From: Andalucia godoyi And28
Taxonomy: Eukaryota; Protista; Jakobida
Assembly: GCA_009859145.1 (NCBI GenBank)
Contig: VRVR01000001.1
Span: forward strand, 487,636-551,635
Direction of reading: 5' to 3'
Length of the DNA: 64,000 nt
The position numbers and the translations under genes were made by a program. The notes under the pieces were generated by a model, which did not search any database, was not told the DNA's origin, and saw nothing but the letters and a program-made list of their open reading frames with translations. The first letter of the stretch is position 1. The number at the start of each line of letters is the position of its first letter. This document shows positions 1 to 64,000 of the stretch, in pieces.

Positions 1-1249
1 GTGCACTCGTTTGATTTCCTGCAGTGTCTGCGTCGTTCGGTGTGGATGACGACGGCTTGGCGACTGGATCTTGCACCGAGCTGGTCCTTGCGTCGCTGTC
101 GATGAGTTGAGTGGCAACGGAATCGTCTTTGCAACACTGCTTGGTGTCTGAGGATGCTGTCTCCTTGTCGGATGCCGAAGGCGACGACGGAGCGTCCTTT
201 GGAGCACCCTGAAGTTTCTTATTGAGAAAGCGGAGCCTCTGAATCTCTGTTTCCTTTTCTCCCACAACGTGCTGCAAATGTTGCACGTGCTGCTCGAGCG
301 AACCTTTTGGTTTCACTGCCGACATCGATGCTTGCTGCAGCAGCAGCAGCCTGTCTCTTTCCTTGACGACCAGCTCCACCCGTTTCTCAAGTCCAGCGAA
401 CTTTTGAAGCACGTCATCCAGCATGTCGTCCTTTTCCCGGAGTGCTCTTTTCATGTCTTCCACTTGCTTGTCAGCCTCTTCCCATTTCTGCTTCATCGCT
501 TCGCTCTCCGCTTCCACCTTTGCCCTGTTGCTCATCAACTTCTTCGCTTGTTCCGAAGCATGTATCCACTTTTCTCTGTAAAAGTCGATCCTGTACACCG
601 ATTCTCTGTTTGTGTCGTTGATGTTCGTCTGCAGCACACTCTTTTCTTTTTCCATTGCCCTCTTCATCTTTTGCATTTCCGTCGCATACATTTTTCGCTC
701 CTGCACGATCAAGTCTATTTGCGTGGACGCTTCCTCACTTCGTTTTCGCGGAGTGTTCGTTCCTTCCTCCACGAGATCCCTGGACGTGGATGTAGTCATG
801 GATACGGACGTGTTGTTGTTGTTGTTGTTGTTGTTGTTCGTTATCCACGAATCCGGTTCCTGCGCATTCAGATCGCGTATATCCAACGACTGTTCTACGG
901 CCTCCACTTGACCGGTGTTGTTACAATCATTGTTACCATAGCCACTACTGCTACTACTGCCACCAGTGTGGCTGCTGGTTTGATTGTGAACCGCCGGACT
1001 GCCATGCTCAAGCCTGATTCGCATTTCAGCATTTTGCTCATAAATGGTGTCGACTTGCTGGTTGAGGATGATGATCCTTGCGTCGCGTCGTGCCAGCTGC
1101 TTCTTCGCATTTTTCAACTCAGTCACCAGTTGATCTCTCGAATACCCAGAAAATTCCTCGGTTAAGTTCTTCTGAATTGCAGTAGAATCGGAAGGCGAAG
1201 AAAGCACCTTCTCACTGCTACCCAGAGAGCTGCCATTTCGCGCATCCAT
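1..1249 (-). CDS. Coiled-coil protein, 5' part (runs off the left edge)
   Basis: Manual translation: ATG at 1249 (MDARNGSSLGSSEKV...) stays open to position 1, with E/K/Q-rich heptad segments and a poly-N tract. It is missing from the ORF track because the stop lies outside the window. Confidence 0.75.
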   Translation of the reverse strand, partial: MDARNGSSLGSSEKVLSSPSDSTAIQKNLTEEFSGYSRDQLVTELKNAKKQLARRDARIIILNQQVDTIYEQNAEMRIRLEHGSPAVHNQTSSHTGGSSSSSGYGNNDCNNTGQVEAVEQSLDIRDLNAQEPDSWITNNNNNNNNNTSVSMTTSTSRDLVEEGTNTPRKRSEEASTQIDLIVQERKMYATEMQKMKRAMEKEKSVLQTNINDTNRESVYRIDFYREKWIHASEQAKKLMSNRAKVEAESEAMKQKWEEADKQVEDMKRALREKDDMLDDVLQKFAGLEKRVELVVKERDRLLLLQQASMSAVKPKGSLEQHVQHLQHVVGEKETEIQRLRFLNKKLQGAPKDAPSSPSASDKETASSDTKQCCKDDSVATQLIDSDARTSSVQDPVAKPSSSTPNDADTAGNQTSA

Positions 1250-1743
1250 CGTTTGCTCAGCTTCACTATGTATGACCGTAACTCCAAAAAATAAAAATAA
1301 AAAATGGAACTCGGAAGCCGAGGTTCTCCTTTATCAAGAAGTGATCGTGAAACTCAAAAATGGAGCGAATAGTTACTGAAAGGTAAAAACGAAAAGCAAA
1401 GCAAAGCAAAGCAAAGCAAATCAAAACAAAAAAACCTTAAATCTCTTCCCGAAAATACACCCGTCGTAAATAACAAACAGTTCCCGTTTGTCATCAATTG
1501 ATCCTTGACCATTTCGCGGGAAGCACATAAAGCACTGCGCCTCCTTTCTAAAGTTGAGCATTATCGGTGTTTCATGTTTTCCTCAAAAAGTGAAATGTAT
1601 AAAATACATAATACATATAAATAAATAAGTAAATAAATAGAAAGAAGAAAAACTTGCATTTTAAGCAAAATCATCGGAACAAAGAAGGAACTGGCTAAGA
1701 AACGGGGCTAGGACATAAAGTTGTGAGAAAGGGGAAAGGCGGC

Positions 1744-4683
1744 ATGTTGGAGATTGTAGAGCGATGTTGCAAGAGTGGACATTCAGAGTCGGAGGTTCAG
1801 GCTGCGCTGGAAGAGCTCGGAGCTTTGACTCGACAGAGAACAATGTCGATATTGCAGCTTGTGGATCATGCGGAGCTGTTTCTTGTGAGCATGGACGACA
1901 CGGAACGTTCGAGAGCAACGCAGATGCTCACGAAAGCACTGGAGCACTGCGATTCTTTTTGTACTACGACTGCATCTGTGACGAGTGGTACTGGTCCGAG
2001 CGAAGGCGTGATGAATGCAGATGCGCTTAGTTTTCTGGTTCAGTTTTACACGTCGAGGCTGCATGACTTTTTCTCAGTTTCGGCATTGTTGGAAGGACTT
2101 GCAGTTCTGTGCTCTAGGTTCCAGAAGCTTCGAGATCAAGATGTGCTTCCGTTGACTCAAAGTCTGTTTGCCGACATCAAGGCTCAGTCGCTCAGTCATT
2201 CACAACGCCAGCTGCTTCTGCGACTGGTGTCGTTGATTGTGGACCGGTATCCGGAATTTGTGGTTCAACAAAACGACGACTTTCTTGCGGGTTTCCTTTC
2301 TGCGGTTGAAAATGAAAGAGATCCGAGGTGCCTTGTGTTGGCGTTTGCCATTTCTGCTAAATTGGGATCTTTGCTTCTCGGCCCCGATGCGCCGTCGGTC
2401 GAATTAGCAGGTGATTTGTGGGAAATTCTCTCGTGCTACTTCCCAATCATGTTTAAGCCACCAAAGAACGACAAGATTGGAATTGCTCCAAAGGATCTAA
2501 GAGATGGGCTAAGAGTCGCAATGGCGTCCTCTCCACACTTTTTGCCATACCTTGTGCCATTCATGGTGGAGAAAATGCTGGTGTTGAACGGGGATGTCCT
2601 TTGCGATGCATACGATACGCTCAACTCCGCTCTAGGATTATATGATGCCAAGCAACTTTCTCCGTATCTTGGAGAGTTGGTTTCGGCAACCACAACTTCC
2701 TTCCTGACGATTCCTCCAATGGACGACCATGTGGTTGCGTCGTGCTTGTCGTTTGTCCGCCATCTTGCGTCTGTGGGTGGCCGACAACTAGTCACCCTGT
2801 TTCTGAGGCCTGCGCTGGCATCTTTCAAGTCGCCACATTCTGCGCGGTCGGAGGATCCGTTGCTGGCACAGAGACATGTGCATTTGGTCTGTACCCTGTT
2901 GTCCGCCTCCGAAGACTGCGCTCGGACGGTCATCAACGTTGTGCTGACGGATCTCTGTTCAGCATTTCCAGATCGTCCGCTGCCAGACGACCGATCATTC
3001 TTCTTGCACGTCATGGAAAGTTTAGCGCTTGCTGCAGCAGCTTCCAATTTCATGCATATTTTGGACAATCTGCAAATGAAAACGATGCTATTGTCCACGT
3101 TTTCCATTGCAGAGGAGAATTCCGCGTCTGATGTTCGGATGCTGGTTGCGTCCACACAAACCCGGACTGTCTTCTATGCAATTCCAGGTTTTGTGGATAC
3201 TCCCGACGACGCTCGAAACTGCATCCGACGTCTTGTCTTGTGGTTGGGCCTCCCGCCAGCGGAGGTCAAAGGGGACGGACACGTTCTAGCATCGTTGCAG
3301 AAGGTTTTGAATTTTATCGCAGCATCGAAGAATTCCGCGCTGTTGAGCGACCAGTTGCCCGAATTACTGGCCTATGCACTGGAACATTCCGAAATTGCCC
3401 CTCGCTTCATCAGTTCGCTTGTTTCGGCTGCAGTAGCTTCGTCAGTGTTTCGTGCGTCACTGGCAGAGCAACTGCTGCTTCTTCCGCAGAGTCTCCCATT
3501 TTGTTTTCTCGAAGCTCTTGCCAAACTAGCAGAGTTGCAGTTTTCTGATGCGGCGAAGCTGGCAATGTTTTCTATGGATCATTTGCTTGCGAGCTTCCAA
3601 GTGGACACTCAGTTGGTGTTTGCTTGTGCGTTGTTTGCACGCCAGTGCTCACAGCCGGTGCTGGAATCCATCTGGGATTGTCTTCGGTCTGTTCTAGACG
3701 ATTCTGCAGCTTGGTTGATGCATGTTAGCGGAATGACGGGCCGTCCGTCTCGAGTCGCATGCGGCCCAACCCCTGCAGCATTCTTTGCAGCAATATCAGC
3801 ACTGTGCGCAGCATTGCCGAATCCCGTGGCCTTGCAGATTGCAGAGGATGTTTTCGCACGCGTCAGATCAACGCAATCATTGGATTTTTGGTCCTCCCGA
3901 GCACTGTCCATCGTGATGAACAAGTCTTCTGACGCCGATTGTGAATGGCTTGTGAGCAGCCATGCTTCCGACCTCTTGTCGGCTTTTCCAAACACATTGT
4001 TCCCCTGGATTGTGAAGGCGTTTGTCACACGCAACGATTCACGTGCCTACAGTGAGTTTGTTCCGCGGCTGTTGGAGAATTTGTCGCGATCGTCGGTTGC
4101 CATTGTTCTTGACGACTCACCTCTTATGCTGTATTCTGTCGCCTTGTTTCAGTCGAATATCTCTGTCCTTTATCGGCAGCGTTTTTTCATGACTGTGCTA
4201 CCTCTGCTGTTGTCGAAGATCGATGCGATGGAGCCTTCGCACGACATGTCCGTTTGCATCGCCAACCTTGCCGATCTCTGCTCGCACGTTCCGTTTTCCG
4301 TCCTTTCCCAGCACGTCCAGCTCGTTGTGCAGAGCTTAGCGCAGATTCTGAGTTCGGAGTCCTGGAGCGGGGATGCAGCTGGGCTGGAGAACGTTTTGGC
4401 CACCTGTCGGGAGTTCGTGATCAATTCTCCTTTGATATTTTCGAAAGACATTCGAATGTGGATTGACATTGTTTCTCGACATCTTACTCACTCTTCCATG
4501 ACTGTGAGGATTGCTGCCGTCCGAGTGCTTCATCGAATGGCTCTCACGCTGGAGACCGCAATTACCTCACCCTACAAGAAGCTCGTCTCGGATCGCTTGA
4601 GGGTGCTCCTCGACGATCGCAAGCGGCCCGTTCGCATTGAGGCCGCGAATGCGCGCAGCCATTGGGTGATGTTGGTTGACTGA
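1744..4683 (+). CDS. MMS19: MMS19 cytosolic Fe-S assembly (CIA) targeting factor, HEAT repeats
   Basis: MMS19-type motifs FLSAVENERDPRCLVLAF, LSCYFPIMFKPPKND and C-terminal LLDDRKRPVRIEAANARSHW. First ATG is at 1744. Confidence 0.9.
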   Translation: MLEIVERCCKSGHSESEVQAALEELGALTRQRTMSILQLVDHAELFLVSMDDTERSRATQMLTKALEHCDSFCTTTASVTSGTGPSEGVMNADALSFLVQFYTSRLHDFFSVSALLEGLAVLCSRFQKLRDQDVLPLTQSLFADIKAQSLSHSQRQLLLRLVSLIVDRYPEFVVQQNDDFLAGFLSAVENERDPRCLVLAFAISAKLGSLLLGPDAPSVELAGDLWEILSCYFPIMFKPPKNDKIGIAPKDLRDGLRVAMASSPHFLPYLVPFMVEKMLVLNGDVLCDAYDTLNSALGLYDAKQLSPYLGELVSATTTSFLTIPPMDDHVVASCLSFVRHLASVGGRQLVTLFLRPALASFKSPHSARSEDPLLAQRHVHLVCTLLSASEDCARTVINVVLTDLCSAFPDRPLPDDRSFFLHVMESLALAAAASNFMHILDNLQMKTMLLSTFSIAEENSASDVRMLVASTQTRTVFYAIPGFVDTPDDARNCIRRLVLWLGLPPAEVKGDGHVLASLQKVLNFIAASKNSALLSDQLPELLAYALEHSEIAPRFISSLVSAAVASSVFRASLAEQLLLLPQSLPFCFLEALAKLAELQFSDAAKLAMFSMDHLLASFQVDTQLVFACALFARQCSQPVLESIWDCLRSVLDDSAAWLMHVSGMTGRPSRVACGPTPAAFFAAISALCAALPNPVALQIAEDVFARVRSTQSLDFWSSRALSIVMNKSSDADCEWLVSSHASDLLSAFPNTLFPWIVKAFVTRNDSRAYSEFVPRLLENLSRSSVAIVLDDSPLMLYSVALFQSNISVLYRQRFFMTVLPLLLSKIDAMEPSHDMSVCIANLADLCSHVPFSVLSQHVQLVVQSLAQILSSESWSGDAAGLENVLATCREFVINSPLIFSKDIRMWIDIVSRHLTHSSMTVRIAAVRVLHRMALTLETAITSPYKKLVSDRLRVLLDDRKRPVRIEAANARSHWVMLVD

Positions 4684-4890
4684 CATGCATGTGGCGAAGT
4701 GCAGCGCAACGGAACAATGAGGTATGCATGGCACACACGCGGACACCCACACGGATGTAGTAGTTTTTTCCGCTCTTTCTCCGCACAAAAAAAATAAATA
4801 AATAATAATAATAAAAATGTCTGTACAATACAAGAAGAGCAGGAATACTGTTATCCGGCCGGTGAAGCCATTTATTTTCAATGGAGACTT

Positions 4891-5998
4891 TTAGTCGTTT
4901 TTCACCAGCCAGGGAAGGGCGTCCAAATCGACGTTACCTCCCGATATCACTACAGCGACATTCTTGAGATTGAATTCGCGTGCAACTGCTCGAAACTCTG
5001 GCGTCATGACTGCTGCCACTGTCACTGCCGACGACGGTTCAATCACCAACTTGCATCTTTCAAACACCATCTTCATCCAGTGCACAATCTCCTTCTCCGA
5101 CACGGTAAACACGCCATCGACGAGTCTTGAAATGACATCCCAGTTGCGCAGCCCAATTGTTGTCTTCAGACCGTCTGCAATGGTGTCAGGAGTCTTGGAC
5201 AACGGCGTTCGGACTCCGTTGCGAAGCGACAACCATGCGTCGTTCGCCTCTTCGGGCTCTGCTCCAAAGACCTTGATTCCTGGCTTCAAAGCCTTTGCGG
5301 CAATCGCAATACCTGACAGCAGTCCACCGCCACCACAGCACGTGATGATGGCATCCACATCGCCACACTGTTCCAGGATTTCCAGAGCCACCGTTCCCTG
5401 TCCCGCAATGACTCGGTCATCATCATACGGAGGGATCATGGTAGCCCCAGTTTCCAGCATCACCTTTGCGGCAGTTTCCTCTCGAGACTGCTGTGTCGGT
5501 TCGCACTGAATAACCTTACCTCCATAGCTCTCCACAGCCAGCTTCTTCACTTTGAGAGCATTCCGCGGCATCACAATATATGCTGGTATTTGCAGCGTCT
5601 TCGCAGCTGCCGCCAATGCACCCGCATGATTTCCAGAGGAATGCGTAATCACTCCGTTCATCCGTTCTTCGGCACTCAGCAGCAGCGCCGCATTGAACGC
5701 CCCTCGAGCTTTGAATGCACCGCACTTTTGCAGCGCTTCATTCTTGATGACCAGATGAAGCCCATCCGTTTGCGAATCAAGAAATTCTGTCATCCTTGCA
5801 CATCCGCTTGTCAGCAACTCACAACACAGACAGGGAAAAGACAGAAAAACCAGCTGTAAAAAAAATAAAACCAAGGGGAAAAAAAGATATCGTACCTGAC
5901 GTAAACACCGGGGTCTTGTGGATAAACGGCTGGATCCGCCGATGTGCTTGTTGAATGTCCTCAATGCAAACACCGCAGTTCACTCGATCGCTCGCCAT
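4891..5998 (-). CDS. SRR: PLP-dependent serine racemase / Ser-Thr dehydratase; exons 5998-5896 and 5786-4891
   Basis: Motifs GAFKARGA (PLP Lys), HSSGNHA, GGGGLLSG and ISGGNVD. Splicing the GTACGA...CAG intron restores IHKTPVFTS-EFLDSQ. Confidence 0.88.
5787..5895 (-). other. Spliceosomal intron (109 nt, phase 1) in the serine racemase gene
   Basis: GTACGA donor, T-rich body, GCTGAC branch-like motif and GACAG acceptor. Its removal restores the conserved frame. Confidence 0.85.
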
Positions 5999-6463
5999 TC
6001 TACCGCCCTTCTTTTTCTTCTCCGACTGTATCACTAGTTCTTCGGGCGTCGGGCTCCTCGTTCTAGCCGTCGCTGTCCGAATTCTTGGCCTTTATGAGCA
6101 TCATTATGGTGAGTGCGTGTGTGTGTGTGTGAGAGAGAGAGAGCACGGAAAAAAGGTCCGGCAGTCCTTCCGAGATTAGGGTTTCTTTCGGCCCTATTTT
6201 GTTTAATCGGGCTCGGTTTTATTTTCCTTTTTTCCTTTTTTTTTTGTTGCGCCGTTTTGTTTTCCATTGCGATATTTATTACATGCAGGCTTCTCCTCTC
6301 GCTTTTCTTTGAGAAACATTCAAAAATTAAAAAAAGCAGAGGAAATTTAGTTTTCCAGTTTCCGTGAAGGACACACTCAATTGGAGCGTGATAAATCAGC
6401 AAATTTATTACACACGTATATTTTGGTCGGGGGGTTTAGGGTTTCTTTTTTCTCCGATTGGGA

Positions 6464-7642
6464 ATGGGTGAGAACAGCGGGATGATACCCACTACGTCCG
6501 TTTACGAAGCGGAGAATCTGGCGGCAATTCGTGGGCGGCCGTCGATTTCTGATCGTCGAAAGCTGGCCATGAAAGCTAGACGGCTGTTGCAGCTTGCGGA
6601 TGCAGAGAGGCTCAAGGAGAGTGGTTCATCGCTGGCTGCGTCGGCACCGGCATCGTCGTCGCCGTCGTCGTCGTCGTTGTTGTTGTCGGAGAACCAGAGC
6701 AATGGGATCGATCTCCATGTTTCAAATGCAGGTAGCTCCAGCGCTGATGCATCGAACGTGTCTTCTTCTCAAGCAGGAGACGAGTCAGAGACAGAAAATG
6801 AGGATCGCAGTGCAACGAGAAAACGTGGTCGGCCGCGGATGACGAACGCGGAAAAGTATGAGGCAGCAGCCCGAAGGATTGTTCGACAGCTGATGATGCT
6901 CGGTACTGCTGGCATGCACTTGGGCATGAATTGGAATCAACCAGAAGACAATCAATCCCGTCCCTTTGACTCCTCTTCTGCGTCGACTGCGTCTTCTTCT
7001 TCTTCTTCTTCTTCTTCTTCTGCTGCTTCTTCTTCTTCTGCTGCTGCTGCTGCTGCTGCTGCTTCTACCTCGTCGGCACCATCATCGCTGTCAACAGCGA
7101 TGACTGCAACAGCAACTTCGGCAAGCTTGCCAGTTTCTGGTTCGTCGACTGCGAGTTCCGGTTCCGCAACTTCTGCAGAGAGTGTAGGGCAAGCGACATC
7201 TTCCCCTACGCTACCTGGCCTCACTTGCAGGTTTGGAAGTGCTCCGGATCGCTTGTCTGCGGCATCAAGCGTCGCGGAAGTGTCAGCGCTACCTTCTGCA
7301 ATCGGTAATACTTCGAGCGCAGGATCCGGGTGTGAGATGGTGCAATTGTCGAATTCGTCGCTTGCGGGTCTCCGAACCGATGAATACGTGACTCCGGTTG
7401 CTGGATCTTTGCGGAAGCGAGAGCTGGGACTGCGGAAAAGGCCAGGGCACCGCAGTGGGAAGCGGTCCCGCACCGTCCGTCTGAGTGGCGGGGACTCTGC
7501 AGATGCAGACGAGTTTGGGGACGATTTGCATGATGTAGATGCCGCGGATTCAAATGAAGATGGAGATGGCACCGACAACGAGGAAGATGCCGATCACGAG
7601 GAAGCCAGCGTTGCAGACCACCACATCGTTGCGTCCCTGTAG
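6464..7642 (+). CDS. Low-complexity protein with AT-hook-like motifs, probably nuclear
   Basis: Long ORF with IRGRPS and RKRGRPR motifs, Ser/Ala tracts, basic RKR clusters and an acidic C-terminus. Confidence 0.65.
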   Translation: MGENSGMIPTTSVYEAENLAAIRGRPSISDRRKLAMKARRLLQLADAERLKESGSSLAASAPASSSPSSSSLLLSENQSNGIDLHVSNAGSSSADASNVSSSQAGDESETENEDRSATRKRGRPRMTNAEKYEAAARRIVRQLMMLGTAGMHLGMNWNQPEDNQSRPFDSSSASTASSSSSSSSSSAASSSSAAAAAAAASTSSAPSSLSTAMTATATSASLPVSGSSTASSGSATSAESVGQATSSPTLPGLTCRFGSAPDRLSAASSVAEVSALPSAIGNTSSAGSGCEMVQLSNSSLAGLRTDEYVTPVAGSLRKRELGLRKRPGHRSGKRSRTVRLSGGDSADADEFGDDLHDVDAADSNEDGDGTDNEEDADHEEASVADHHIVASL

Positions 7643-7931
7643 TGTGTGCGAAAAGAAAGGCTCCGACATTTGTAAAACGCAAATGCGGGAAGGGGAAAAG
7701 GAAATAGAAAGCGAGGTTGCGAGATTCAATGGCACAGGTTCTCTTTACACACAAAGTCATGCATGGCATGCTCCTATTCATGTAATATTTTCGCATATAC
7801 TTCTTAGCTCTGCGGTACGTTCCGCGAATTTTTTTTCTTTTTTTCTTTTTTTCTTTTTTTTGGGTTGCAAGGGAAGAAAGAATTGGACACATAACAGCGG
7901 AAGCGCGAAGAAACATGAATGGGACGAACAA

Positions 7932-9353
7932 TTACTGTTTCAATCGCTTGTTCTTCAGGACAATAAAGTTTGTATCCTCAAGTGCTTGTTGCAGAAAAGG
8001 ATGCGCAAGAAGCTCGGTCATGTCTGCTCGGGCAGCGGGGTCCTTCACAAAGCAGCGCTTCAGAAAGTGGTGGAATTCTGGAGACCACTTTGCCTTGTCC
8101 TTGAGCTCTGGTGGTCCTTGGGTGGCGATCATGAACAGCGCACGCAGGGGCGGCAAGTCCAACAGAGGGGGCTCTCCTTCGGCCATCTCAAGCGCCATGA
8201 TTCCCAAGCTCCATACATCGCACTTGAAATCATACGACTGGCCGCGGATCACCTCCGGGGCCATCCAGTACGGAGTTCCGACGACTGATTTTCTCTTTGC
8301 GGCCATGTCCGTCAGTTCTGCGCAGAACCCAAAGTCTGCGATCTTGATCTCTCCTTTTGGTCCAATCAGCAAGTTATCCGACTTGATATCGCGGTGGACA
8401 AACTTCTTATCGTGCATATACTTAAGGGCCAGGATGGATTCTCTGCAGACTGTGGCGACTTCAGGCTCGGTCAGCTGCACCTCATACAACAAGTCAGTCA
8501 ATTTTCCGCCTGGCATGAGATCCATCACGATCCAAAGCTCATCCTCGACCTTGTACGCTCCGTAGTACCGCACAACATTTGGATGCTGGCATGCCTGCAT
8601 GGTGGCCAGCTCATTCACCAGTGCCTCGACCTTGGTGTCCTTCTTCATGTTAATTACCTTGACGGCAACATCAATCTTCTTTTTCGCATACGACGCGCGA
8701 TATACGCAGCCCGACGAGCCTTCGTCCAGCTTGACCATTTTCGAAAACAGCTGCCTCGGATCACCCTTTGCAATCAGGTCGTCAAGCGTCATCTGGTCCG
8801 GAGAAAAGACAGCCTTGCGTGTCTTTGGTCCGTCCATCGTATACTGCAGCACATCCACCACGGCATCTGTGTGATCCTTCATTTCCTTTGCCGAAAAATC
8901 CGACATCTCAAGCATGACTTGCAAGTCGGAGGGCAATCCCTGCAGCGTCCCGGAAGTCTCGTCGAAGTACACGTGGATTTTTCTCTGGAACCCAAACGGC
9001 CTCGATATGTTCATTGTTTCCGAGCCGCCCCCCATTGTGGCGGTTTTCTTGTGTTTTGAATCGCCATTCGACGACTGTGATTGTGATTGTGATTGCGCCG
9101 AAGACGACGAAGATGACGAAGACTGAGGAGGTGGTGAAGGTGACGTCACTGGCTTGAGCTCAGGAGGAAGCGTCTCGGAGCTCACAAAGTCTCGAGCAGG
9201 CCGACCAACATTGAACTTGGCCCATTCCTCAGGCAACCCTTTCAGCTCGCCCGTCTCAGGATCAACCTCGACATGAATTCCGCGCTGGAAAGCAGACGGC
9301 GCAGATATCGAAGCAGAATTGGGTGTTGATCCCGGCGGCGGACTCGAAGACAT
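7932..9353 (-). CDS. PAK: PAK/STE20-family kinase with two CRIB/PBD domains
   Basis: Kinase motifs VAVK, HRDIKSDN, DFG and the PAK signature GTPYWMAPE. Two ISxPxxFQRxIHV...GLP segments. Confidence 0.92.
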   Translation of the reverse strand: MSSSPPPGSTPNSASISAPSAFQRGIHVEVDPETGELKGLPEEWAKFNVGRPARDFVSSETLPPELKPVTSPSPPPQSSSSSSSSAQSQSQSQSSNGDSKHKKTATMGGGSETMNISRPFGFQRKIHVYFDETSGTLQGLPSDLQVMLEMSDFSAKEMKDHTDAVVDVLQYTMDGPKTRKAVFSPDQMTLDDLIAKGDPRQLFSKMVKLDEGSSGCVYRASYAKKKIDVAVKVINMKKDTKVEALVNELATMQACQHPNVVRYYGAYKVEDELWIVMDLMPGGKLTDLLYEVQLTEPEVATVCRESILALKYMHDKKFVHRDIKSDNLLIGPKGEIKIADFGFCAELTDMAAKRKSVVGTPYWMAPEVIRGQSYDFKCDVWSLGIMALEMAEGEPPLLDLPPLRALFMIATQGPPELKDKAKWSPEFHHFLKRCFVKDPAARADMTELLAHPFLQQALEDTNFIVLKNKRLKQ

Positions 9354-9866
9354 TTTTCTTTCTTTTCTTAAAAAGAAACCAAAGAAAATAAATAGATAAA
9401 TAAATTAAAATAGTTCCATAAATTAAAAAAAGACTCTTCAATGCTGTGTGATTTGCTGGGTTTTGCAACAGATCAATACAGATGGTTGGTGAACGACTGC
9501 ATAGCGATGATTCTCCGTTGCGTTTTGTTTTTTCTGTGAGGGTAAATTCAGGTGGAGTCCAAGTCGGAGGGATATGTCCCCGATTTTAAAAATTCGGGAA
9601 CGGCAAAATATATCATAAAACAAAAATTAAAAGAAAACCGTTCTTTTGGGTTCCATTAGAATTCCGAATCCGGAACATGGTTTTGTGCTTTGTGCGCTGC
9701 TCACTTGCACTCTGAATGATTTCTTGTGTTGCCTTTTTCTTTTCCCTTTTGGATGGCTGATCTGTTCTTTTGGAGGGGGTTTGCGTTTTTTCCCCTTCTT
9801 TTTCGATTGGTTCCCAGAAGAATCAAAGAAAGAAGGAAAGAAAGAAAGAAAAAACAGAAGAGGGGA

Positions 9867-11171
9867 ATGGAGACAGAGCATATGCACACGCATTCGACGC
9901 TTGTTTCGTATACTGGAAACGGCCAAGATGCATCCTTTTTGCAATCGGCTCGGCTCGACGACTCTCGAGATGTGGACGTGTCGCACATGAATGCATCGTT
10001 GACAGCGTCCGACTCCGAGGCAAATGAGGCAAATCGCGAGGTCCAAGCGCGAGTCTCGGATCGGCGGAATCTCATTCTTAAGAAACTGAACAGAACGCTG
10101 TCGCTGCAGTTCAATGTCGCTGCGTTTGTGCGAAAGGGTGGTCTGGAAGAGCTTGCAAAGGCTCTTGAAGACCGCAACAAGATTGTCCGGATGCGTGCAT
10201 TGCAGCTCTTTGGAAAAGTTTGTCTGTGTTTTCCCCAGCATGTTGCGCAAGTGCTGCTTTCCGAGGCGCATATCCGGAGCTTTTTGGCGTGTGCAAACGA
10301 TTCTTCACGGAATGTTTCCTATGAGTTCTCGCTGTTGTTGCATATTCTGAGCAGAAATATCGATGGACGAGGCCTTCTGCTCAAGAGAAAGCAACAGGTC
10401 ATGGAGATTCTTGGAGGTGCCCATGGACTGAAGTCGCCTGATAAAGCCGTACGGTCTTCCATGCTTGCAGCCACGCAGGGCCTGATGCGCAGCGGTGACT
10501 GGAGAAATGTCATATCCGAGCAGAAGGGTCTCAAGGAGTCCATTGCGCTGATCCACGAAATGGAAATCCCGGAGCTCCACAGTGCATCTGGAGAGGTCGA
10601 CGCAGTACGAGCAGAAATGGTTTTGGAGACTGTGTGCCACGGAGACGAATCTGTGATTCACAAGCATCTCAAAGAAGCGGACACCCTTCTTTTGAACTCG
10701 GCTTCCAAACTGAGAGACGTCACGTCACCCGACTCTGCTGCGCATCCTCTTGCGAAGGCCCGAGCAAGGTCTTCCTCCAACGCATCAGGGACAGGATACG
10801 ATGGCGGGTCGCATTTCAAAAAATCGTCGAGGAATGTTGCTGTTCTGCGTGAAAAGGCATTGGCCCGAGAACGTTCTGAACAACAACAGCAGCAGCAACG
10901 AGTTGGTGCAAGCGACGATGAGGGCACGGAGGAAGAGATGATTGTGGACGACGACGAGGATCCTGCGTATGCCCCGTCTGATGTGGCGGATGATCCGCGA
11001 GGTGGTAAGAGCGAGGGGAAGGGCAGGGGAAGGGGCAGTGAAGCGATGTCGGCCGCTTCGAAGTCCAAAAAGAGAATGCTTCTGCCAGCTACATCTGCAA
11101 ACCGCGCGAGAAAACAAGGGCGGTACGGGTATTCCCCTGTGTCATACCCCTCAGATGACCAAAGCGAGTAG
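9867..11171 (+). CDS. ARM/HEAT-repeat protein with a disordered acidic C-terminus
   Basis: Helical repeats such as GGLEELAKALEDRNKIVRMRALQLF and LKSPDKAVRSSML. First plausible ATG at 9867. Confidence 0.65.
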   Translation: METEHMHTHSTLVSYTGNGQDASFLQSARLDDSRDVDVSHMNASLTASDSEANEANREVQARVSDRRNLILKKLNRTLSLQFNVAAFVRKGGLEELAKALEDRNKIVRMRALQLFGKVCLCFPQHVAQVLLSEAHIRSFLACANDSSRNVSYEFSLLLHILSRNIDGRGLLLKRKQQVMEILGGAHGLKSPDKAVRSSMLAATQGLMRSGDWRNVISEQKGLKESIALIHEMEIPELHSASGEVDAVRAEMVLETVCHGDESVIHKHLKEADTLLLNSASKLRDVTSPDSAAHPLAKARARSSSNASGTGYDGGSHFKKSSRNVAVLREKALARERSEQQQQQQRVGASDDEGTEEEMIVDDDEDPAYAPSDVADDPRGGKSEGKGRGRGSEAMSAASKSKKRMLLPATSANRARKQGRYGYSPVSYPSDDQSE

Positions 11172-11621
11172 GAGGAGGAGGAACGAATGTTTTATTTGTC
11201 TGTCCGTTTTGTTTCTGTTTTGCTTGTTTGCTTGCATTGTCTCAATCGATGTGGATGTCGGTCTGTATGATAAAGTGTCTACGCCTACTTTGTGTGCTTT
11301 AAGTACTTTGCGCACCAAACACACGCACACATGCCCAAAGCCGTCCGCGCTGCAGTTTCACGTGCCATTCCAAGACAGCTGTAGTGGGTAAATGAAAACC
11401 TTCCGCCATTTCTGACTGTCTCAGGGCAAAAATGCCCGCAGCCTTCTCCCCTCAAGCCCTGTTTGCGGTCATGCATGCCTTCTGACCAGATTTTTTGCGG
11501 TTTCAGCGCATTTTGGTCTCCTTCTTTGTTTCCAATGTTTCCGTTCGTTTTTCTTATTTTCCACCCTTTCCTTCTTCCCTGTTGTGCCAAACGAGAAAGA
11601 AAACAAACACACACACACATT

Positions 11622-13190
<1,569 letters not shown>

Positions 13191-13466
13191 GATAATAAAC
13201 TTGAGGGAGCAACGTGGTCGACATGCCCATATTATTTTCCCCAAACACCCCCTGGATCCAGCTGCCGTAACAGAAAAACACAAACCTCGGTCCGTTATCT
13301 GAAAAGTTTCCCGCAATTTTCTGTTGCATTTTGGTTTTTGTTTGCTGAAATTCAGCTTTCTTTCAATTCAGAGAAAACAGAATTCACAGTTTTTTGTTTC
13401 TGATATTACTATTACTATTACTATTACTATTACTATTACTATTATTATTATTATTATTATTATTAC

Positions 13467-13497
<31 letters not shown>

Positions 13498-13551
13498 GCT
13501 GCTGCTGGAGCGAGCGCGTGCGTGTGTGTGTGTGTGGGTTTTGAACGGAAA

Positions 13552-16500
13552 ATGTCGCGAGTTGATGCAGTTATGGGATCTCTTGCTGAAGTGTTTAATC
13601 GAGTGCAAGAGTCGTCGGCGACCCACGGAAAATCCGTCAAGGACGTTCTGTCCGTGCGCGCATCCTTCAAAGACAATGGACAGTTTCGCAAAGTTCTTCT
13701 TGAGTTTTTCAATCGAATTCTTGCGACGGAGACGACTGGTGCGACGATGGATCGGCTGCAAAAGTTCTGTTTCATGCTGATTTCAAAGCTCGATTCGGAA
13801 GACTATGAAGAGTTCCTTGCGTATTTTATTCAGAAGAGCGGGTCCAAGGAAAAGGTGGTTCGGTTTCGCGCATGCCAGATGGTTGCGGGTGTTCTCGACA
13901 ACTTGGGCCTCGAGGTTGAAATCGGAGAGGAACTTTGGGAAAAACTCCAGGACATGCTCAAGCTTCGGCTGTATGACAAGGTTCCGGGGGTCCGCGCAGC
14001 TGCAATCCATGCTGCGGCACGATTGCAGAATCCAGCCGATGATGGATGCCCGATTATGGCCATGCTGATTGACTTGATGCAGCGGGATAATGCCAAGGAA
14101 GTGCGAAAGGCAGCGTTGTATCGCGTTTGCATTTCGTCAAAATCACTTTCAGCAATACTAGAAAGAACTCGTGACAAGTCAGACGACGTGCGAAAGGCCG
14201 TTTACGCGGTTGTTCGAAGCAATATCCGGGTTCGGCAGCTTTCCATTTCGCAGCGCGTACAGGTGATCATGAATGGGCTTCGGGATCTGAACGATTCCGT
14301 CCGGAAAGCCGCCACAGACATGATTCACAGATCGTGGATCTGCGGAGGCGGCGGTGCAGACGAGCCGTCCGATGCATTGGAATCCATTGCAGAGGCTTCC
14401 GCCCATTCCATATTTCCGTTTCTCGGGCTGTTGAACGTCAAAGATAACGAAGCCGCTGCGGAAATGGTGCTGCACACAGAGTTGAAGACATATCATGCAA
14501 GCCATCACATGATGACCGTACCGGATCCCAGAAAGATGAGTGCAGAAGAGGCGATTGCACTGCGCTGCCGCGTGGAGTTCCTGGTCCGAACCGGCAACGA
14601 AGAAGGTTTGGACGCCCTCATTCAGGATGTGCCGACTGTGCTGGAGTGGCTTAATTCTGCAGCATCGACGCGGACATCATTTGTCATGCTGCAGATGATC
14701 AAAATTCTCAAAGTACTGGATCTTTCTGAGGCGTCCGCTCTTTCTCAGGTATTGCAGTTTTGCGAATCCCGAATCACGGACATGAGCACCGACAGCATGC
14801 TCATTCCGCCGATCATGGAGGTCTACCACAAGTCTCTCCACCAGCTGTCCTCCGACCTTTCCGATCAAGTGCGGCGGGTGGCTGAACATCTGTCCATTTT
14901 GTCGGATCCCATTTCCACCGAAGCATTGGAGGAAATGGCAATTTTGAAGCAGCAGCAAGACAAGAAATTGGACAAATTGAAGCAAAAGAAGGTGCTGTTG
15001 GAACGAGAACAAAGTCGCGCAGTGTCTCGACAGGATTTCCGCGATGCTGAAAAATACAAACTCGAAATATCGAGTCTTGTCGATGAGATGCGCAAGCTGA
15101 ACGTCGAAGGATCCAGTATGTTGAATGAGACGGCGATCCGGCTGCGTTGCGTCACAATTGCCTGCTCGGTGATGGAGAACATTGACGATACAAGCCTGGG
15201 CTCCTTGGATGTTTTGCGCGGAATCGTCACGCACCATGTTTTGCCCGTGATTGACCACCAAGATGTGGAGATTCGCCAGTGTGCAGTCAAGGCGCTTGCA
15301 TTGTTTTGCTTGTTCGACGGACAGGTGATGAAGGACCATCTCGAACTGTTTGCGCAAATCGCACGAGAAGAGGTCTTGCCGATCCGCCAGACTGCGGTTC
15401 AAGCGTTGTTTGACTTTCTGTTACGCCATGCATTCCTTTCCAATGACAACAGCAGTGTTCTATCGATTATTGAAACATTGTCACGATTTCTGCGCTTTGC
15501 AGACGATGGCGTCGACGAGTCTCTGTTCAGTGCGACCGTGGTGGGGTTCTGCAAGTTGTATCTATACAACAGACTCAATTCACGAGTGATTCTTCAGAAG
15601 CTTTTGATTTTGTTTTTCCATCCTGACACCCAGGAAATGGACACCGTCAACCGGTGTCTCGATTCGTTCTTCAGCGCATATTCATTCTCGCACCCCAAAC
15701 GGCAGCTCGTCATTGCACAATGCGTGCAGCCTGTTTTGAAGGCGGTCGTGGATCTTCCTGAGCTGGATGCGACGAACATGATCAACCTCCTTGCAGCACT
15801 GACCGACGAAGCACAGCTCATGAACGGCCCCGATGCCACCGCATCGTCCTCGCCACATGACAACTTGGCGATTTCGCTGTTGAATGAAATCGTCATGGAT
15901 ACCGATTCGGATGCTCCCGAGGACGACCCTCAGCTCAAACGCAAAGTCACTCTGTATGTGCGCATGCTGAACCTGTTGGAGATTCGGAAGGAGAATCGCG
16001 GGTCCGTGCGTGTCATTCAGACCCTCTCCGACCAGTTTGAGCAACAGGATGGATCCCGCTTTATTGACAAGTTGCAGCGAAAGATTTGGACGACTGTTGC
16101 ATCTCGGGTTTCTCGTATCAACACGGACAATGTTGATGTGGATTCCGATACATTCCGAGAAGTGCTTGACCAAGCTGCGCATGTGCTGACTCATGTCTCT
16201 CAAACCGCTGACCAGACTCTGACGTACTCTGCATTTCGTCCAAAGAAGGCAAAATCTCGGATTCCCGCTGCGGCAGAAGAACCAGTCAAGAAGTTGACGC
16301 GAGCTACTACTGCGAATTCCAAGGAAACAGCAAAGCCCAAGAGTTCCGCTGCAAAGGGTGCGAAAAAGACAGCCAGTGCGAAGCCTCCTGCGAGACGTCA
16401 GAACGCAGTCGACGAAGACGACGAAACAGAAGAGGACGATGAAGATGAAGACGGCGATGATGACAGAGGAGTGGAAGGCACTGAAAAGGATGCTGATGAA

Positions 16501-17253
16501 TTCAAGAACCTGGAGGCCGAGATTCACGAGCAGCAGAATAAGGAGAGCCGAAGAGTTTCGGGACAGAAGGCCGGTTCCAGATCGTCGTTGCCGGTTCGTG
16601 TCCGCAAAGACGAAGATGAAACAGAGTCCGAAAATGACGAGGTTCGATCTGTTTCCTCTGTCTATTCAGACGAAGAAGGGAATCGGTCGCAAGTGTACAC
16701 GAAGGCCATCAACATTGCGCACGTCGACGCGCTTTTGGAATCTTCAAGAGAAGAAGATTCGGACATGGATTTCGACTCGGACGAGTCAGACGATGTGCCC
16801 GCTCGTTTTGCTGCCCGTGACAACGCAGGAGCATCCAGTGTTTCCTCTTCGAAAGCAGCTGTACCTCCACCCAAGAAGACCTCCTCTGCTTCTGTGGCCG
16901 GGAACACCAAGAACGCCAAGCTCATGGAGTATGTCGATAACTTGCTTTCTGATGACGAAGAGGAGCAGGAGGAAGAAGAAGAAAAGCCGGAAGCGAAAGT
17001 TGCTATGAAATCAAAATCCAAAGCGCCCTCGAAAGTAGCTGCGACAAAGCCTTCTGCGAAGCCCGCCACTGCAAAGCAACCAGCAGAGGCATCAAAACGT
17101 GGCCAGGGATCGAGAAGCAAGGCCAGTCCTCCTCGTGCATCCGCGGCAGCAGCTTCTCGTGCACGAACATCTCTAGCGAAATCATCGTCCAATGCAGCGC
17201 GAAATGTCATCAACGCAATCGATCGGCTGCTGGAAGACTCGGATTCCGACTAG
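13552..17253 (+). CDS. NCAPG: Condensin complex subunit 3 (CAP-G/Ycg1)
   Basis: HEAT motifs KVVRFRACQMV, RLYDKVPGVRAAAIHAAARLQ, DNAKEVRKAAL and ERTRDKSDDVRK, plus an acidic/basic disordered tail. Confidence 0.9.
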   Translation: MSRVDAVMGSLAEVFNRVQESSATHGKSVKDVLSVRASFKDNGQFRKVLLEFFNRILATETTGATMDRLQKFCFMLISKLDSEDYEEFLAYFIQKSGSKEKVVRFRACQMVAGVLDNLGLEVEIGEELWEKLQDMLKLRLYDKVPGVRAAAIHAAARLQNPADDGCPIMAMLIDLMQRDNAKEVRKAALYRVCISSKSLSAILERTRDKSDDVRKAVYAVVRSNIRVRQLSISQRVQVIMNGLRDLNDSVRKAATDMIHRSWICGGGGADEPSDALESIAEASAHSIFPFLGLLNVKDNEAAAEMVLHTELKTYHASHHMMTVPDPRKMSAEEAIALRCRVEFLVRTGNEEGLDALIQDVPTVLEWLNSAASTRTSFVMLQMIKILKVLDLSEASALSQVLQFCESRITDMSTDSMLIPPIMEVYHKSLHQLSSDLSDQVRRVAEHLSILSDPISTEALEEMAILKQQQDKKLDKLKQKKVLLEREQSRAVSRQDFRDAEKYKLEISSLVDEMRKLNVEGSSMLNETAIRLRCVTIACSVMENIDDTSLGSLDVLRGIVTHHVLPVIDHQDVEIRQCAVKALALFCLFDGQVMKDHLELFAQIAREEVLPIRQTAVQALFDFLLRHAFLSNDNSSVLSIIETLSRFLRFADDGVDESLFSATVVGFCKLYLYNRLNSRVILQKLLILFFHPDTQEMDTVNRCLDSFFSAYSFSHPKRQLVIAQCVQPVLKAVVDLPELDATNMINLLAALTDEAQLMNGPDATASSSPHDNLAISLLNEIVMDTDSDAPEDDPQLKRKVTLYVRMLNLLEIRKENRGSVRVIQTLSDQFEQQDGSRFIDKLQRKIWTTVASRVSRINTDNVDVDSDTFREVLDQAAHVLTHVSQTADQTLTYSAFRPKKAKSRIPAAAEEPVKKLTRATTANSKETAKPKSSAAKGAKKTASAKPPARRQNAVDEDDETEEDDEDEDGDDDRGVEGTEKDADEFKNLEAEIHEQQNKESRRVSGQKAGSRSSLPVRVRKDEDETESENDEVRSVSSVYSDEEGNRSQVYTKAINIAHVDALLESSREEDSDMDFDSDESDDVPARFAARDNAGASSVSSSKAAVPPPKKTSSASVAGNTKNAKLMEYVDNLLSDDEEEQEEEEEKPEAKVAMKSKSKAPSKVAATKPSAKPATAKQPAEASKRGQGSRSKASPPRASAAAASRARTSLAKSSSNAARNVINAIDRLLEDSDSD

Positions 17254-17356
17254 GACGCATCAAAGATTACCGCTTGTTTCGTTCATTTATTTAAAAAATA
17301 AAAGCGTGCGTGCCTTCATATTCACTTGCTTACTCAGATACACACACACACACAAC

Positions 17357-18169
17357 TTACGCAATTGTCTGTGAAAAGTACTCCTCGGCTTCGACATAGT
17401 CGTCCAGACGGCCGACATCGATGCGCTCCTCAACGTGCAGTGCGGAGACTCGGTCGTTCTCCTGGAGCCATCCAATGAATCTACCGGGTGCATCTCGTTC
17501 CTCGCGCCTTGTAGTCTTTTGCAAGTACACGTCCACCAAGTCGAGAGCGTGCGGCCGAAGCAAATAGAAACACGGCGAGGCAAACCGGGAGGATGTTTCT
17601 CTTGGCGAAGGCTTTTCCAGGAAATTAGTTACCAGGTTTTCATTCGCCGCGTCCACCTCGATGATTCCCGTTTTTCGAACTTGCTCGTCGCTGTGAACCT
17701 CATAATATAAGATGACGGATCGTTCGTCGTGAAACGCGTCATAGAATCGCAGAACGCGGCCAAAATCAAACGACCTTCCAAACAGCGTATCGCCTCCAAT
17801 GATGAGCAATGCATCGCCACCCAGCTTCATCGTACGGATCGCCAATTGCAGATCGGTCACTGCGCCCAATCGAGAATCATTGTCGACTGTCATGTCATTC
17901 ACGACATTCGTCGTGCTTGGAATTCCATGGTCGTCCGCCCATTGAGAAATCATTGTGTGAAACTTTGCATTTGTCACGAGATAAATGTCAGTCGCAGAAA
18001 AGCCAAATCGAACGAGCGTGTCGAACCAATAGTCAATAAGCGGCTTTCCCGCTAATGGAAGCAGCGGCTTTGGAATCCCAATCAGATGCTTGTATGTCCC
18101 GCTCTCATCCGTCGCGATGTCCTTCTCTAAACGCGATCCATACCCAGCAGCAAGAATCAGCGCTTTCAT
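17357..18169 (-). CDS. Sugar-phosphate nucleotidyltransferase (NTP_transferase family)
   Basis: MKALILAAGYGSRL, PKPLLPLAGKPLI, GGDTLF, FLEKP, PCFYLL and DAPGRFIGWL. Confidence 0.85.
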   Translation of the reverse strand: MKALILAAGYGSRLEKDIATDESGTYKHLIGIPKPLLPLAGKPLIDYWFDTLVRFGFSATDIYLVTNAKFHTMISQWADDHGIPSTTNVVNDMTVDNDSRLGAVTDLQLAIRTMKLGGDALLIIGGDTLFGRSFDFGRVLRFYDAFHDERSVILYYEVHSDEQVRKTGIIEVDAANENLVTNFLEKPSPRETSSRFASPCFYLLRPHALDLVDVYLQKTTRREERDAPGRFIGWLQENDRVSALHVEERIDVGRLDDYVEAEEYFSQTIA

Positions 18170-18665
18170 CACTGCAATCCAATCTTGTCCAAAGATCCTA
18201 GATCCTCCACTCCCCGCCTTCACTCTTCACCAAAATACTTTTGCGTATCAAATATGTATGTGTATGTGTGTGTGTGTGTGTGTATGCATATATATGTAAA
18301 CAGTTTAATTTAAACAAGAAAATACGAGACACTCTTTGTGTTCTTTTTATTCACCCTGTTGGACTACAGTAGATGAAGCCGGTGGGAACTGTTTCGCTTC
18401 CTTCACAATCCAAAACAATCCCACAACCGCCATCCGCAATCCATGCACGCTCCATCCACCCTGATTGATTTCTGCTCGCGTTTTTTTTCTCGTTTTCCCT
18501 TTTTCGTTTATGCTTCTCTTCTCTTTTGTTGTGTTGTGTTGTGTTGTGTTGTGTTGTGCTGTGCTGTGTTGTGTTTTTCGTCTTTTTTTAATTTTATTTA
18601 TTTTAAATTTCAAAGTTGCTGTCAAAAGTTATTTGTAGTGTCTTTCTGTTGTTGGGTTTGAATCC

Positions 18666-21431
18666 ATGGCGGAAGCAGTAGCTGCAACTTCGGTTGTTGT
18701 CGATGTTTCTGATGCAGGTGCAGGTAAGCCGGTTGTGACTGCAGAGACAGGTCGCGAGTTTCTTCAGCGAATGAAGTCGGAGCATCCTGACGGGCTCTCT
18801 ACTGCCGAGGCACAGCAGCTTTTGGTTCAGTATGGACCAAATGCACTTCCCGAAAAGATCGTTCCTTTGTGGCGCCAGGTTATGAAGCATGCTTGGGGCC
18901 GTGAGGCGTGGCGTCCGGATCCGATTCCAGTGATGCTTTGGTTTGCCATGATCATTTCCCTTATTCTGGAGGACTGGCCCGACTTCGCAGTCATCTTTAT
19001 CTTGTATTTTGTGAATGCGTCACTTGCGTTCCACGAGGAACGCAAGGCTGGAAATGCAGTGTCGGCTCTCAAGTCTGCTCTTGCTCCCACGGCGACTGTC
19101 AAGCGTGATGGGAGGTTCGATGGAATCCAAGCGCGTGATTTGGTTCCGGGAGATATCATCAAAATGAAGATTGGAGATGTCGCAACCGCAGACTGCGTGC
19201 TTTTAGAAGGCGGCGAGTGCGCAATGGATCAGTCATCGCTGACTGGCGAGTCCATTCCGTCCAGTAAGAAGCCTGGTGATACATTGTACTCCGGAACGAC
19301 TCTGAAGCGTGGCGAGGTGTATGCGTACGTATGGAAGACTGGAGAAAATACAGAGTTTGGCAAGACGGCTTCGTTGATTGCGTCCGTCGAAAACCAGTCG
19401 CGATTCCTCAAGATCCTGAACGGAATTACAAACTTCATCTTGGCTGTTGCGCTGCTGGTCAACTTTGCATTGATTGCTGTGGATCTTGAGCGCTCTCAGA
19501 ACATTTTGATTGTCATCCAGCGCGCGCTCGTGCTGTTGGTTGCTGCCGTGCCCATCGCCACTCCTCTCGTGTGCACTGCTACCATGGCAATCGGCGCAAG
19601 GAAGCTTGCTGAAGAAAACGCAGTTGTCACGCGACTTGCAGCCATCGAAGAATTGTCATCCATGACCATTTTGTGCTCGGACAAAACTGGTACGTTGACC
19701 CTCAACAAGCTCCAGCTCGACGAACCGTGGCTGCTTCCTTTGGATCTCTCTGCTCCTGCTGCACCCAAGGCAGACACGTCATCCCCAGAGGACAATGTCG
19801 CCGCTCCTGAGGAACTAGTCCGACCGGGACATGTCTTCAGCAACAACGAACTCATCTTTGTTTCAGCACTTCCCACTGTTAGCGTCGATGCGGATGCCAT
19901 TGATACTGCTGTTCGAAACTGTGTAGTAAGCAACCCCAAGCTTGGACCGGAGTTTGCAAAATACGAGCAGACCGAATTCATTCCTTTTGATCCATCCAAC
20001 AGACGGACTACTGCCACGATCCGGGCACCAAATGGAACTGTTTTCCGCGTGTGCAAAGGTGCACCAAAGATGGTTCTTGCAATTTCAAAGAATGCAAATG
20101 CGGATGCTGCGATTCCCATCTTGGTGAAGAACAAGGAGAATGAGTATGCCGCCCGTGGTCTTCGTTGCTTGGGCGTTGCAATCGAATACGATGTGGCAGA
20201 GAAGACTGAGGGAAGCGAGGATGCAAAGAACTGGGTTTTCCTGGGCCTTATTGCGATGTTTGATCCTCCTCGAGTGGACACTGCGTCAGTCGTTTCTCGT
20301 GCTCACGAACTGGGAGTGGCTGTGAAGATGATTACTGGAGATGCACGTCCGATTGCGATCGAAACTGCTCGCCGTCTTGGCATGGGTCTCAACATCTTGC
20401 CTGCTGAGCATCTCCACGTGCCAAACGACACCAAGGAGCATGTCTATGATTTGTGCTTTAATGCTGATGGTTTTGCCGAGGTTTTCCCGGAAGACAAGTT
20501 CAACATTGTCGCCATTCTCCAGAAGGACGGATTGAACACCGTTGCCATGACTGGAGATGGTGTGAATGATGCTCCCGCGTTGAAGAAGGCCAATGTCGGC
20601 TTTGCAGTCAAGGGCGCCACTGCTGCAGCGCAGGGTGCTGCCGATGTCGTTTTGTTGAATGACGGTCTTTCGGTTATCATTGCCGCGATCATCCGCTCCC
20701 GCAAGGTGTTTGAGCGCATGAAGAACTACGCATTGTATCGTATCAATGTCTCTTTCTCGCTGCTGTTCTTCTTTTTCATCACCATTGTTTTCATGAATTT
20801 GTCGCTTCCTGCAATTGTGGTTGTGCTGCTGGCACTGATGTTAGACGCGGTGGTGCTCGGAATTTCAAAGGACTTTGTTCGCCCCGATGACATTCGCAAG
20901 CCTTGCTTCTGGGATTTGCCAGTTGTTCTGTCGGTTTCCGTTGCCATGGGTCTTCTGTCCGCTGCGCTGTCTGTTCTGGTTTTGATCATTTTCCGCCAGA
21001 AATACATACTCCCGTACTCTTACACGGATCTTGAGGTCATGTCCATTGCGTTTTTGCAGATTGCACTGCTGAATGAGATGGATGTTTTCATTGCTCGTTG
21101 CAGATATGCCTTCTTCACCAAGCGCCCCGGCAAAGCACTGACTGCTGGTTCGTTCGTCGGAATGATTGTTGTTACCCTTCTCGGTGTGTACTGGCCGTTT
21201 GGCTCTGGTATGGAGCCGGCTGGTTGGGCTGCGGCCGGCCTTGTTTGGGCATTGTGCATCATCTGCTGCATCATTCTGGACCTTGGAAAGTTGCTTGCAT
21301 ATGAAATTGTGTTTGGAGCGAGACACTATCACGAGGAGTCTCTCGATGACACCAAGAGATCGGTCCGCATGCGCATGTCGAAGCTCTACACTCCCAGTCC
21401 CATGTCTGCAGATACTGTTACCAAGATCTAA
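18666..21431 (+). CDS. PMA1: Plasma-membrane H+-ATPase (P-type IIIA)
   Basis: LTGES, CSDKTGTLT, KGAP, DPPR, MITGD and TGDGVNDAPALKKA motifs with multiple TM helices. Confidence 0.93.
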   Translation: MAEAVAATSVVVDVSDAGAGKPVVTAETGREFLQRMKSEHPDGLSTAEAQQLLVQYGPNALPEKIVPLWRQVMKHAWGREAWRPDPIPVMLWFAMIISLILEDWPDFAVIFILYFVNASLAFHEERKAGNAVSALKSALAPTATVKRDGRFDGIQARDLVPGDIIKMKIGDVATADCVLLEGGECAMDQSSLTGESIPSSKKPGDTLYSGTTLKRGEVYAYVWKTGENTEFGKTASLIASVENQSRFLKILNGITNFILAVALLVNFALIAVDLERSQNILIVIQRALVLLVAAVPIATPLVCTATMAIGARKLAEENAVVTRLAAIEELSSMTILCSDKTGTLTLNKLQLDEPWLLPLDLSAPAAPKADTSSPEDNVAAPEELVRPGHVFSNNELIFVSALPTVSVDADAIDTAVRNCVVSNPKLGPEFAKYEQTEFIPFDPSNRRTTATIRAPNGTVFRVCKGAPKMVLAISKNANADAAIPILVKNKENEYAARGLRCLGVAIEYDVAEKTEGSEDAKNWVFLGLIAMFDPPRVDTASVVSRAHELGVAVKMITGDARPIAIETARRLGMGLNILPAEHLHVPNDTKEHVYDLCFNADGFAEVFPEDKFNIVAILQKDGLNTVAMTGDGVNDAPALKKANVGFAVKGATAAAQGAADVVLLNDGLSVIIAAIIRSRKVFERMKNYALYRINVSFSLLFFFFITIVFMNLSLPAIVVVLLALMLDAVVLGISKDFVRPDDIRKPCFWDLPVVLSVSVAMGLLSAALSVLVLIIFRQKYILPYSYTDLEVMSIAFLQIALLNEMDVFIARCRYAFFTKRPGKALTAGSFVGMIVVTLLGVYWPFGSGMEPAGWAAAGLVWALCIICCIILDLGKLLAYEIVFGARHYHEESLDDTKRSVRMRMSKLYTPSPMSADTVTKI

Positions 21432-21748
21432 AAGAAAAAGAAACGCGGGGGGAGAGAGGACAAATTCGGAAATACCCTTCACAAGAAAACAACACAATAA
21501 TGATGAAAACGAGAATTTGCATTTCTGTTGATTTTGTTATTATTATTATTATTATTAATAATGATAAAATGGCTTTTTATATTTTACGGCGGACACGACA
21601 TGCATCAACTTGAAATCGAAACAGAAAAGGGAAAAGGAAAAAGAGAGAGAGAAATAAAACAACACCTTTTCTTCTTATATAACACATATTTTAAAAAACA
21701 GCAAAAAAAGGTACGCAGAGAGAATAAGACGAGATATCTGAATCAAGA

Positions 21749-22432
21749 ATGAAGGCAAATTCTGTTCCTGTAGCGTCCGTTGTGCGCCGATTCAACAACC
21801 TGTTGCTATCAGCCGATGGCCGTGACAAGTTCTATCGTATTCTGCAGTATGTGTCACGTTTTCTTGGGGCAGCGCTTCCCAAGACGTCTCAGTATGCAGC
21901 TGCATTTCAGAGTCTTTCTACTGCGATGGCTGAAACACGGCGTGTTCTTCGTCTATTCCGGTTCTTGTCGGACGGTCTGCGGATTGTCGATTCTGTGCCG
22001 AAGCTGTTCGTCCCGGCTGCATCGAGTGGCAGCGACGGTGGGAGTGGTGGTGGCGATGGGAAAGGAGGAAAGCGCCGCGTGAAGCTTGACATGCCACTGC
22101 TGATCTCGCTCATTGGTGCGTTCTGTAATGGAATGTACATGCTAATCGAGTCGATCATGATTCTTGAAAAGGCGCGGTTCATCAAACTTAATGCAGCCGC
22201 CTGGAACCGTCTGGGAAACTTCTGCTGGTTTGCATCCGTGATCTCGGGGCTTCTCGTCGAGGCCATCAAACCATTAAAGGCAAAGTCTGTCCGTCAGATT
22301 GTGAAACTCATCTTCGACGCTCCAATCGCTTACAACCTCTCGTTCCCAGCCGGATTCTCTCTCAAACTCACAGGCGCTCTCGGAACAGTCTCTTCATGGT
22401 GCATGTTCCTCGATGTATGGGACAAGGCATAG
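21749..22432 (+). CDS. PEX11: Peroxisomal membrane protein PEX11
   Basis: DGRDKFYRILQY...AETRRVLRLFR N-terminal signature and C-terminal GALGTVSS TM segment. Confidence 0.88.
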   Translation: MKANSVPVASVVRRFNNLLLSADGRDKFYRILQYVSRFLGAALPKTSQYAAAFQSLSTAMAETRRVLRLFRFLSDGLRIVDSVPKLFVPAASSGSDGGSGGGDGKGGKRRVKLDMPLLISLIGAFCNGMYMLIESIMILEKARFIKLNAAAWNRLGNFCWFASVISGLLVEAIKPLKAKSVRQIVKLIFDAPIAYNLSFPAGFSLKLTGALGTVSSWCMFLDVWDKA

Positions 22433-23254
22433 CATCCCATGCCTACTCCAACCATCATTGCCCCAACAAAAATAAAAATAAAACACACAAGCTCGCTCAT
22501 ACCCTATCCCATTCCAAAATCCCCAGGTAAGTCGCCACGTCGTGAATGCCGGCTTGCAGGCTTTCCCATGTGTGTATGTGTATTACTATTACTACTACTT
22601 ATTGTTATTACTATTATGATTATGATTATAATTTTCTTTTCCATTTTTTTAAAATAAAATTTAAAAAAAAAAGGAAGAGAAACGAAGTAGGTGTGTGTTT
22701 TTGGTTTTCCTGATATAGATCCGCAAGACCCTTCCAATTCTCTGGAAATAATGCAAAAGCCATTAATGGAGAAAAAGAGGAAGCCTTTTCAAAAGAAGAA
22801 AAGAGCAGGTCTTGATGATCATCGTTGATCTAGGATGGTTATGACTCGAATACCTTCTCATTAGTAACCCAATCTCAGGTCATTACTGGCGTTTCTCTAC
22901 GAGAAAGAAAACACCAGCGAGAGGCAGTCTTAAGGACCATCCCAAAGAAGGGAGAAAAAGAGAAAAGAGAAAAGAGAAACAGAGAAACAGAGAAACAGAG
23001 AGAAAAGAGAAACAGAGAGAAAAGAGAAAGCGAGAAGAGCGACAATGAAATGAGAAAATGAGCATCAAGTGATGCCTCCTGCTGTAGATGAAAGATGCAG
23101 ACAGTAGCAATCCGATTTGAGATCGTTTTCATGACTTTCTTTCTTATGAAGATGATTCGAATGGTTTGTCAGCGACTTGGAAGACGTTTTAATTATATTT
23201 TCTAATTTTTTATGATTCAATTAACCAAGTTATTAACGAGGATAGTTTGAGGGG

Positions 23255-25174
23255 ATGGCGACGAGGCTGACTCCGCGATCAAAGTCTCCTGCGGTCGCAT
23301 CGTCTAAACCAAGTCCGAGCTCGTCAAAGCCAGTCCAATCTGCGCAGCCTGCTTCTTCAGTTTTGAAACAGTCTCCAAATTCGCACTCGGTAGCCTCGGC
23401 TGCTCCCGTAGCAACTCGCCCAAGGTCCAATTCTTCAGGAGGCCTTTCCACAAAGTCGACGGCCAAGCCAGCGACTCCAACGAAGGCTCCGTTCATTGCA
23501 ACTTCGAAACCACTCCCGACACATTCCACCGCTACCACTGCTACTGCCTCTGCGACTGCGACTGCGACTGCGACTGCAAAGGCAAGTGGGGATGTGGATG
23601 CTTCGTGGATATTCGTAATATCATCTTCGCGATACGAAGCATTTTCATCGCAATTGATGGGTCTTGTAACGAGAACTGGGTGCAGAGATGTCGAACTTGT
23701 GGATGTCGACCAGATGGTTTTCAACAAGTCGGGGCGGATTGTTCTGGAGAATGTGCCGATATGGAGCCATGTTCTGACAGACTCGTTTACGTTTGCAAGT
23801 GTGTTTATGAAGTCCCGACCGCTGATTCAAAACGTACGACGTGTTCATTTGATTGACGCGCAGTTTGGACCGATTGTGGACGCATATCACTTGATTTGCG
23901 AAAACGACACGCGGTTGCGAAAAGTCAGGGGACAGCTGATGGAGAAACAGGCCAAGGTCGAGACAGAAACCAGGAAGCGAATTTCCAAAGTCGTGGTTGA
24001 GAAGGTTGTCCAGGCGAAGAGAGCTGTGAGCAAAGAGATTTCGCGAGTCGTTTGCAATGAGCTGAAAGCGCTCAGCCTCAACAATCCCGTTCCGACGATA
24101 CGAAGCTTGTTTGTCGCAATCATGACTGTTCTGACTGGAAAACGTGGGCTCTCAAGTCTTGATCACCGATTTTCTCGGGCTTCTTTGGTTTCGATTGACG
24201 AATCCGCACTGCTGTCCAACTTGCGCCGAGCATTTCCGGATTTGTTCAAACCAACAGCCGCGGCAGAGTCGCTGTACATCCGGCTGCTGGGGTCCATGGA
24301 GCTTACTGGAGATCGAGTACTGCATGCAAATTATGCATGCGCTGTTCTCTATGACTGGGTTACCGCACTGATTGGATATGCGGAAGAAATCATACGAGAC
24401 GATGGTTTGCGAGCCACCGTCGAAGAATTCGAGCATGAAGCCGAAGTACTCGAGGAAGCCATGCCCGAGCAGGAGCGAATGGCCCTCATGATCGAAGACG
24501 TTAAAAGGCTGTCCATTTCAAGGACGTTCCACGAAGAAGCGCACGGAAAAGCTGTTTCCGAGTATGTGCTTGCACACGTGCTTTCTTGCGATCGGAAGCT
24601 AGATGCGATGCGAAAAAATCAAATCGGGAGGCAGTGGCAGCACAAAGTCTTCTCCAGCTTCAAGACGCTATCACAGCTGCGCATCGTTGTTCTTGGGGCA
24701 CAGGGTCATTTGGGAAAACATGTGTGCAACGCACTCTCTGCTCTGGGAGTCGGTTGTGGATCCGCAGGCGCCATGAAAACGTTTGGTGCAATATCGAAGG
24801 ACACCGATTTTGTGGTCAACTTGCTTCCGTGCACTCGTAGCTCTGTCGCGGATGCGAATGGGTCACTGGATTGTATCAAGGAGATGTTCCCGGAAAATGC
24901 AGCCTCGGACAGCCACAGACCCGTACTGATCAATGTTGGAGAGCTTCCGCTGTTCTCGCTGTGGCCAGACTATGTGTTTTCAAGCCGAGTCATTGACTGG
25001 TGCGATGTTCGGTCATTCGAGCTGGATTCGTCCGCAAAGTGGTGGAACGCTGCGGCGACAACGATTACCCCTCATTGTGCCTCTGCGGAGCCTACTGTTG
25101 AGCAGTTCATGGAGGTGTGGAATGGATTGGAGCACAATGATTCGCTCTTTCTTCAGTGGGACCGTGAATATTGA
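23255..25174 (+). CDS. GhrA-like D-2-hydroxyacid dehydrogenase fold with an inserted dynein-stalk-like (CC1-MTBD-CC2) module
   Basis: 2-HADH motifs AVSEYVLAHVL..DR, VLGAQGHLG, DFVVNLLPCT, VLINVG, ITPHCA and terminal WDREY. Insert motifs NELKAL..NPVPTIRSLFVAIMTVL and ANYACAVLYDWVTALIGY. Confidence 0.75.
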   Translation: MATRLTPRSKSPAVASSKPSPSSSKPVQSAQPASSVLKQSPNSHSVASAAPVATRPRSNSSGGLSTKSTAKPATPTKAPFIATSKPLPTHSTATTATASATATATATAKASGDVDASWIFVISSSRYEAFSSQLMGLVTRTGCRDVELVDVDQMVFNKSGRIVLENVPIWSHVLTDSFTFASVFMKSRPLIQNVRRVHLIDAQFGPIVDAYHLICENDTRLRKVRGQLMEKQAKVETETRKRISKVVVEKVVQAKRAVSKEISRVVCNELKALSLNNPVPTIRSLFVAIMTVLTGKRGLSSLDHRFSRASLVSIDESALLSNLRRAFPDLFKPTAAAESLYIRLLGSMELTGDRVLHANYACAVLYDWVTALIGYAEEIIRDDGLRATVEEFEHEAEVLEEAMPEQERMALMIEDVKRLSISRTFHEEAHGKAVSEYVLAHVLSCDRKLDAMRKNQIGRQWQHKVFSSFKTLSQLRIVVLGAQGHLGKHVCNALSALGVGCGSAGAMKTFGAISKDTDFVVNLLPCTRSSVADANGSLDCIKEMFPENAASDSHRPVLINVGELPLFSLWPDYVFSSRVIDWCDVRSFELDSSAKWWNAAATTITPHCASAEPTVEQFMEVWNGLEHNDSLFLQWDREY

Positions 25175-25303
25175 AAAGGCAGCACATCTTGCTCCTGGGC
25201 GCACGTTGTATTTTCAAAAATAAATGTAAATAATAATAATAATAATAATAATGGTATTCATATAGTACACAGTCAATCTTCACTGCCCAAGTTCAAATAA
25301 ATT

Positions 25304-28300
25304 TCATTCCGACGGCGCACTCTCTGAAACGTCCGAGTCCGAGAAAGCAGGACTCTGCAGCAGTTCAGCCGGAACCGGAAGCGCGAAAGACTTGGTTGGC
25401 GAAACGAAATGGCCTGGAGAATGGGGCCCCTGAAGGCGACAAATGTATTCGACAGCAAACTCACATGACGCAAAGAAATACTCCTGCTCGCCGTTAAAGT
25501 GAAACTGTCTACTTGAAAAGCGGCGAATGAACTCCACTTGTGAAACCATGTTTGCAACATCGCAGCCGGCGACAACTCGAATAAATATGGGCAAAAAGTC
25601 GTCAGAGGCCGCAATATGACCCGGAAGGGCCACATCCATGGAGGTGAATGCTTCCCGAGCAGCTTCCACGATACACGCCAGCTTTCCGGAAGGAGTAGCA
25701 AGAACATTGCCCGTTGACTGATCAGCAGATCCTTCATACAAAGAAAGCGACAGTTGATTGAGCTTTTCGATGGACTTGCTCAAATCCAAGTCGCATTCGT
25801 CGTAGAGGCCCAGTGGCTCTTCTTTCGCCCACTGTTGATGCAGCCGGAATTTTTCATCGTCCACACTGCGATCCGCGAGGAACCACAAGGAGTCAATCAC
25901 CTTTGAAGTAATAAGCCACTCAACAAGAGAGTAAACTTCTGCCTTTGAAAGCCCTGAGAGTGCCTTTTCATGTTGCTGCAAGGCCCAGTCGGAAAACTCT
26001 TCAATGAAATCAGGAACCATGATGGACGGGTCCTCGACAGCAACAGCAGGCGCATCCGCGGTGGAGCTGCGCCATTCTGAATTTCGATCAAACGCTGCTC
26101 CACGAAACGGGCTAACAAGGCCCATTTCAACAATCTCTGGCGCACCGTTTCCGGCTTCGGAGTCGAGAATTTCTACCACAGAGGCATCCAAACTCATTTC
26201 ATCCGATTTCGTCGCCGAAACGGTGCCATAATGAGGAATTACCTCTTCGGCGACATCCGACGGGCTCAGGAAGCCGTGCAGAGAATCAAACGACGATTCC
26301 AATATATACTCGGGCAACATTTCGACTACAATCTCTCCGCACAGTGCGGGCTTCGACAATCCAAACGCAGTCTGAATAGATTTGCGATACTTGCGAATGG
26401 GTTCGACGTCCCGAGAAAATTTGACAACAAAACTGGAAATGTGTCGGTGTTCTTGCGAAGCAGGATCCAAACATCGCTTCTCCAGCCAGAGCTTGACAAA
26501 TTGCAACCGCTCCTTCTCGAGCGCAAAGACAAACGACCCGTCATCCGTAGTCACGGTCTCGCCGTTGACCATCATCAACTGTCCCGATTTGATTGTCGTC
26601 GATCGATTTCGCAACTTGTGGAAGTCTTCCTTGGAGCAGCTACGTTGGTCTGCACGCATAGCCGGAGAGGCTCCTTGAATCGAGCTTCCACTGGACCCAA
26701 ACGAAGAGCTGGTCGCGGTAGAGGCCCTCCCCATCAGCTGCGCCGACATCTTGGCATAGTAGAGAGAAAATCGGTCCAATCGGCCAACTTGTTCGTGGAT
26801 GGAATGCGACAGCGATGCCAATGACAAGACCATCGTGTCCTTTGAAAATGACTCGATGAAATGAAGCCCCCAAGAGACAGCGGACAGCACTCGCGGATTT
26901 GCCGCGCTCTCATCGTTCTCTCGCAGAATCGAACACGGATCCTTGGAATCCAGAAAGTACAAATCAGCATCCACGGACAACTCCACGGAGCTGACGAGCT
27001 CGATTGCCAGCTCAAGCAATGAAGCATACTTCTTGTCGTATTGAAGTTCCAGATCTGCGCGAAGCCCACGTCGAACTTCAGAAAACGTCACCGCCTTCCC
27101 TCCAGAGTCCCTAAACGCCTCTGATTCCTGATCTTCCAGCAGCGCCTCTACGAAATGCGTGTTGGCGCAATTGCCTGCAGCCACAGACGCAGAAGACGCA
27201 ACACTCGGTGGCCGATCGAGATCCGACACCTTTTTTGACGATGATCGTTTACGCGGCAGCTGTGATTCTCTTTTGATGCCGCGATCATCAATAGACAGCT
27301 TGGCAGAAATCCGTTCCCACACAGCCCGTCTCAACTCGCCCAATTTTTCTTTCAAAGCCGTGTAGAAGGATTGAATTGTGTTGACGTGGTTCTGGACATG
27401 AATTTTCTTTTGCACCTGCAGCTGTCCCAGCATCAGCTGCATCGGAGCCAACCGGGGGTCTTTCAAGAGCACTCTACTTACAAAAGACTTTCGAAGCAGC
27501 TTTCTTGTAATACCGCGCAGGGGCGGTCCTGCAAAACATTGCAGCAGCTCATCCATAATCTCGGATTCCTGGATGAAACGGTCCCGCGTATGCTCCAATG
27601 TCCGGACATTGCTGCAGATCTGTGTTTCGAGTTGGATGTATTCATCATCGACTGCTTTTAGCTTGCCATACCACTCGTCCAGGAACATGAAAATGTCAGA
27701 AGAAAACGACGTGTAGTGTGGCATGGGCTGCGAAAAGGACTCCCGGGAGACGGAGGGCTTCATCAGCTTCGAAGCGACGGGAAGTCGCTCGACAGATACT
27801 AATCCACCCTGGTTCAATACATACTCCCTCATTATGGCTGTTTGGAGTGTAACAATCTGCGATTCGAGCATGTGGGATGCGTGCGCCGCAAACGACGGAT
27901 CCTTCTCTTCCGCCTGGATTTGGCTCAGTCGCAGCTTTGCCTGCAGCATATCTTTCAAAACTCCATCTTCTGCCGGTACTCGTGACAATGCATGTAGCAA
28001 TACGAACCGCGACTCTTGTGAATCTGCCTGCAGTGACAAGAAATGGTCCATTTCAAACTCGAACTGCGCGTAGCCACCGGCACCATTGCACAACGTTCGA
28101 AATGGAGGCGATGAAGCCGATGTAGAGGCCGTGGACGAAGAATTCAGATGGTCGTCCAGGTCAAGACACGATGCTGACAGTAATCCCAGCGACGGGAGCT
28201 GCTGGACGCCAGCCGATGGCGAAGGTGAGCACAGATCCAGCGCAAAGAGCCCCGATGACAGAGCATATCCCTCTCGGTCAAACACGAGCGACTGCCGTCG

Positions 28301-28618
28301 CATTGCATCCGATGCATGCTTCACAGCAGAGTACCATTCCTGTGCAGACTGCGAATCCAGTGCTTTGAAATCGAAATTGCGGCTCGGAGTCTCGATTCGC
28401 AGCGTTTGTTTTTCGGAAATGTACACAATTTTGCAATCGGTAGTGTTGAGATAGAACACTCGTGTAGGCTTCGATGCTGTCTTGGAATGATACTTTTCAA
28501 GCCGCGAAGGGTACAAGCGGAACCATCGTGGAGAAGGCTTTGATGCGTAAGCCTTTATCAATGTTCCTTCTTTTATAAGAAACTCTTGGTCCACGGACCA
28601 TGATCGCTTCCGTCCCAT
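25304..28618 (-). CDS. PH-domain and VPS9-domain Rab5-family GEF
   Basis: N-terminal PH domain (IKEGTLIK...RWFRL...FDFKA..SAQEWYSAV) and C-terminal VPS9 (PSGKLACI, ASDDFLPIFIRVV, GEQEYFF). First plausible ATG at 28618. Confidence 0.8.
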   Translation of the reverse strand: MGRKRSWSVDQEFLIKEGTLIKAYASKPSPRWFRLYPSRLEKYHSKTASKPTRVFYLNTTDCKIVYISEKQTLRIETPSRNFDFKALDSQSAQEWYSAVKHASDAMRRQSLVFDREGYALSSGLFALDLCSPSPSAGVQQLPSLGLLSASCLDLDDHLNSSSTASTSASSPPFRTLCNGAGGYAQFEFEMDHFLSLQADSQESRFVLLHALSRVPAEDGVLKDMLQAKLRLSQIQAEEKDPSFAAHASHMLESQIVTLQTAIMREYVLNQGGLVSVERLPVASKLMKPSVSRESFSQPMPHYTSFSSDIFMFLDEWYGKLKAVDDEYIQLETQICSNVRTLEHTRDRFIQESEIMDELLQCFAGPPLRGITRKLLRKSFVSRVLLKDPRLAPMQLMLGQLQVQKKIHVQNHVNTIQSFYTALKEKLGELRRAVWERISAKLSIDDRGIKRESQLPRKRSSSKKVSDLDRPPSVASSASVAAGNCANTHFVEALLEDQESEAFRDSGGKAVTFSEVRRGLRADLELQYDKKYASLLELAIELVSSVELSVDADLYFLDSKDPCSILRENDESAANPRVLSAVSWGLHFIESFSKDTMVLSLASLSHSIHEQVGRLDRFSLYYAKMSAQLMGRASTATSSSFGSSGSSIQGASPAMRADQRSCSKEDFHKLRNRSTTIKSGQLMMVNGETVTTDDGSFVFALEKERLQFVKLWLEKRCLDPASQEHRHISSFVVKFSRDVEPIRKYRKSIQTAFGLSKPALCGEIVVEMLPEYILESSFDSLHGFLSPSDVAEEVIPHYGTVSATKSDEMSLDASVVEILDSEAGNGAPEIVEMGLVSPFRGAAFDRNSEWRSSTADAPAVAVEDPSIMVPDFIEEFSDWALQQHEKALSGLSKAEVYSLVEWLITSKVIDSLWFLADRSVDDEKFRLHQQWAKEEPLGLYDECDLDLSKSIEKLNQLSLSLYEGSADQSTGNVLATPSGKLACIVEAAREAFTSMDVALPGHIAASDDFLPIFIRVVAGCDVANMVSQVEFIRRFSSRQFHFNGEQEYFFASCEFAVEYICRLQGPHSPGHFVSPTKSFALPVPAELLQSPAFSDSDVSESAPSE

Positions 28619-29192
28619 TCCAATATGAAGAAATCCTATCCTCTTTTTATTCCCTCTTCTCTTCTCTTCTCTTCTCTTTTCTTCTCTTCTCTTTTCTTTT
28701 CTTCTTCCTCCTTCTTTTCTTTCCCTAAGCCGCACCTGCTCCTTCTGGTCACCAATATAGTATTGCTATTACTGAAGTAGGAAAAGAGAAAAGGAAAAAG
28801 AGAAACAGAAAAATACTGATTTCCCTGCAAATCAAAAACTGAAATCACCGTAAAATAACAATAATTATAATAAAGCAACCATGATTTGATGCACAGAAAC
28901 TTGAGGTCCATTGGAAGTGGACGTGAGGCTGCATTTGTGTTTTCAGCATTATTTTTTTTTGGTATATTTTTCTACAGTAGTCAGACGGCGGTTGTCGGGC
29001 ATTTTCTGTTTCTCTCCGCAACTGTACAGCTAGCCAAGTCGTTGCGACCTTCTTCTCCTTTTGTATTAATATCTCGGATTTATTATTATTATTATTGTTA
29101 TTATTTCATTTTATGGTTGTCTTTTTATTACTCTCAATCTACGAAAAGGAGGAGACGGGTTCGTTCGAGGTGGAGGGGAGGAAAGAAAAAGA

Positions 29193-30524
29193 ATGAGCAT
29201 CCGGGCATTTGTTGCTGTTGCTGTTGTGATGGCGAGCATATCGGCCGTTATGGCGGTGACTCCTGCGTCGATTGTTTGTACACGAAATGCATTAGGCCAG
29301 TGCGCGCGCGGCTCGGTGCAAATTCCGGCATGGCTCGAGTCCACAATGAGGTTCCAGCGTGGGCTGACCCGCGAGATTCCGCTCAACGAGCTTGTTCTCC
29401 CGTCGACTCACAACAGCGCAATTACGTTTGCCGATGGTTACGGACTCTACCAAAGCGAGCTGAGCGACCTCACGCAGATTGCTTTTGGTCGCCAATACAA
29501 GGTCCAGATATCGAATCAGTGGGTTTCTCTGACGGACCAGCTTCGGATGGGAGTTCGGCATATTGAGCTGGATTCGCACTTTTACGACCATGCGCTGCGA
29601 ATCTGCCATGCGGGCGGAGTTCATCTGGAGAAGCTGGACGAGCTCATCGAGGAACTCAGCAAACTCTTCAAGATTCCGATTGACTGGGACTCCGAAACAC
29701 TCGGATGCTTCTCACAGCACTACAGAACGGTCCAGGATGCGATCCAGGAAGTTCGCGATTGGCAGCTTGAGAATCCAGGAGAGTTCGTCAGCTTGTACTT
29801 TGACGATCAGCAGGATCTCATTGAATGGGACAAGGTTCCGTTGGTCGTCGAGGCCATTCTTGGCGTGTTCAATCGATCCGAGTTGTTTACCCCAGATGAC
29901 AAGAGGGCGTTGTTTCCGACCCGCTGGCCCTCGATTGCAGAGCTGGAAGCTGCTGGAAAGACAGTTGTGTTTTCGTCCGGAAAGACTCTGGGCAACAGCA
30001 CGCAGAATCTGTGGTTCCAGCCGCCATGGTGGGTTGAGTTTGGTGATCAAACCGTGCAGCTTCCAAACGACTGCGGACCCGCTGGATTCACAGACAAGGC
30101 TGCGATCCCCCGGCGTCTCGTTACCGATGGCTTGGAATATGGACCGTTCTACAACGGCAGCGATGTCATCTCTCTGCCCAAGTATCAGTTGATTACGCGA
30201 TGCGGAATCAACTTCCCGAGTCTGGAGTTTGCAGAACCAGATCTCATGTACGGAAGTGTGTTTACGTGGGAAGAGGGTTTTGCACCCGTTCAAGGAGAAT
30301 GTGTGTTTCTGAATTCACAAACGGGCCGGTGGAGAACCCAGGCATGCACCGCTTCGGGACTGGTGTATGCATGTGAGGATGTGAATGACCGAATGAAGTG
30401 GACCACTGCATCGGCACCGAACGGCTGCCCCTCTGGATACCAGTTCTCCGTTCCGCGCGACGGTTTGCAGAATTTCGTCTTGTCACAAGCCGCTAAGAAT
30501 ACGTGGTTGAACTTGCAATTGTAA
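29193..30524 (+). CDS. Secreted PI-PLC X-box-like phosphodiesterase
   Basis: Signal peptide, LPSTHNSA, SLTDQLRMGVRHIELDSH and RICHAG, plus a Cys-rich C-terminal segment. Confidence 0.8.
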   Translation: MSIRAFVAVAVVMASISAVMAVTPASIVCTRNALGQCARGSVQIPAWLESTMRFQRGLTREIPLNELVLPSTHNSAITFADGYGLYQSELSDLTQIAFGRQYKVQISNQWVSLTDQLRMGVRHIELDSHFYDHALRICHAGGVHLEKLDELIEELSKLFKIPIDWDSETLGCFSQHYRTVQDAIQEVRDWQLENPGEFVSLYFDDQQDLIEWDKVPLVVEAILGVFNRSELFTPDDKRALFPTRWPSIAELEAAGKTVVFSSGKTLGNSTQNLWFQPPWWVEFGDQTVQLPNDCGPAGFTDKAAIPRRLVTDGLEYGPFYNGSDVISLPKYQLITRCGINFPSLEFAEPDLMYGSVFTWEEGFAPVQGECVFLNSQTGRWRTQACTASGLVYACEDVNDRMKWTTASAPNGCPSGYQFSVPRDGLQNFVLSQAAKNTWLNLQL

Positions 30525-30699
30525 ATAGAAGCATTTTATTTTATTTCTGTGGTTGTACCGGTAAAATGAATTCGCTGTTGGTTACTGCCAACGTGTCAGC
30601 AATCCCCACCCCCTTCGCAACCCATTTGAACCGCGGGTGGTCCGACGCTATGGGCGAAAGCAACGCTGCAAGAAAACTGGCGTGAGAAGAGTCCTATAA

Positions 30700-31216
30700 C
30701 CCTCCAACCCAAACGTCCTGCTGGAGAGCTGTGGATATCATCGGATAGTATGGCTGAAGGTGTGCAGGCCGAGGCCCCATGAGAGACACTGTCGAATACT
30801 GACAACCGATTCCTTGTAATCGAAGATTCCTCCGCCGCGGCCTCTCCGTCGCAGCCTCTCTCTCTGTGGCGCACTCCATTGCCAATCAACAGAATCAATA
30901 CAATACCCGCTCGATTGAAAACAGGGAATGGACAAGTGGATAAAAATGTGAAATGAGAAGCTCGTTGAAATCCCCAATTTTTTTTTTCTTGGCTCCCAGA
31001 GTCCAGATGGTTCTAACGAATGCACTAGTTGATCAAGTAGAGAGCTCTGACGAAACACAGGTTGTTTCTGTTTGGGGTGCGCAGACCGACGGATGTCCCA
31101 CCCAAAAGAGGAACTTCATGTTGATTGTAAAAGTCACTTTTGATACGCCAAAACAAAATCTGTCTGAGGCACAGCATGCGAGCCAAATGTTTGAAGAGGT
31201 TTTTTGGGTTGGAGGG
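30700..31216. mobile_element. Putative non-autonomous TIR element (MITE), 517 bp
   Basis: Perfect 14-bp TIRs CCCTCCAACCCAAA (30700-30713) and TTTGGGTTGGAGGG (31203-31216), with TAA on both flanks. No long internal ORF. Confidence 0.6.
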
Positions 31217-31812
31217 TAAATGCTCGCCCACATTGTACACTAACCACGGATAATCATCGTTGATCACCCATAATCAATGTTGCAACCCAACAACATGCGT
31301 AATGCAACGCGGCGGCGTGTTTATGGGGATTTCATGATCAAAATGGGGCGAAACGAATCGGGCATCGTGTGACGGAGTTGCTAAGATAACAGACCCATGC
31401 GCACGGCGCGCTGGCAGTGTTATTGTTTGCATGCACTTTAGATTGCTGCATCATACAGTATCGCAATAAGTGGCAGCGGTACCACCGTGTGACTTCAAGT
31501 AACGGTGTGGCTTTCGCGGTTTTTGCTCATACCGCTGATTTATGTGGAACTTCTACCACGGGCGCTGTCTGTTCAATGTTATAGAACCGTATAGTACTCC
31601 GAGCCCGGCGGGATTGCGAACGAATCCCAGCGATGAGCTCACGACGAACGGCATCCTTTTTCGTGTTTTTTTTTTGTATTCTTGTCCTTCGTCTCCGTTA
31701 AGAAACCTGAAATCTGTTCTTATTTCGTTTTTTCCCTCCTTAATTACATTTTTGTTGTGGATCGGAGGAGAAGTAACCCGTCTTGATTGCTGTACTGACC
31801 ATGATACACCGC

Positions 31813-32238
31813 ATGAGAGCTTCATTGTTCACGAACAACCTTCGTTCGGCCTCACGGATTCCGCCCTGCGGAACATTCGTCCGACAATTTCAATCCAGTC
31901 CGTCAGCTGCGGGCGTGGCTGCAGACAGGACAGAGCAGTTGGACAAACTCCAGAAGCCAGCACAAACAAGACCGAGTCCTTCTGAGGAGATTGTTCACGC
32001 TGAAATGAACCACGGCGGAAAAGACCCACAAGAAATGGTCGAATTCACCGTGAACCTGATCAAGAATGACCCAAGCTTTGGATCAGACGGGACTAATTAC
32101 GAAGACTTTATTCGCTACATTAACACGCCGGAACAACCGGAGATACAGAATGCGGATAATTCGCAGGACTGGTTGGAGGCGTTCAAAACAAGATTGCAAA
32201 GCGCCGTTGGCGCCTTTTCAAAGGGTTCACAGACATGA
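31813..32238 (+). CDS. Small protein with a mitochondrial-presequence-like N-terminus
   Basis: MRASLFTNNLRSASRIPPCGTFVRQFQS is Arg/Ser-rich with no acidic residues. AT-rich tract follows the stop. Confidence 0.6.
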   Translation: MRASLFTNNLRSASRIPPCGTFVRQFQSSPSAAGVAADRTEQLDKLQKPAQTRPSPSEEIVHAEMNHGGKDPQEMVEFTVNLIKNDPSFGSDGTNYEDFIRYINTPEQPEIQNADNSQDWLEAFKTRLQSAVGAFSKGSQT

Positions 32239-32765
32239 TACAGTCCCGCCGCCACCAAAGCAAAAAGCAAATAAATAAGTAAATCAAAGGAAGTGCTGGT
32301 ACGCAAGCCACATTTCGTTTTTTTTCTGCATTTGTTCCAGCTTGTTATCCCGATCACCGGAAATTTCAGACAATGCTGTTCCACTGGCCGTCATTCATTC
32401 ATGCCAGTCCATCGTGATTGCAGTATCCTCGTCCTGTCCGGCACATGTCTGGATCGAGATTGTAAAATGATGCGCGCCATATCTGTTGGAAGCAGAACGC
32501 TTCGGAGTACTGCGGCCCAGTCGCCATCTGAATGAAATTGAATTGACATTCGGTTCCGATGCAAGACTGGATATGGATGGATCAGCAACGATTCGCCCAT
32601 GCTGCGCGTGCAATGTAGATGAAATAACGCACAGACAAAAAAATAAATAAATAAAATAATAATAATGATAAAAATAAAAAATGAAGAACTGTACAAAATA
32701 ATAATAATACAAAAAAAAAAAAAAGATTCGTTAAACATGACCACGGACAGTGATGAATCTATGCC

Positions 32766-35700
32766 CTATTTCCTGCGTTGTGCAAGAGACGCTCGCATCG
32801 CCAGAACTTGGGACCGAAGAGCCTCCCGCTTGCGCCGGCGGATTTCAGCGTCCTCCAAAACAGATGCCGGCGATGTTGAACGTGGCGGTGACGCACTCGC
32901 ACCTCTATCCTGAATACTCGCGGGTTGTTCTCGAGGAGGAGAAACAGCGGTTCGGGGTATCTGTCGATTGTGTGGCTCTGCGGTCGTGGGCGTCTTCGAA
33001 GACGATGCAACAGAAGACTGTCTCGTGGTACTCGTAGCCATTGCTGTCGACGACGATTTTCCCGGCGCTGGTACCGAGGTCGCAAGCGCACTGGTGACAG
33101 CTTGAGATGGGCTCGAGGTCATGGGAGATGCACGGGATGCTGGAGGCTGCATCACAGATCGCGAAGTTGGAGGCTGCACTGTCGACTTCGGCAGATCCCG
33201 AAAAGGAGATGTGCTGCGATTTCGTGCCGCTGACTGTGCGCGACTGGTGGCTTCCGCGCCCCTCGATGGCTTACTAGACTTTTGTCCGTGCTTCGGCGGA
33301 GAAGCATTGGCAACACCATTGCTGTTGACCGTCGTCGATATCGCTGTTGTGGTGGACATAGACGTGGCCGCCGCCTCGGCAGCACTGCGCAACGCTCGGA
33401 GATACGGTCCGTAAAGTGCTTCCAGATATGCTTTGAGCATAACCGACCTCTTCTTTTCGCCTGTTTTCTCATTGGATGGAATGTCCACGACCAACGCACC
33501 GTTATTGGAGAGCCGAATAGACACGACTTGATCCAACTGGTACACTCCCGATTCGAGGCGGCGAACATCAACTTTGAATGGCCATTTCAGTTCACGCAAG
33601 AATGCACACACAGAGACATCCACGGGATCTCGTGGATCATCTGTCACATACTCCAACGCACCTGCATGAGAAGACTTGATCTGGTCAAGAATTCCAAGTA
33701 CTTGTCGCCGGGTCTGCTTCAGAGACTGGTCATCCAATAAGTCATTCGAGCGCTCAATGCGAGATCGGAGAGACTGGACAAGGTTTTGATACGCCACAAG
33801 ATCCTCTTCAAAAATACGCCGTCGTTTTTCCATTTCCTCATCTTTCTTCCGCAGGAGTGCTCGAAGAAGCCCGTTTTCCTCTTCTAGGATGTGCTCAACT
33901 GTCATCCACAGCCCATGCGAGACGGGACTGGATGTCGCACCGGATGATTGCTTGGGCATCGTGCGTGCATGGTCATCTGTCGAAGCTCGATCAGGATGCT
34001 CGTTCGACGGCTGGCCGCCTCCGACAACCGTAGAATTCACAGACAGCTTCATGTCTTCCAATGCTTGTTGCGTGTGCAGGAGCTGCATGGACAGAGCCTG
34101 CACAAGCTGTTGCGCTCGGCTGTTTTTGATGTTCCACGACTGCAAGGCATTCCCAAATGCAGAGTGAAGTTTCTGGAAGATGTCAATGTTCAAACAGCCC
34201 ATGAGCATTTGAACGTCTTGCTGCAGCGCCTGAATGGCCTTCTTCATTGGAACGATACGGTTCACGTACTCGTTCGAGAGAAAAGACCGCAATAACATAA
34301 AGTCGTTCTTTTGCTTTGCATGCTCCTGCGCGATCTTGGCCAAATCCGACTGGTACTGCATAACTTCTTCATGGAACTTTTCCATCATATCCAAATACTC
34401 GTCACGCTCCGACATCAGAGCTGCATTCGTCAACTCCAATTCAGCAATTCGAGACAAGTTCCCGTCATTCTCGCGCCGGAGTCCGGAATAGCGGTCCTCA
34501 TGCTCCCCCAGTCTTCGAGAAATCTCGGAGAATTTGGACTGCTGCGAAGACAGATCGAACTGCAGTTTTCGATTTTCGATCTCCAGGGTTCGTACCTTGG
34601 ATTCCAGTTGAACAACTTTCTGGGGCGTACTGATTCCAACGCTGGGTGACGATGGCCGTGCACTCCCGGATGTTGCGGAATCCAGGTTCGAGACATACGA
34701 ATCTCCTTCCACAAAGGCCGAAGCACTTCGCGCGCGCGTAGGACCTTGTGAAGATGGCGTTTCCCTATTCCTGGCGTCTTCCGCTGAAGAGTGAGAGCTT
34801 TGAGAGACGGTAGCCGAAGAGGCGCTTGAAGAGGTACCATTGGAGTATGCCAAAGATGGTTCTGTATGAGTTGATTTGAATGGGGCCAGCGGAGTCGCTG
34901 TTGCATTTGGTCGTGGAGCTGCGCTTTCGGATCGATTTTCTACCGGGAAAGATTTGAAAGTCGCTTGGGATCCGGTGGATGCCGCAGGAACCGCCGTGGA
35001 AGAATACGTAGAAGAAGTCGAGGGCTTGTTAAAATTGGAAGCTGCGGCAATGGATGCGGGCTCAGACAATTTTGGTGGTGACCGTGCTCCCACTAGAGAT
35101 GCATGCGTTGATGACCGTTCCAGCACGCTAGGAGAAGTGGATTCGACTTTGGATCGATTCAGAGAGGCTGAACTGGCGGATCGATCGATTGGTCTGCGTT
35201 CTCTCGCCGGCGACTCCTCGATTGATACATTCGAGGAATTGCTGGAATTTGTCGGCAATGACTTCTGGTACTGGGATGTATACTTTGCAATAATCGCTTC
35301 GTAATCGACGTTGTCGCTTGATACGGAGGAAGTGCTTCGATTGACAGATGCATCCTCGGGGGCGGGTCCGGCATTGTGAGTGGCCGCAGCAGAAGCAGCA
35401 GGAGCAGCAGATGCAGCAGGAACAACTGCTGTTGACGACGAGGAGGTGCTTGCGGTTGTGGTAGAATTGGAAGACGAGGAAGCAGAAATACTTGCCGAGC
35501 TTGCCGGTTTCGGAGCTTCATTCGGGGGTCTGTTTGACGGAAGGGGGGCAGCAGAAGATGGTTGATAGGACGTTGAAGGAGGCGGTTGTGGCTTTTCCTT
35601 GACTGCTTCTCTTTCTGAGCCTCCAGGAACTTCGATCGGCTCAAGTATCCTAAATCCGAACTGAATGAGTATTTCGCGGTCAACATCGGACAGCGACCGG

Positions 35701-35945
35701 ACAAAATCTCTCCAGCTTTTGCATTGATCTGCCCGTCTGAGAAATTCATCGAAGTCTGCAACAATTTCCAGCGTTTGCACATGCGCCAGGACCAATTCTT
35801 CATCAACGGCACTTTCGGCTTCCGTCTTGGGTTTGTCCGAAGTCCGGTTCGGCGACAGCAAATCCTCCAAGCTCTTGGCTTCGTCTCGCAACGTGTCGCG
35901 CAATTGAAGCAAAGACTCTCTGGTAAAGGACTTTTTGTCGTTCAT
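32766..35945 (-). CDS. Large Ser/Pro-rich coiled-coil protein with a GAS2/GAR-like domain
   Basis: Central coiled coil, then DPVDVSVCAFL...VRRLESGVYQL...VVSIRL...LKAYLEALY, resembling GAS2. First ATG at 35945. Confidence 0.7.
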   Translation of the reverse strand: MNDKKSFTRESLLQLRDTLRDEAKSLEDLLSPNRTSDKPKTEAESAVDEELVLAHVQTLEIVADFDEFLRRADQCKSWRDFVRSLSDVDREILIQFGFRILEPIEVPGGSEREAVKEKPQPPPSTSYQPSSAAPLPSNRPPNEAPKPASSASISASSSSNSTTTASTSSSSTAVVPAASAAPAASAAATHNAGPAPEDASVNRSTSSVSSDNVDYEAIIAKYTSQYQKSLPTNSSNSSNVSIEESPARERRPIDRSASSASLNRSKVESTSPSVLERSSTHASLVGARSPPKLSEPASIAAASNFNKPSTSSTYSSTAVPAASTGSQATFKSFPVENRSESAAPRPNATATPLAPFKSTHTEPSLAYSNGTSSSASSATVSQSSHSSAEDARNRETPSSQGPTRARSASAFVEGDSYVSNLDSATSGSARPSSPSVGISTPQKVVQLESKVRTLEIENRKLQFDLSSQQSKFSEISRRLGEHEDRYSGLRRENDGNLSRIAELELTNAALMSERDEYLDMMEKFHEEVMQYQSDLAKIAQEHAKQKNDFMLLRSFLSNEYVNRIVPMKKAIQALQQDVQMLMGCLNIDIFQKLHSAFGNALQSWNIKNSRAQQLVQALSMQLLHTQQALEDMKLSVNSTVVGGGQPSNEHPDRASTDDHARTMPKQSSGATSSPVSHGLWMTVEHILEEENGLLRALLRKKDEEMEKRRRIFEEDLVAYQNLVQSLRSRIERSNDLLDDQSLKQTRRQVLGILDQIKSSHAGALEYVTDDPRDPVDVSVCAFLRELKWPFKVDVRRLESGVYQLDQVVSIRLSNNGALVVDIPSNEKTGEKKRSVMLKAYLEALYGPYLRALRSAAEAAATSMSTTTAISTTVNSNGVANASPPKHGQKSSKPSRGAEATSRAQSAARNRSTSPFRDLPKSTVQPPTSRSVMQPPASRASPMTSSPSQAVTSALATSVPAPGKSSSTAMATSTTRQSSVASSSKTPTTAEPHNRQIPRTAVSPPREQPASIQDRGASASPPRSTSPASVLEDAEIRRRKREALRSQVLAMRASLAQRRK

Positions 35946-36486
35946 TCCAACACGCACACGGCCCACTCAGGCACTCTAAATTCAGAGCAACCCCTCAGAA
36001 TGCACAAAGAAAACAACAACAACAGCAAATTAAAAAAATTAAAAAAAATTAAAAAACCGCGAGAAAATGGAAACAAAACCAAACGCACAAAAAAGCCTCC
36101 TTTTCAGATTGCTGCAGCCTCGGAATCACCGAATGTTCAGCCCCTTGATAATGTCTGACGCACCAAAATGAATGAAAACAAACCAGCAATGAAACAAGAA
36201 GCAGTAACAGAGTGAGTGTCGTTCAGTGCAGCGCACTCGGGAAATCGGAACGTTGGCTTCTTTGGCACTTCGATTTGCCCTAATGCAAAAACAAAAGGGG
36301 GAAAAAAAATAAGGGAATGGATGCCCGCAAAGGATCGACATCCCATTCGACTACAGTCAGCAGTCGAGATGCGTCTCTGGGGGGTTGCGAGCCTTGTCCC
36401 GAATCCCCGCAAGGCTGCCGCAACTTGCGGGTTGCTCTGGGTATTTCGGAATCGTCGCGAAGCATCTGGCTCTCTGCAAGGTTTGT

Positions 36487-36924
36487 ATGCAGTTCTATCA
36501 GCACACTGTTACAGTTCAAGAGCATCCGCGAGGATGCCATTTAGTCACCGATCGCGTGATTGACAAGGATGTGCTGCGCAGCGTGTCCAAGTTGCAAGTT
36601 GGACTGATCCATGTTTTCCTGCAGCACACATCGGCCTCGCTGTTCATAGGCGAGAACGCAGACCGAAGTGTCCGAACGGACATGGATCGCGCAATCGAGA
36701 AGATGGTTCCGGAGACCATGGTAGAGTGGCGCCACGGCAGCGAGGAAGGCCCCGATGACATGCCCGCCCATGTCAAGAATGCTCTCTTTGGATGCTCGGT
36801 CACCATACCTGTTACGAAGGGTAGGCCCAGTCTGGGAACTTGGCAGGGTCTCTGGCTCGCCGAGCACCGAAATCATGGTGGACCACGAACCGTCATCGTC
36901 ACAGTTCAGGGCTCGTCGGAATAG
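36487..36924 (+). CDS. yjbQ: YjbQ/UPF0047 family protein
   Basis: RGCHLVTD, HTSASLFIGENAD, HGSEEGPDDMPAHVK and LGTWQGLWLAEHR. Confidence 0.92.
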   Translation: MQFYQHTVTVQEHPRGCHLVTDRVIDKDVLRSVSKLQVGLIHVFLQHTSASLFIGENADRSVRTDMDRAIEKMVPETMVEWRHGSEEGPDDMPAHVKNALFGCSVTIPVTKGRPSLGTWQGLWLAEHRNHGGPRTVIVTVQGSSE

Positions 36925-37306
36925 CCCCTCTTTCCCAACTCCCTCCCCTTGTCATTGTCATCATCATCGTTGCGTGTACACTCATATATAAAACATCTTC
37001 AAATGCGTACATGTTTTTCACTTCTACCATGCGCTCCTTTCCTACAAACGCCGCTGGCGATGAACCACGCTTCCTGCTTCCAGCACAGCGCAGGGCCCAC
37101 CCCTGGCTGCAGCCGGGGCTCGTTTCCCGTGTTTTTTTTCTTCTCTCAGCTGCTGTAAGAGACTTCCAGTGAACCCATCTGGAGGGGACCGTTCGGCCTG
37201 TTCCAGTTTTGGTGTCTTTTTCCCACAAAAGGACTGTTTCTACGTTTAACTGAGCGTCTGTTGGCTGGAAAAGGCACACGGAAAGAAGGACACAATACAG
37301 CATAGC

Positions 37307-37885
37307 ATGTTGCAGGGACCCTTTATCCGGCTTCGGCGCGTACTTCGCAGACACAAAAAGTCCATTACGGCCGCCGTGATCATTTCGGCTGCGCTGTACT
37401 GTGTCCATCGCTCGAACCCTGCGCTGCTGTCACGGTTCCGCTCGTGGCTTGTGTCGAATGTTCCTTTTCTTCGTATATTTGGATCGCAGTCTTCAGCGTC
37501 CAATACGCTTCTCTCCCTTCGTGCGCAGCGAAACCAGCACTTTTCGTCAACGCAGGAACAGACCAAACGCGTTACTTCGTCGCTTCTCTCGCATTGGTGG
37601 TCGTCGATTCTCCAACCTAGATTCTCAACAGTAGAAATTAGAAGGCATTTGCAGCAACAGACGGCCGCGAAATACAGCTCGGAGCAAGAGGAAAAGGCTG
37701 CGAATGCGGAAAAGGCCAGGGTTTTTGGACTCGTTGCTCGTCGACATGCTACACAGTTGGTCGTTGGGATGTATGCTGCAGTGTATGCATACGTCTGGAG
37801 CGCTGTTCAAATGTCGGTTGTCGGAAGGGAGGTGTTTTATAAGTCGTTTGCAGCACAACGGAACTCCACAACTTTGCGCACTCCG

Positions 37886-37933
<48 letters not shown>

Positions 37934-38806
37934 CCAGCATCAGCAGCATTAACTGCAGCATCACCGTCGTCGTCATCGTCTGATCCCTCTATTCTTCTCG
38001 GCGCGTCTTCTTCGACAGGATTAGCCACATCGGGTATGTCGTCCTCTGTTGCGGGTTCGATTCCGGCCGGGATTCACGGCCTGTTGTCGGAAGAGAATGG
38101 AGACAACTTGTTTGTGCCGTCTGCCGAGATTGACGCATTGCTGCAGGCCGGAAAGAACTTGCAAATGAGCAAGTTTGTTGAAAAGACGACGGAATTGCTC
38201 ACTCCGTGTGTCGATGCATTCTGTCTGCAAAACGACGTCTCTGCGACGGTTTCGCTCGAGAGCATTCTGCAGTTCCTCGGACAGTGCAGAGACGCTGTGG
38301 AGGGAACCGTGGCGGAAGCAAAGTTTGCGATTTCGCTTGTAGAGTTTCTGCCTCCAGAGCTCCGTTTACCAGCAGCTGGCTCTGGAGCATCAGCATCAGC
38401 GAGTCGTAGCAATGTGGACACTGTGAAGCTGCGGTCTGAAATGCTGACGCTTTGCTCCTCACGTGATTTTGAGACGCTGTTTTCTGCATGCGCAAACGCA
38501 GTGTTTTTGGTCGTTGCAAATCGGCTGCGGTCCTTGCTAACGACCGCGCCGCCTCCTCCTCCTCCCCACGCGCTTTCCACGTCTGCTTCTTCTCCGGCGT
38601 CTTCCTCATCATCGTCGACGTCTGCGGATGCTTCGAAGCAGGACGCAGGAATCAAGTGGGCGCATCTCGTCCCATCGCTTGCAAAACTCGCAAAACGAGT
38701 AGCCACAGAACCGGACAGCGTGGATGCAATGGCTCGGGAGGAAATTGTGGTCCGACTGTGTACGTATGTGTATGCGCTTGGCGAAGACGCTCTGTTCCCA
38801 GCCTGA
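37307..38806 (+). CDS. PEX3: Peroxisomal membrane biogenesis factor PEX3
   Basis: Basic N-terminus LRRHKK plus a TM helix, RNQHFSSTQEQ (Pex3 HFExxQ-like), helical body and Ser-rich insert. Confidence 0.8.
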
Positions 38807-39090
38807 TAGGTGGTAGCGAAATAAAACCGCTCTGTCTCCCTTCCCCCAACCTTTTTCCTTTCCGTTTTTCTGCAGCAAACAAACTGCATGCTTCGCGTCT
38901 GCTGTACTTGCAGAGAACGCGCACCAGCTTCGCCATTTTTTCCCCTTTTCAAAGCAGGGACTTTTTGCTCTCTGTTTTTTGTTGTTGTGTTGCTAAACGG
39001 ACGCCTTTTCTGTGTTTCTCTCGTTTTCATTTTGCTTTGTACTTTTTATGTGTTGTTTATCGTCACTTTCCAAACACACCTCTTCATAGC

Positions 39091-39131
39091 AGAATCAGAA
39101 TCAGAATCAGAATCAGAATCAGAATCAGAAT
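39091..39131 (+). repeat. (AGAATC)n hexamer array, ~7 units, just upstream of the CysRS start
   Basis: Directly visible tandem array. Confidence 0.9.
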
Positions 39132-39154
39132 AAGACTAGGAAGCTGCAGGAAAT

Positions 39155-41029
39155 ATGGCTGGAATCCGTGTGCTGAACTCCTTGTCAAAGACAAAGGAAG
39201 AGTTTATCCCGATTACGCCTGGGCTCGTGAAGTGGTATACCTGCGGACCAACGGTGTACGACGAGGCTCACATTGGCCATGGCCGCAACTACGTCTCGAT
39301 CGACATTCTTCGTCGAGTGTTGGAGGATTACTTTAATCTTCAAACGACCTTTGTGATGAATATCACCGATGTTGACGACAAGATCATTCTTCGTGGAAAT
39401 CTGCTGTTTCTGAAGCAGCTTCTTCAATGCGAGGCCGCCGCGGCCGTTGCTTCTGAAAGCTTCTTTTTGGAAGCAAAGTCGATTGCCGACGACGAGAAAA
39501 ACGAAAAGAATATGGCAAGGCTGTTGAATGCGCAGCAGATGTTGCTGAAGGGATTCGAAGCGAAAGGTATCTCGAAGGACAAGTATCCGAACTCCGCGGA
39601 CTACGATGCGGTTTCGCGGAGATTCGAAAGAGAGTTCTTGGAGGACATGGACCGGCTGAATGTGAAGCGTCCGCATGCTCTCACAAGGGTCACGGAATAT
39701 GTTGAGGAGATTGTTTCGTACATCCAGAAGATCGTGGGACATGGGTATGCATACGAATCTGCCGGAAGCGTGTATTTTGACGTCAAGGCGTTCCAGGCCC
39801 GACACACGTACGCAAAGCTGCAGCCGAACGCCGTTGGAAATGCGGAGCTGTTCCAAGAAGGTGAGGGATCGCTGTCCGTAGAGCTCACTTCGCAGAAGCG
39901 ATCCAACATGGACTTTGCTCTCTGGAAGGCATCCAAGGCAGGCGAGCCTGCGTGGAATTCTCCATGGGGTGCAGGTCGCCCGGGGTGGCACATTGAGTGC
40001 TCGGCCATGGCTTCGGATATTCTCGGTGACAAGATCGATCTCCACTCCGGAGGCATTGATCTTCTCTTTCCGCACCATGACAATGAGATTGCGCAGGCAG
40101 AGGCTCACGGAGATTGCGATGAGTGGGTGAACTATTGGATGCACGTGGGGCACTTGCACATCCAAGGACTCAAAATGTCCCGGTCAAAAAAGAATTTCTT
40201 TTCCATCCGGTCGATTCTTGAAAGATTCACGGCGAATCAGATTAGAATGTTTTGCGCACTGCACAAATACGAGGCTCCTGTGGACTACTCGGAAAATGCC
40301 ATGGAGCGCTGCGTCTCCATTGAGAAGATCTTCTCAGAGTATTTCTCAAACACCAAGATTTACCTCCGTTCAGTTTTGAAGGAGAACGGTGCTGTTTTGA
40401 AACACGAGAAGTATGTTGCCGCCGACTTCAACATGCAAAAGACGCTGTCTGCTGCCCAGATTGCCATTGATCACGCATTTCGAGACAACTTCAACATTCC
40501 GCTTGCAATGGAAAATTTGCAAGATCTTGTTCGCGCATCGAACGCGTACGTGTCGACGGGCGTGTCAAAACCGAATCTTGTGCTGGGAGTCGCGCAGTTT
40601 GTTGCTCGAATGATGTCCCTATTTGGATTCACGGACAACTTGGATGCGACTGCTTCTCTTCGACTTGCGGCCAGCCAGGCGACAGATTCCAACGTGTCGA
40701 AGGAGGTCATCGTTGGTCCGTATCTGGATGCACTTGCGCAATTCAGAGGCCAAGTCCGTTCGCTAGCCAGGGAGAAGCAGCTGCCCACCGCGTTCCTCGA
40801 GCTGTGTGACGATCTTCGTGATAACGTGCTCCTCGATATCGGAGTTCGCCTCGAAGATGCCCAGGGGGTTCTTGCGTGGAAACTTGGAGATCCCAAAGAG
40901 TTCCGTGCGGAGCGCCAAAGGACCTTGGACGCTGCAGAGGCGAAGAGAAAGGCAAAGGAAGAGGCCAAGCTGAAGGCCGCGGAAAAAGAGCAAGCCAAGC
41001 GAGAGAAAGCTGCCAAACCGTCGAGTTAA
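39155..41029 (+). CDS. CARS: Cysteinyl-tRNA synthetase, eukaryotic type
   Basis: WYTCGPTVYD, HIGH, MNITDVDDKII, DFALWK, GRPGWHIECSAM, FPHHDNE and KMSRS. Confidence 0.95.
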   Translation: MAGIRVLNSLSKTKEEFIPITPGLVKWYTCGPTVYDEAHIGHGRNYVSIDILRRVLEDYFNLQTTFVMNITDVDDKIILRGNLLFLKQLLQCEAAAAVASESFFLEAKSIADDEKNEKNMARLLNAQQMLLKGFEAKGISKDKYPNSADYDAVSRRFEREFLEDMDRLNVKRPHALTRVTEYVEEIVSYIQKIVGHGYAYESAGSVYFDVKAFQARHTYAKLQPNAVGNAELFQEGEGSLSVELTSQKRSNMDFALWKASKAGEPAWNSPWGAGRPGWHIECSAMASDILGDKIDLHSGGIDLLFPHHDNEIAQAEAHGDCDEWVNYWMHVGHLHIQGLKMSRSKKNFFSIRSILERFTANQIRMFCALHKYEAPVDYSENAMERCVSIEKIFSEYFSNTKIYLRSVLKENGAVLKHEKYVAADFNMQKTLSAAQIAIDHAFRDNFNIPLAMENLQDLVRASNAYVSTGVSKPNLVLGVAQFVARMMSLFGFTDNLDATASLRLAASQATDSNVSKEVIVGPYLDALAQFRGQVRSLAREKQLPTAFLELCDDLRDNVLLDIGVRLEDAQGVLAWKLGDPKEFRAERQRTLDAAEAKRKAKEEAKLKAAEKEQAKREKAAKPSS

Positions 41030-41459
41030 CTTTCTTTCGTCTTGAAGCATAAATTCATGTTGCACTCTTCTTTGTCTTTATTGTTATTTTCTTCCTCCCT
41101 TCCTTCTTCGTCCATCCGATACTTTGCAGCTTGCCCCTTCTCCTGCAACTCGTCGACAATGTAAAATCCACCAAATTATCAATCGAAACAATAATAGTAT
41201 AGGCGCAATTGTGCCCAGTAATGACTGTCATATGCATTGTTTTTCGGCTGGAATGGAAGGACACTGGTCTCAACGAATCAGTCAAAAAAGAAAGGAAAAA
41301 GCAAAACAAACAAACAAACAACCTTGAAAACGGATGGCGAGGTTGTGGAGAAAGAAGCACCCAACACAGCCGTGCGACCATGAGGGTCACGTGCAGCTCC
41401 ATGATTAAAATATATATATAAAATAAAGAAGAAACGCAGGAACTGTCAAGGACGGTAAA

Positions 41460-41618
<159 letters not shown>

Positions 41619-41822
41619 AAAGACTGCTCAGCTTGCGAGCTTTCCTGCCATCTGTAATTAAAAAAACAACGCCGCAAATATCGCCGACATGACGACCTGC
41701 AAGTGCAGCGTGCAAGTTGCAACTTTTTGCATCTTCCTGCAGTCCTGAAGCTGCTGCTTCTTATGATGTGCGATGATTGAGAGGCACTTTTGTTTTTGAG
41801 ATTTTCAAAGAACCCGTTCAAC

Positions 41823-42875
41823 ATGACCGCTGTTACATTTCCGTTCACCATCAATGCATATGCATGTTTTGAAGCCAAGGGAGAGCTGAAGCCGCACAAG
41901 GTGACGGTGGAGAAGCTGGAACCGTTTGAGATTCTCATCGAAGTCCATTTTTGCGGTGTTTGCAGATCCGATATCCATCTTCAGCAGGCCAACTGGGGCC
42001 CAGGAATGTCCCATTTCCCCCAGATCTTTGGGCACGAAGTGGTCGGAAACGTCCTTGCGGTTGGTTCGGCTGTGAAGACCCATGCAATCGGCGATCGAGT
42101 TGCCCTCGGATGGCAGGCAGGATCGTGCATGGCATGCAATTTCTGCATGTCTGGAGAACAGCAGCTGTGCAACTCCAGTGTTGGAACGCCTCTTGGACTT
42201 CGTGGTGGGTTTGCCCATCACACGGTTGCAGATGCACGATTTGCAATTCGGGTGCCAGATAATCTGAAATCTGCCGAGGTTGCACCGTTGCTTTGCGGAG
42301 GATGCACAGTGTTCAACCCGATCGTCAAGAACGCCAAGCCTGGCGACCGAATCGGTGTCATTGGCATCGGCGGACTGGGTTCCATGGCATTGCAGTTTGC
42401 AAGAGCGATCGGATGCGAAGCAGTTGCCTTTACATCCACTTCCAGCAAGGTGAATGACATTAAGGAGCAGATTGGCGCACACCGCGTGATTGTGACTTCG
42501 GATGAGGCACAAATGCGCGCGGCTGCGGGATCTCTGGACCTCATTATCAACACCCTTGATGTGAACATGGATGTTTCCACGTACCTCAGCACCCTTGGCA
42601 AGCAGGGAAAATTTGTCTTGCTCGGCGGGATCCCGAAGGTTGAGCTGAGCGGCACAGACATCTTCGGACATTTCATTGCAGGAGGCAAGTGTGTACTGGG
42701 ATCCGTGATTGGGTCTCCCATGACGATTGAGCGCATGCTCAACGTTTCATCGTACAACAACGTCCGGCCGATTATTGAAATCTTTCCGCATTCCAAGATT
42801 AACGAGGCTCTGAACCACACTGCAAGCGGCAAGGCCCGATTCCGCACGGTTGTGCAGTTCAAGGAGGATGCTTAG
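41823..42875 (+). CDS. Zn-dependent alcohol dehydrogenase / aldehyde reductase (CAD/Ahr-like MDR)
   Basis: CGVCRSD, GHEVVG, structural-Zn CxxCxxC...C, APLLCGGCTV and GIGGLG. Confidence 0.92.
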   Translation: MTAVTFPFTINAYACFEAKGELKPHKVTVEKLEPFEILIEVHFCGVCRSDIHLQQANWGPGMSHFPQIFGHEVVGNVLAVGSAVKTHAIGDRVALGWQAGSCMACNFCMSGEQQLCNSSVGTPLGLRGGFAHHTVADARFAIRVPDNLKSAEVAPLLCGGCTVFNPIVKNAKPGDRIGVIGIGGLGSMALQFARAIGCEAVAFTSTSSKVNDIKEQIGAHRVIVTSDEAQMRAAAGSLDLIINTLDVNMDVSTYLSTLGKQGKFVLLGGIPKVELSGTDIFGHFIAGGKCVLGSVIGSPMTIERMLNVSSYNNVRPIIEIFPHSKINEALNHTASGKARFRTVVQFKEDA

Positions 42876-43031
42876 CAGCCTCCCCGGTCCACATGGCACG
42901 TGACCACGTTTGTGTCCCCACTGTCTCTCTCCAGTGTACTTGTGTGTTTGTTGAAAACAGAAAAGAAAAGAAAAGAAGAAAAGAAAGTTTGTTCCGTAAA
43001 TGTTCTGATGTTAGCGGCGATGGAGACTCCA

Positions 43032-44201
43032 TCAAGTAGCATAGACGAACTCCAGATGCGGAAACATTTGGGGAAGACCCTCCAACGAACGATCCAACGA
43101 TGCGATGATGATTCGAGGAGCAACTCTCTTGGGCGATCTTGACTGCGTCTCGTCCACATGAAGTCCATCATCCATGGCTCTGTGCTGTTCAGCGAGCACA
43201 CCAACGTCAGCAGCGAGCATCAGTGAGCTCATGAGCACGTTTGGCAGATCGCTCGTCAGGCGCGGGACAGCGCGAACATGCAATCGACTATAGTCTACGA
43301 ACGGCTTCAAAAACCGGAAGTATTCGAAAACATCGGCAGGAACCATCGGTTCTTTGGAAGCACTTGCGCCCGCGGAAGCCTGCTCCGTCTGCGGCTCGGC
43401 GCTCGCTGGAACATAAACATGACACTCTCGTATGATCTGTGACGAGCAGAGAGAAACTAAATTCTTAGGGACGAATACCGGATCACCCTTGAAGTTATGT
43501 GCATCCAGAAACAAGAACGCTGGTGGACTCCGTTGCTGGCACTTCTTGTGCAGACGATCGACGGCAATTTCTGTCATGGAGGCAAGCTCGTCTTCAAAGT
43601 CGGGTCGCAACGTCGCCGCAACGCGGCTCACGAGACACGCATATGCAAGGGAAAATGGCATCGAGCCACCTTCCGAAACAGGATGCGAAAAGCAACATTT
43701 TTCATCATAGCATTTCCCGAACAGGTGTGTCTGACACGGAATTCCAAAGCCATGGGCAAACGGACAGAACCGAGCATCGTCGCTCAGAAACATGCATGTT
43801 AGCCCGCTCATAGCAGCACCGCATGGAATTTCAGCACAGTGCTGAACAAAAACCTCGATGAATGGATGCTCCTGCAGCCTCAGCTCTAATACCTTTGTCA
43901 GCCACTCGACGACAGGGAGTCGATAGTTCTGGTCCCCAATTCGGGCAGCGACCATGCAAGCATACTCGATCGAGAATGGAGATACTGGCGAATGCGAATA
44001 CGCGCAGGCAGAATCAATATGAACACACTCCTTCAACATGTGGAAATGAGAACAGGGGATATCCCGAGAATGGGCGAACGGACACACAGAATGATCGTGC
44101 TCCGTCCCAGCCGCCAGTCGTCCACAAGGAATCTTGCCAACCAATTCTCCAAACAGCTCTCCATTCTGCAGAAACTGAGGAAATACAAACGACTTGGACA
44201 T
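43032..44201 (-). CDS. Protein with tandem CCCH zinc fingers and a C-terminal NYN/PIN-like domain
   Basis: Two internal repeats, each with paired C-x-C-x-C-x3-H fingers. C-terminal AFLFLDAHN and IIIASLDRSL resemble NYN motifs. Confidence 0.65.
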   Translation of the reverse strand: MSKSFVFPQFLQNGELFGELVGKIPCGRLAAGTEHDHSVCPFAHSRDIPCSHFHMLKECVHIDSACAYSHSPVSPFSIEYACMVAARIGDQNYRLPVVEWLTKVLELRLQEHPFIEVFVQHCAEIPCGAAMSGLTCMFLSDDARFCPFAHGFGIPCQTHLFGKCYDEKCCFSHPVSEGGSMPFSLAYACLVSRVAATLRPDFEDELASMTEIAVDRLHKKCQQRSPPAFLFLDAHNFKGDPVFVPKNLVSLCSSQIIRECHVYVPASAEPQTEQASAGASASKEPMVPADVFEYFRFLKPFVDYSRLHVRAVPRLTSDLPNVLMSSLMLAADVGVLAEQHRAMDDGLHVDETQSRSPKRVAPRIIIASLDRSLEGLPQMFPHLEFVYAT

Positions 44202-44471
44202 GTGCAAGTTTGTTCCCGGACTCCAGCCCGCGCCGTTGCTTTCTGCTGCACAAGTTCCTCAACACCAACAACAACAGCAACAGACAATGGCAGCGCCACG
44301 ACACAAAAATCAAATAAAATGTACTAATAAAAAAAAATAGCAACATAAAAAATAAAAAGGCAGCCAACGCCCGACTCCCCGCACCTCACTACAGCGCCTC
44401 GATATTTGTCGACTCCTTTTAATGTTTCATTTCTTTATTTGTTTGAGAGGGCCTCGACGTTCAGTTCATCG

Positions 44472-45097
44472 TCGGCTGAGCTGTCATCGGACTGTCATCG
44501 AAGACAGATCCAAGCCACATGTTTTTATTGTTTTTATGAATTTGGGGCGAACACCAACTCTTCAATGCAGGTTGCTGGTCATCGCAACCAACACATTCCC
44601 CAATGGAGTCAGCATCCAGAAAAATGAATGTTGGAGGAAACAGAATGTGTTCGGCGGTGGGACACATTGCGCCTGACGACGCTTTTGCCTTTGCCTCTTC
44701 TTGTTCTCAGACTTGAAAAAAGGCGCATTCCGAACGCAATCGATCACATCTCCGTGATTTAACATATCTTGTTCTTCGCCTCGGACGAGAGGGGGATCAA
44801 CGGGTTTTCTTGGTTCTCGGCATCTTCGGACATGGCCAATTTGGGTTTTCTGGGGAAGATCCCTCCTTGGAGCCATGCAATGCTTTGTCTTTGATGAACG
44901 GTGCTGCTTAAGAGTTCGATCGATAAAAAGCAAACACACAGAAAATAGTACAAGGGAGAATAAAAGTGAAGAATGATAAGGAGTCCTGAGCTTGACTACG
45001 GTAAGAACGTCGCGTCCCCACAGGGTTGGACAAGCAAACTTCCGGTATGATGTTGTTTGCTTGAGGTTCAATGTTGAAACACAAAGCGGTCAACCGT
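44472..45097. repeat. Dispersed repeat copy A (626 bp)
   Basis: Near-identical to 62231-62628 apart from indels. Confidence 0.92.
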
Positions 45098-45113
45098 GTT
45101 TTTCGTGTCGTGT

Positions 45114-45158
45114 TCAGTTCCGTCAGTTCCGTCAGTTCCGTCAGTTCCGTCAGTTCCG
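45114..45158 (+). repeat. (TCAGTTCCG)5 tandem repeat in the dynactin leader
   Basis: Five perfect 9-mers ending 60 nt before the ATG at 45219. Confidence 0.95.
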
Positions 45159-45218
45159 TCAACAGTATTATTGTTTGACGCGGCCGTGGCGGGAGAGAAA
45201 CAGGTATCGAGACGAGAA

Positions 45219-47094
45219 ATGGTGCTGACGGTCAAGTACCAGGGAGCTCCAGTTGTCCTGCGCTATTTGGGTCGCATAGAAGGACGCGACGGAGTGTTTG
45301 CTGGTGTTGAGCTTAGTGTTCCGGACGGTGAGTCGAACGGGGCTCTGAACGGGGTCTCGTATTTTTCGTGTCCGGACAATTGCGGCCTGTTCGTACCGGA
45401 GTCTTTGGTGGATCCGTTGTTTGAGGAAGCGTATGTTGATGAACTGGCGCTGGATAAGGATCTTGCGATGGGAGAGCTGGATGCGCTGAAACTCGAGTTT
45501 GAGCTGCATCGAAGCGACGCGAATGCAAAGACAAAGAAGACAGAGGAGCAGATTGTGGAATTGCTGGAACAGGTGGATTCGCTATCGAACGCGCAAAAAC
45601 TGGTGGAGAACTTGTCTGAAAAAGTTCTGCAACTGGAGAGCGAGCTGCAAGCCAGGCAATTTCTGCTGAATGATCTTCAAGAATTCAAGGACATGGCAAC
45701 GGAGCTTGAGGAGCACTCGCAGGAGGAGCTGCGATACCTGCGGTCGCAAGTGGTTGATTCCGAAGCACTTGTCTTTAATCTCAAGAATGAAGTTGCGAGA
45801 TTGGACGTTTCCCTGAAGAATGCTCAAACCTCGGTCTTGTCGTATCGCGAGCGTTGCGCACAGTTAGAGCGCCAGCTGGGCCTTATTGCAGATGCGCAGG
45901 CGACCTCCCAATCACGAGAGGAAGAGCTGAAGTCGTCCGTATCCTCCCTGCAAGTGGTCCAGATGCAGTACCAGGAAGCTCAAAAGAGCGTCAACCAGTT
46001 GCGCAATCGCATCGCGCTTCTCGAGGCGGATGACTACTTCTTGCGCACTTCATTTGAGCACATCAAGACGTGTCTCCCAGATATTGTGATTCGGAGCGAC
46101 AAATGGAGAACGTCAGTTTCGTGTGCGAGTCTTGGGTTCGTCTCCAAATGGGTCAGACAACAGACTGGGCCTCTGTTCTCGCTGTACGGCATGCTGCTGG
46201 ACCACACAGTCCCACGGGATTCTCCGGCAGAGATGCTGTCGCTGGCGCCGTACACGCAGATGGCAAAAACTGCGTGCATGGGATTCTCTCACAGAGGGAT
46301 GGCGTTCCCTTTCACTGAGTTGATGGACCCGCTTTTGCAAATTGGCTTGCCAAATTCCCCGTTGGTGTGCCGCGAACTGGCTCTCTTTGCCGTCCGTGTT
46401 CTGGAGATGAGCGGTGAGAAGGAACAGGAGCTTTGCAAAGCGGCGTCGAAACTGCTTCGAAATGCGAGAAGCTCGTCTTATGTTCGATGGGTGGAGGTCT
46501 CTTTGCCGTCAGTGACAACCTTTTTCGCGCACATCTGCCACTTGATGACTACAGAGCTGGAGGTGCAGATTGCGCTGACGTTTTTCACCCGTGTTTGCCC
46601 TGGCATACAGGACGTGTTTACGGAAGTGATGTTGCATGATCACTCTGCATCTCTGCAATTCGTGTACGAACACTGGTCTGACCTCGTTGACTCCGCGTCG
46701 CTGTCTTTACTGCTGAATTCAGTATCTGGAGATGTGCCGCTAGACCAGCCGAAGGTCAGTGACTCCGACAAACATTGGATGCCTGATCGAACGCTCGAAA
46801 ACAACATCAAATCTGGACTGGGGGAACTGCGAGAAGAACTCAATTCGATGCCAGAATTGAAAGGCGCAGTGTCCAGCCTCTCGTCTCAAGTCACGGAGCG
46901 GAACGAGATGATAGAAACTCTTCAGAAGGAAGTGGATGCAGCGCACGGCAAAGTCGTCATGATGAAGGGGCTGCATGCACAGATTGAAAGTCAAAAGATT
47001 GAGATCGAACAGCTTCGGCAGCTGAACAAGGACTATGAGGAAGCCATTGCACATTTGGAGGAAGAAGTCGGTGCTTCAAAGTCGTCGTCGTCGT

Positions 47095-47134
<40 letters not shown>

Positions 47135-47501
47135 GGTCGCTACGTCGAAGACAAAGGTTGTGCATGCCGCCAGCGGAACTTCGGAAGAGGCTCAGATTGT
47201 CATCGATTCTCTGAAGAGCTCGCTCGCTTATTACAAGGATCTGCTTGAGCAGACGCGGTCATCCCTTGTCAAATTCCGCGGCTCATGGATTGCAGATCCT
47301 CTGACGAAGACGGTGCCAACAAACGGTGCCGTGGAAAAAGACCGCGTTATCCGGAAGCATGCGGACAGTCTTGTTCGCACCAGGCTGCTGAAACAACGCA
47401 TTTTACCTGCTGTTCCTTTTGAACATTCCAGGGACTCGGCCGTTTCCTGGATGAATGCCTCTCACGAGATATTTTCGTCCTCCAATCCAGTCCGCACATG
47501 A
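45219..47501 (+). CDS. DCTN1: Dynactin p150 (CAP-Gly plus coiled coil), shortened
   Basis: CAP-Gly (FAGVEL...G.SYF.C...GLFV) and a p150-like coiled coil (LLEQVDSLSNAQKLVENLSEKVLQLE...ELEE). Confidence 0.8.
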
Positions 47502-48559
47502 GGCTCATCCGCAATCTTCACTTCTTTCACGGCGGCACTGACCACCTTTTCGATGTTGATTCGAAGTGCGTCAATGCCCGTTCCGGTCATTGCGGAAACG
47601 ACTTGAACAGGGGCGTTTGGATCCATTTGCTTGAGCATGTTTTCCGCTTTGATGCAGTCCTTGTCGGACATCAGGTCCATTTTGTTCGCGACCAAAATGC
47701 GTCTGCGCCGCAATAAAGTGCTGTCAAATTGCTGCAGCTCCTTCATCAACGTCTTGTACGTTTCGCTTAGAGTGCTGAGATCGGTGGCGTCGAAGACAAG
47801 CATGAGGCACTCCGTTCGCTGAATGTGTCGGAGAAAGCGGTGTCCGAGTCCGCGATTCTCATTCGCGCCTTCCACAAGCCCTGGAATGTCCGCAATCGTT
47901 ATCGAGTCCAAATAGTCGGATCGCTCAAGAAAGCCGACCCACGGTTGCAGCGTCGTGAATGCGTATTCGGCAACCTTGGGCTTAGACTTTGTCAGTGCTC
48001 CCAACAAGGCGGACTTCCCAGCATTTGGCAGACCGACCAATCCGACTTGTGCCAGGGTGCGCAAATCCATGATCACTGATCGTTGATCTCCCTTTTGTCC
48101 GTCTGTCGAGGTCTTTGGAGATCTGCTGGATCCACTCACAAACGCCGCATTTCCCACTCCGCCACGGCCACCTGAAGCGACAGCCACGCGAGCCCCATGA
48201 ACAGAAAGGTCCGCAAGCACGGCACCCGACTCCTTATCCGTGATAATGGTGCCGACGGGAACGTACACAATTCTGTCTGCACCACTCTTTCCGTTGCATT
48301 GCGATCCGCCGCCAGGCATTCCATTCGATGCCTTGAGCATGAATGGCATTCCCTGGAGAGACCGCACTCCTGAACTGGCCTCAATAAACACACTTCCTCC
48401 ATTTCCGCCATGACCGCCATCCGGCGGCGCGACTCGCTTGTTGGCAGCACGCGCAAACGACACGCTTCCTCGACCGCCCTTTCCCGCAGATATCACCACT
48501 TCGGCATGATCTATAAAGGTCGCCGCAAACCGTCGAATCCTACTTGACAAGTGGAACAT
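47462..48559 (-). CDS. MTG2: Mitochondrial Obg-family GTPase
   Basis: Short presequence MFHLSSRIRRF, Gly-rich Obg fold (GKGGRG, PDGGHGGNGG), GLPNAGKS, YAFTTL, DIPGL and NKMD. Confidence 0.88.
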   Translation of the reverse strand: MFHLSSRIRRFAATFIDHAEVVISAGKGGRGSVSFARAANKRVAPPDGGHGGNGGSVFIEASSGVRSLQGMPFMLKASNGMPGGGSQCNGKSGADRIVYVPVGTIITDKESGAVLADLSVHGARVAVASGGRGGVGNAAFVSGSSRSPKTSTDGQKGDQRSVIMDLRTLAQVGLVGLPNAGKSALLGALTKSKPKVAEYAFTTLQPWVGFLERSDYLDSITIADIPGLVEGANENRGLGHRFLRHIQRTECLMLVFDATDLSTLSETYKTLMKELQQFDSTLLRRRRILVANKMDLMSDKDCIKAENMLKQMDPNAPVQVVSAMTGTGIDALRINIEKVVSAAVKEVKIADEPHVRTGLEDENIS

Positions 48560-49082
48560 CCGATCTGCGTGTGCGTCTCTATGTATGTACGTGCGAATGA
48601 CGGGACAGGACGGGACAGAATGGGATAGGATATGGTAGCTCGAAAAAGAACAATAGCAGCACCCTCCGCTGCAAGACAACCAAGAGAAATCACTGATCAG
48701 AAACGCGCGTTCCCCTCGTGGAAAAATGAAACGAAAAAGTGTCATTGGCCTTATTTTTCGGGTTGATTTCCTCTCAGTGCTTTCGCCCCACTTTCTTTCC
48801 GTTTTGACGTGCAGATCGTAGTTCGTGGGGGTGTCCCCGACCGAATCTGACTGCAACTTGATGTGCATTCTTGTGGCGGCAGCGTGCTCGCAGTCCACAC
48901 CGTTCATAGTCCACAGCGGAGCGCCCGACATCTTTTCCATCAAATCTAAAGCAGTGCCTCTGGAGAAAAGAAGAGGTTGTGCGTGTGCGTGCGTGCTTGT
49001 TTGAGGAGTTGGTTTGGGAGTTTTTTGTTCGTTTCACCATTATTGTTTATTGTTGAGCAGTACTTACAGGTAGGTTTACGAG

Positions 49083-50336
49083 ATGGCTTGGTATTCGTTT
49101 CTGGAAGACCTGGATCCGATTTTGCAAGCGTTTATTTGCACGTGTTTTACGTGGTTCATGACTGCTCTTGGGGCAGCGATGGTACTTTTCACAAAAGACG
49201 TCTCCCCGTCGTTCCTAAAAGCATCGTTTGGAGTGTCTGCGGGGATTATGACTGCGGCTTCGTTTTTCTCTCTTCTTGCTCCAGCACAGGAAAGTGCGAC
49301 TGAGCAGATGGGCGCCGATCTTGCCTTCATCCCTCTTGTCGTCGGATTCTTGTTTGGCGTGCTTTTGCTCGAAGTGTTTGAACGAGTTCTTCAGCGACTG
49401 TTCCGCCAGGCTGGCATTGTCAGCGAAGATGAGCTTTACACAAGTGCGCAGCATTTGCCTACCGACGACGTGGAGCGGTCAGACAAGGAAGGCGAAAGCG
49501 AAAGCAGAAGAGGCCCGGACCAACCCGATGAGTTCCTGAACGACTCGGACGGACGGCCATTGGATCCACCACCCTCTGTTTCGCGGCTGCTGCAGATTGA
49601 GGAAACGCAGTCCCAGTTCTCTGATGGGGGCGTTGCCAGCAGCCTCAACGAAGTCGTCAGCAGCAGTAGCAATAGTGAGAGTAATGGTAGCAAAAGAACG
49701 AACGCTGCGAGTGTGGATAGTTCGGTGACGAACGAACATCAGCTGCTGGCGGGGCACACGAAGCGTTCGTCGGTGGACTCTGCCGGTGATGCCGCCAATG
49801 CGATGTCTTCGCATGCGGTGACAGTGTCGTCCGCAGCGACGCAGCCAATGGTGATGCCGGAGCTGGACGGGCCCTCTGGATTCCACCGAGCGATGCTGCT
49901 GGTGCTGTCGATCACCATGCACAACTTCCCCGAAGGAATGGTGGTCGGCATTGCGTTCGGGGCTGCAGCCAAGGGCGCAACTACAGTTGCGGCCGCAGCC
50001 ACCCTGGCGCTGGCGGTAGGACTCCAAGATTTTCCAGAAGGCGCAGCGGTATCGTTGCCACTTCGTCGCTTTGGATTCTCGCGTTCCAAGGCGTTCTTCC
50101 ATGGCCAGCTGTCCGGGTCCGTAGAGGTGTTCGGCGGCATATTCGGAGCTGCGATCGTCAGCTTGGCTACGATGTTGCTTCCCTATGCTCTGTCCCTGAG
50201 TGCTGCAGTCATGCTTGTTGTGTGCGTCCGTGAACTCATCCCAGAGGCCGTGGAAGGCGGATCTCGAGTCCTCGGCGTACGCTCGTTCGTCGCTGGGTTC
50301 GTCGTTATGATGGTCTTGGACGTTGCGTTGGGATAA
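49083..50336 (+). CDS. SLC39A11: ZIP-family metal transporter (ZIP11/GufA-like)
   Basis: TM4 HNFPEG, TM5 QDFPEGAAVS, GQLSGSVE and ELIPEA, with a long cytosolic loop. Confidence 0.88.
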   Translation: MAWYSFLEDLDPILQAFICTCFTWFMTALGAAMVLFTKDVSPSFLKASFGVSAGIMTAASFFSLLAPAQESATEQMGADLAFIPLVVGFLFGVLLLEVFERVLQRLFRQAGIVSEDELYTSAQHLPTDDVERSDKEGESESRRGPDQPDEFLNDSDGRPLDPPPSVSRLLQIEETQSQFSDGGVASSLNEVVSSSSNSESNGSKRTNAASVDSSVTNEHQLLAGHTKRSSVDSAGDAANAMSSHAVTVSSAATQPMVMPELDGPSGFHRAMLLVLSITMHNFPEGMVVGIAFGAAAKGATTVAAAATLALAVGLQDFPEGAAVSLPLRRFGFSRSKAFFHGQLSGSVEVFGGIFGAAIVSLATMLLPYALSLSAAVMLVVCVRELIPEAVEGGSRVLGVRSFVAGFVVMMVLDVALG

Positions 50337-50359
50337 TCGTTTTTCATTTTCTGTACATA

Positions 50360-50390
<31 letters not shown>

Positions 50391-50767
50391 TAAAATTCAT
50401 CCATTCTCCTTTTCTTCTTCGTCTTCATTGTCATTTGCATTACTACTACGTAACTTATTTATTCATTCATTTTTCTACATTTCTTTTTTCAAATGATTAT
50501 GGCGAGAATAGCAAGGAAGAAAGAGAAAGAAAAAAACGGAAGCAACAGCAAAAAAAGGACGACACAAACAGACGAATGGGTGATGGTGACTCATGAGACT
50601 ACTTGATGCCCTGTCAAACCGCTCCGAATGCAGCATTCCCTTTGTCGGCGCATTTGTATTCGAAGCTGGAAGAAAAACAAAGCACGACATAAATTGTTCT
50701 TTCGGACTTCCTCACTTGTTTTCCGAGTTTATTTCCATCGAGTGAGCGCAGATCAAGTAGGCCAGTC

Positions 50768-51279
50768 ATGCATCGGCGCACTCCATCCAAGTTTGCGGAC
50801 CCGTCGATTGCTTCGCGTGTGGAGGAACTTCGCAAGCAAGCAAGCCTGCTTCGCCGAGAACTGCACGAACTTGAAGACCGTGGATTCGAGACTGAGTTGC
50901 GATCTCCCGCCCCGAGCATTCCCACTACGTCCACTGCTTCCACTTCTGCTTCTTCTTTCAATATCATGGGGTCTCGGGCAATGCCGCACGGAAGAGGCTT
51001 GCATTATGTCCGTGCAATCAAATCGAGGCCGTCTCCCGAGCGCATGGTTCGGTCTCCCGTGCTGGAAAAGGAACGCATGTCAGTTGCCTATGTCGGAGAC
51101 TTTGAAGCAATCAATTCGGAACACTTGGACACTCTTCGAGATGAGATCAGAGACTTGCAACTCAGAGAACAGGAGCTGTATTCGGGTTCGTGGAAGTCCT
51201 CGATGTCATATGGTTTCTCGCCGATCCGTGCATCACAGCCATTTGGAACTGTCGAAGCGCGGTCTTACAACACCTATTC

Positions 51280-51332
<53 letters not shown>

Positions 51333-51676
51333 ACAACAGCAACAGCAACAGCAACAGCAGCATCAACAATAACAATAGCGAGTATCACAACGGCTCGTTC
51401 TATTCTTCGGCTCCGTATTCATCTTCGTCAACGTTTGCGACAAACGGTGCGAATTCTTATGCATCTCTCTATCAAGAGGAGCTCCGGCTTCGGTATCCGC
51501 AGTCTGCTGGTTTCGTCTCGGACCGTTTGAGTGGCCCGGTTACTTCGTCCAACTTGTCGCACTCATCCACGAGTTTTGAATGGGATGCGCCACCTACCGG
51601 AAGTTCGCTGGCAGACTTGATCCAGTTCCATGCTCGCAGAAAGGAAAAACTGGCCCGCGAGCTGGCTGGAATGTGA
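50768..51676 (+). CDS. Uncharacterised Ser-rich protein with short coiled coils and an (SN)n tract
   Basis: 302-aa ATG-initiated ORF with coding-like composition, followed by an AT-rich spacer. Confidence 0.6.
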
Positions 51677-52078
51677 CGTGTGAGAAGGATTTTTATGCTC
51701 CTGCGACTGCCTTTTCTGTTCTTGTTGTCATGAGTGTTTTTGTTTTTGAATATTGGTTTGATTTTTCGGGATGTTTTGTTTGTCTGTGCATCGTGCGATA
51801 TGAACATGTAAACTAGGAATAAATGATAACGCCCAGACGGCGGCTGTCTTATTGGGGATGAACATTTACATCAACCATCCAGATACAATTTCTCGAAGCC
51901 ATCCCAACATTGCACAGCATTTTAAAAAAAATGATTAAAAAAAAACTAATAAAAAAAATAAAAAATAAAAAAAAAAACGGACATAAAGAAGAAGAAGAAG
52001 TGCCAGACAAATACCAACAATATACGCCAAGCAAAAATTCGTAAACAAAACAATACACGCAACGAAAAATCAAGAGAA

Positions 52079-52086
<8 letters not shown>

Positions 52087-52146
<60 letters not shown>
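52087..52146 (+). repeat. (AG)30 microsatellite
   Basis: Perfect run in a convergent intergenic spacer. Confidence 0.95.
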
Positions 52147-52152
<6 letters not shown>

Positions 52153-52264
52153 TATAAAAATGCAGAGAAAAGAAGAAGCAAAAAACCAACAAACTGGAAA
52201 CAGAGACAATGACGATTCCGACAAATCAAGAGACGAGGGAGAAGAAGTGGCCTATGTGAAGCGT

Positions 52265-53230
52265 CTAGATACCAGCAACCGCATATCGATCTGCAGCAGC
52301 CAGTTTCTCGCGAACGAGGTCCCTGGTGACGGAGATGGCAGTGTCGTAGGCCGAGTCAAGAGCCTCTCGCGCATACGCCGCTTCGACGTTGACGATCGGG
52401 TCAAAATTTCCGTGCCTGCCAAGCTCGCGAACGTGGTCCATGTACGATGACAGAGCAAGATTGAGAACCCGCTCAGTGTCGGCTCGTCGAGAGGAAGTCA
52501 GCAGCCCGCACGATCCAGCCTGGAAGTACAAGTCAGACGAGACGGCCGACATGAACTCGTAGTTCGAGACCGCCTTCTTCCAGTTCCAGACACCGCCAGC
52601 AATGGCAGAAAACTCAAAGTATTCGTCCTTCTTCTCGCGGCGCAGGTCCTCAATGCGCGAAATGAACTTCTGCATCTTTTCAACGTCACGCAGCGCCTGT
52701 CGAGCAAGCGATTCGCGACCTTCCGCATTGGAAGACGTGTTGAGCATTGACGCAGACAAGTTTGCCGCCGATGCTGCCGCCGCCGCCGCCGATGCATACG
52801 GGGATCTGCGGGGCGATCGTGGCGAGTAGAAGGGAGAAGATGCAGGGGACGACGCAGCAAATGAGCGAGAAGGGGATGCAATCGTTTCGCGAACTGGAGA
52901 CGATGTGATTGAATGGTACGTGGCCGATGAAGCATTCAAGTTGACATTCTTGGAGGGTGATCCGGCAATCGTGGTGTTGATTCCAGACGCATACTCCGAA
53001 CCTTCCACTGACAAGAAGAGGGTCTTTCCGGAGGGGATGTGTTCAGACAAGACGCACAGGTCTCCACCGGCTTCACGAAGAACAACGCGTCCGGCGCCAG
53101 GTGCAGAAACAGACAAGAGATTGAACGCTCGGCGAATGGCTGATTCGATTTCAAAGGCGGTGGTGCCGGGGTACCACACAATGTTCTCGGAGCGGCCACG
53201 GTAGATGACGGAAATACGAGTTCGGTCCAT
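52265..53230 (-). CDS. Uncharacterised protein with a possible N-terminal ubiquitin-like (beta-grasp) domain and a helical C-terminus
   Basis: 321-aa ORF. The pattern RISVIYRGRSENIV...EIESAIRRAFNL...LREAGGDL...IPSG.TLFL suggests a beta-grasp fold. Confidence 0.65.
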   Translation of the reverse strand: MDRTRISVIYRGRSENIVWYPGTTAFEIESAIRRAFNLLSVSAPGAGRVVLREAGGDLCVLSEHIPSGKTLFLSVEGSEYASGINTTIAGSPSKNVNLNASSATYHSITSSPVRETIASPSRSFAASSPASSPFYSPRSPRRSPYASAAAAAASAANLSASMLNTSSNAEGRESLARQALRDVEKMQKFISRIEDLRREKKDEYFEFSAIAGGVWNWKKAVSNYEFMSAVSSDLYFQAGSCGLLTSSRRADTERVLNLALSSYMDHVRELGRHGNFDPIVNVEAAYAREALDSAYDTAISVTRDLVREKLAAADRYAVAGI

Positions 53231-53773
53231 TGTCAGCTGGAGAGGGGATTGATTGGAATGCTACGACCTGGAGAAACAGCAACAGCAGCAACAACAGCAA
53301 CAGCAGCAACAACAGCAACAGCAGCAACAACAACAACTGATTAAGAGAAGACGAAGAACAGAAGGATTGGAGAAAGCAGGAGGGGAGAAGCTTCCTGAGT
53401 TTTCCCAAGTTCCAGCGGGCAAAAAACAGGTCAGCCCTGCAGAACGCTTCCCTTCATCGTGCACGCTGCAACGTCCAAAGCCCAAAGTCAGAAAATGTCA
53501 CTCCTGTCACCTGTCATTTTCCTCGGGCATTTGTGAGCCGTTCAAAACTACAACGGGCGCCGATTGACCACCGCCCTTGCTCTGGATGGAGAAGCATCCC
53601 GAAACAGCAGAAACATCATGATAGAACTCGGTAATCAAGAAATAATAATAGAACATCATTAAATATCTATGTATATATGTACATACGTCTCCTACAGCCA
53701 CGGGCGACGACCCGTGCACATTCGCACCTAGCAAGCATCGCCATTGTCACCAAAAAAAACCTGGTTTTTCTGC

Positions 53774-54523
53774 TTACGAGTCATTCAGAATTTCCTGTAT
53801 GATGGATTCGTCTTCGTCCGCAAGCACAGTTGCTCCAGTGTTGTTGAAGTTGTTTAGACTCCCTAGTCTTCTCGCTGGAGCTGCGGGATTTGGCTTTTGC
53901 TGCTGCATGGTTTGTGCCTCTCGGAACTTGCTATTGTCAAACACAAAGGGCCTTCTGACTTTTCGGGTAGATGACGTGAATGCGCTGGAAGACGAACTGT
54001 CAAATTCAGACGAATTGCGATCGTTGTCGTTTGGATCCGACGTTCCAAACTCTGAATTGGGCTGGGATGCAAACGATGAGCTCGACGAAGATGCAGCCGC
54101 GGTTACGCCGCGTCCATTCGCAGGCGACCCGACATACGTTGATGACTGTTGGGCTCCATGAAACGATGATGCTGCTGCTGCTGGCGAAGACGACAGTTTC
54201 TGACTCGACGACGAATTGGTACGATTGTGACTGTTCGCAATATTACTATTGTTGTTGACATTGTTGCGATGTCCATGGTTGTCGCTGTTGCTGTTGTCAC
54301 TGCTAAATGAACCGCTCTTCTTTGCCGATGCGCGTTTTGCGTCTGGTCCTTCTCCACCATGATCGTCTTCGTATTCAATGACTGCGGGTCTGGAAGGAGG
54401 AGAGGCCCGAGAAGCTGTGGACGACTGCTGTCCGTCGTTTTGACGGCTGTGAGAAGATTCTGGAGTTACTTCTTCGAGCGGCCGATCGTCGGATTCTCGA
54501 TTCTTGCTTGCTCCGCAGCCCAT
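53774..54523 (-). CDS. Predicted myristoylated/palmitoylated disordered protein
   Basis: Begins MGCGASK (Gly2, Cys3). Ser/Asn-rich, with a short structured-looking C-terminus. Confidence 0.7.
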   Translation of the reverse strand: MGCGASKNRESDDRPLEEVTPESSHSRQNDGQQSSTASRASPPSRPAVIEYEDDHGGEGPDAKRASAKKSGSFSSDNSNSDNHGHRNNVNNNSNIANSHNRTNSSSSQKLSSSPAAAASSFHGAQQSSTYVGSPANGRGVTAAASSSSSSFASQPNSEFGTSDPNDNDRNSSEFDSSSSSAFTSSTRKVRRPFVFDNSKFREAQTMQQQKPNPAAPARRLGSLNNFNNTGATVLADEDESIIQEILNDS

Positions 54524-54590
54524 ATTACAAAATTCAATATTCCAGAGAAGAGAGACAACAACAGCGAGCGAAATGAAGCGCAGCAAAGGA

Positions 54591-54621
<31 letters not shown>

Positions 54622-55128
54622 AAGGGAGGAGATGCGGGGGAGGAAAAGGGAAGCAATAAATCAGAAGAAAAAGAAGAGAAAAGAAAAAAGAGATTCCTTT
54701 CAAATTGCCATTCGGAGAGTTAACCGACTGCATTTTTTTGTTTGCCTTTTTTTTAATGTCGTATTGCCCTAACGAATCTGGAAGCTGAGAAATGCATCGT
54801 AGAATCACGTGATGCAAAAGGCTTTATTGCATGCTGTCTTATATATATATATATATATATATGCGGTTTTTGATTGAGTCCCGTCCTCATTTTTTGCCCT
54901 ATGTCTGCGTTTTCCCTCTTTTCTTTTTTTTTTCGCCCTTGTCTCTCCGGTAGCATTCTTTCCGACATCCTTTTCTGTCTTTCGTGTGTGAGCGAGCGAG
55001 TGCGAGTGCGAGTGCGAGTGTGCGTGTGTGTGTGAGTGTGCGTGTGTGTGTATCTGTATTCTTTCCCTCCTTTTTTAAAACTTTTTTAAATTTAATTTAC
55101 GGAGTGATTGCACCGTCGAGCAACAGGC

Positions 55129-56265
55129 ATGGGAAAAAAGAGCGTTCGTCGCAAGTTATCAGACAAGGGCATTTCGCTTGAAGAATCGGAAAAGATTCTC
55201 AACCGTGGACAGGACCATACATCGCTTTCTCGACTTTCCGACGCCGATCTGTTCGTTGTGGACAGCGCATCGACGGATGCTGCTGTCTCCGCTGCCTCTG
55301 CTGTTTCCTGGAAAGACCGCCTCTCAGGTAAGCGGTTCCGGTCTCATGGATCCGTGTCGTATGACGTTCCGAGCGCCAAGGATGCCACTGAGTCGTCTTC
55401 GTCGTCAAAGAAGCCGAAGAGGCCGACGAGCCGCGTGGTGCTGCTGTCCAAGCACGTTACGCAGCAAAAGACCAATGCGTCTTCGGGCGAACAGATGGCA
55501 GCCGGCCGGAATGAAAATCGAGAAGAAGATCTATGGGTTGGTGATGAATCGATGGCCCGCACGGAGATGCAGTCTCGCCGAAAGTCGTCATTGCGACCCG
55601 CTGTAGCGGTTCCGGGAGGCGGGTTTTCGTTCAATCCTGATACAAATGAGCATCAAGGTGCAGTGCAAAAGGCCGTCGCGATCGAAATGAAGAGAGTGCG
55701 CAAGGTAAAGAAGGCAGAGAACCTTTTGCAGGTCTCGAGATTGCTGAAGGACGTTTCGGAAAAGAACAAGAAGCAGAACCTTGCAGAAGAGGAAGAGATT
55801 GCGCCTCCTGTTATTGTACCAACCCCACGAGTTTCCCACACAATGCGAAACAAGCTCAAAGTGAAGAAGCAAAATCGTATTGCACTCGGTTTGCGACGGT
55901 CGTTTGAGAGCAGAATGAAGAAGATCGATGGGGTCCATGCGATTGTCAAGGACATCGAAGAGAAGGAGAAGCTTGCCGAAGAAAAGAGAAGAAAGAACAG
56001 AGAGCTTGAGGAAAAGAGAAGCGGATTCAAGGTCCTAGCTGCTGCAAGATCCAAAAACTCGGTTCCCGATAAGACGCTGGTGGAAGTTCCGCTCTCCGAG
56101 GAACTCTCAAGCTCCTTGCGGACTGTTCGTGGCAGTTCTCTTCTTTTGAAAGATCGTCTGTCTTCATTTTTGAGCAGGAATCTCGTAGAAGCATCTCGAA
56201 ATGTCAAGCTGAAGATCCGCCACAAGAGAAAGGTGTTTGAACGCGGCGTGCCCGATCAAGTGTAA
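55129..56265 (+). CDS. NOP53: Ribosome biogenesis protein NOP53
   Basis: LFVVD (Mtr4 arch-interacting motif), DLW, AVAVPGGGFSFNP, LSSSLRTV and LLKDRLSSFLSRNLVE. Confidence 0.88.
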   Translation: MGKKSVRRKLSDKGISLEESEKILNRGQDHTSLSRLSDADLFVVDSASTDAAVSAASAVSWKDRLSGKRFRSHGSVSYDVPSAKDATESSSSSKKPKRPTSRVVLLSKHVTQQKTNASSGEQMAAGRNENREEDLWVGDESMARTEMQSRRKSSLRPAVAVPGGGFSFNPDTNEHQGAVQKAVAIEMKRVRKVKKAENLLQVSRLLKDVSEKNKKQNLAEEEEIAPPVIVPTPRVSHTMRNKLKVKKQNRIALGLRRSFESRMKKIDGVHAIVKDIEEKEKLAEEKRRKNRELEEKRSGFKVLAAARSKNSVPDKTLVEVPLSEELSSSLRTVRGSSLLLKDRLSSFLSRNLVEASRNVKLKIRHKRKVFERGVPDQV

Positions 56266-56320
56266 AAAACCCGTGATTTACTTTCTTTTTCTTCTTTTCC
56301 TCCCCACACACACACACACA

Positions 56321-56353
<33 letters not shown>

Positions 56354-56575
56354 CACATCCCTTCTTTTGTGTACCCGCTGTAATACCCGTCAATTCGTTC
56401 CTCCGCGTCCGCTTTGGAAAAGGAAAGAGAAGAAAGACACTTCAATATGCTCACGAGATTGCGTTGACCCCGAGCTTGCTTTCCCCCCTCGTCTTGGTTT
56501 GTTGTGGTTTTGTTTCTCTTCTTGCATTTTACAGATCCTATTGATTTGTCTCTCGAGAATAGAGATTTTCGCGAA

Positions 56576-56851
56576 ATGTCTGAAGATATCAAGCCGAACG
56601 TGAAGCCCGAGTCTACCGGAGAGAAGATCCGAATTACTCTTCGTTCCAACGATCAAAACGTAGAGTTTGTCGTCAAGCCGACGACTCCCTTTGAGAAGGT
56701 GTTTGAAAAGTTCGGCGAGAGAACAAACATGAGCAACTTTCGCGTGGTCTTTGATGGAGAGCGTGTGCTTGGAAACCAGTGTCCAGCAGACATTGGAATT
56801 GCAGAAGGGGATGTTCTTGATGTTTTTGTCGAGCAAACCGGAGGTCAGTAA
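56576..56851 (+). CDS. SUMO: SUMO (divergent)
   Basis: VKPE consensus site, VKPTTPFEKVF, FDGERV and C-terminal EQTGG plus a one-residue extension. Confidence 0.88.
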   Translation: MSEDIKPNVKPESTGEKIRITLRSNDQNVEFVVKPTTPFEKVFEKFGERTNMSNFRVVFDGERVLGNQCPADIGIAEGDVLDVFVEQTGGQ

Positions 56852-57079
56852 AATAAAAAATAAAAAAGAAGTTAAAGAAGAGCAATCCGGCCTCCCAAAT
56901 GCTGAGGGAGATTCTTGTCCCAGTCTGTATGTACGTGTGTGCATGTAAACTATCGTCATTCATTCAAGCATTGGTTTATTCTTGTACTTTTGTGCATCAC
57001 ACTCAAACAACTCAATAAATTCATCGGGGCGCGGAAAAAAGATGGGATTGCAGATTCGTGTGGAGAAGGGATGGCGCAC

Positions 57080-57877
57080 CTATGAGACGAAGTCGGCTGG
57101 AACTGTGGCAGAGCGAGCTATCGACGGGCTGACGACGTCGACGTCTCCATCTCGGATTCTCATTAGTAGACGACGCTTTGAAACCAAAGGCCACCATTTG
57201 TACATGAACGTCTCAAACGGCTTCCATAAAGCAATCCAGGCAAGGACAATCAACGTTTGCTGGAGTGCATATTCCCACCAATTGCGATTATCCGTACTTG
57301 CAGACGGAAACGCAAAGAAGGAGATCAGAAAGCAGGAGACGAAAACCATGCCTCCAAATATCAGTGACATTCTGCCCTCTGCGAAGATTGCCCTGAAATC
57401 TCGACGGAGCGACGCAAGCTCACAGTCATAGTAAAACCGGACGGCTTCCCGCAGATCGAGGATTTCGGAAGATTTTGTCGGCTGGTCTGTGAAGATCCGC
57501 AGATGAATGCGCGCATCTCCCTCGACATCCAGTGCGTACGTCTCGATGAACTCCGCAGCCTTCGCATCAATATCGCGCTCTCGGAATGGCGCCGGGTCCA
57601 ATGTGTTATACATCTGACGCAGCTCGCGCACATGAATGTCGATTTCGTGTCGCAGAACCTGGATCATAGGAGGGTTTTCTTGACTTGTGTCCTCTCCCAC
57701 GTCCACCATGGACACATCTCGATGATTGTGATACGGACGACTCACAGCACGCGGACTCAGGATGGACGACGTCGATTTCCTCAAACTCGTACTTGGACTC
57801 ATGGCGCCACTCGTGATGTCGCTGGCACCAGCGCCCGTGCTCGTGCCCGTGCCCGTGCTCGCTGCATCGATCGTCAT
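57080..57877 (-). CDS. Two-TM membrane protein resembling a prokaryotic hypothetical family
   Basis: LDPAPFRERDIDAKAAEFI, GRMSLIFG and AWIALWKPFETFMYKWWP. First plausible ATG at 57877. Confidence 0.75.
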   Translation of the reverse strand: MTIDAASTGTGTSTGAGASDITSGAMSPSTSLRKSTSSILSPRAVSRPYHNHRDVSMVDVGEDTSQENPPMIQVLRHEIDIHVRELRQMYNTLDPAPFRERDIDAKAAEFIETYALDVEGDARIHLRIFTDQPTKSSEILDLREAVRFYYDCELASLRRDFRAIFAEGRMSLIFGGMVFVSCFLISFFAFPSASTDNRNWWEYALQQTLIVLAWIALWKPFETFMYKWWPLVSKRRLLMRIRDGDVDVVSPSIARSATVPADFVS

Positions 57878-58344
57878 CAAGTACAAGAACCAATGCACAG
57901 CCAAACATCCGCAGACAAGAAGTTGCAGTGCAGGAGATGTGGCGAAAATCCGTCTTTCAGGATATCCAAAAGGAAAGACGAAGAACGAGAAGAAAAAGAA
58001 CAAGGCTTACTTACTCCTCCACTTCTGTCCTGTCGATCAAAGCAAAACACGGAGGAGAAGAGTTGAGAATCGTTAGCTGGGTTCCGAGCTTCAGTCCAGG
58101 CTGCGAGTCGTCCACTTCGTTCACCCGTCCACTCGCCCGTATGGAGGCGTGTTTCTACCAAGTGCGTGTAAAAATAGTTGGCGAGGATCGACACCTGTCG
58201 ACTTCAACGCCCGGCATCCCCCCACCAGTTTATTGTTGTGCAGAAAGACACTGAAGACGTGCTCTTGTTCCCTGGAGATCCGCAAATCACAACTCCCCGC
58301 GAACCAAGCAAGCTATCGGTTGATTTGGGGAGCATTTCGTGGTC

Positions 58345-58689
58345 ATGTCGTCGTTTGTGGAGATTGATGAAGAGCTAAATGTTCATGCGCTGCTTCAAAA
58401 GATTGCGCTTCTCGAAGAGGAGGTGGACAGTCTGAAGCGAAGCTCGGTGACGCAACGACTGGCTTCGGTTTCGGCATCACAGGACGCGTCGACTGCGCGC
58501 GATCACATTGCGCGCATATCCGAAGCGTATGTGGCTGCAGTCGAGGAAGAAAAGTTTTTGAAAATTGATGCGCAGCGAAAACTGCATTGTCTTTCTGCTC
58601 AGCTGGTAAGAGACACGGAGGTCGTTGTGCTCTTGGAGTCTGTCAAGAAAAGACAGCAGGCGCTGGAAAAGATCGTCCATGCATCCTGA
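58345..58689 (+). CDS. Small coiled-coil protein, unknown function
   Basis: 114-aa ORF with heptad patterns (LLQKIALLEEEVDSLK). Confidence 0.55.
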   Translation: MSSFVEIDEELNVHALLQKIALLEEEVDSLKRSSVTQRLASVSASQDASTARDHIARISEAYVAAVEEEKFLKIDAQRKLHCLSAQLVRDTEVVVLLESVKKRQQALEKIVHAS

Positions 58690-58841
58690 AGTGTAGAATC
58701 GACGCACACGGAATCATAATTTTATTTCCGTTGGAGATTAAGAAGGGAGGTGTTTCCTCTCCCCCTCCCCCCTCCATCCTCCTCTTTCTTTCTTCATATT
58801 AATTAACTAACTCATTATGGTTATACGTTGTTTGGGATGGT

Positions 58842-61800
58842 TTATGGCGAGCCCAGCGCGTTGTCCCCGTCAAACACGGGTTGCGACGACATTCTTTCGG
58901 GACTTCTCTTGCCGGGAGATGCGGCTGCGAGAGCTGCAACATGTGCGGCAACTTCAAATAAAGGACTTTTAACATCTGCTGGAGATGCTGCAGAGCTCAT
59001 GCTCATGTGGAATGTGGACATGCGGCGACTCAGCGCCCGCATGCGTGCATGTGTTGACGGACGAGTCCTGGGAGATACGGATCCCTTTTGCGTGTCGGTT
59101 CCCGGAACGGGAGAGCCTGAAGTAATGGTGGCCGGAGAGATTTGGAATTGCACTTTGCTTGCCTTCCGCTCTTGAATGTCCTTGAGCAGTTCCGAAGGAT
59201 CCAGCTCCGCCAGATACATCACAGCGGCCTCGAAATGCGGAAACCAATATTCGGCAGTGTAGTCCTTCTTGTCCGAAAACAAGTACGCCTTTTGGTCGTC
59301 CGCATGCAAGTTCAGACAGTCTGACATCTGCACCACCGAAGAGTGTAGGCTGGATGGATTCGCACGGATGAGTAGATAGATCAAGATCGGAAGGAAGTCG
59401 TCCATGGCAGGGAGAATACGGGAATCCAAGGATGACTCCACATCGGAACAAAACTTCATGATCTCAAAAACAGACTTTGAAATCAAAACCATGGACTCGA
59501 TCCGCTCAAGAGGATTGCGGAAATTCGACCAGTTTGAGAGCTCTTCCAGCAACAATGCCCATGTAGTCGCAGAGCAGTATCGGAGAGGGAGGTCCATGTC
59601 CTCTGGGAGGATACCGTGAAGCGATGCAAGCTTCATGCTGAGGTTTCGGTCCTTTTCCCGGTCCTTTTCCGACAAGAGGAACGATGCAAATGATGACTCG
59701 AAGAAGTGCATGACACAGAATTTTTCAATTACATCGAGGGAGGCATCCACTTCAGAAGCAGTAAACCTGGATTTCACGAGAAGCGACCGGGCATGTCCCA
59801 GCAAATCCAACAGAAAGCGCGAGAATCTCGTACGGATTGTTTGAGGGTGCGTGCAATCATCGCTCAAGAAGGTTCTGAGTTGAGGAATGACCATTGACGA
59901 GAACAGCATTCGCAGTCTTTCGCAAGACAGAAACGCCAGCAAGTACCGATGCTCGTCTTCGCAGCCGGAAGACAGACGTGAGAGAATGTCTCCCATCTGT
60001 AGTAAACGAGCCTTTTCGACGGCAACAACAGACGCAATGTGCTGCTTCCTGGCCGTTGATTCCGCAATAATCGCGTCAAAAAGAACAAACAGCATTTTCT
60101 TCCCGAGTCGTTTGCAAACATCTTCGAGAGATCGTAAACACTGCAGCAAACATGCAGCCCGCACCAGCTGTTTGTTACCAGCTTCTTTGTCCGCCCATTG
60201 CCTCAAGACTGAAAAGAAGAGGACACTGTCCACATCTACATCCGCATCCATGTTCATATCTTTTTTATCCTTGGCACTGGCCTTGTCGATTGGAACAACC
60301 GGAATGAGAGGCACTGCAGAGGGCAGAACGGTAAGGACGCTTTTCAATTGAGAGAACGGAAGTCGAAGCTCGGAGGGTAGACTAGTTGGGATCGAAGCAG
60401 CAGTAGAAGAAAGCGCCACATCAATATCGGAATGTCGGCTTCCCGCAGAACCAACAAAAACATACCGATCCTCTGAAGGATCCACAGCTTCAAATCCATC
60501 CCCAAGAGCAGCGATGGCAACTGCAAACTCCGCACTGCAATGCTCGAGTGGGACGCTGGACGCACAGCGGTGCAACAACGACACCTCATTGAATGTAACA
60601 ACAACAGAAGAGACGGTGTCCATGTGAAACTTGGACACGACATCCTCTGATGCCTCTGATGCAGCGAAAGACGAGGAGTGTCGAAAGGCAATAATGCTCT
60701 CGAAATATCGGTGCATTGCTTCTCCATTCTGGGATATGAATATGTTCATTCCAGAATATGAATTTTTTTCTTGAAACGGAATGCCAAAAGCCATATGCCG
60801 GAGGACATTTGCAATCACGGTCAGTTTCTCTCTATCCTTTTCCGAAACTGGGGCGCCCCGAACAAGCCCGTACCGCTCAGGATCAATAATGCATAGGTTG
60901 ATGTACTGCATAAAGAAGAACGAAAAGAGACACGAAGCAAACTCCTGTGTAGACGAGTTCGGAAACGCTTCTTTAGCACAATCCACGATTTCGCATGCTA
61001 ACATGCGGATGCCAAAAGGAAGGCAGTTCACTGATTGGGTAAGAGATGAAACAATGCGCGTGCAGACTCTGTACAAGTTGGCTTGATTCTTCTGCAATTG
61101 CTTCCGCACATCGTCATCGGAGATCCCAGATAGATTCTGCAATGGAGCTTGTTTGCCAGAAGGTGTCAGTGTCTTTTGCTGCGCCACCGGGACCTTTCGC
61201 TCATCTTTGGAGTGTCCAATGATTTTGCATGCGATATCCATGCGATCAAGATCGAGGGAGACGTCAAAATCATCGTGGTCCAGAACGGTTCGCAGCGTAT
61301 CCCGCAGCACGAGGCCCGCATACTCTCGCCCTATTCTTCTTGCATATGCAGGGAAAACCTTCTTGAAGAATGCTATTTCGAAGAGTTCATTGGGGCTTTG
61401 GCAAAACTGAAAGGCGTGCTTCATGCTTGCTTTGAAAAAAGCAAGCAAGTTTCCTTCGCAAATTGGATCCGACACATTGGCATACAGTCCATGCAGCACA
61501 AACCGAGACAAATCATTCGCGCACCTCCGCAATGCAGAAGAACTGGAAGACTTATCGTGAAACAAATGAAACGCAATCGAGCTCGCAAGGTCCGAAGGAT
61601 TGAAAAATAAATGATGGAGAAAACGCTCGACATCATTTGTTCGTCGTTTGAACAGATCACTCGCTTTCGAGAGCGCCGCGACCGTATCATACGCTCCGTC
61701 CAACGTACATTCTCCATTTCGGAATCTATCTACATTCAATTCCAGCTCACGAACCTGCACGGCCAGCAGCGGAGTACACGACTGCAGGTTTGACAACCGA

Positions 61801-61910
61801 TCACGCAAGCTTTGCAGCTCCGAGATGTCTTCTTGAATGAACAGTTTCTCATTGATCAGCGCCCGCTGTGCTGTCAGGAACGACGAGAGCGACGCAGACA
61901 TTTCCATCAT
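58842..61910 (-). CDS. GAPVD1: RasGAP-like plus VPS9 protein (GAPVD1/Gapex-5/RME-6-like)
   Basis: RasGAP-fold motifs (LPFGIRML, FFFMQYINLCIIDPE) and C-terminal VPS9 (AMDDFLPILIYLLIRANP, EYWF). Confidence 0.82.
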   Translation of the reverse strand: MMEMSASLSSFLTAQRALINEKLFIQEDISELQSLRDRLSNLQSCTPLLAVQVRELELNVDRFRNGECTLDGAYDTVAALSKASDLFKRRTNDVERFLHHLFFNPSDLASSIAFHLFHDKSSSSSALRRCANDLSRFVLHGLYANVSDPICEGNLLAFFKASMKHAFQFCQSPNELFEIAFFKKVFPAYARRIGREYAGLVLRDTLRTVLDHDDFDVSLDLDRMDIACKIIGHSKDERKVPVAQQKTLTPSGKQAPLQNLSGISDDDVRKQLQKNQANLYRVCTRIVSSLTQSVNCLPFGIRMLACEIVDCAKEAFPNSSTQEFASCLFSFFFMQYINLCIIDPERYGLVRGAPVSEKDREKLTVIANVLRHMAFGIPFQEKNSYSGMNIFISQNGEAMHRYFESIIAFRHSSSFAASEASEDVVSKFHMDTVSSVVVTFNEVSLLHRCASSVPLEHCSAEFAVAIAALGDGFEAVDPSEDRYVFVGSAGSRHSDIDVALSSTAASIPTSLPSELRLPFSQLKSVLTVLPSAVPLIPVVPIDKASAKDKKDMNMDADVDVDSVLFFSVLRQWADKEAGNKQLVRAACLLQCLRSLEDVCKRLGKKMLFVLFDAIIAESTARKQHIASVVAVEKARLLQMGDILSRLSSGCEDEHRYLLAFLSCERLRMLFSSMVIPQLRTFLSDDCTHPQTIRTRFSRFLLDLLGHARSLLVKSRFTASEVDASLDVIEKFCVMHFFESSFASFLLSEKDREKDRNLSMKLASLHGILPEDMDLPLRYCSATTWALLLEELSNWSNFRNPLERIESMVLISKSVFEIMKFCSDVESSLDSRILPAMDDFLPILIYLLIRANPSSLHSSVVQMSDCLNLHADDQKAYLFSDKKDYTAEYWFPHFEAAVMYLAELDPSELLKDIQERKASKVQFQISPATITSGSPVPGTDTQKGSVSPRTRPSTHARMRALSRRMSTFHMSMSSAASPADVKSPLFEVAAHVAALAAASPGKRSPERMSSQPVFDGDNALGSP

Positions 61911-62230
61911 TGTCCACTGACTTGAGAAGACTGCAAGATTCTACACCCTTCCTGATCTCAAAATGCTACAACCACTGCCACAATGCTCGCGACTGTTTGT
62001 GGAGGAAATCCGGAAGCGTCGATTGATTCACAAAAAATCAAATCACAAAAAGGAAAAGAAAAAATAGGCTGCAACTCAAAAAGATTAATATCAAACAAAA
62101 AACGTCTTTGATAAGCAGCAGTTTTCTTCTCGACGCTGCTGTATCAATTGACACTACCAAAAACGTGCTTCCCAAAACACAAATCGTCTCTGCAGCTCAC
62201 CAAAAAAACATGAATCATTAATATTCACCA

Positions 62231-62628
62231 TCGGCTGAGCTGTCATCGAAGACAGATCCAAGCCACATGTTTTTATGAATTTGGGGCGAACACCAACTCT
62301 TCAATGCAGGTTGTTGGTCATCGCAACCAACACATTCCCCAATGGATCCGGCATCTTCGGACATGGCCAATTTGGGTTTTCTGGGGAAGATCCCTCCTTG
62401 GAGCCATGCAATGCTTTGTCTTTGATGAAAGGTGCTGCTTAAGAGTTCGATCGATAAAAAGCAAACACACAGAAAATAGTACAAGGGAGAATAAAAGTGA
62501 AGAATGATAAGGAGTCCTGAGCTTGACTACGGTAAGAACGTCGCGTCCCCACAGGGTTGGACAAGCAAACTTCCGGTATGATGTTGTTTGCTTGAGGTTC
62601 AATGTTGAAACACAAAGCGGTCAACCGT
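62231..62628. repeat. Dispersed repeat copy B (398 bp, internally deleted)
   Basis: Same orientation as 44472-45097. Lacks ~208 bp of it and two short tandem duplications. Confidence 0.92.
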
Positions 62629-62760
62629 TCTCTCTACAGCGAATATTGCTGCGACGAGGAAAACGCGACATCTTTCTTAGCGTACATGGATTAGCAGCAT
62701 CTTACTCAGATGCGAAAGGTTTGAAAGAAAGAAATAACTAAGAAAATCTTGGAACTGCGA

Positions 62761-62795
62761 CCTTCGTCACTGCGCTGACCGAGCAGTGATGAAGG
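62761..62795 (+). other. 13-bp stem-loop
   Basis: CCTTCGTCACTGC pairs with GCAGTGATGAAGG (one G-U on the + strand) around a 9-nt loop. Confidence 0.7.
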
Positions 62796-63213
62796 CTTTA
62801 GCAAACCGTTTCAACGATTTTTGATCACATGAAAAAAACAGGCACGATTGCACAGTACGTGCCACAATGACTTCTTCTTTTATTGCGAGTGTTTGGATTT
62901 TGCCGATTCGCTGGGAAGCAAGCAAATCCGTACACAGGGCGCCTAGGGACTGTGAGAAACCTGCGAGACACCACGAATGTTAACGACACGAGTATTCTTT
63001 TCGAGCTGGCTAACGTAGTCTGCAGAACTGATCACAACGTATGTATTCCCATGCAAATGCGTCCACGTCGCTTCCCCCGAAGGCACACTGGAGCCGCGAA
63101 TTTGCACAAAAGCTCGTACTTGCTGCTCAATCTTTGCCATATCGACTCAGTGCCGCCGTCTGTCCTCTGTGCTTCCTGGACAAAACGCAGCACAACCCAG
63201 AGAGCAGCTCAGG

Positions 63214-63930
63214 CTAGAGACAAAACAACAGAAAAGGGCCCCGAAAAAGCTTCCCTCGCTTTTTTTTCTTTCTTTTTTTTTTTTTGCAACTTTGTCGCCC
63301 CCACCCTCGGACACCACTAGCAACTCGTTCGGAAAACACCAGGAAAGGAAATCCCGGAGCCGGTCCTTGTATGCCAATTGGAAGCAGATGGGCAAATGGA
63401 TCCGTGTAAGTTCCGGACACCGCCATCTTCGAATCGAAAAGGGAAGATGCGAGCTGAACGCTTGAAGCATTGGCTCAGGAGCTTTTGGAGAATTGTCCGT
63501 TCAGTCAAAGGAAATCTCGGTTTTTTATCGAAGCAAAGTGGAAAACTTTTAATGTAACTATATACATACATTTTTTGAGGACCAGGAAAGGGCCTGCTGC
63601 CCTTTGTTTTCTGGTTCTTGCTATCATACTCGAAGAGCATCCGATCCGCGTCGCTCTTTATCTTCGCAAAGTTGCAGCAGAATAATGCACTCGGGGAGGT
63701 CTCACGAATGCTCTCAGTGCACAATCTGTTAGCTCATTAATTATCACGTCCTAATAGACACCCACGTATTTGCGTACGGTTTGTTCAGGACAATGCACAT
63801 CTTTGCATCTTACACTCTTAATAACATACGCACGGATGTCTTTCGCGAGCGGCGCGTCCGAATTTGTTCCCCCCCCCCCCCCCCGGTAACCTAAATCCAC
63901 TTTCAGCATCACATTCATGTTTTTCATGTC
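63214..63930 (-). CDS. Tentative multi-exon gene or pseudogene entering from the right edge; exons 63930-63830, 63725-63570, 63460-onward
   Basis: Two GTATGT...AG introns (104 and 109 nt) join three separate ORF pieces in frame. No recognisable homology. Confidence 0.35.
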
Positions 63931-64000
63931 CTGCATGGGAAAAGACGTCAGCAAGTTGTCCCCCGGGATTTCCTCTCGCTTTTCGGTCCGACACCCACTC

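Follow-up and report, generated by a model that had tools for sequence, protein, structure and literature searches.

Andalucia godoyi, a jakobid and free-living flagellate, is the host of a gene for a protein in which a dynein stalk and microtubule-binding domain (CC1-MTBD-CC2) is grafted into a GhrA-like dehydrogenase fold. The first-pass annotation of this DNA had proposed a homologue search in flagellates; an exhaustive HMMER search identified five other full-length proteins of the same architecture (P0006, P0007, P0012, P0014 and P0027) and a syntenic fragment. The fusion design thus recurs in at least five other eukaryotes, all uncultured. On balance, we infer that the Andalucia protein binds microtubules, probably as a non-motor microtubule-associated protein whose scaffold is a dimeric GhrA-like pseudo-dehydrogenase.

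Organization of the fusion gene

The fusion ORF is located at 23255..25174 on the + strand of the window (the whole stretch of 64,000 nucleotides of A. godoyi DNA that was analysed); all features described below are on the same strand. According to the ORF listing, it is complete and consists of a single exon encoding 639 amino acids and a stop codon. It starts at the first ATG following a stop codon and provides a stop-free frame of 1.9 kb. An identical protein is on record for contig VRVR01000001.1 of the A. godoyi assembly GCA_009859145.1 at NCBI. Every dehydrogenase and insert motif noted in the first-pass annotation was located in this ORF, in the correct order. The dehydrogenase motifs are NVRRVHLIDAQ (aa 193), SISRT (420), AVSEYVLAHVL (433), VLGAQGHLG (479), DFVVNLLPCT (518), LINVGEL (558), DVRSFE (584), ITPHCA (604) and WDREY (635), and the insert motifs are AKRAV (aa 254), NELKAL (268), NNPVPTIRSLFVAIMTVLTG (276) and ANYACAVLYDWVTALIGYAEE (358). 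The insert itself, initially placed at residues ~212-415, is confirmed, but its limits were remapped by comparison with homologues and an insert-less relative. It comprises 210 residues (aa 210-419; nt 23882-24511) that split a GhrA-like D-2-hydroxyacid dehydrogenase fold. Pfam recognizes neither AAA+ nor DHC domains in the 639-residue protein, and what lies on either side of the insert is dehydrogenase sequence.

The protein begins with a tail that is disordered as judged by composition (aa 1-118; 23255..23608). A hexanucleotide repeat, (ACTGCG)x6.8, detected at 23537..23577 by Tandem Repeats Finder, codes for a (Thr-Ala)n run within it. The tail has a pI of 11.6 and a net charge of +11; Ser, Thr, Pro and Ala account for 67% of its residues, and it contains five [ST]P motifs and zero Glu. 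Comparable tails (pI 11.5-12) are present in P0006, P0007, P0012 and P0014, and the basic Ser/Pro-rich tail recognized from the Andalucia sequence is thus a conserved feature, found in five of the six full-length family members.

A GhrA-like dehydrogenase scaffold

The N-terminal part of the substrate-binding (catalytic) domain (aa 119-209; 23609..23881), delimited by the AF2 model and alignments, ends in ...RRVHLIDAQFGPIVD. Its strands alternate with helices in the model, and it aligned to the W(V/L)(H/Q)ST.AGV(E/D)G segment of homologues and of the insert-less relative P0026. The remaining dehydrogenase (aa 420-639; 24512..25171), including the NAD(P)-binding domain, was recognized by Pfam, PDB, AF2 and Foldseek comparisons. 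Its landmarks are the hinge strand SISRT, GAQGHLG (aa 482-488), LINVGEL, R586/E589, H607 and the GhrA-like C-terminus WDREY.

The AF2 model (overall pLDDT 70) consists of long paired helices either side of a helical bundle and a dehydrogenase part that resembles GhrA, with pLDDT above 90 in the dehydrogenase region at aa ~439-499. A single-sequence AF2 model (pLDDT 37) was unusable. The best Foldseek matches of the AF2 model are GhrA-type reductases (E~1e-8, probability 1.00); the matches listed are mostly to the dehydrogenase part and not to the insert. In sequence searches, the Andalucia protein scores 19.2 bits with the Pfam model 2-Hacid_dh_C (PF02826), which is below the cutoff of 25.1, and PDB dehydrogenases match weakly (E=3e-4 for 3hg7; 8hpg also aligned). 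Despite the sub-threshold Pfam score, a match to the NAD-binding domain of the 2-hydroxyacid dehydrogenase fold (PF02826/PF00389) is therefore present at the levels of both sequence (PDB) and structure (Foldseek). The homologues score 53-172 bits with PF02826, the values for P0012 and P0027 being 158-172 bits. True GhrA orthology is excluded by NCBIfam cutoffs: the GhrA equivalog model NF012013 has a cutoff of 403 bits, and the scores are 15.3 for the Andalucia protein, 120 for P0012 and 133 for P0027. The scaffold is GhrA-like, but not a GhrA orthologue.

The insert is a dynein stalk and microtubule-binding domain

The insert starts with an ascending helix, stalk arm CC1 (aa 210-252, 43 residues; 23882..24010), continues with a dynein-type microtubule-binding domain (MTBD; aa 253-384; 24011..24406) and ends with a descending helix, stalk arm CC2 (aa 385-419, 35 residues; 24407..24511). 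The arms were delimited by motif boundaries and the AF2 model, and collinear alignments place helices approximately equivalent to H1, H2, H4, H5 and H6 in the MTBD. The AF2 model has a continuous helix at aa 205-270 (CC1 and H1) and a CC2 helix at aa 383-418. Its helices are collinear with CC1+H1, H2, H4, H5, H6 and CC2; no helix is modelled at H3, and confidence in the MTBD core is low, with a pLDDT of 33-64. Hydrophobic periodicity of 3.5 residues is significant in CC2 (z=4.1, p=0.005), and the heptad periodicity tested in CC1 of the Andalucia protein is not significant.

On its own, the Andalucia protein has no match to the Pfam dynein stalk model ('MT', PF12777), and its matches to dynein stalks in PDB have E~0.08-0.1. 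When the insert was compared with PDB, nine of its ten matches were to stalk/MTBD chains of dynein, including 5ayh and 3wuq, in collinear alignment. When a profile was built from four homologues without the Andalucia protein, it aligned collinearly to aa 192-475 of this protein (54 bits) and matched cytoplasmic dynein-1 stalk/MTBD structures with E=2e-39. Family profiles with or without the Andalucia protein match dynein-1 at E~1e-39 and 139 bits, dynein-2 at ~92 bits and axonemal dyneins at no more than 87 bits. Scores with PF12777 (cutoff of 24 bits) are 37.4 for P0006, 36.5 for P0014 and 24.9 for P0012, and all three of these proteins exceed the gathering threshold of PF02826 as well as that of PF12777. 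Collinear alignments and the match of the family profile to dynein-1 thus bear out the dynein CC1-MTBD-CC2 layout that had been read from the insert, and the likeness goes beyond chance. The Pfam comparison suggested at that stage gives significant results for both domains in the three homologues, but for the Andalucia protein alone the dehydrogenase match is sub-threshold and the insert has none. Because the profile prefers cytoplasmic dynein-1 by ~50 bits, we reject the idea that the insert derives specifically from an axonemal dynein, and the likeness to dynein-1 does not in itself favour a role in the axoneme.

Stalk arm lengths are nearly constant in the six members (43-46 residues in CC1 and 33-37 in CC2), with an overall identity of only 20-40%. 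The Andalucia protein is the most divergent member, with an insert identity of 18-22%, the longest branch in the family and the most degenerate MTBD. It keeps the H2 Pro and the H6 motif A..AC..L..W..Y. At the positions of the two junction prolines (CC1/MTBD and MTBD/CC2) it has Gln and Gly, P0007 has Ser and Ser, and both prolines are kept in P0006, P0014, P0012 and P0027. Lys3299 of dynein-1 is a basic microtubule-contact residue in H1 (PMC6629372); by comparison with mouse dynein-1, the Andalucia protein has Cys at the equivalent position, and all five other members have Lys. The Trp of H3, which the four best-conserved members have, is missing from the Andalucia MTBD. The low insert identity, the loss of the hallmark prolines, Lys and Trp, the lack of a PF12777 match, the low pLDDT of the MTBD core and a CC1 without significant heptad periodicity are all points against microtubule binding as far as the Andalucia copy is concerned.

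It is conceivable that the Andalucia hairpin no longer binds microtubules and is a degenerate relic with a changed or reduced role, either holding domains apart as a coiled-coil spacer or serving protein-protein interactions, or that the basic tail alone binds. This possibility, which we regard as doubtful but deserving of real weight, draws on the absence of the K3299-equivalent Lys, junction prolines and H3 Trp that are kept in the four best-conserved members, as well as on the longest family branch, low AF2 confidence in the MTBD core and the lack of a PF12777 match by the protein alone. However, the ORF is intact, the arm lengths and the H2/H6 core motifs are retained, P0007 is similarly degenerate yet intact, and the syntenic orthologue fragment shares a derived motif, NVGEL, with the Andalucia protein.

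The fusion defines a protein family

The first-pass annotation described this architecture from a single protein. The architecture is real and not one of a kind: the family to which the protein belongs has at least six full-length members and a fragment, and two of the members have a complete catalytic set. The members are ~550-860 residues long and carry inserts of 205-243 residues. All five homologues are encoded by single uninterrupted ORFs on independent contigs from different samples, one of which is a eukaryotic contig of 93 kb. All members have the insert at the same boundaries. It takes the place of a surface loop of ~10 residues in the substrate-binding domain, near the hinge between the two domains. 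The sequences of P0012 before and after the insert both aligned with the insert-less P0026 (39% identity, E=3e-58). The syntenic fragment, which comes from another organism, lies in the same gene order as in the window, with a convergent VPS9 gene next to it on its downstream side. It carries the same derived NVGEL motif as the Andalucia protein, indicating that this is a lineage-specific form that has been maintained. With the same design in at least five other eukaryotes, we consider these sequences a real family of probable non-motor microtubule-binding proteins.

A word-indexed homologue search with the full protein, the tail-less protein and the family alignment returned solely the query itself. 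Further members were not found in two metagenome-contig scans (one with the family alignment and one with the Andalucia protein) or in one prokaryotic-genome scan with P0012. As the exact protein is on record in one copy only, the ORF might be suspected of being a decaying pseudogene or the product of a chimeric assembly or of wrongly joined gene models. We find such an artefact scarcely credible, because the same architecture is encoded by single ORFs on the five independent contigs, a syntenic fragment exists, the insertion boundaries coincide across members and the 1.9-kb frame has no stops. A single-exon ORF is also normal for this organism, in which the majority of genes have no introns (PMC7050145). 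An assembly chimera or pseudogene is rejected in view of the recurrence, the synteny and the intact frame.

The initial reading knew of no described protein with this architecture, and our literature search found none either: the searchable literature yielded nothing relevant on a published dynein-MTBD/dehydrogenase fusion, on PF12777 or a dynein-like MTBD outside motors, or on an axonemal dehydrogenase. Nor is the fusion protein mentioned in the paper on the A. godoyi genome or in its supplements (PMC7050145).

Catalytic and cofactor residues

As first suggested, the substrate-binding Arg of the INxxRG motif is replaced in the Andalucia protein: GRG became GEL, and the Arg position is occupied by E563 (LINVGEL). 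The Glu and His equivalents were thought to remain. His607 is indeed kept, but the catalytic Glu is ambiguous, because alignments place R586 at its position and E589 three residues downstream. The GxGxxG dinucleotide loop is altered by a one-residue insertion (G-AQ-G-HL-G), and the segment behind the second NAD-domain strand is shortened. The corresponding loop is GEQSETG in P0007, and GxGxxG is kept in the other four members and in P0026. The motif table shows that at least one catalytic residue is lost in four of the six members, the Andalucia protein among them; the complete set (GxGxxG, GRGD, Glu and His) is found in the other two, P0012 and P0027, which for this reason probably still bind the cofactor. 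With the substrate Arg lost and the Gly-rich loop disrupted, the Andalucia enzyme module most likely no longer catalyses a reaction and serves as a structural scaffold for dimerisation, and for this copy the earlier designation as a probable pseudo-enzyme holds. Given the repeated catalytic decay but preserved stalk geometry across the family, selection appears to act on the scaffold-plus-stalk architecture.

Alternatively, the protein could be an active glyoxylate/hydroxypyruvate-type reductase that is merely anchored on microtubules, providing localised metabolism. The nearest structures are those of active GhrA reductases, and P0012 and P0027 not only retain catalytic and cofactor motifs, but also have the PF02826 scores of 158-172 bits. 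The replacement of the substrate Arg by Glu in the Andalucia protein, Arg586 at the position of the catalytic Glu, the altered Gly loop and the sub-threshold PF02826 score, along with the loss of at least one catalytic residue in four of the six members, make this highly improbable.

Proposed function

In the microtubule-associated protein that we favour, a hairpin of ~6 heptads, predicted to be an antiparallel coiled coil and with a dynein-1-type MTBD at its tip, stands in place of a surface loop. 2-Hydroxyacid dehydrogenases are obligate dimers via their NAD domains, and so a dimer would expose two MTBD-tipped stalks and two basic Ser/Pro-rich tails. Such a bivalent layout would suit binding to the microtubule lattice, bundling, crosslinking or anchoring, and the [ST]P motifs of the tail could permit control by proline-directed kinases. 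Engineered SRS-MTBD fusions with stalks down to 3 heptads bind microtubules (PMC6629372).

The first-pass annotation also proposed gating by NAD(P)H, where the cofactor would close the dehydrogenase domains, shift the CC1/CC2 register and toggle the affinity of the MTBD, resulting in a metabolite-gated tether. The stalk does leave the substrate-binding domain beside the inter-domain hinge, P0012 and P0027 keep both cofactor and catalytic motifs, and CtBP is a precedent for a 2-hydroxyacid-dehydrogenase fold acting as an NAD(H) sensor. In dynein, microtubule affinity is set by the CC1/CC2 register, and H1 and CC1 move as one (PMC6629372), which is what gating of this kind would draw on. However, both stalk arms are rooted in one domain (flanks ...GPIVD and SISRT...), so that closing of the hinge would not necessarily make the arms slide past each other, and the Andalucia protein has the insertion in GAQGHLG, the shortened NAD-domain segment and Glu instead of the substrate Arg. 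Overall, we consider gating very unlikely. In the Andalucia copy, its sequence makes gating unlikely because the Gly loop is altered and the MTBD is without the junction prolines, the K3299-equivalent Lys and the H3 Trp. A broader version, to which we assign a low likelihood, is that the family is a natural analogue of SRS-MTBD, in which the stalk register is under the control of a ligand-responsive enzyme and not of an AAA+ ring: the affinity of P0012-type proteins, whose cofactor and substrate sites are intact, would be toggled by NAD(P)H or substrate, coupling redox or metabolic state to crosslinking, and the Andalucia protein would be locked in one state.

A dynein stalk/MTBD is, to our knowledge and according to the searchable literature, known solely inside dynein heavy chains. 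If it is truly confined to them otherwise, the fusion family represents a striking domain capture into an unrelated dimeric enzyme, where a dynein module works, or at least persists, without the AAA+ motor. The family would extend the candidate microtubule-associated proteins of little-studied protists by a new class, and it offers small natural proteins (~550-860 residues) for studying register-dependent microtubule binding. The graded loss of catalytic residues among its members is a ready series for the transition from an enzyme to a structural scaffold.

Comparison with known systems

The family resembles the stalk/MTBD of dynein heavy chains (cytoplasmic dynein-1; PDB 3wuq, 5ayh and 3err) in the sequence order of elements, which aligns collinearly with CC1, H1-H6 and CC2, in the H2 Pro and the H6 motif A..ACG.L..W, and in both junction prolines, which are present in four of the six members. 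The stalk arms of dynein have roughly 100 + 100 residues, whereas the family has only the distal ~45 + ~35. Unlike dynein, it has no AAA+ ring, linker, buttress or dynein tail, and the module sits in a dehydrogenase loop.

With GhrA-type reductases (PF02826; PDB 4xcv, 4weq, 6ovl and 5mh5), which are the best sequence and structure matches, the family shares the two-domain fold and the ...RGY-type C-terminus. In contrast to them, its substrate-binding domain is interrupted by an insertion of 205-243 residues, its N-terminus is extended by a long basic tail, and it scores far under the equivalog cutoff; in the Andalucia copy, furthermore, the substrate Arg is missing and the Gly loop is altered. 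CtBP/BARS belongs to the same enzyme superfamily and is an NAD(H)-dependent scaffold in a non-metabolic, dimerisation-dependent role, and CtBP1 is among the Foldseek matches of the AF2 model, at ranks 40 and 49. However, CtBP has an intact NAD(H) site and no cytoskeletal module, and a specific relationship to the fusion family was not found.

The engineered seryl-tRNA-synthetase (SRS)-MTBD chimeras (PDB 3err and 3j1t) similarly combine a dynein MTBD and a short antiparallel coiled coil with an unrelated dimeric enzyme, and their structures rank among the top PDB matches of the family profile. They bind microtubules with stalks of 3-12 heptads (PMC6629372). The chimeras are man-made, their base is the native SRS coiled coil and their register is set by design, whereas the graft in the fusion family is natural and is placed in a loop of a Rossmann-type enzyme.

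A dynein-1-type stalk in a family of dehydrogenase-like proteins

The open reading frame at 23255-25174 (+), which starts at the first ATG downstream of a stop codon, encodes a 639-residue protein (hereafter, the window protein); an identical sequence is recorded under NCBI assembly GCA_009859145.1 (contig VRVR01000001.1) of the jakobid Andalucia godoyi. All the dehydrogenase and dynein-like motifs listed in the first-pass annotation were found in it, in the order claimed. Taken alone, the protein is barely recognizable: Pfam searches gave a sub-threshold score for 2-Hacid_dh_C (19.2 bits against a cutoff of 25.1) and no domain match within the insert. In phmmer searches of PDB, D-2-hydroxyacid dehydrogenases matched residues ~430-616 (E=3e-4 to 5e-2) and the dynein stalk constructs 5ayh and 3wuq, which contain the microtubule-binding domain (MTBD), matched residues 243-427 (E~0.1). 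Nine of the ten PDB matches to the insert alone were dynein stalks, and the dynein alignments were collinear with it, running from the first coiled-coil arm (CC1) through MTBD helices H1 to H6 into the second arm (CC2). On these scores, the resemblance of the single sequence was suggestive, not significant.

A word-indexed homologue search returned the query only. Exhaustive phmmer comparison of the window protein with 1.84 billion representatives yielded 25 matches, most of them ordinary dehydrogenases of ~310-350 residues aligned over the C-terminal half only. Five longer proteins match over both insert and dehydrogenase: P0006 (646 residues), P0007 (695), P0012 (863), P0014 (550) and P0027 (701). 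The nearest relative, P0004, is a 128-residue fragment (39% identity to the window protein). Further scans of metagenome contigs and of prokaryotic genomes found no additional family members. The source of every homologue is a metagenome or an SRA assembly, and the names given to them are generic and automatic. The 93-kb eukaryotic contig of P0012 (L002) also encodes a P4-flippase, an AP-complex mu subunit and, at L002:1-1727, a CHASE-HisKA-HATPase-receiver hybrid histidine kinase that may help to place the host taxonomically.

Each full-length homologue is one unbroken reading frame on an independent contig. The P0004 frame is cut short where its contig ends, and L003:1-2162 matches the gene order of window positions 24800-28735: the dehydrogenase C-terminus, then a convergent gene for a VPS9-domain protein. 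This marks P0004 as a truncated orthologue, in synteny with the window gene, that belongs to a relative of Andalucia; because local gene order is shared, IMG sample 3300042934 holds an uncultured relative of this organism. Together, the single frames on independent contigs and the P0004 synteny exclude an assembly or annotation chimera.

Gathering thresholds for both component domains are passed by P0006, P0012 and P0014, which score 37.4, 24.9 and 36.5 bits, respectively, with PF12777 ("MT", dynein stalk; cutoff 24) and 81.5, 172 and 53.1 bits with PF02826 (2-Hacid_dh_C). A family profile spanning the N-domain, the insert and the start of the NAD domain matched the mouse cytoplasmic dynein-1 stalk/MTBD in PDB with E=1.3e-39 (139 bits). 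This match was unchanged (E=1.9e-39) with a control profile of four sequences that left out the window protein; the same control profile aligned to residues 192-475 of the window protein (54 bits, conditional E=5.5e-19). Matching both, it establishes by transitivity that the insert is homologous to the dynein stalk. Profile scores were highest for dynein-1 (125-139 bits), followed by dynein-2 (~92) and axonemal dyneins (87 or less), and thus mark the captured module as of the cytoplasmic dynein-1 type. The axonemal role once proposed for the window protein has no specific support.

Anatomy of the insert and the N-terminal tail

P0012 aligns with P0026, a GhrA-like relative that lacks the insert (39% identity, E=3e-58), up to ...AGV(E/D)G(L/F)(V/L); the alignment resumes at F(V/I)L(S/T)R... 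and continues to the ...RGY C-terminus. The match on either side therefore indicates that ~205 residues stand in place of a loop of ~10 residues in the substrate-binding domain, immediately ahead of the strand leading into the hinge. In the window protein the insert lies where the first-pass annotation had placed it, with its bounds revised from residues ~212-415 (nt ~23888-24499) to 210-419 (nt 23882-24511).

Despite pairwise identities of 18-40%, insert geometry is strikingly conserved across six members: 43-46 residues for CC1, 33-37 for CC2 and 205-210 for the whole insert, or 243 in P0007. The latter has an additional Cys-rich loop of ~25-35 residues (AYAHVDVCNMISAELRLPCMSCPSRAGNAS...) between H2 and H3, the position at which some axonemal dyneins have a "flap". 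In the AF2 model of the window protein, long helices at residues 205-270 and 352-418 flank a helical bundle, and the MTBD core is modelled at low confidence. In the same protein, the 3.5-residue hydrophobic periodicity was significant for CC2 (z=4.1) and not significant for CC1.

All family members have a low-complexity N-terminal tail that contains [ST]P motifs and is Ser/Thr/Pro-rich. In five of the six, this tail has a strongly basic composition (pI 11.5-12); the window protein is one of them, with a pI of 11.6 and no Glu over residues 1-118. The (Thr-Ala)n run of its tail is encoded by a hexanucleotide repeat at 23537-23577, (ACTGCG)x6.8, which is likely to vary in length.

Probable catalytic decay of the dehydrogenase scaffold

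The AF2 model, built from the family alignment, had a mean pLDDT of 69.8 (>90 in the NAD domain) and a pTM of 0.60. Its best Foldseek matches were GhrA-type glyoxylate/hydroxypyruvate reductases (4xcv, 4weq/5unn, 6ovl/7jqh; E~1e-8), and GhrA and a haloarchaeal D-2-hydroxyacid dehydrogenase ranked top in NCBIfam, both far under their equivalog cutoffs. The scaffold earlier described as GhrA-type is thus GhrA-like, and GhrA orthology is ruled out.

P0012 and P0027 keep the GxGxxG loop, the substrate Arg (GRGD), the catalytic Glu and the His. P0006 differs in having Glu for the Arg; P0014, also with GxGxxG, has Arg to Glu, Glu to Gln and His to Asn changes. In P0007 the Gly loop is degenerate (GEQSETG), Arg is replaced by Asp, Glu is lost (His aligned) and His is Gln. 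The window protein has a one-residue insertion in the Gly loop (GAQGHLG) and a shortened stretch following strand 2 of the NAD domain. As previously read, its substrate Arg is lost (Glu563, in an NVGEL motif common to P0004) and its His is kept (His607); the Glu, called as retained, is ambiguous, with Arg586 aligned at its position and Glu589 three residues downstream. These motif changes bear out the suggestion of a pseudo-enzyme: the window protein is very probably catalytically dead, and cofactor binding is doubtful. The apparent family trend is that catalysis decays and stalk architecture stays.

Genomic context

The dense, long, uninterrupted reading frames of the window are consistent with the compact, mostly intronless A. 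godoyi genome (PMC7050145). Ordinary eukaryotic genes surround the window protein gene: a P-type ATPase (18666-21431), PEX11 (21749-22432) and, convergent with it, a PH-VPS9 protein (25304-28735, (-)). Intergenic microsatellites flank the dehydrogenase-VPS9 pair, one purine-rich (AAAAGAG / GAGAAACA; 22948-23039) and one of CTCTT units (28654-28722). Because the CTCTT tract falls within the part of the VPS9 frame that a GTG start adds (MRLRERKEGGRRKEKRREEK...), this extension is probably 5' UTR and the true start probably the downstream Met (MGRKRSW...). A second, distinct VPS9-domain (Rab5-GEF type) protein, RasGAP-VPS9 (58842-61910, (-)), has a GAPVD1-like architecture. A further candidate for microtubule binding is an 801-residue protein at 45096-47501 (+), which begins with a CAP-Gly domain (PF01302, E=6e-15) in its N-terminal part; its gene lies 20 kb from that of the window protein, and in a eukaryotic genome such proximity does not imply a functional link. 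A 575-residue protein at 11463-13190 (+) matches PF10142 ("PhoPQ-activated pathogenicity-related protein") strongly and over its full length (E=3.5e-95); since this family is mostly bacterial, the jakobid gene is a possible case of lateral transfer. Two large frames, 32766-35966 (-) (1066 residues) and 9726-11171 (+) (481 residues), had no Pfam match at E<=1e-5.

State of the MTBD and a possible mode of action

Several eukaryotes thus carry a dynein-1-type stalk/MTBD hairpin within a dehydrogenase of GhrA-like type, and both the geometry and the basic tail are conserved. In agreement with the first-pass annotation, our search of the open-access literature found no account of a dynein MTBD in any protein other than a dynein heavy chain, nor of one joined to a dehydrogenase, and the gene goes unmentioned in the A. 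godoyi genome paper (PMC7050145). As each of the two domains is well known, this is a new architecture or family, not something categorically new.

Alignment with the mouse dynein-1 segment showed that the family keeps the H1 Lys equivalent to K3299, which adjoins beta-tubulin D427 in a cryo-EM structure (PMC6629372), together with the H2 prolines, the H3 Trp, the NFD motif, both junction prolines and the H6 motif RA..ACG.L..W...L.YAE. The window MTBD retains the H2 Pro and the greater part of H6 (HANYACAVLYDWVTALIGYAE); Cys replaces the K3299-equivalent Lys, His replaces the H3 Trp, and Gln and Gly stand where the junction prolines would be. The window copy is the most degenerate in both modules; P0007 is similarly degenerate and, like it, has one extra residue in the Gly loop and neither junction proline. 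We favour, with some confidence, a non-motor microtubule binder on a dimeric dehydrogenase scaffold; that the degenerate MTBD of the window protein has lost microtubule binding seems to us less likely. The window protein would dimerize in the manner of 2-hydroxyacid dehydrogenases, the enzyme part of the Andalucia copy serving as scaffold. Each dimer would then present a pair of short, MTBD-tipped stalks (~6 heptads) along with a pair of basic tails, acting as a microtubule binder, bundler or anchor. The earlier proposal that NAD(P)H gates the stalk is still conceivable for the canonical members; for the window protein it is weakened by the disruption of the cofactor loop and by the anchoring of both stalk arms in one and the same domain. 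The proposed microtubule binder resembles the engineered seryl-tRNA-synthetase-MTBD chimeras in presenting an MTBD on a short stalk; as these chimeras decorate microtubules whether the stalk has 3 heptads or 12 (PMC6629372), stalks of ~6 heptads would be compatible with binding.
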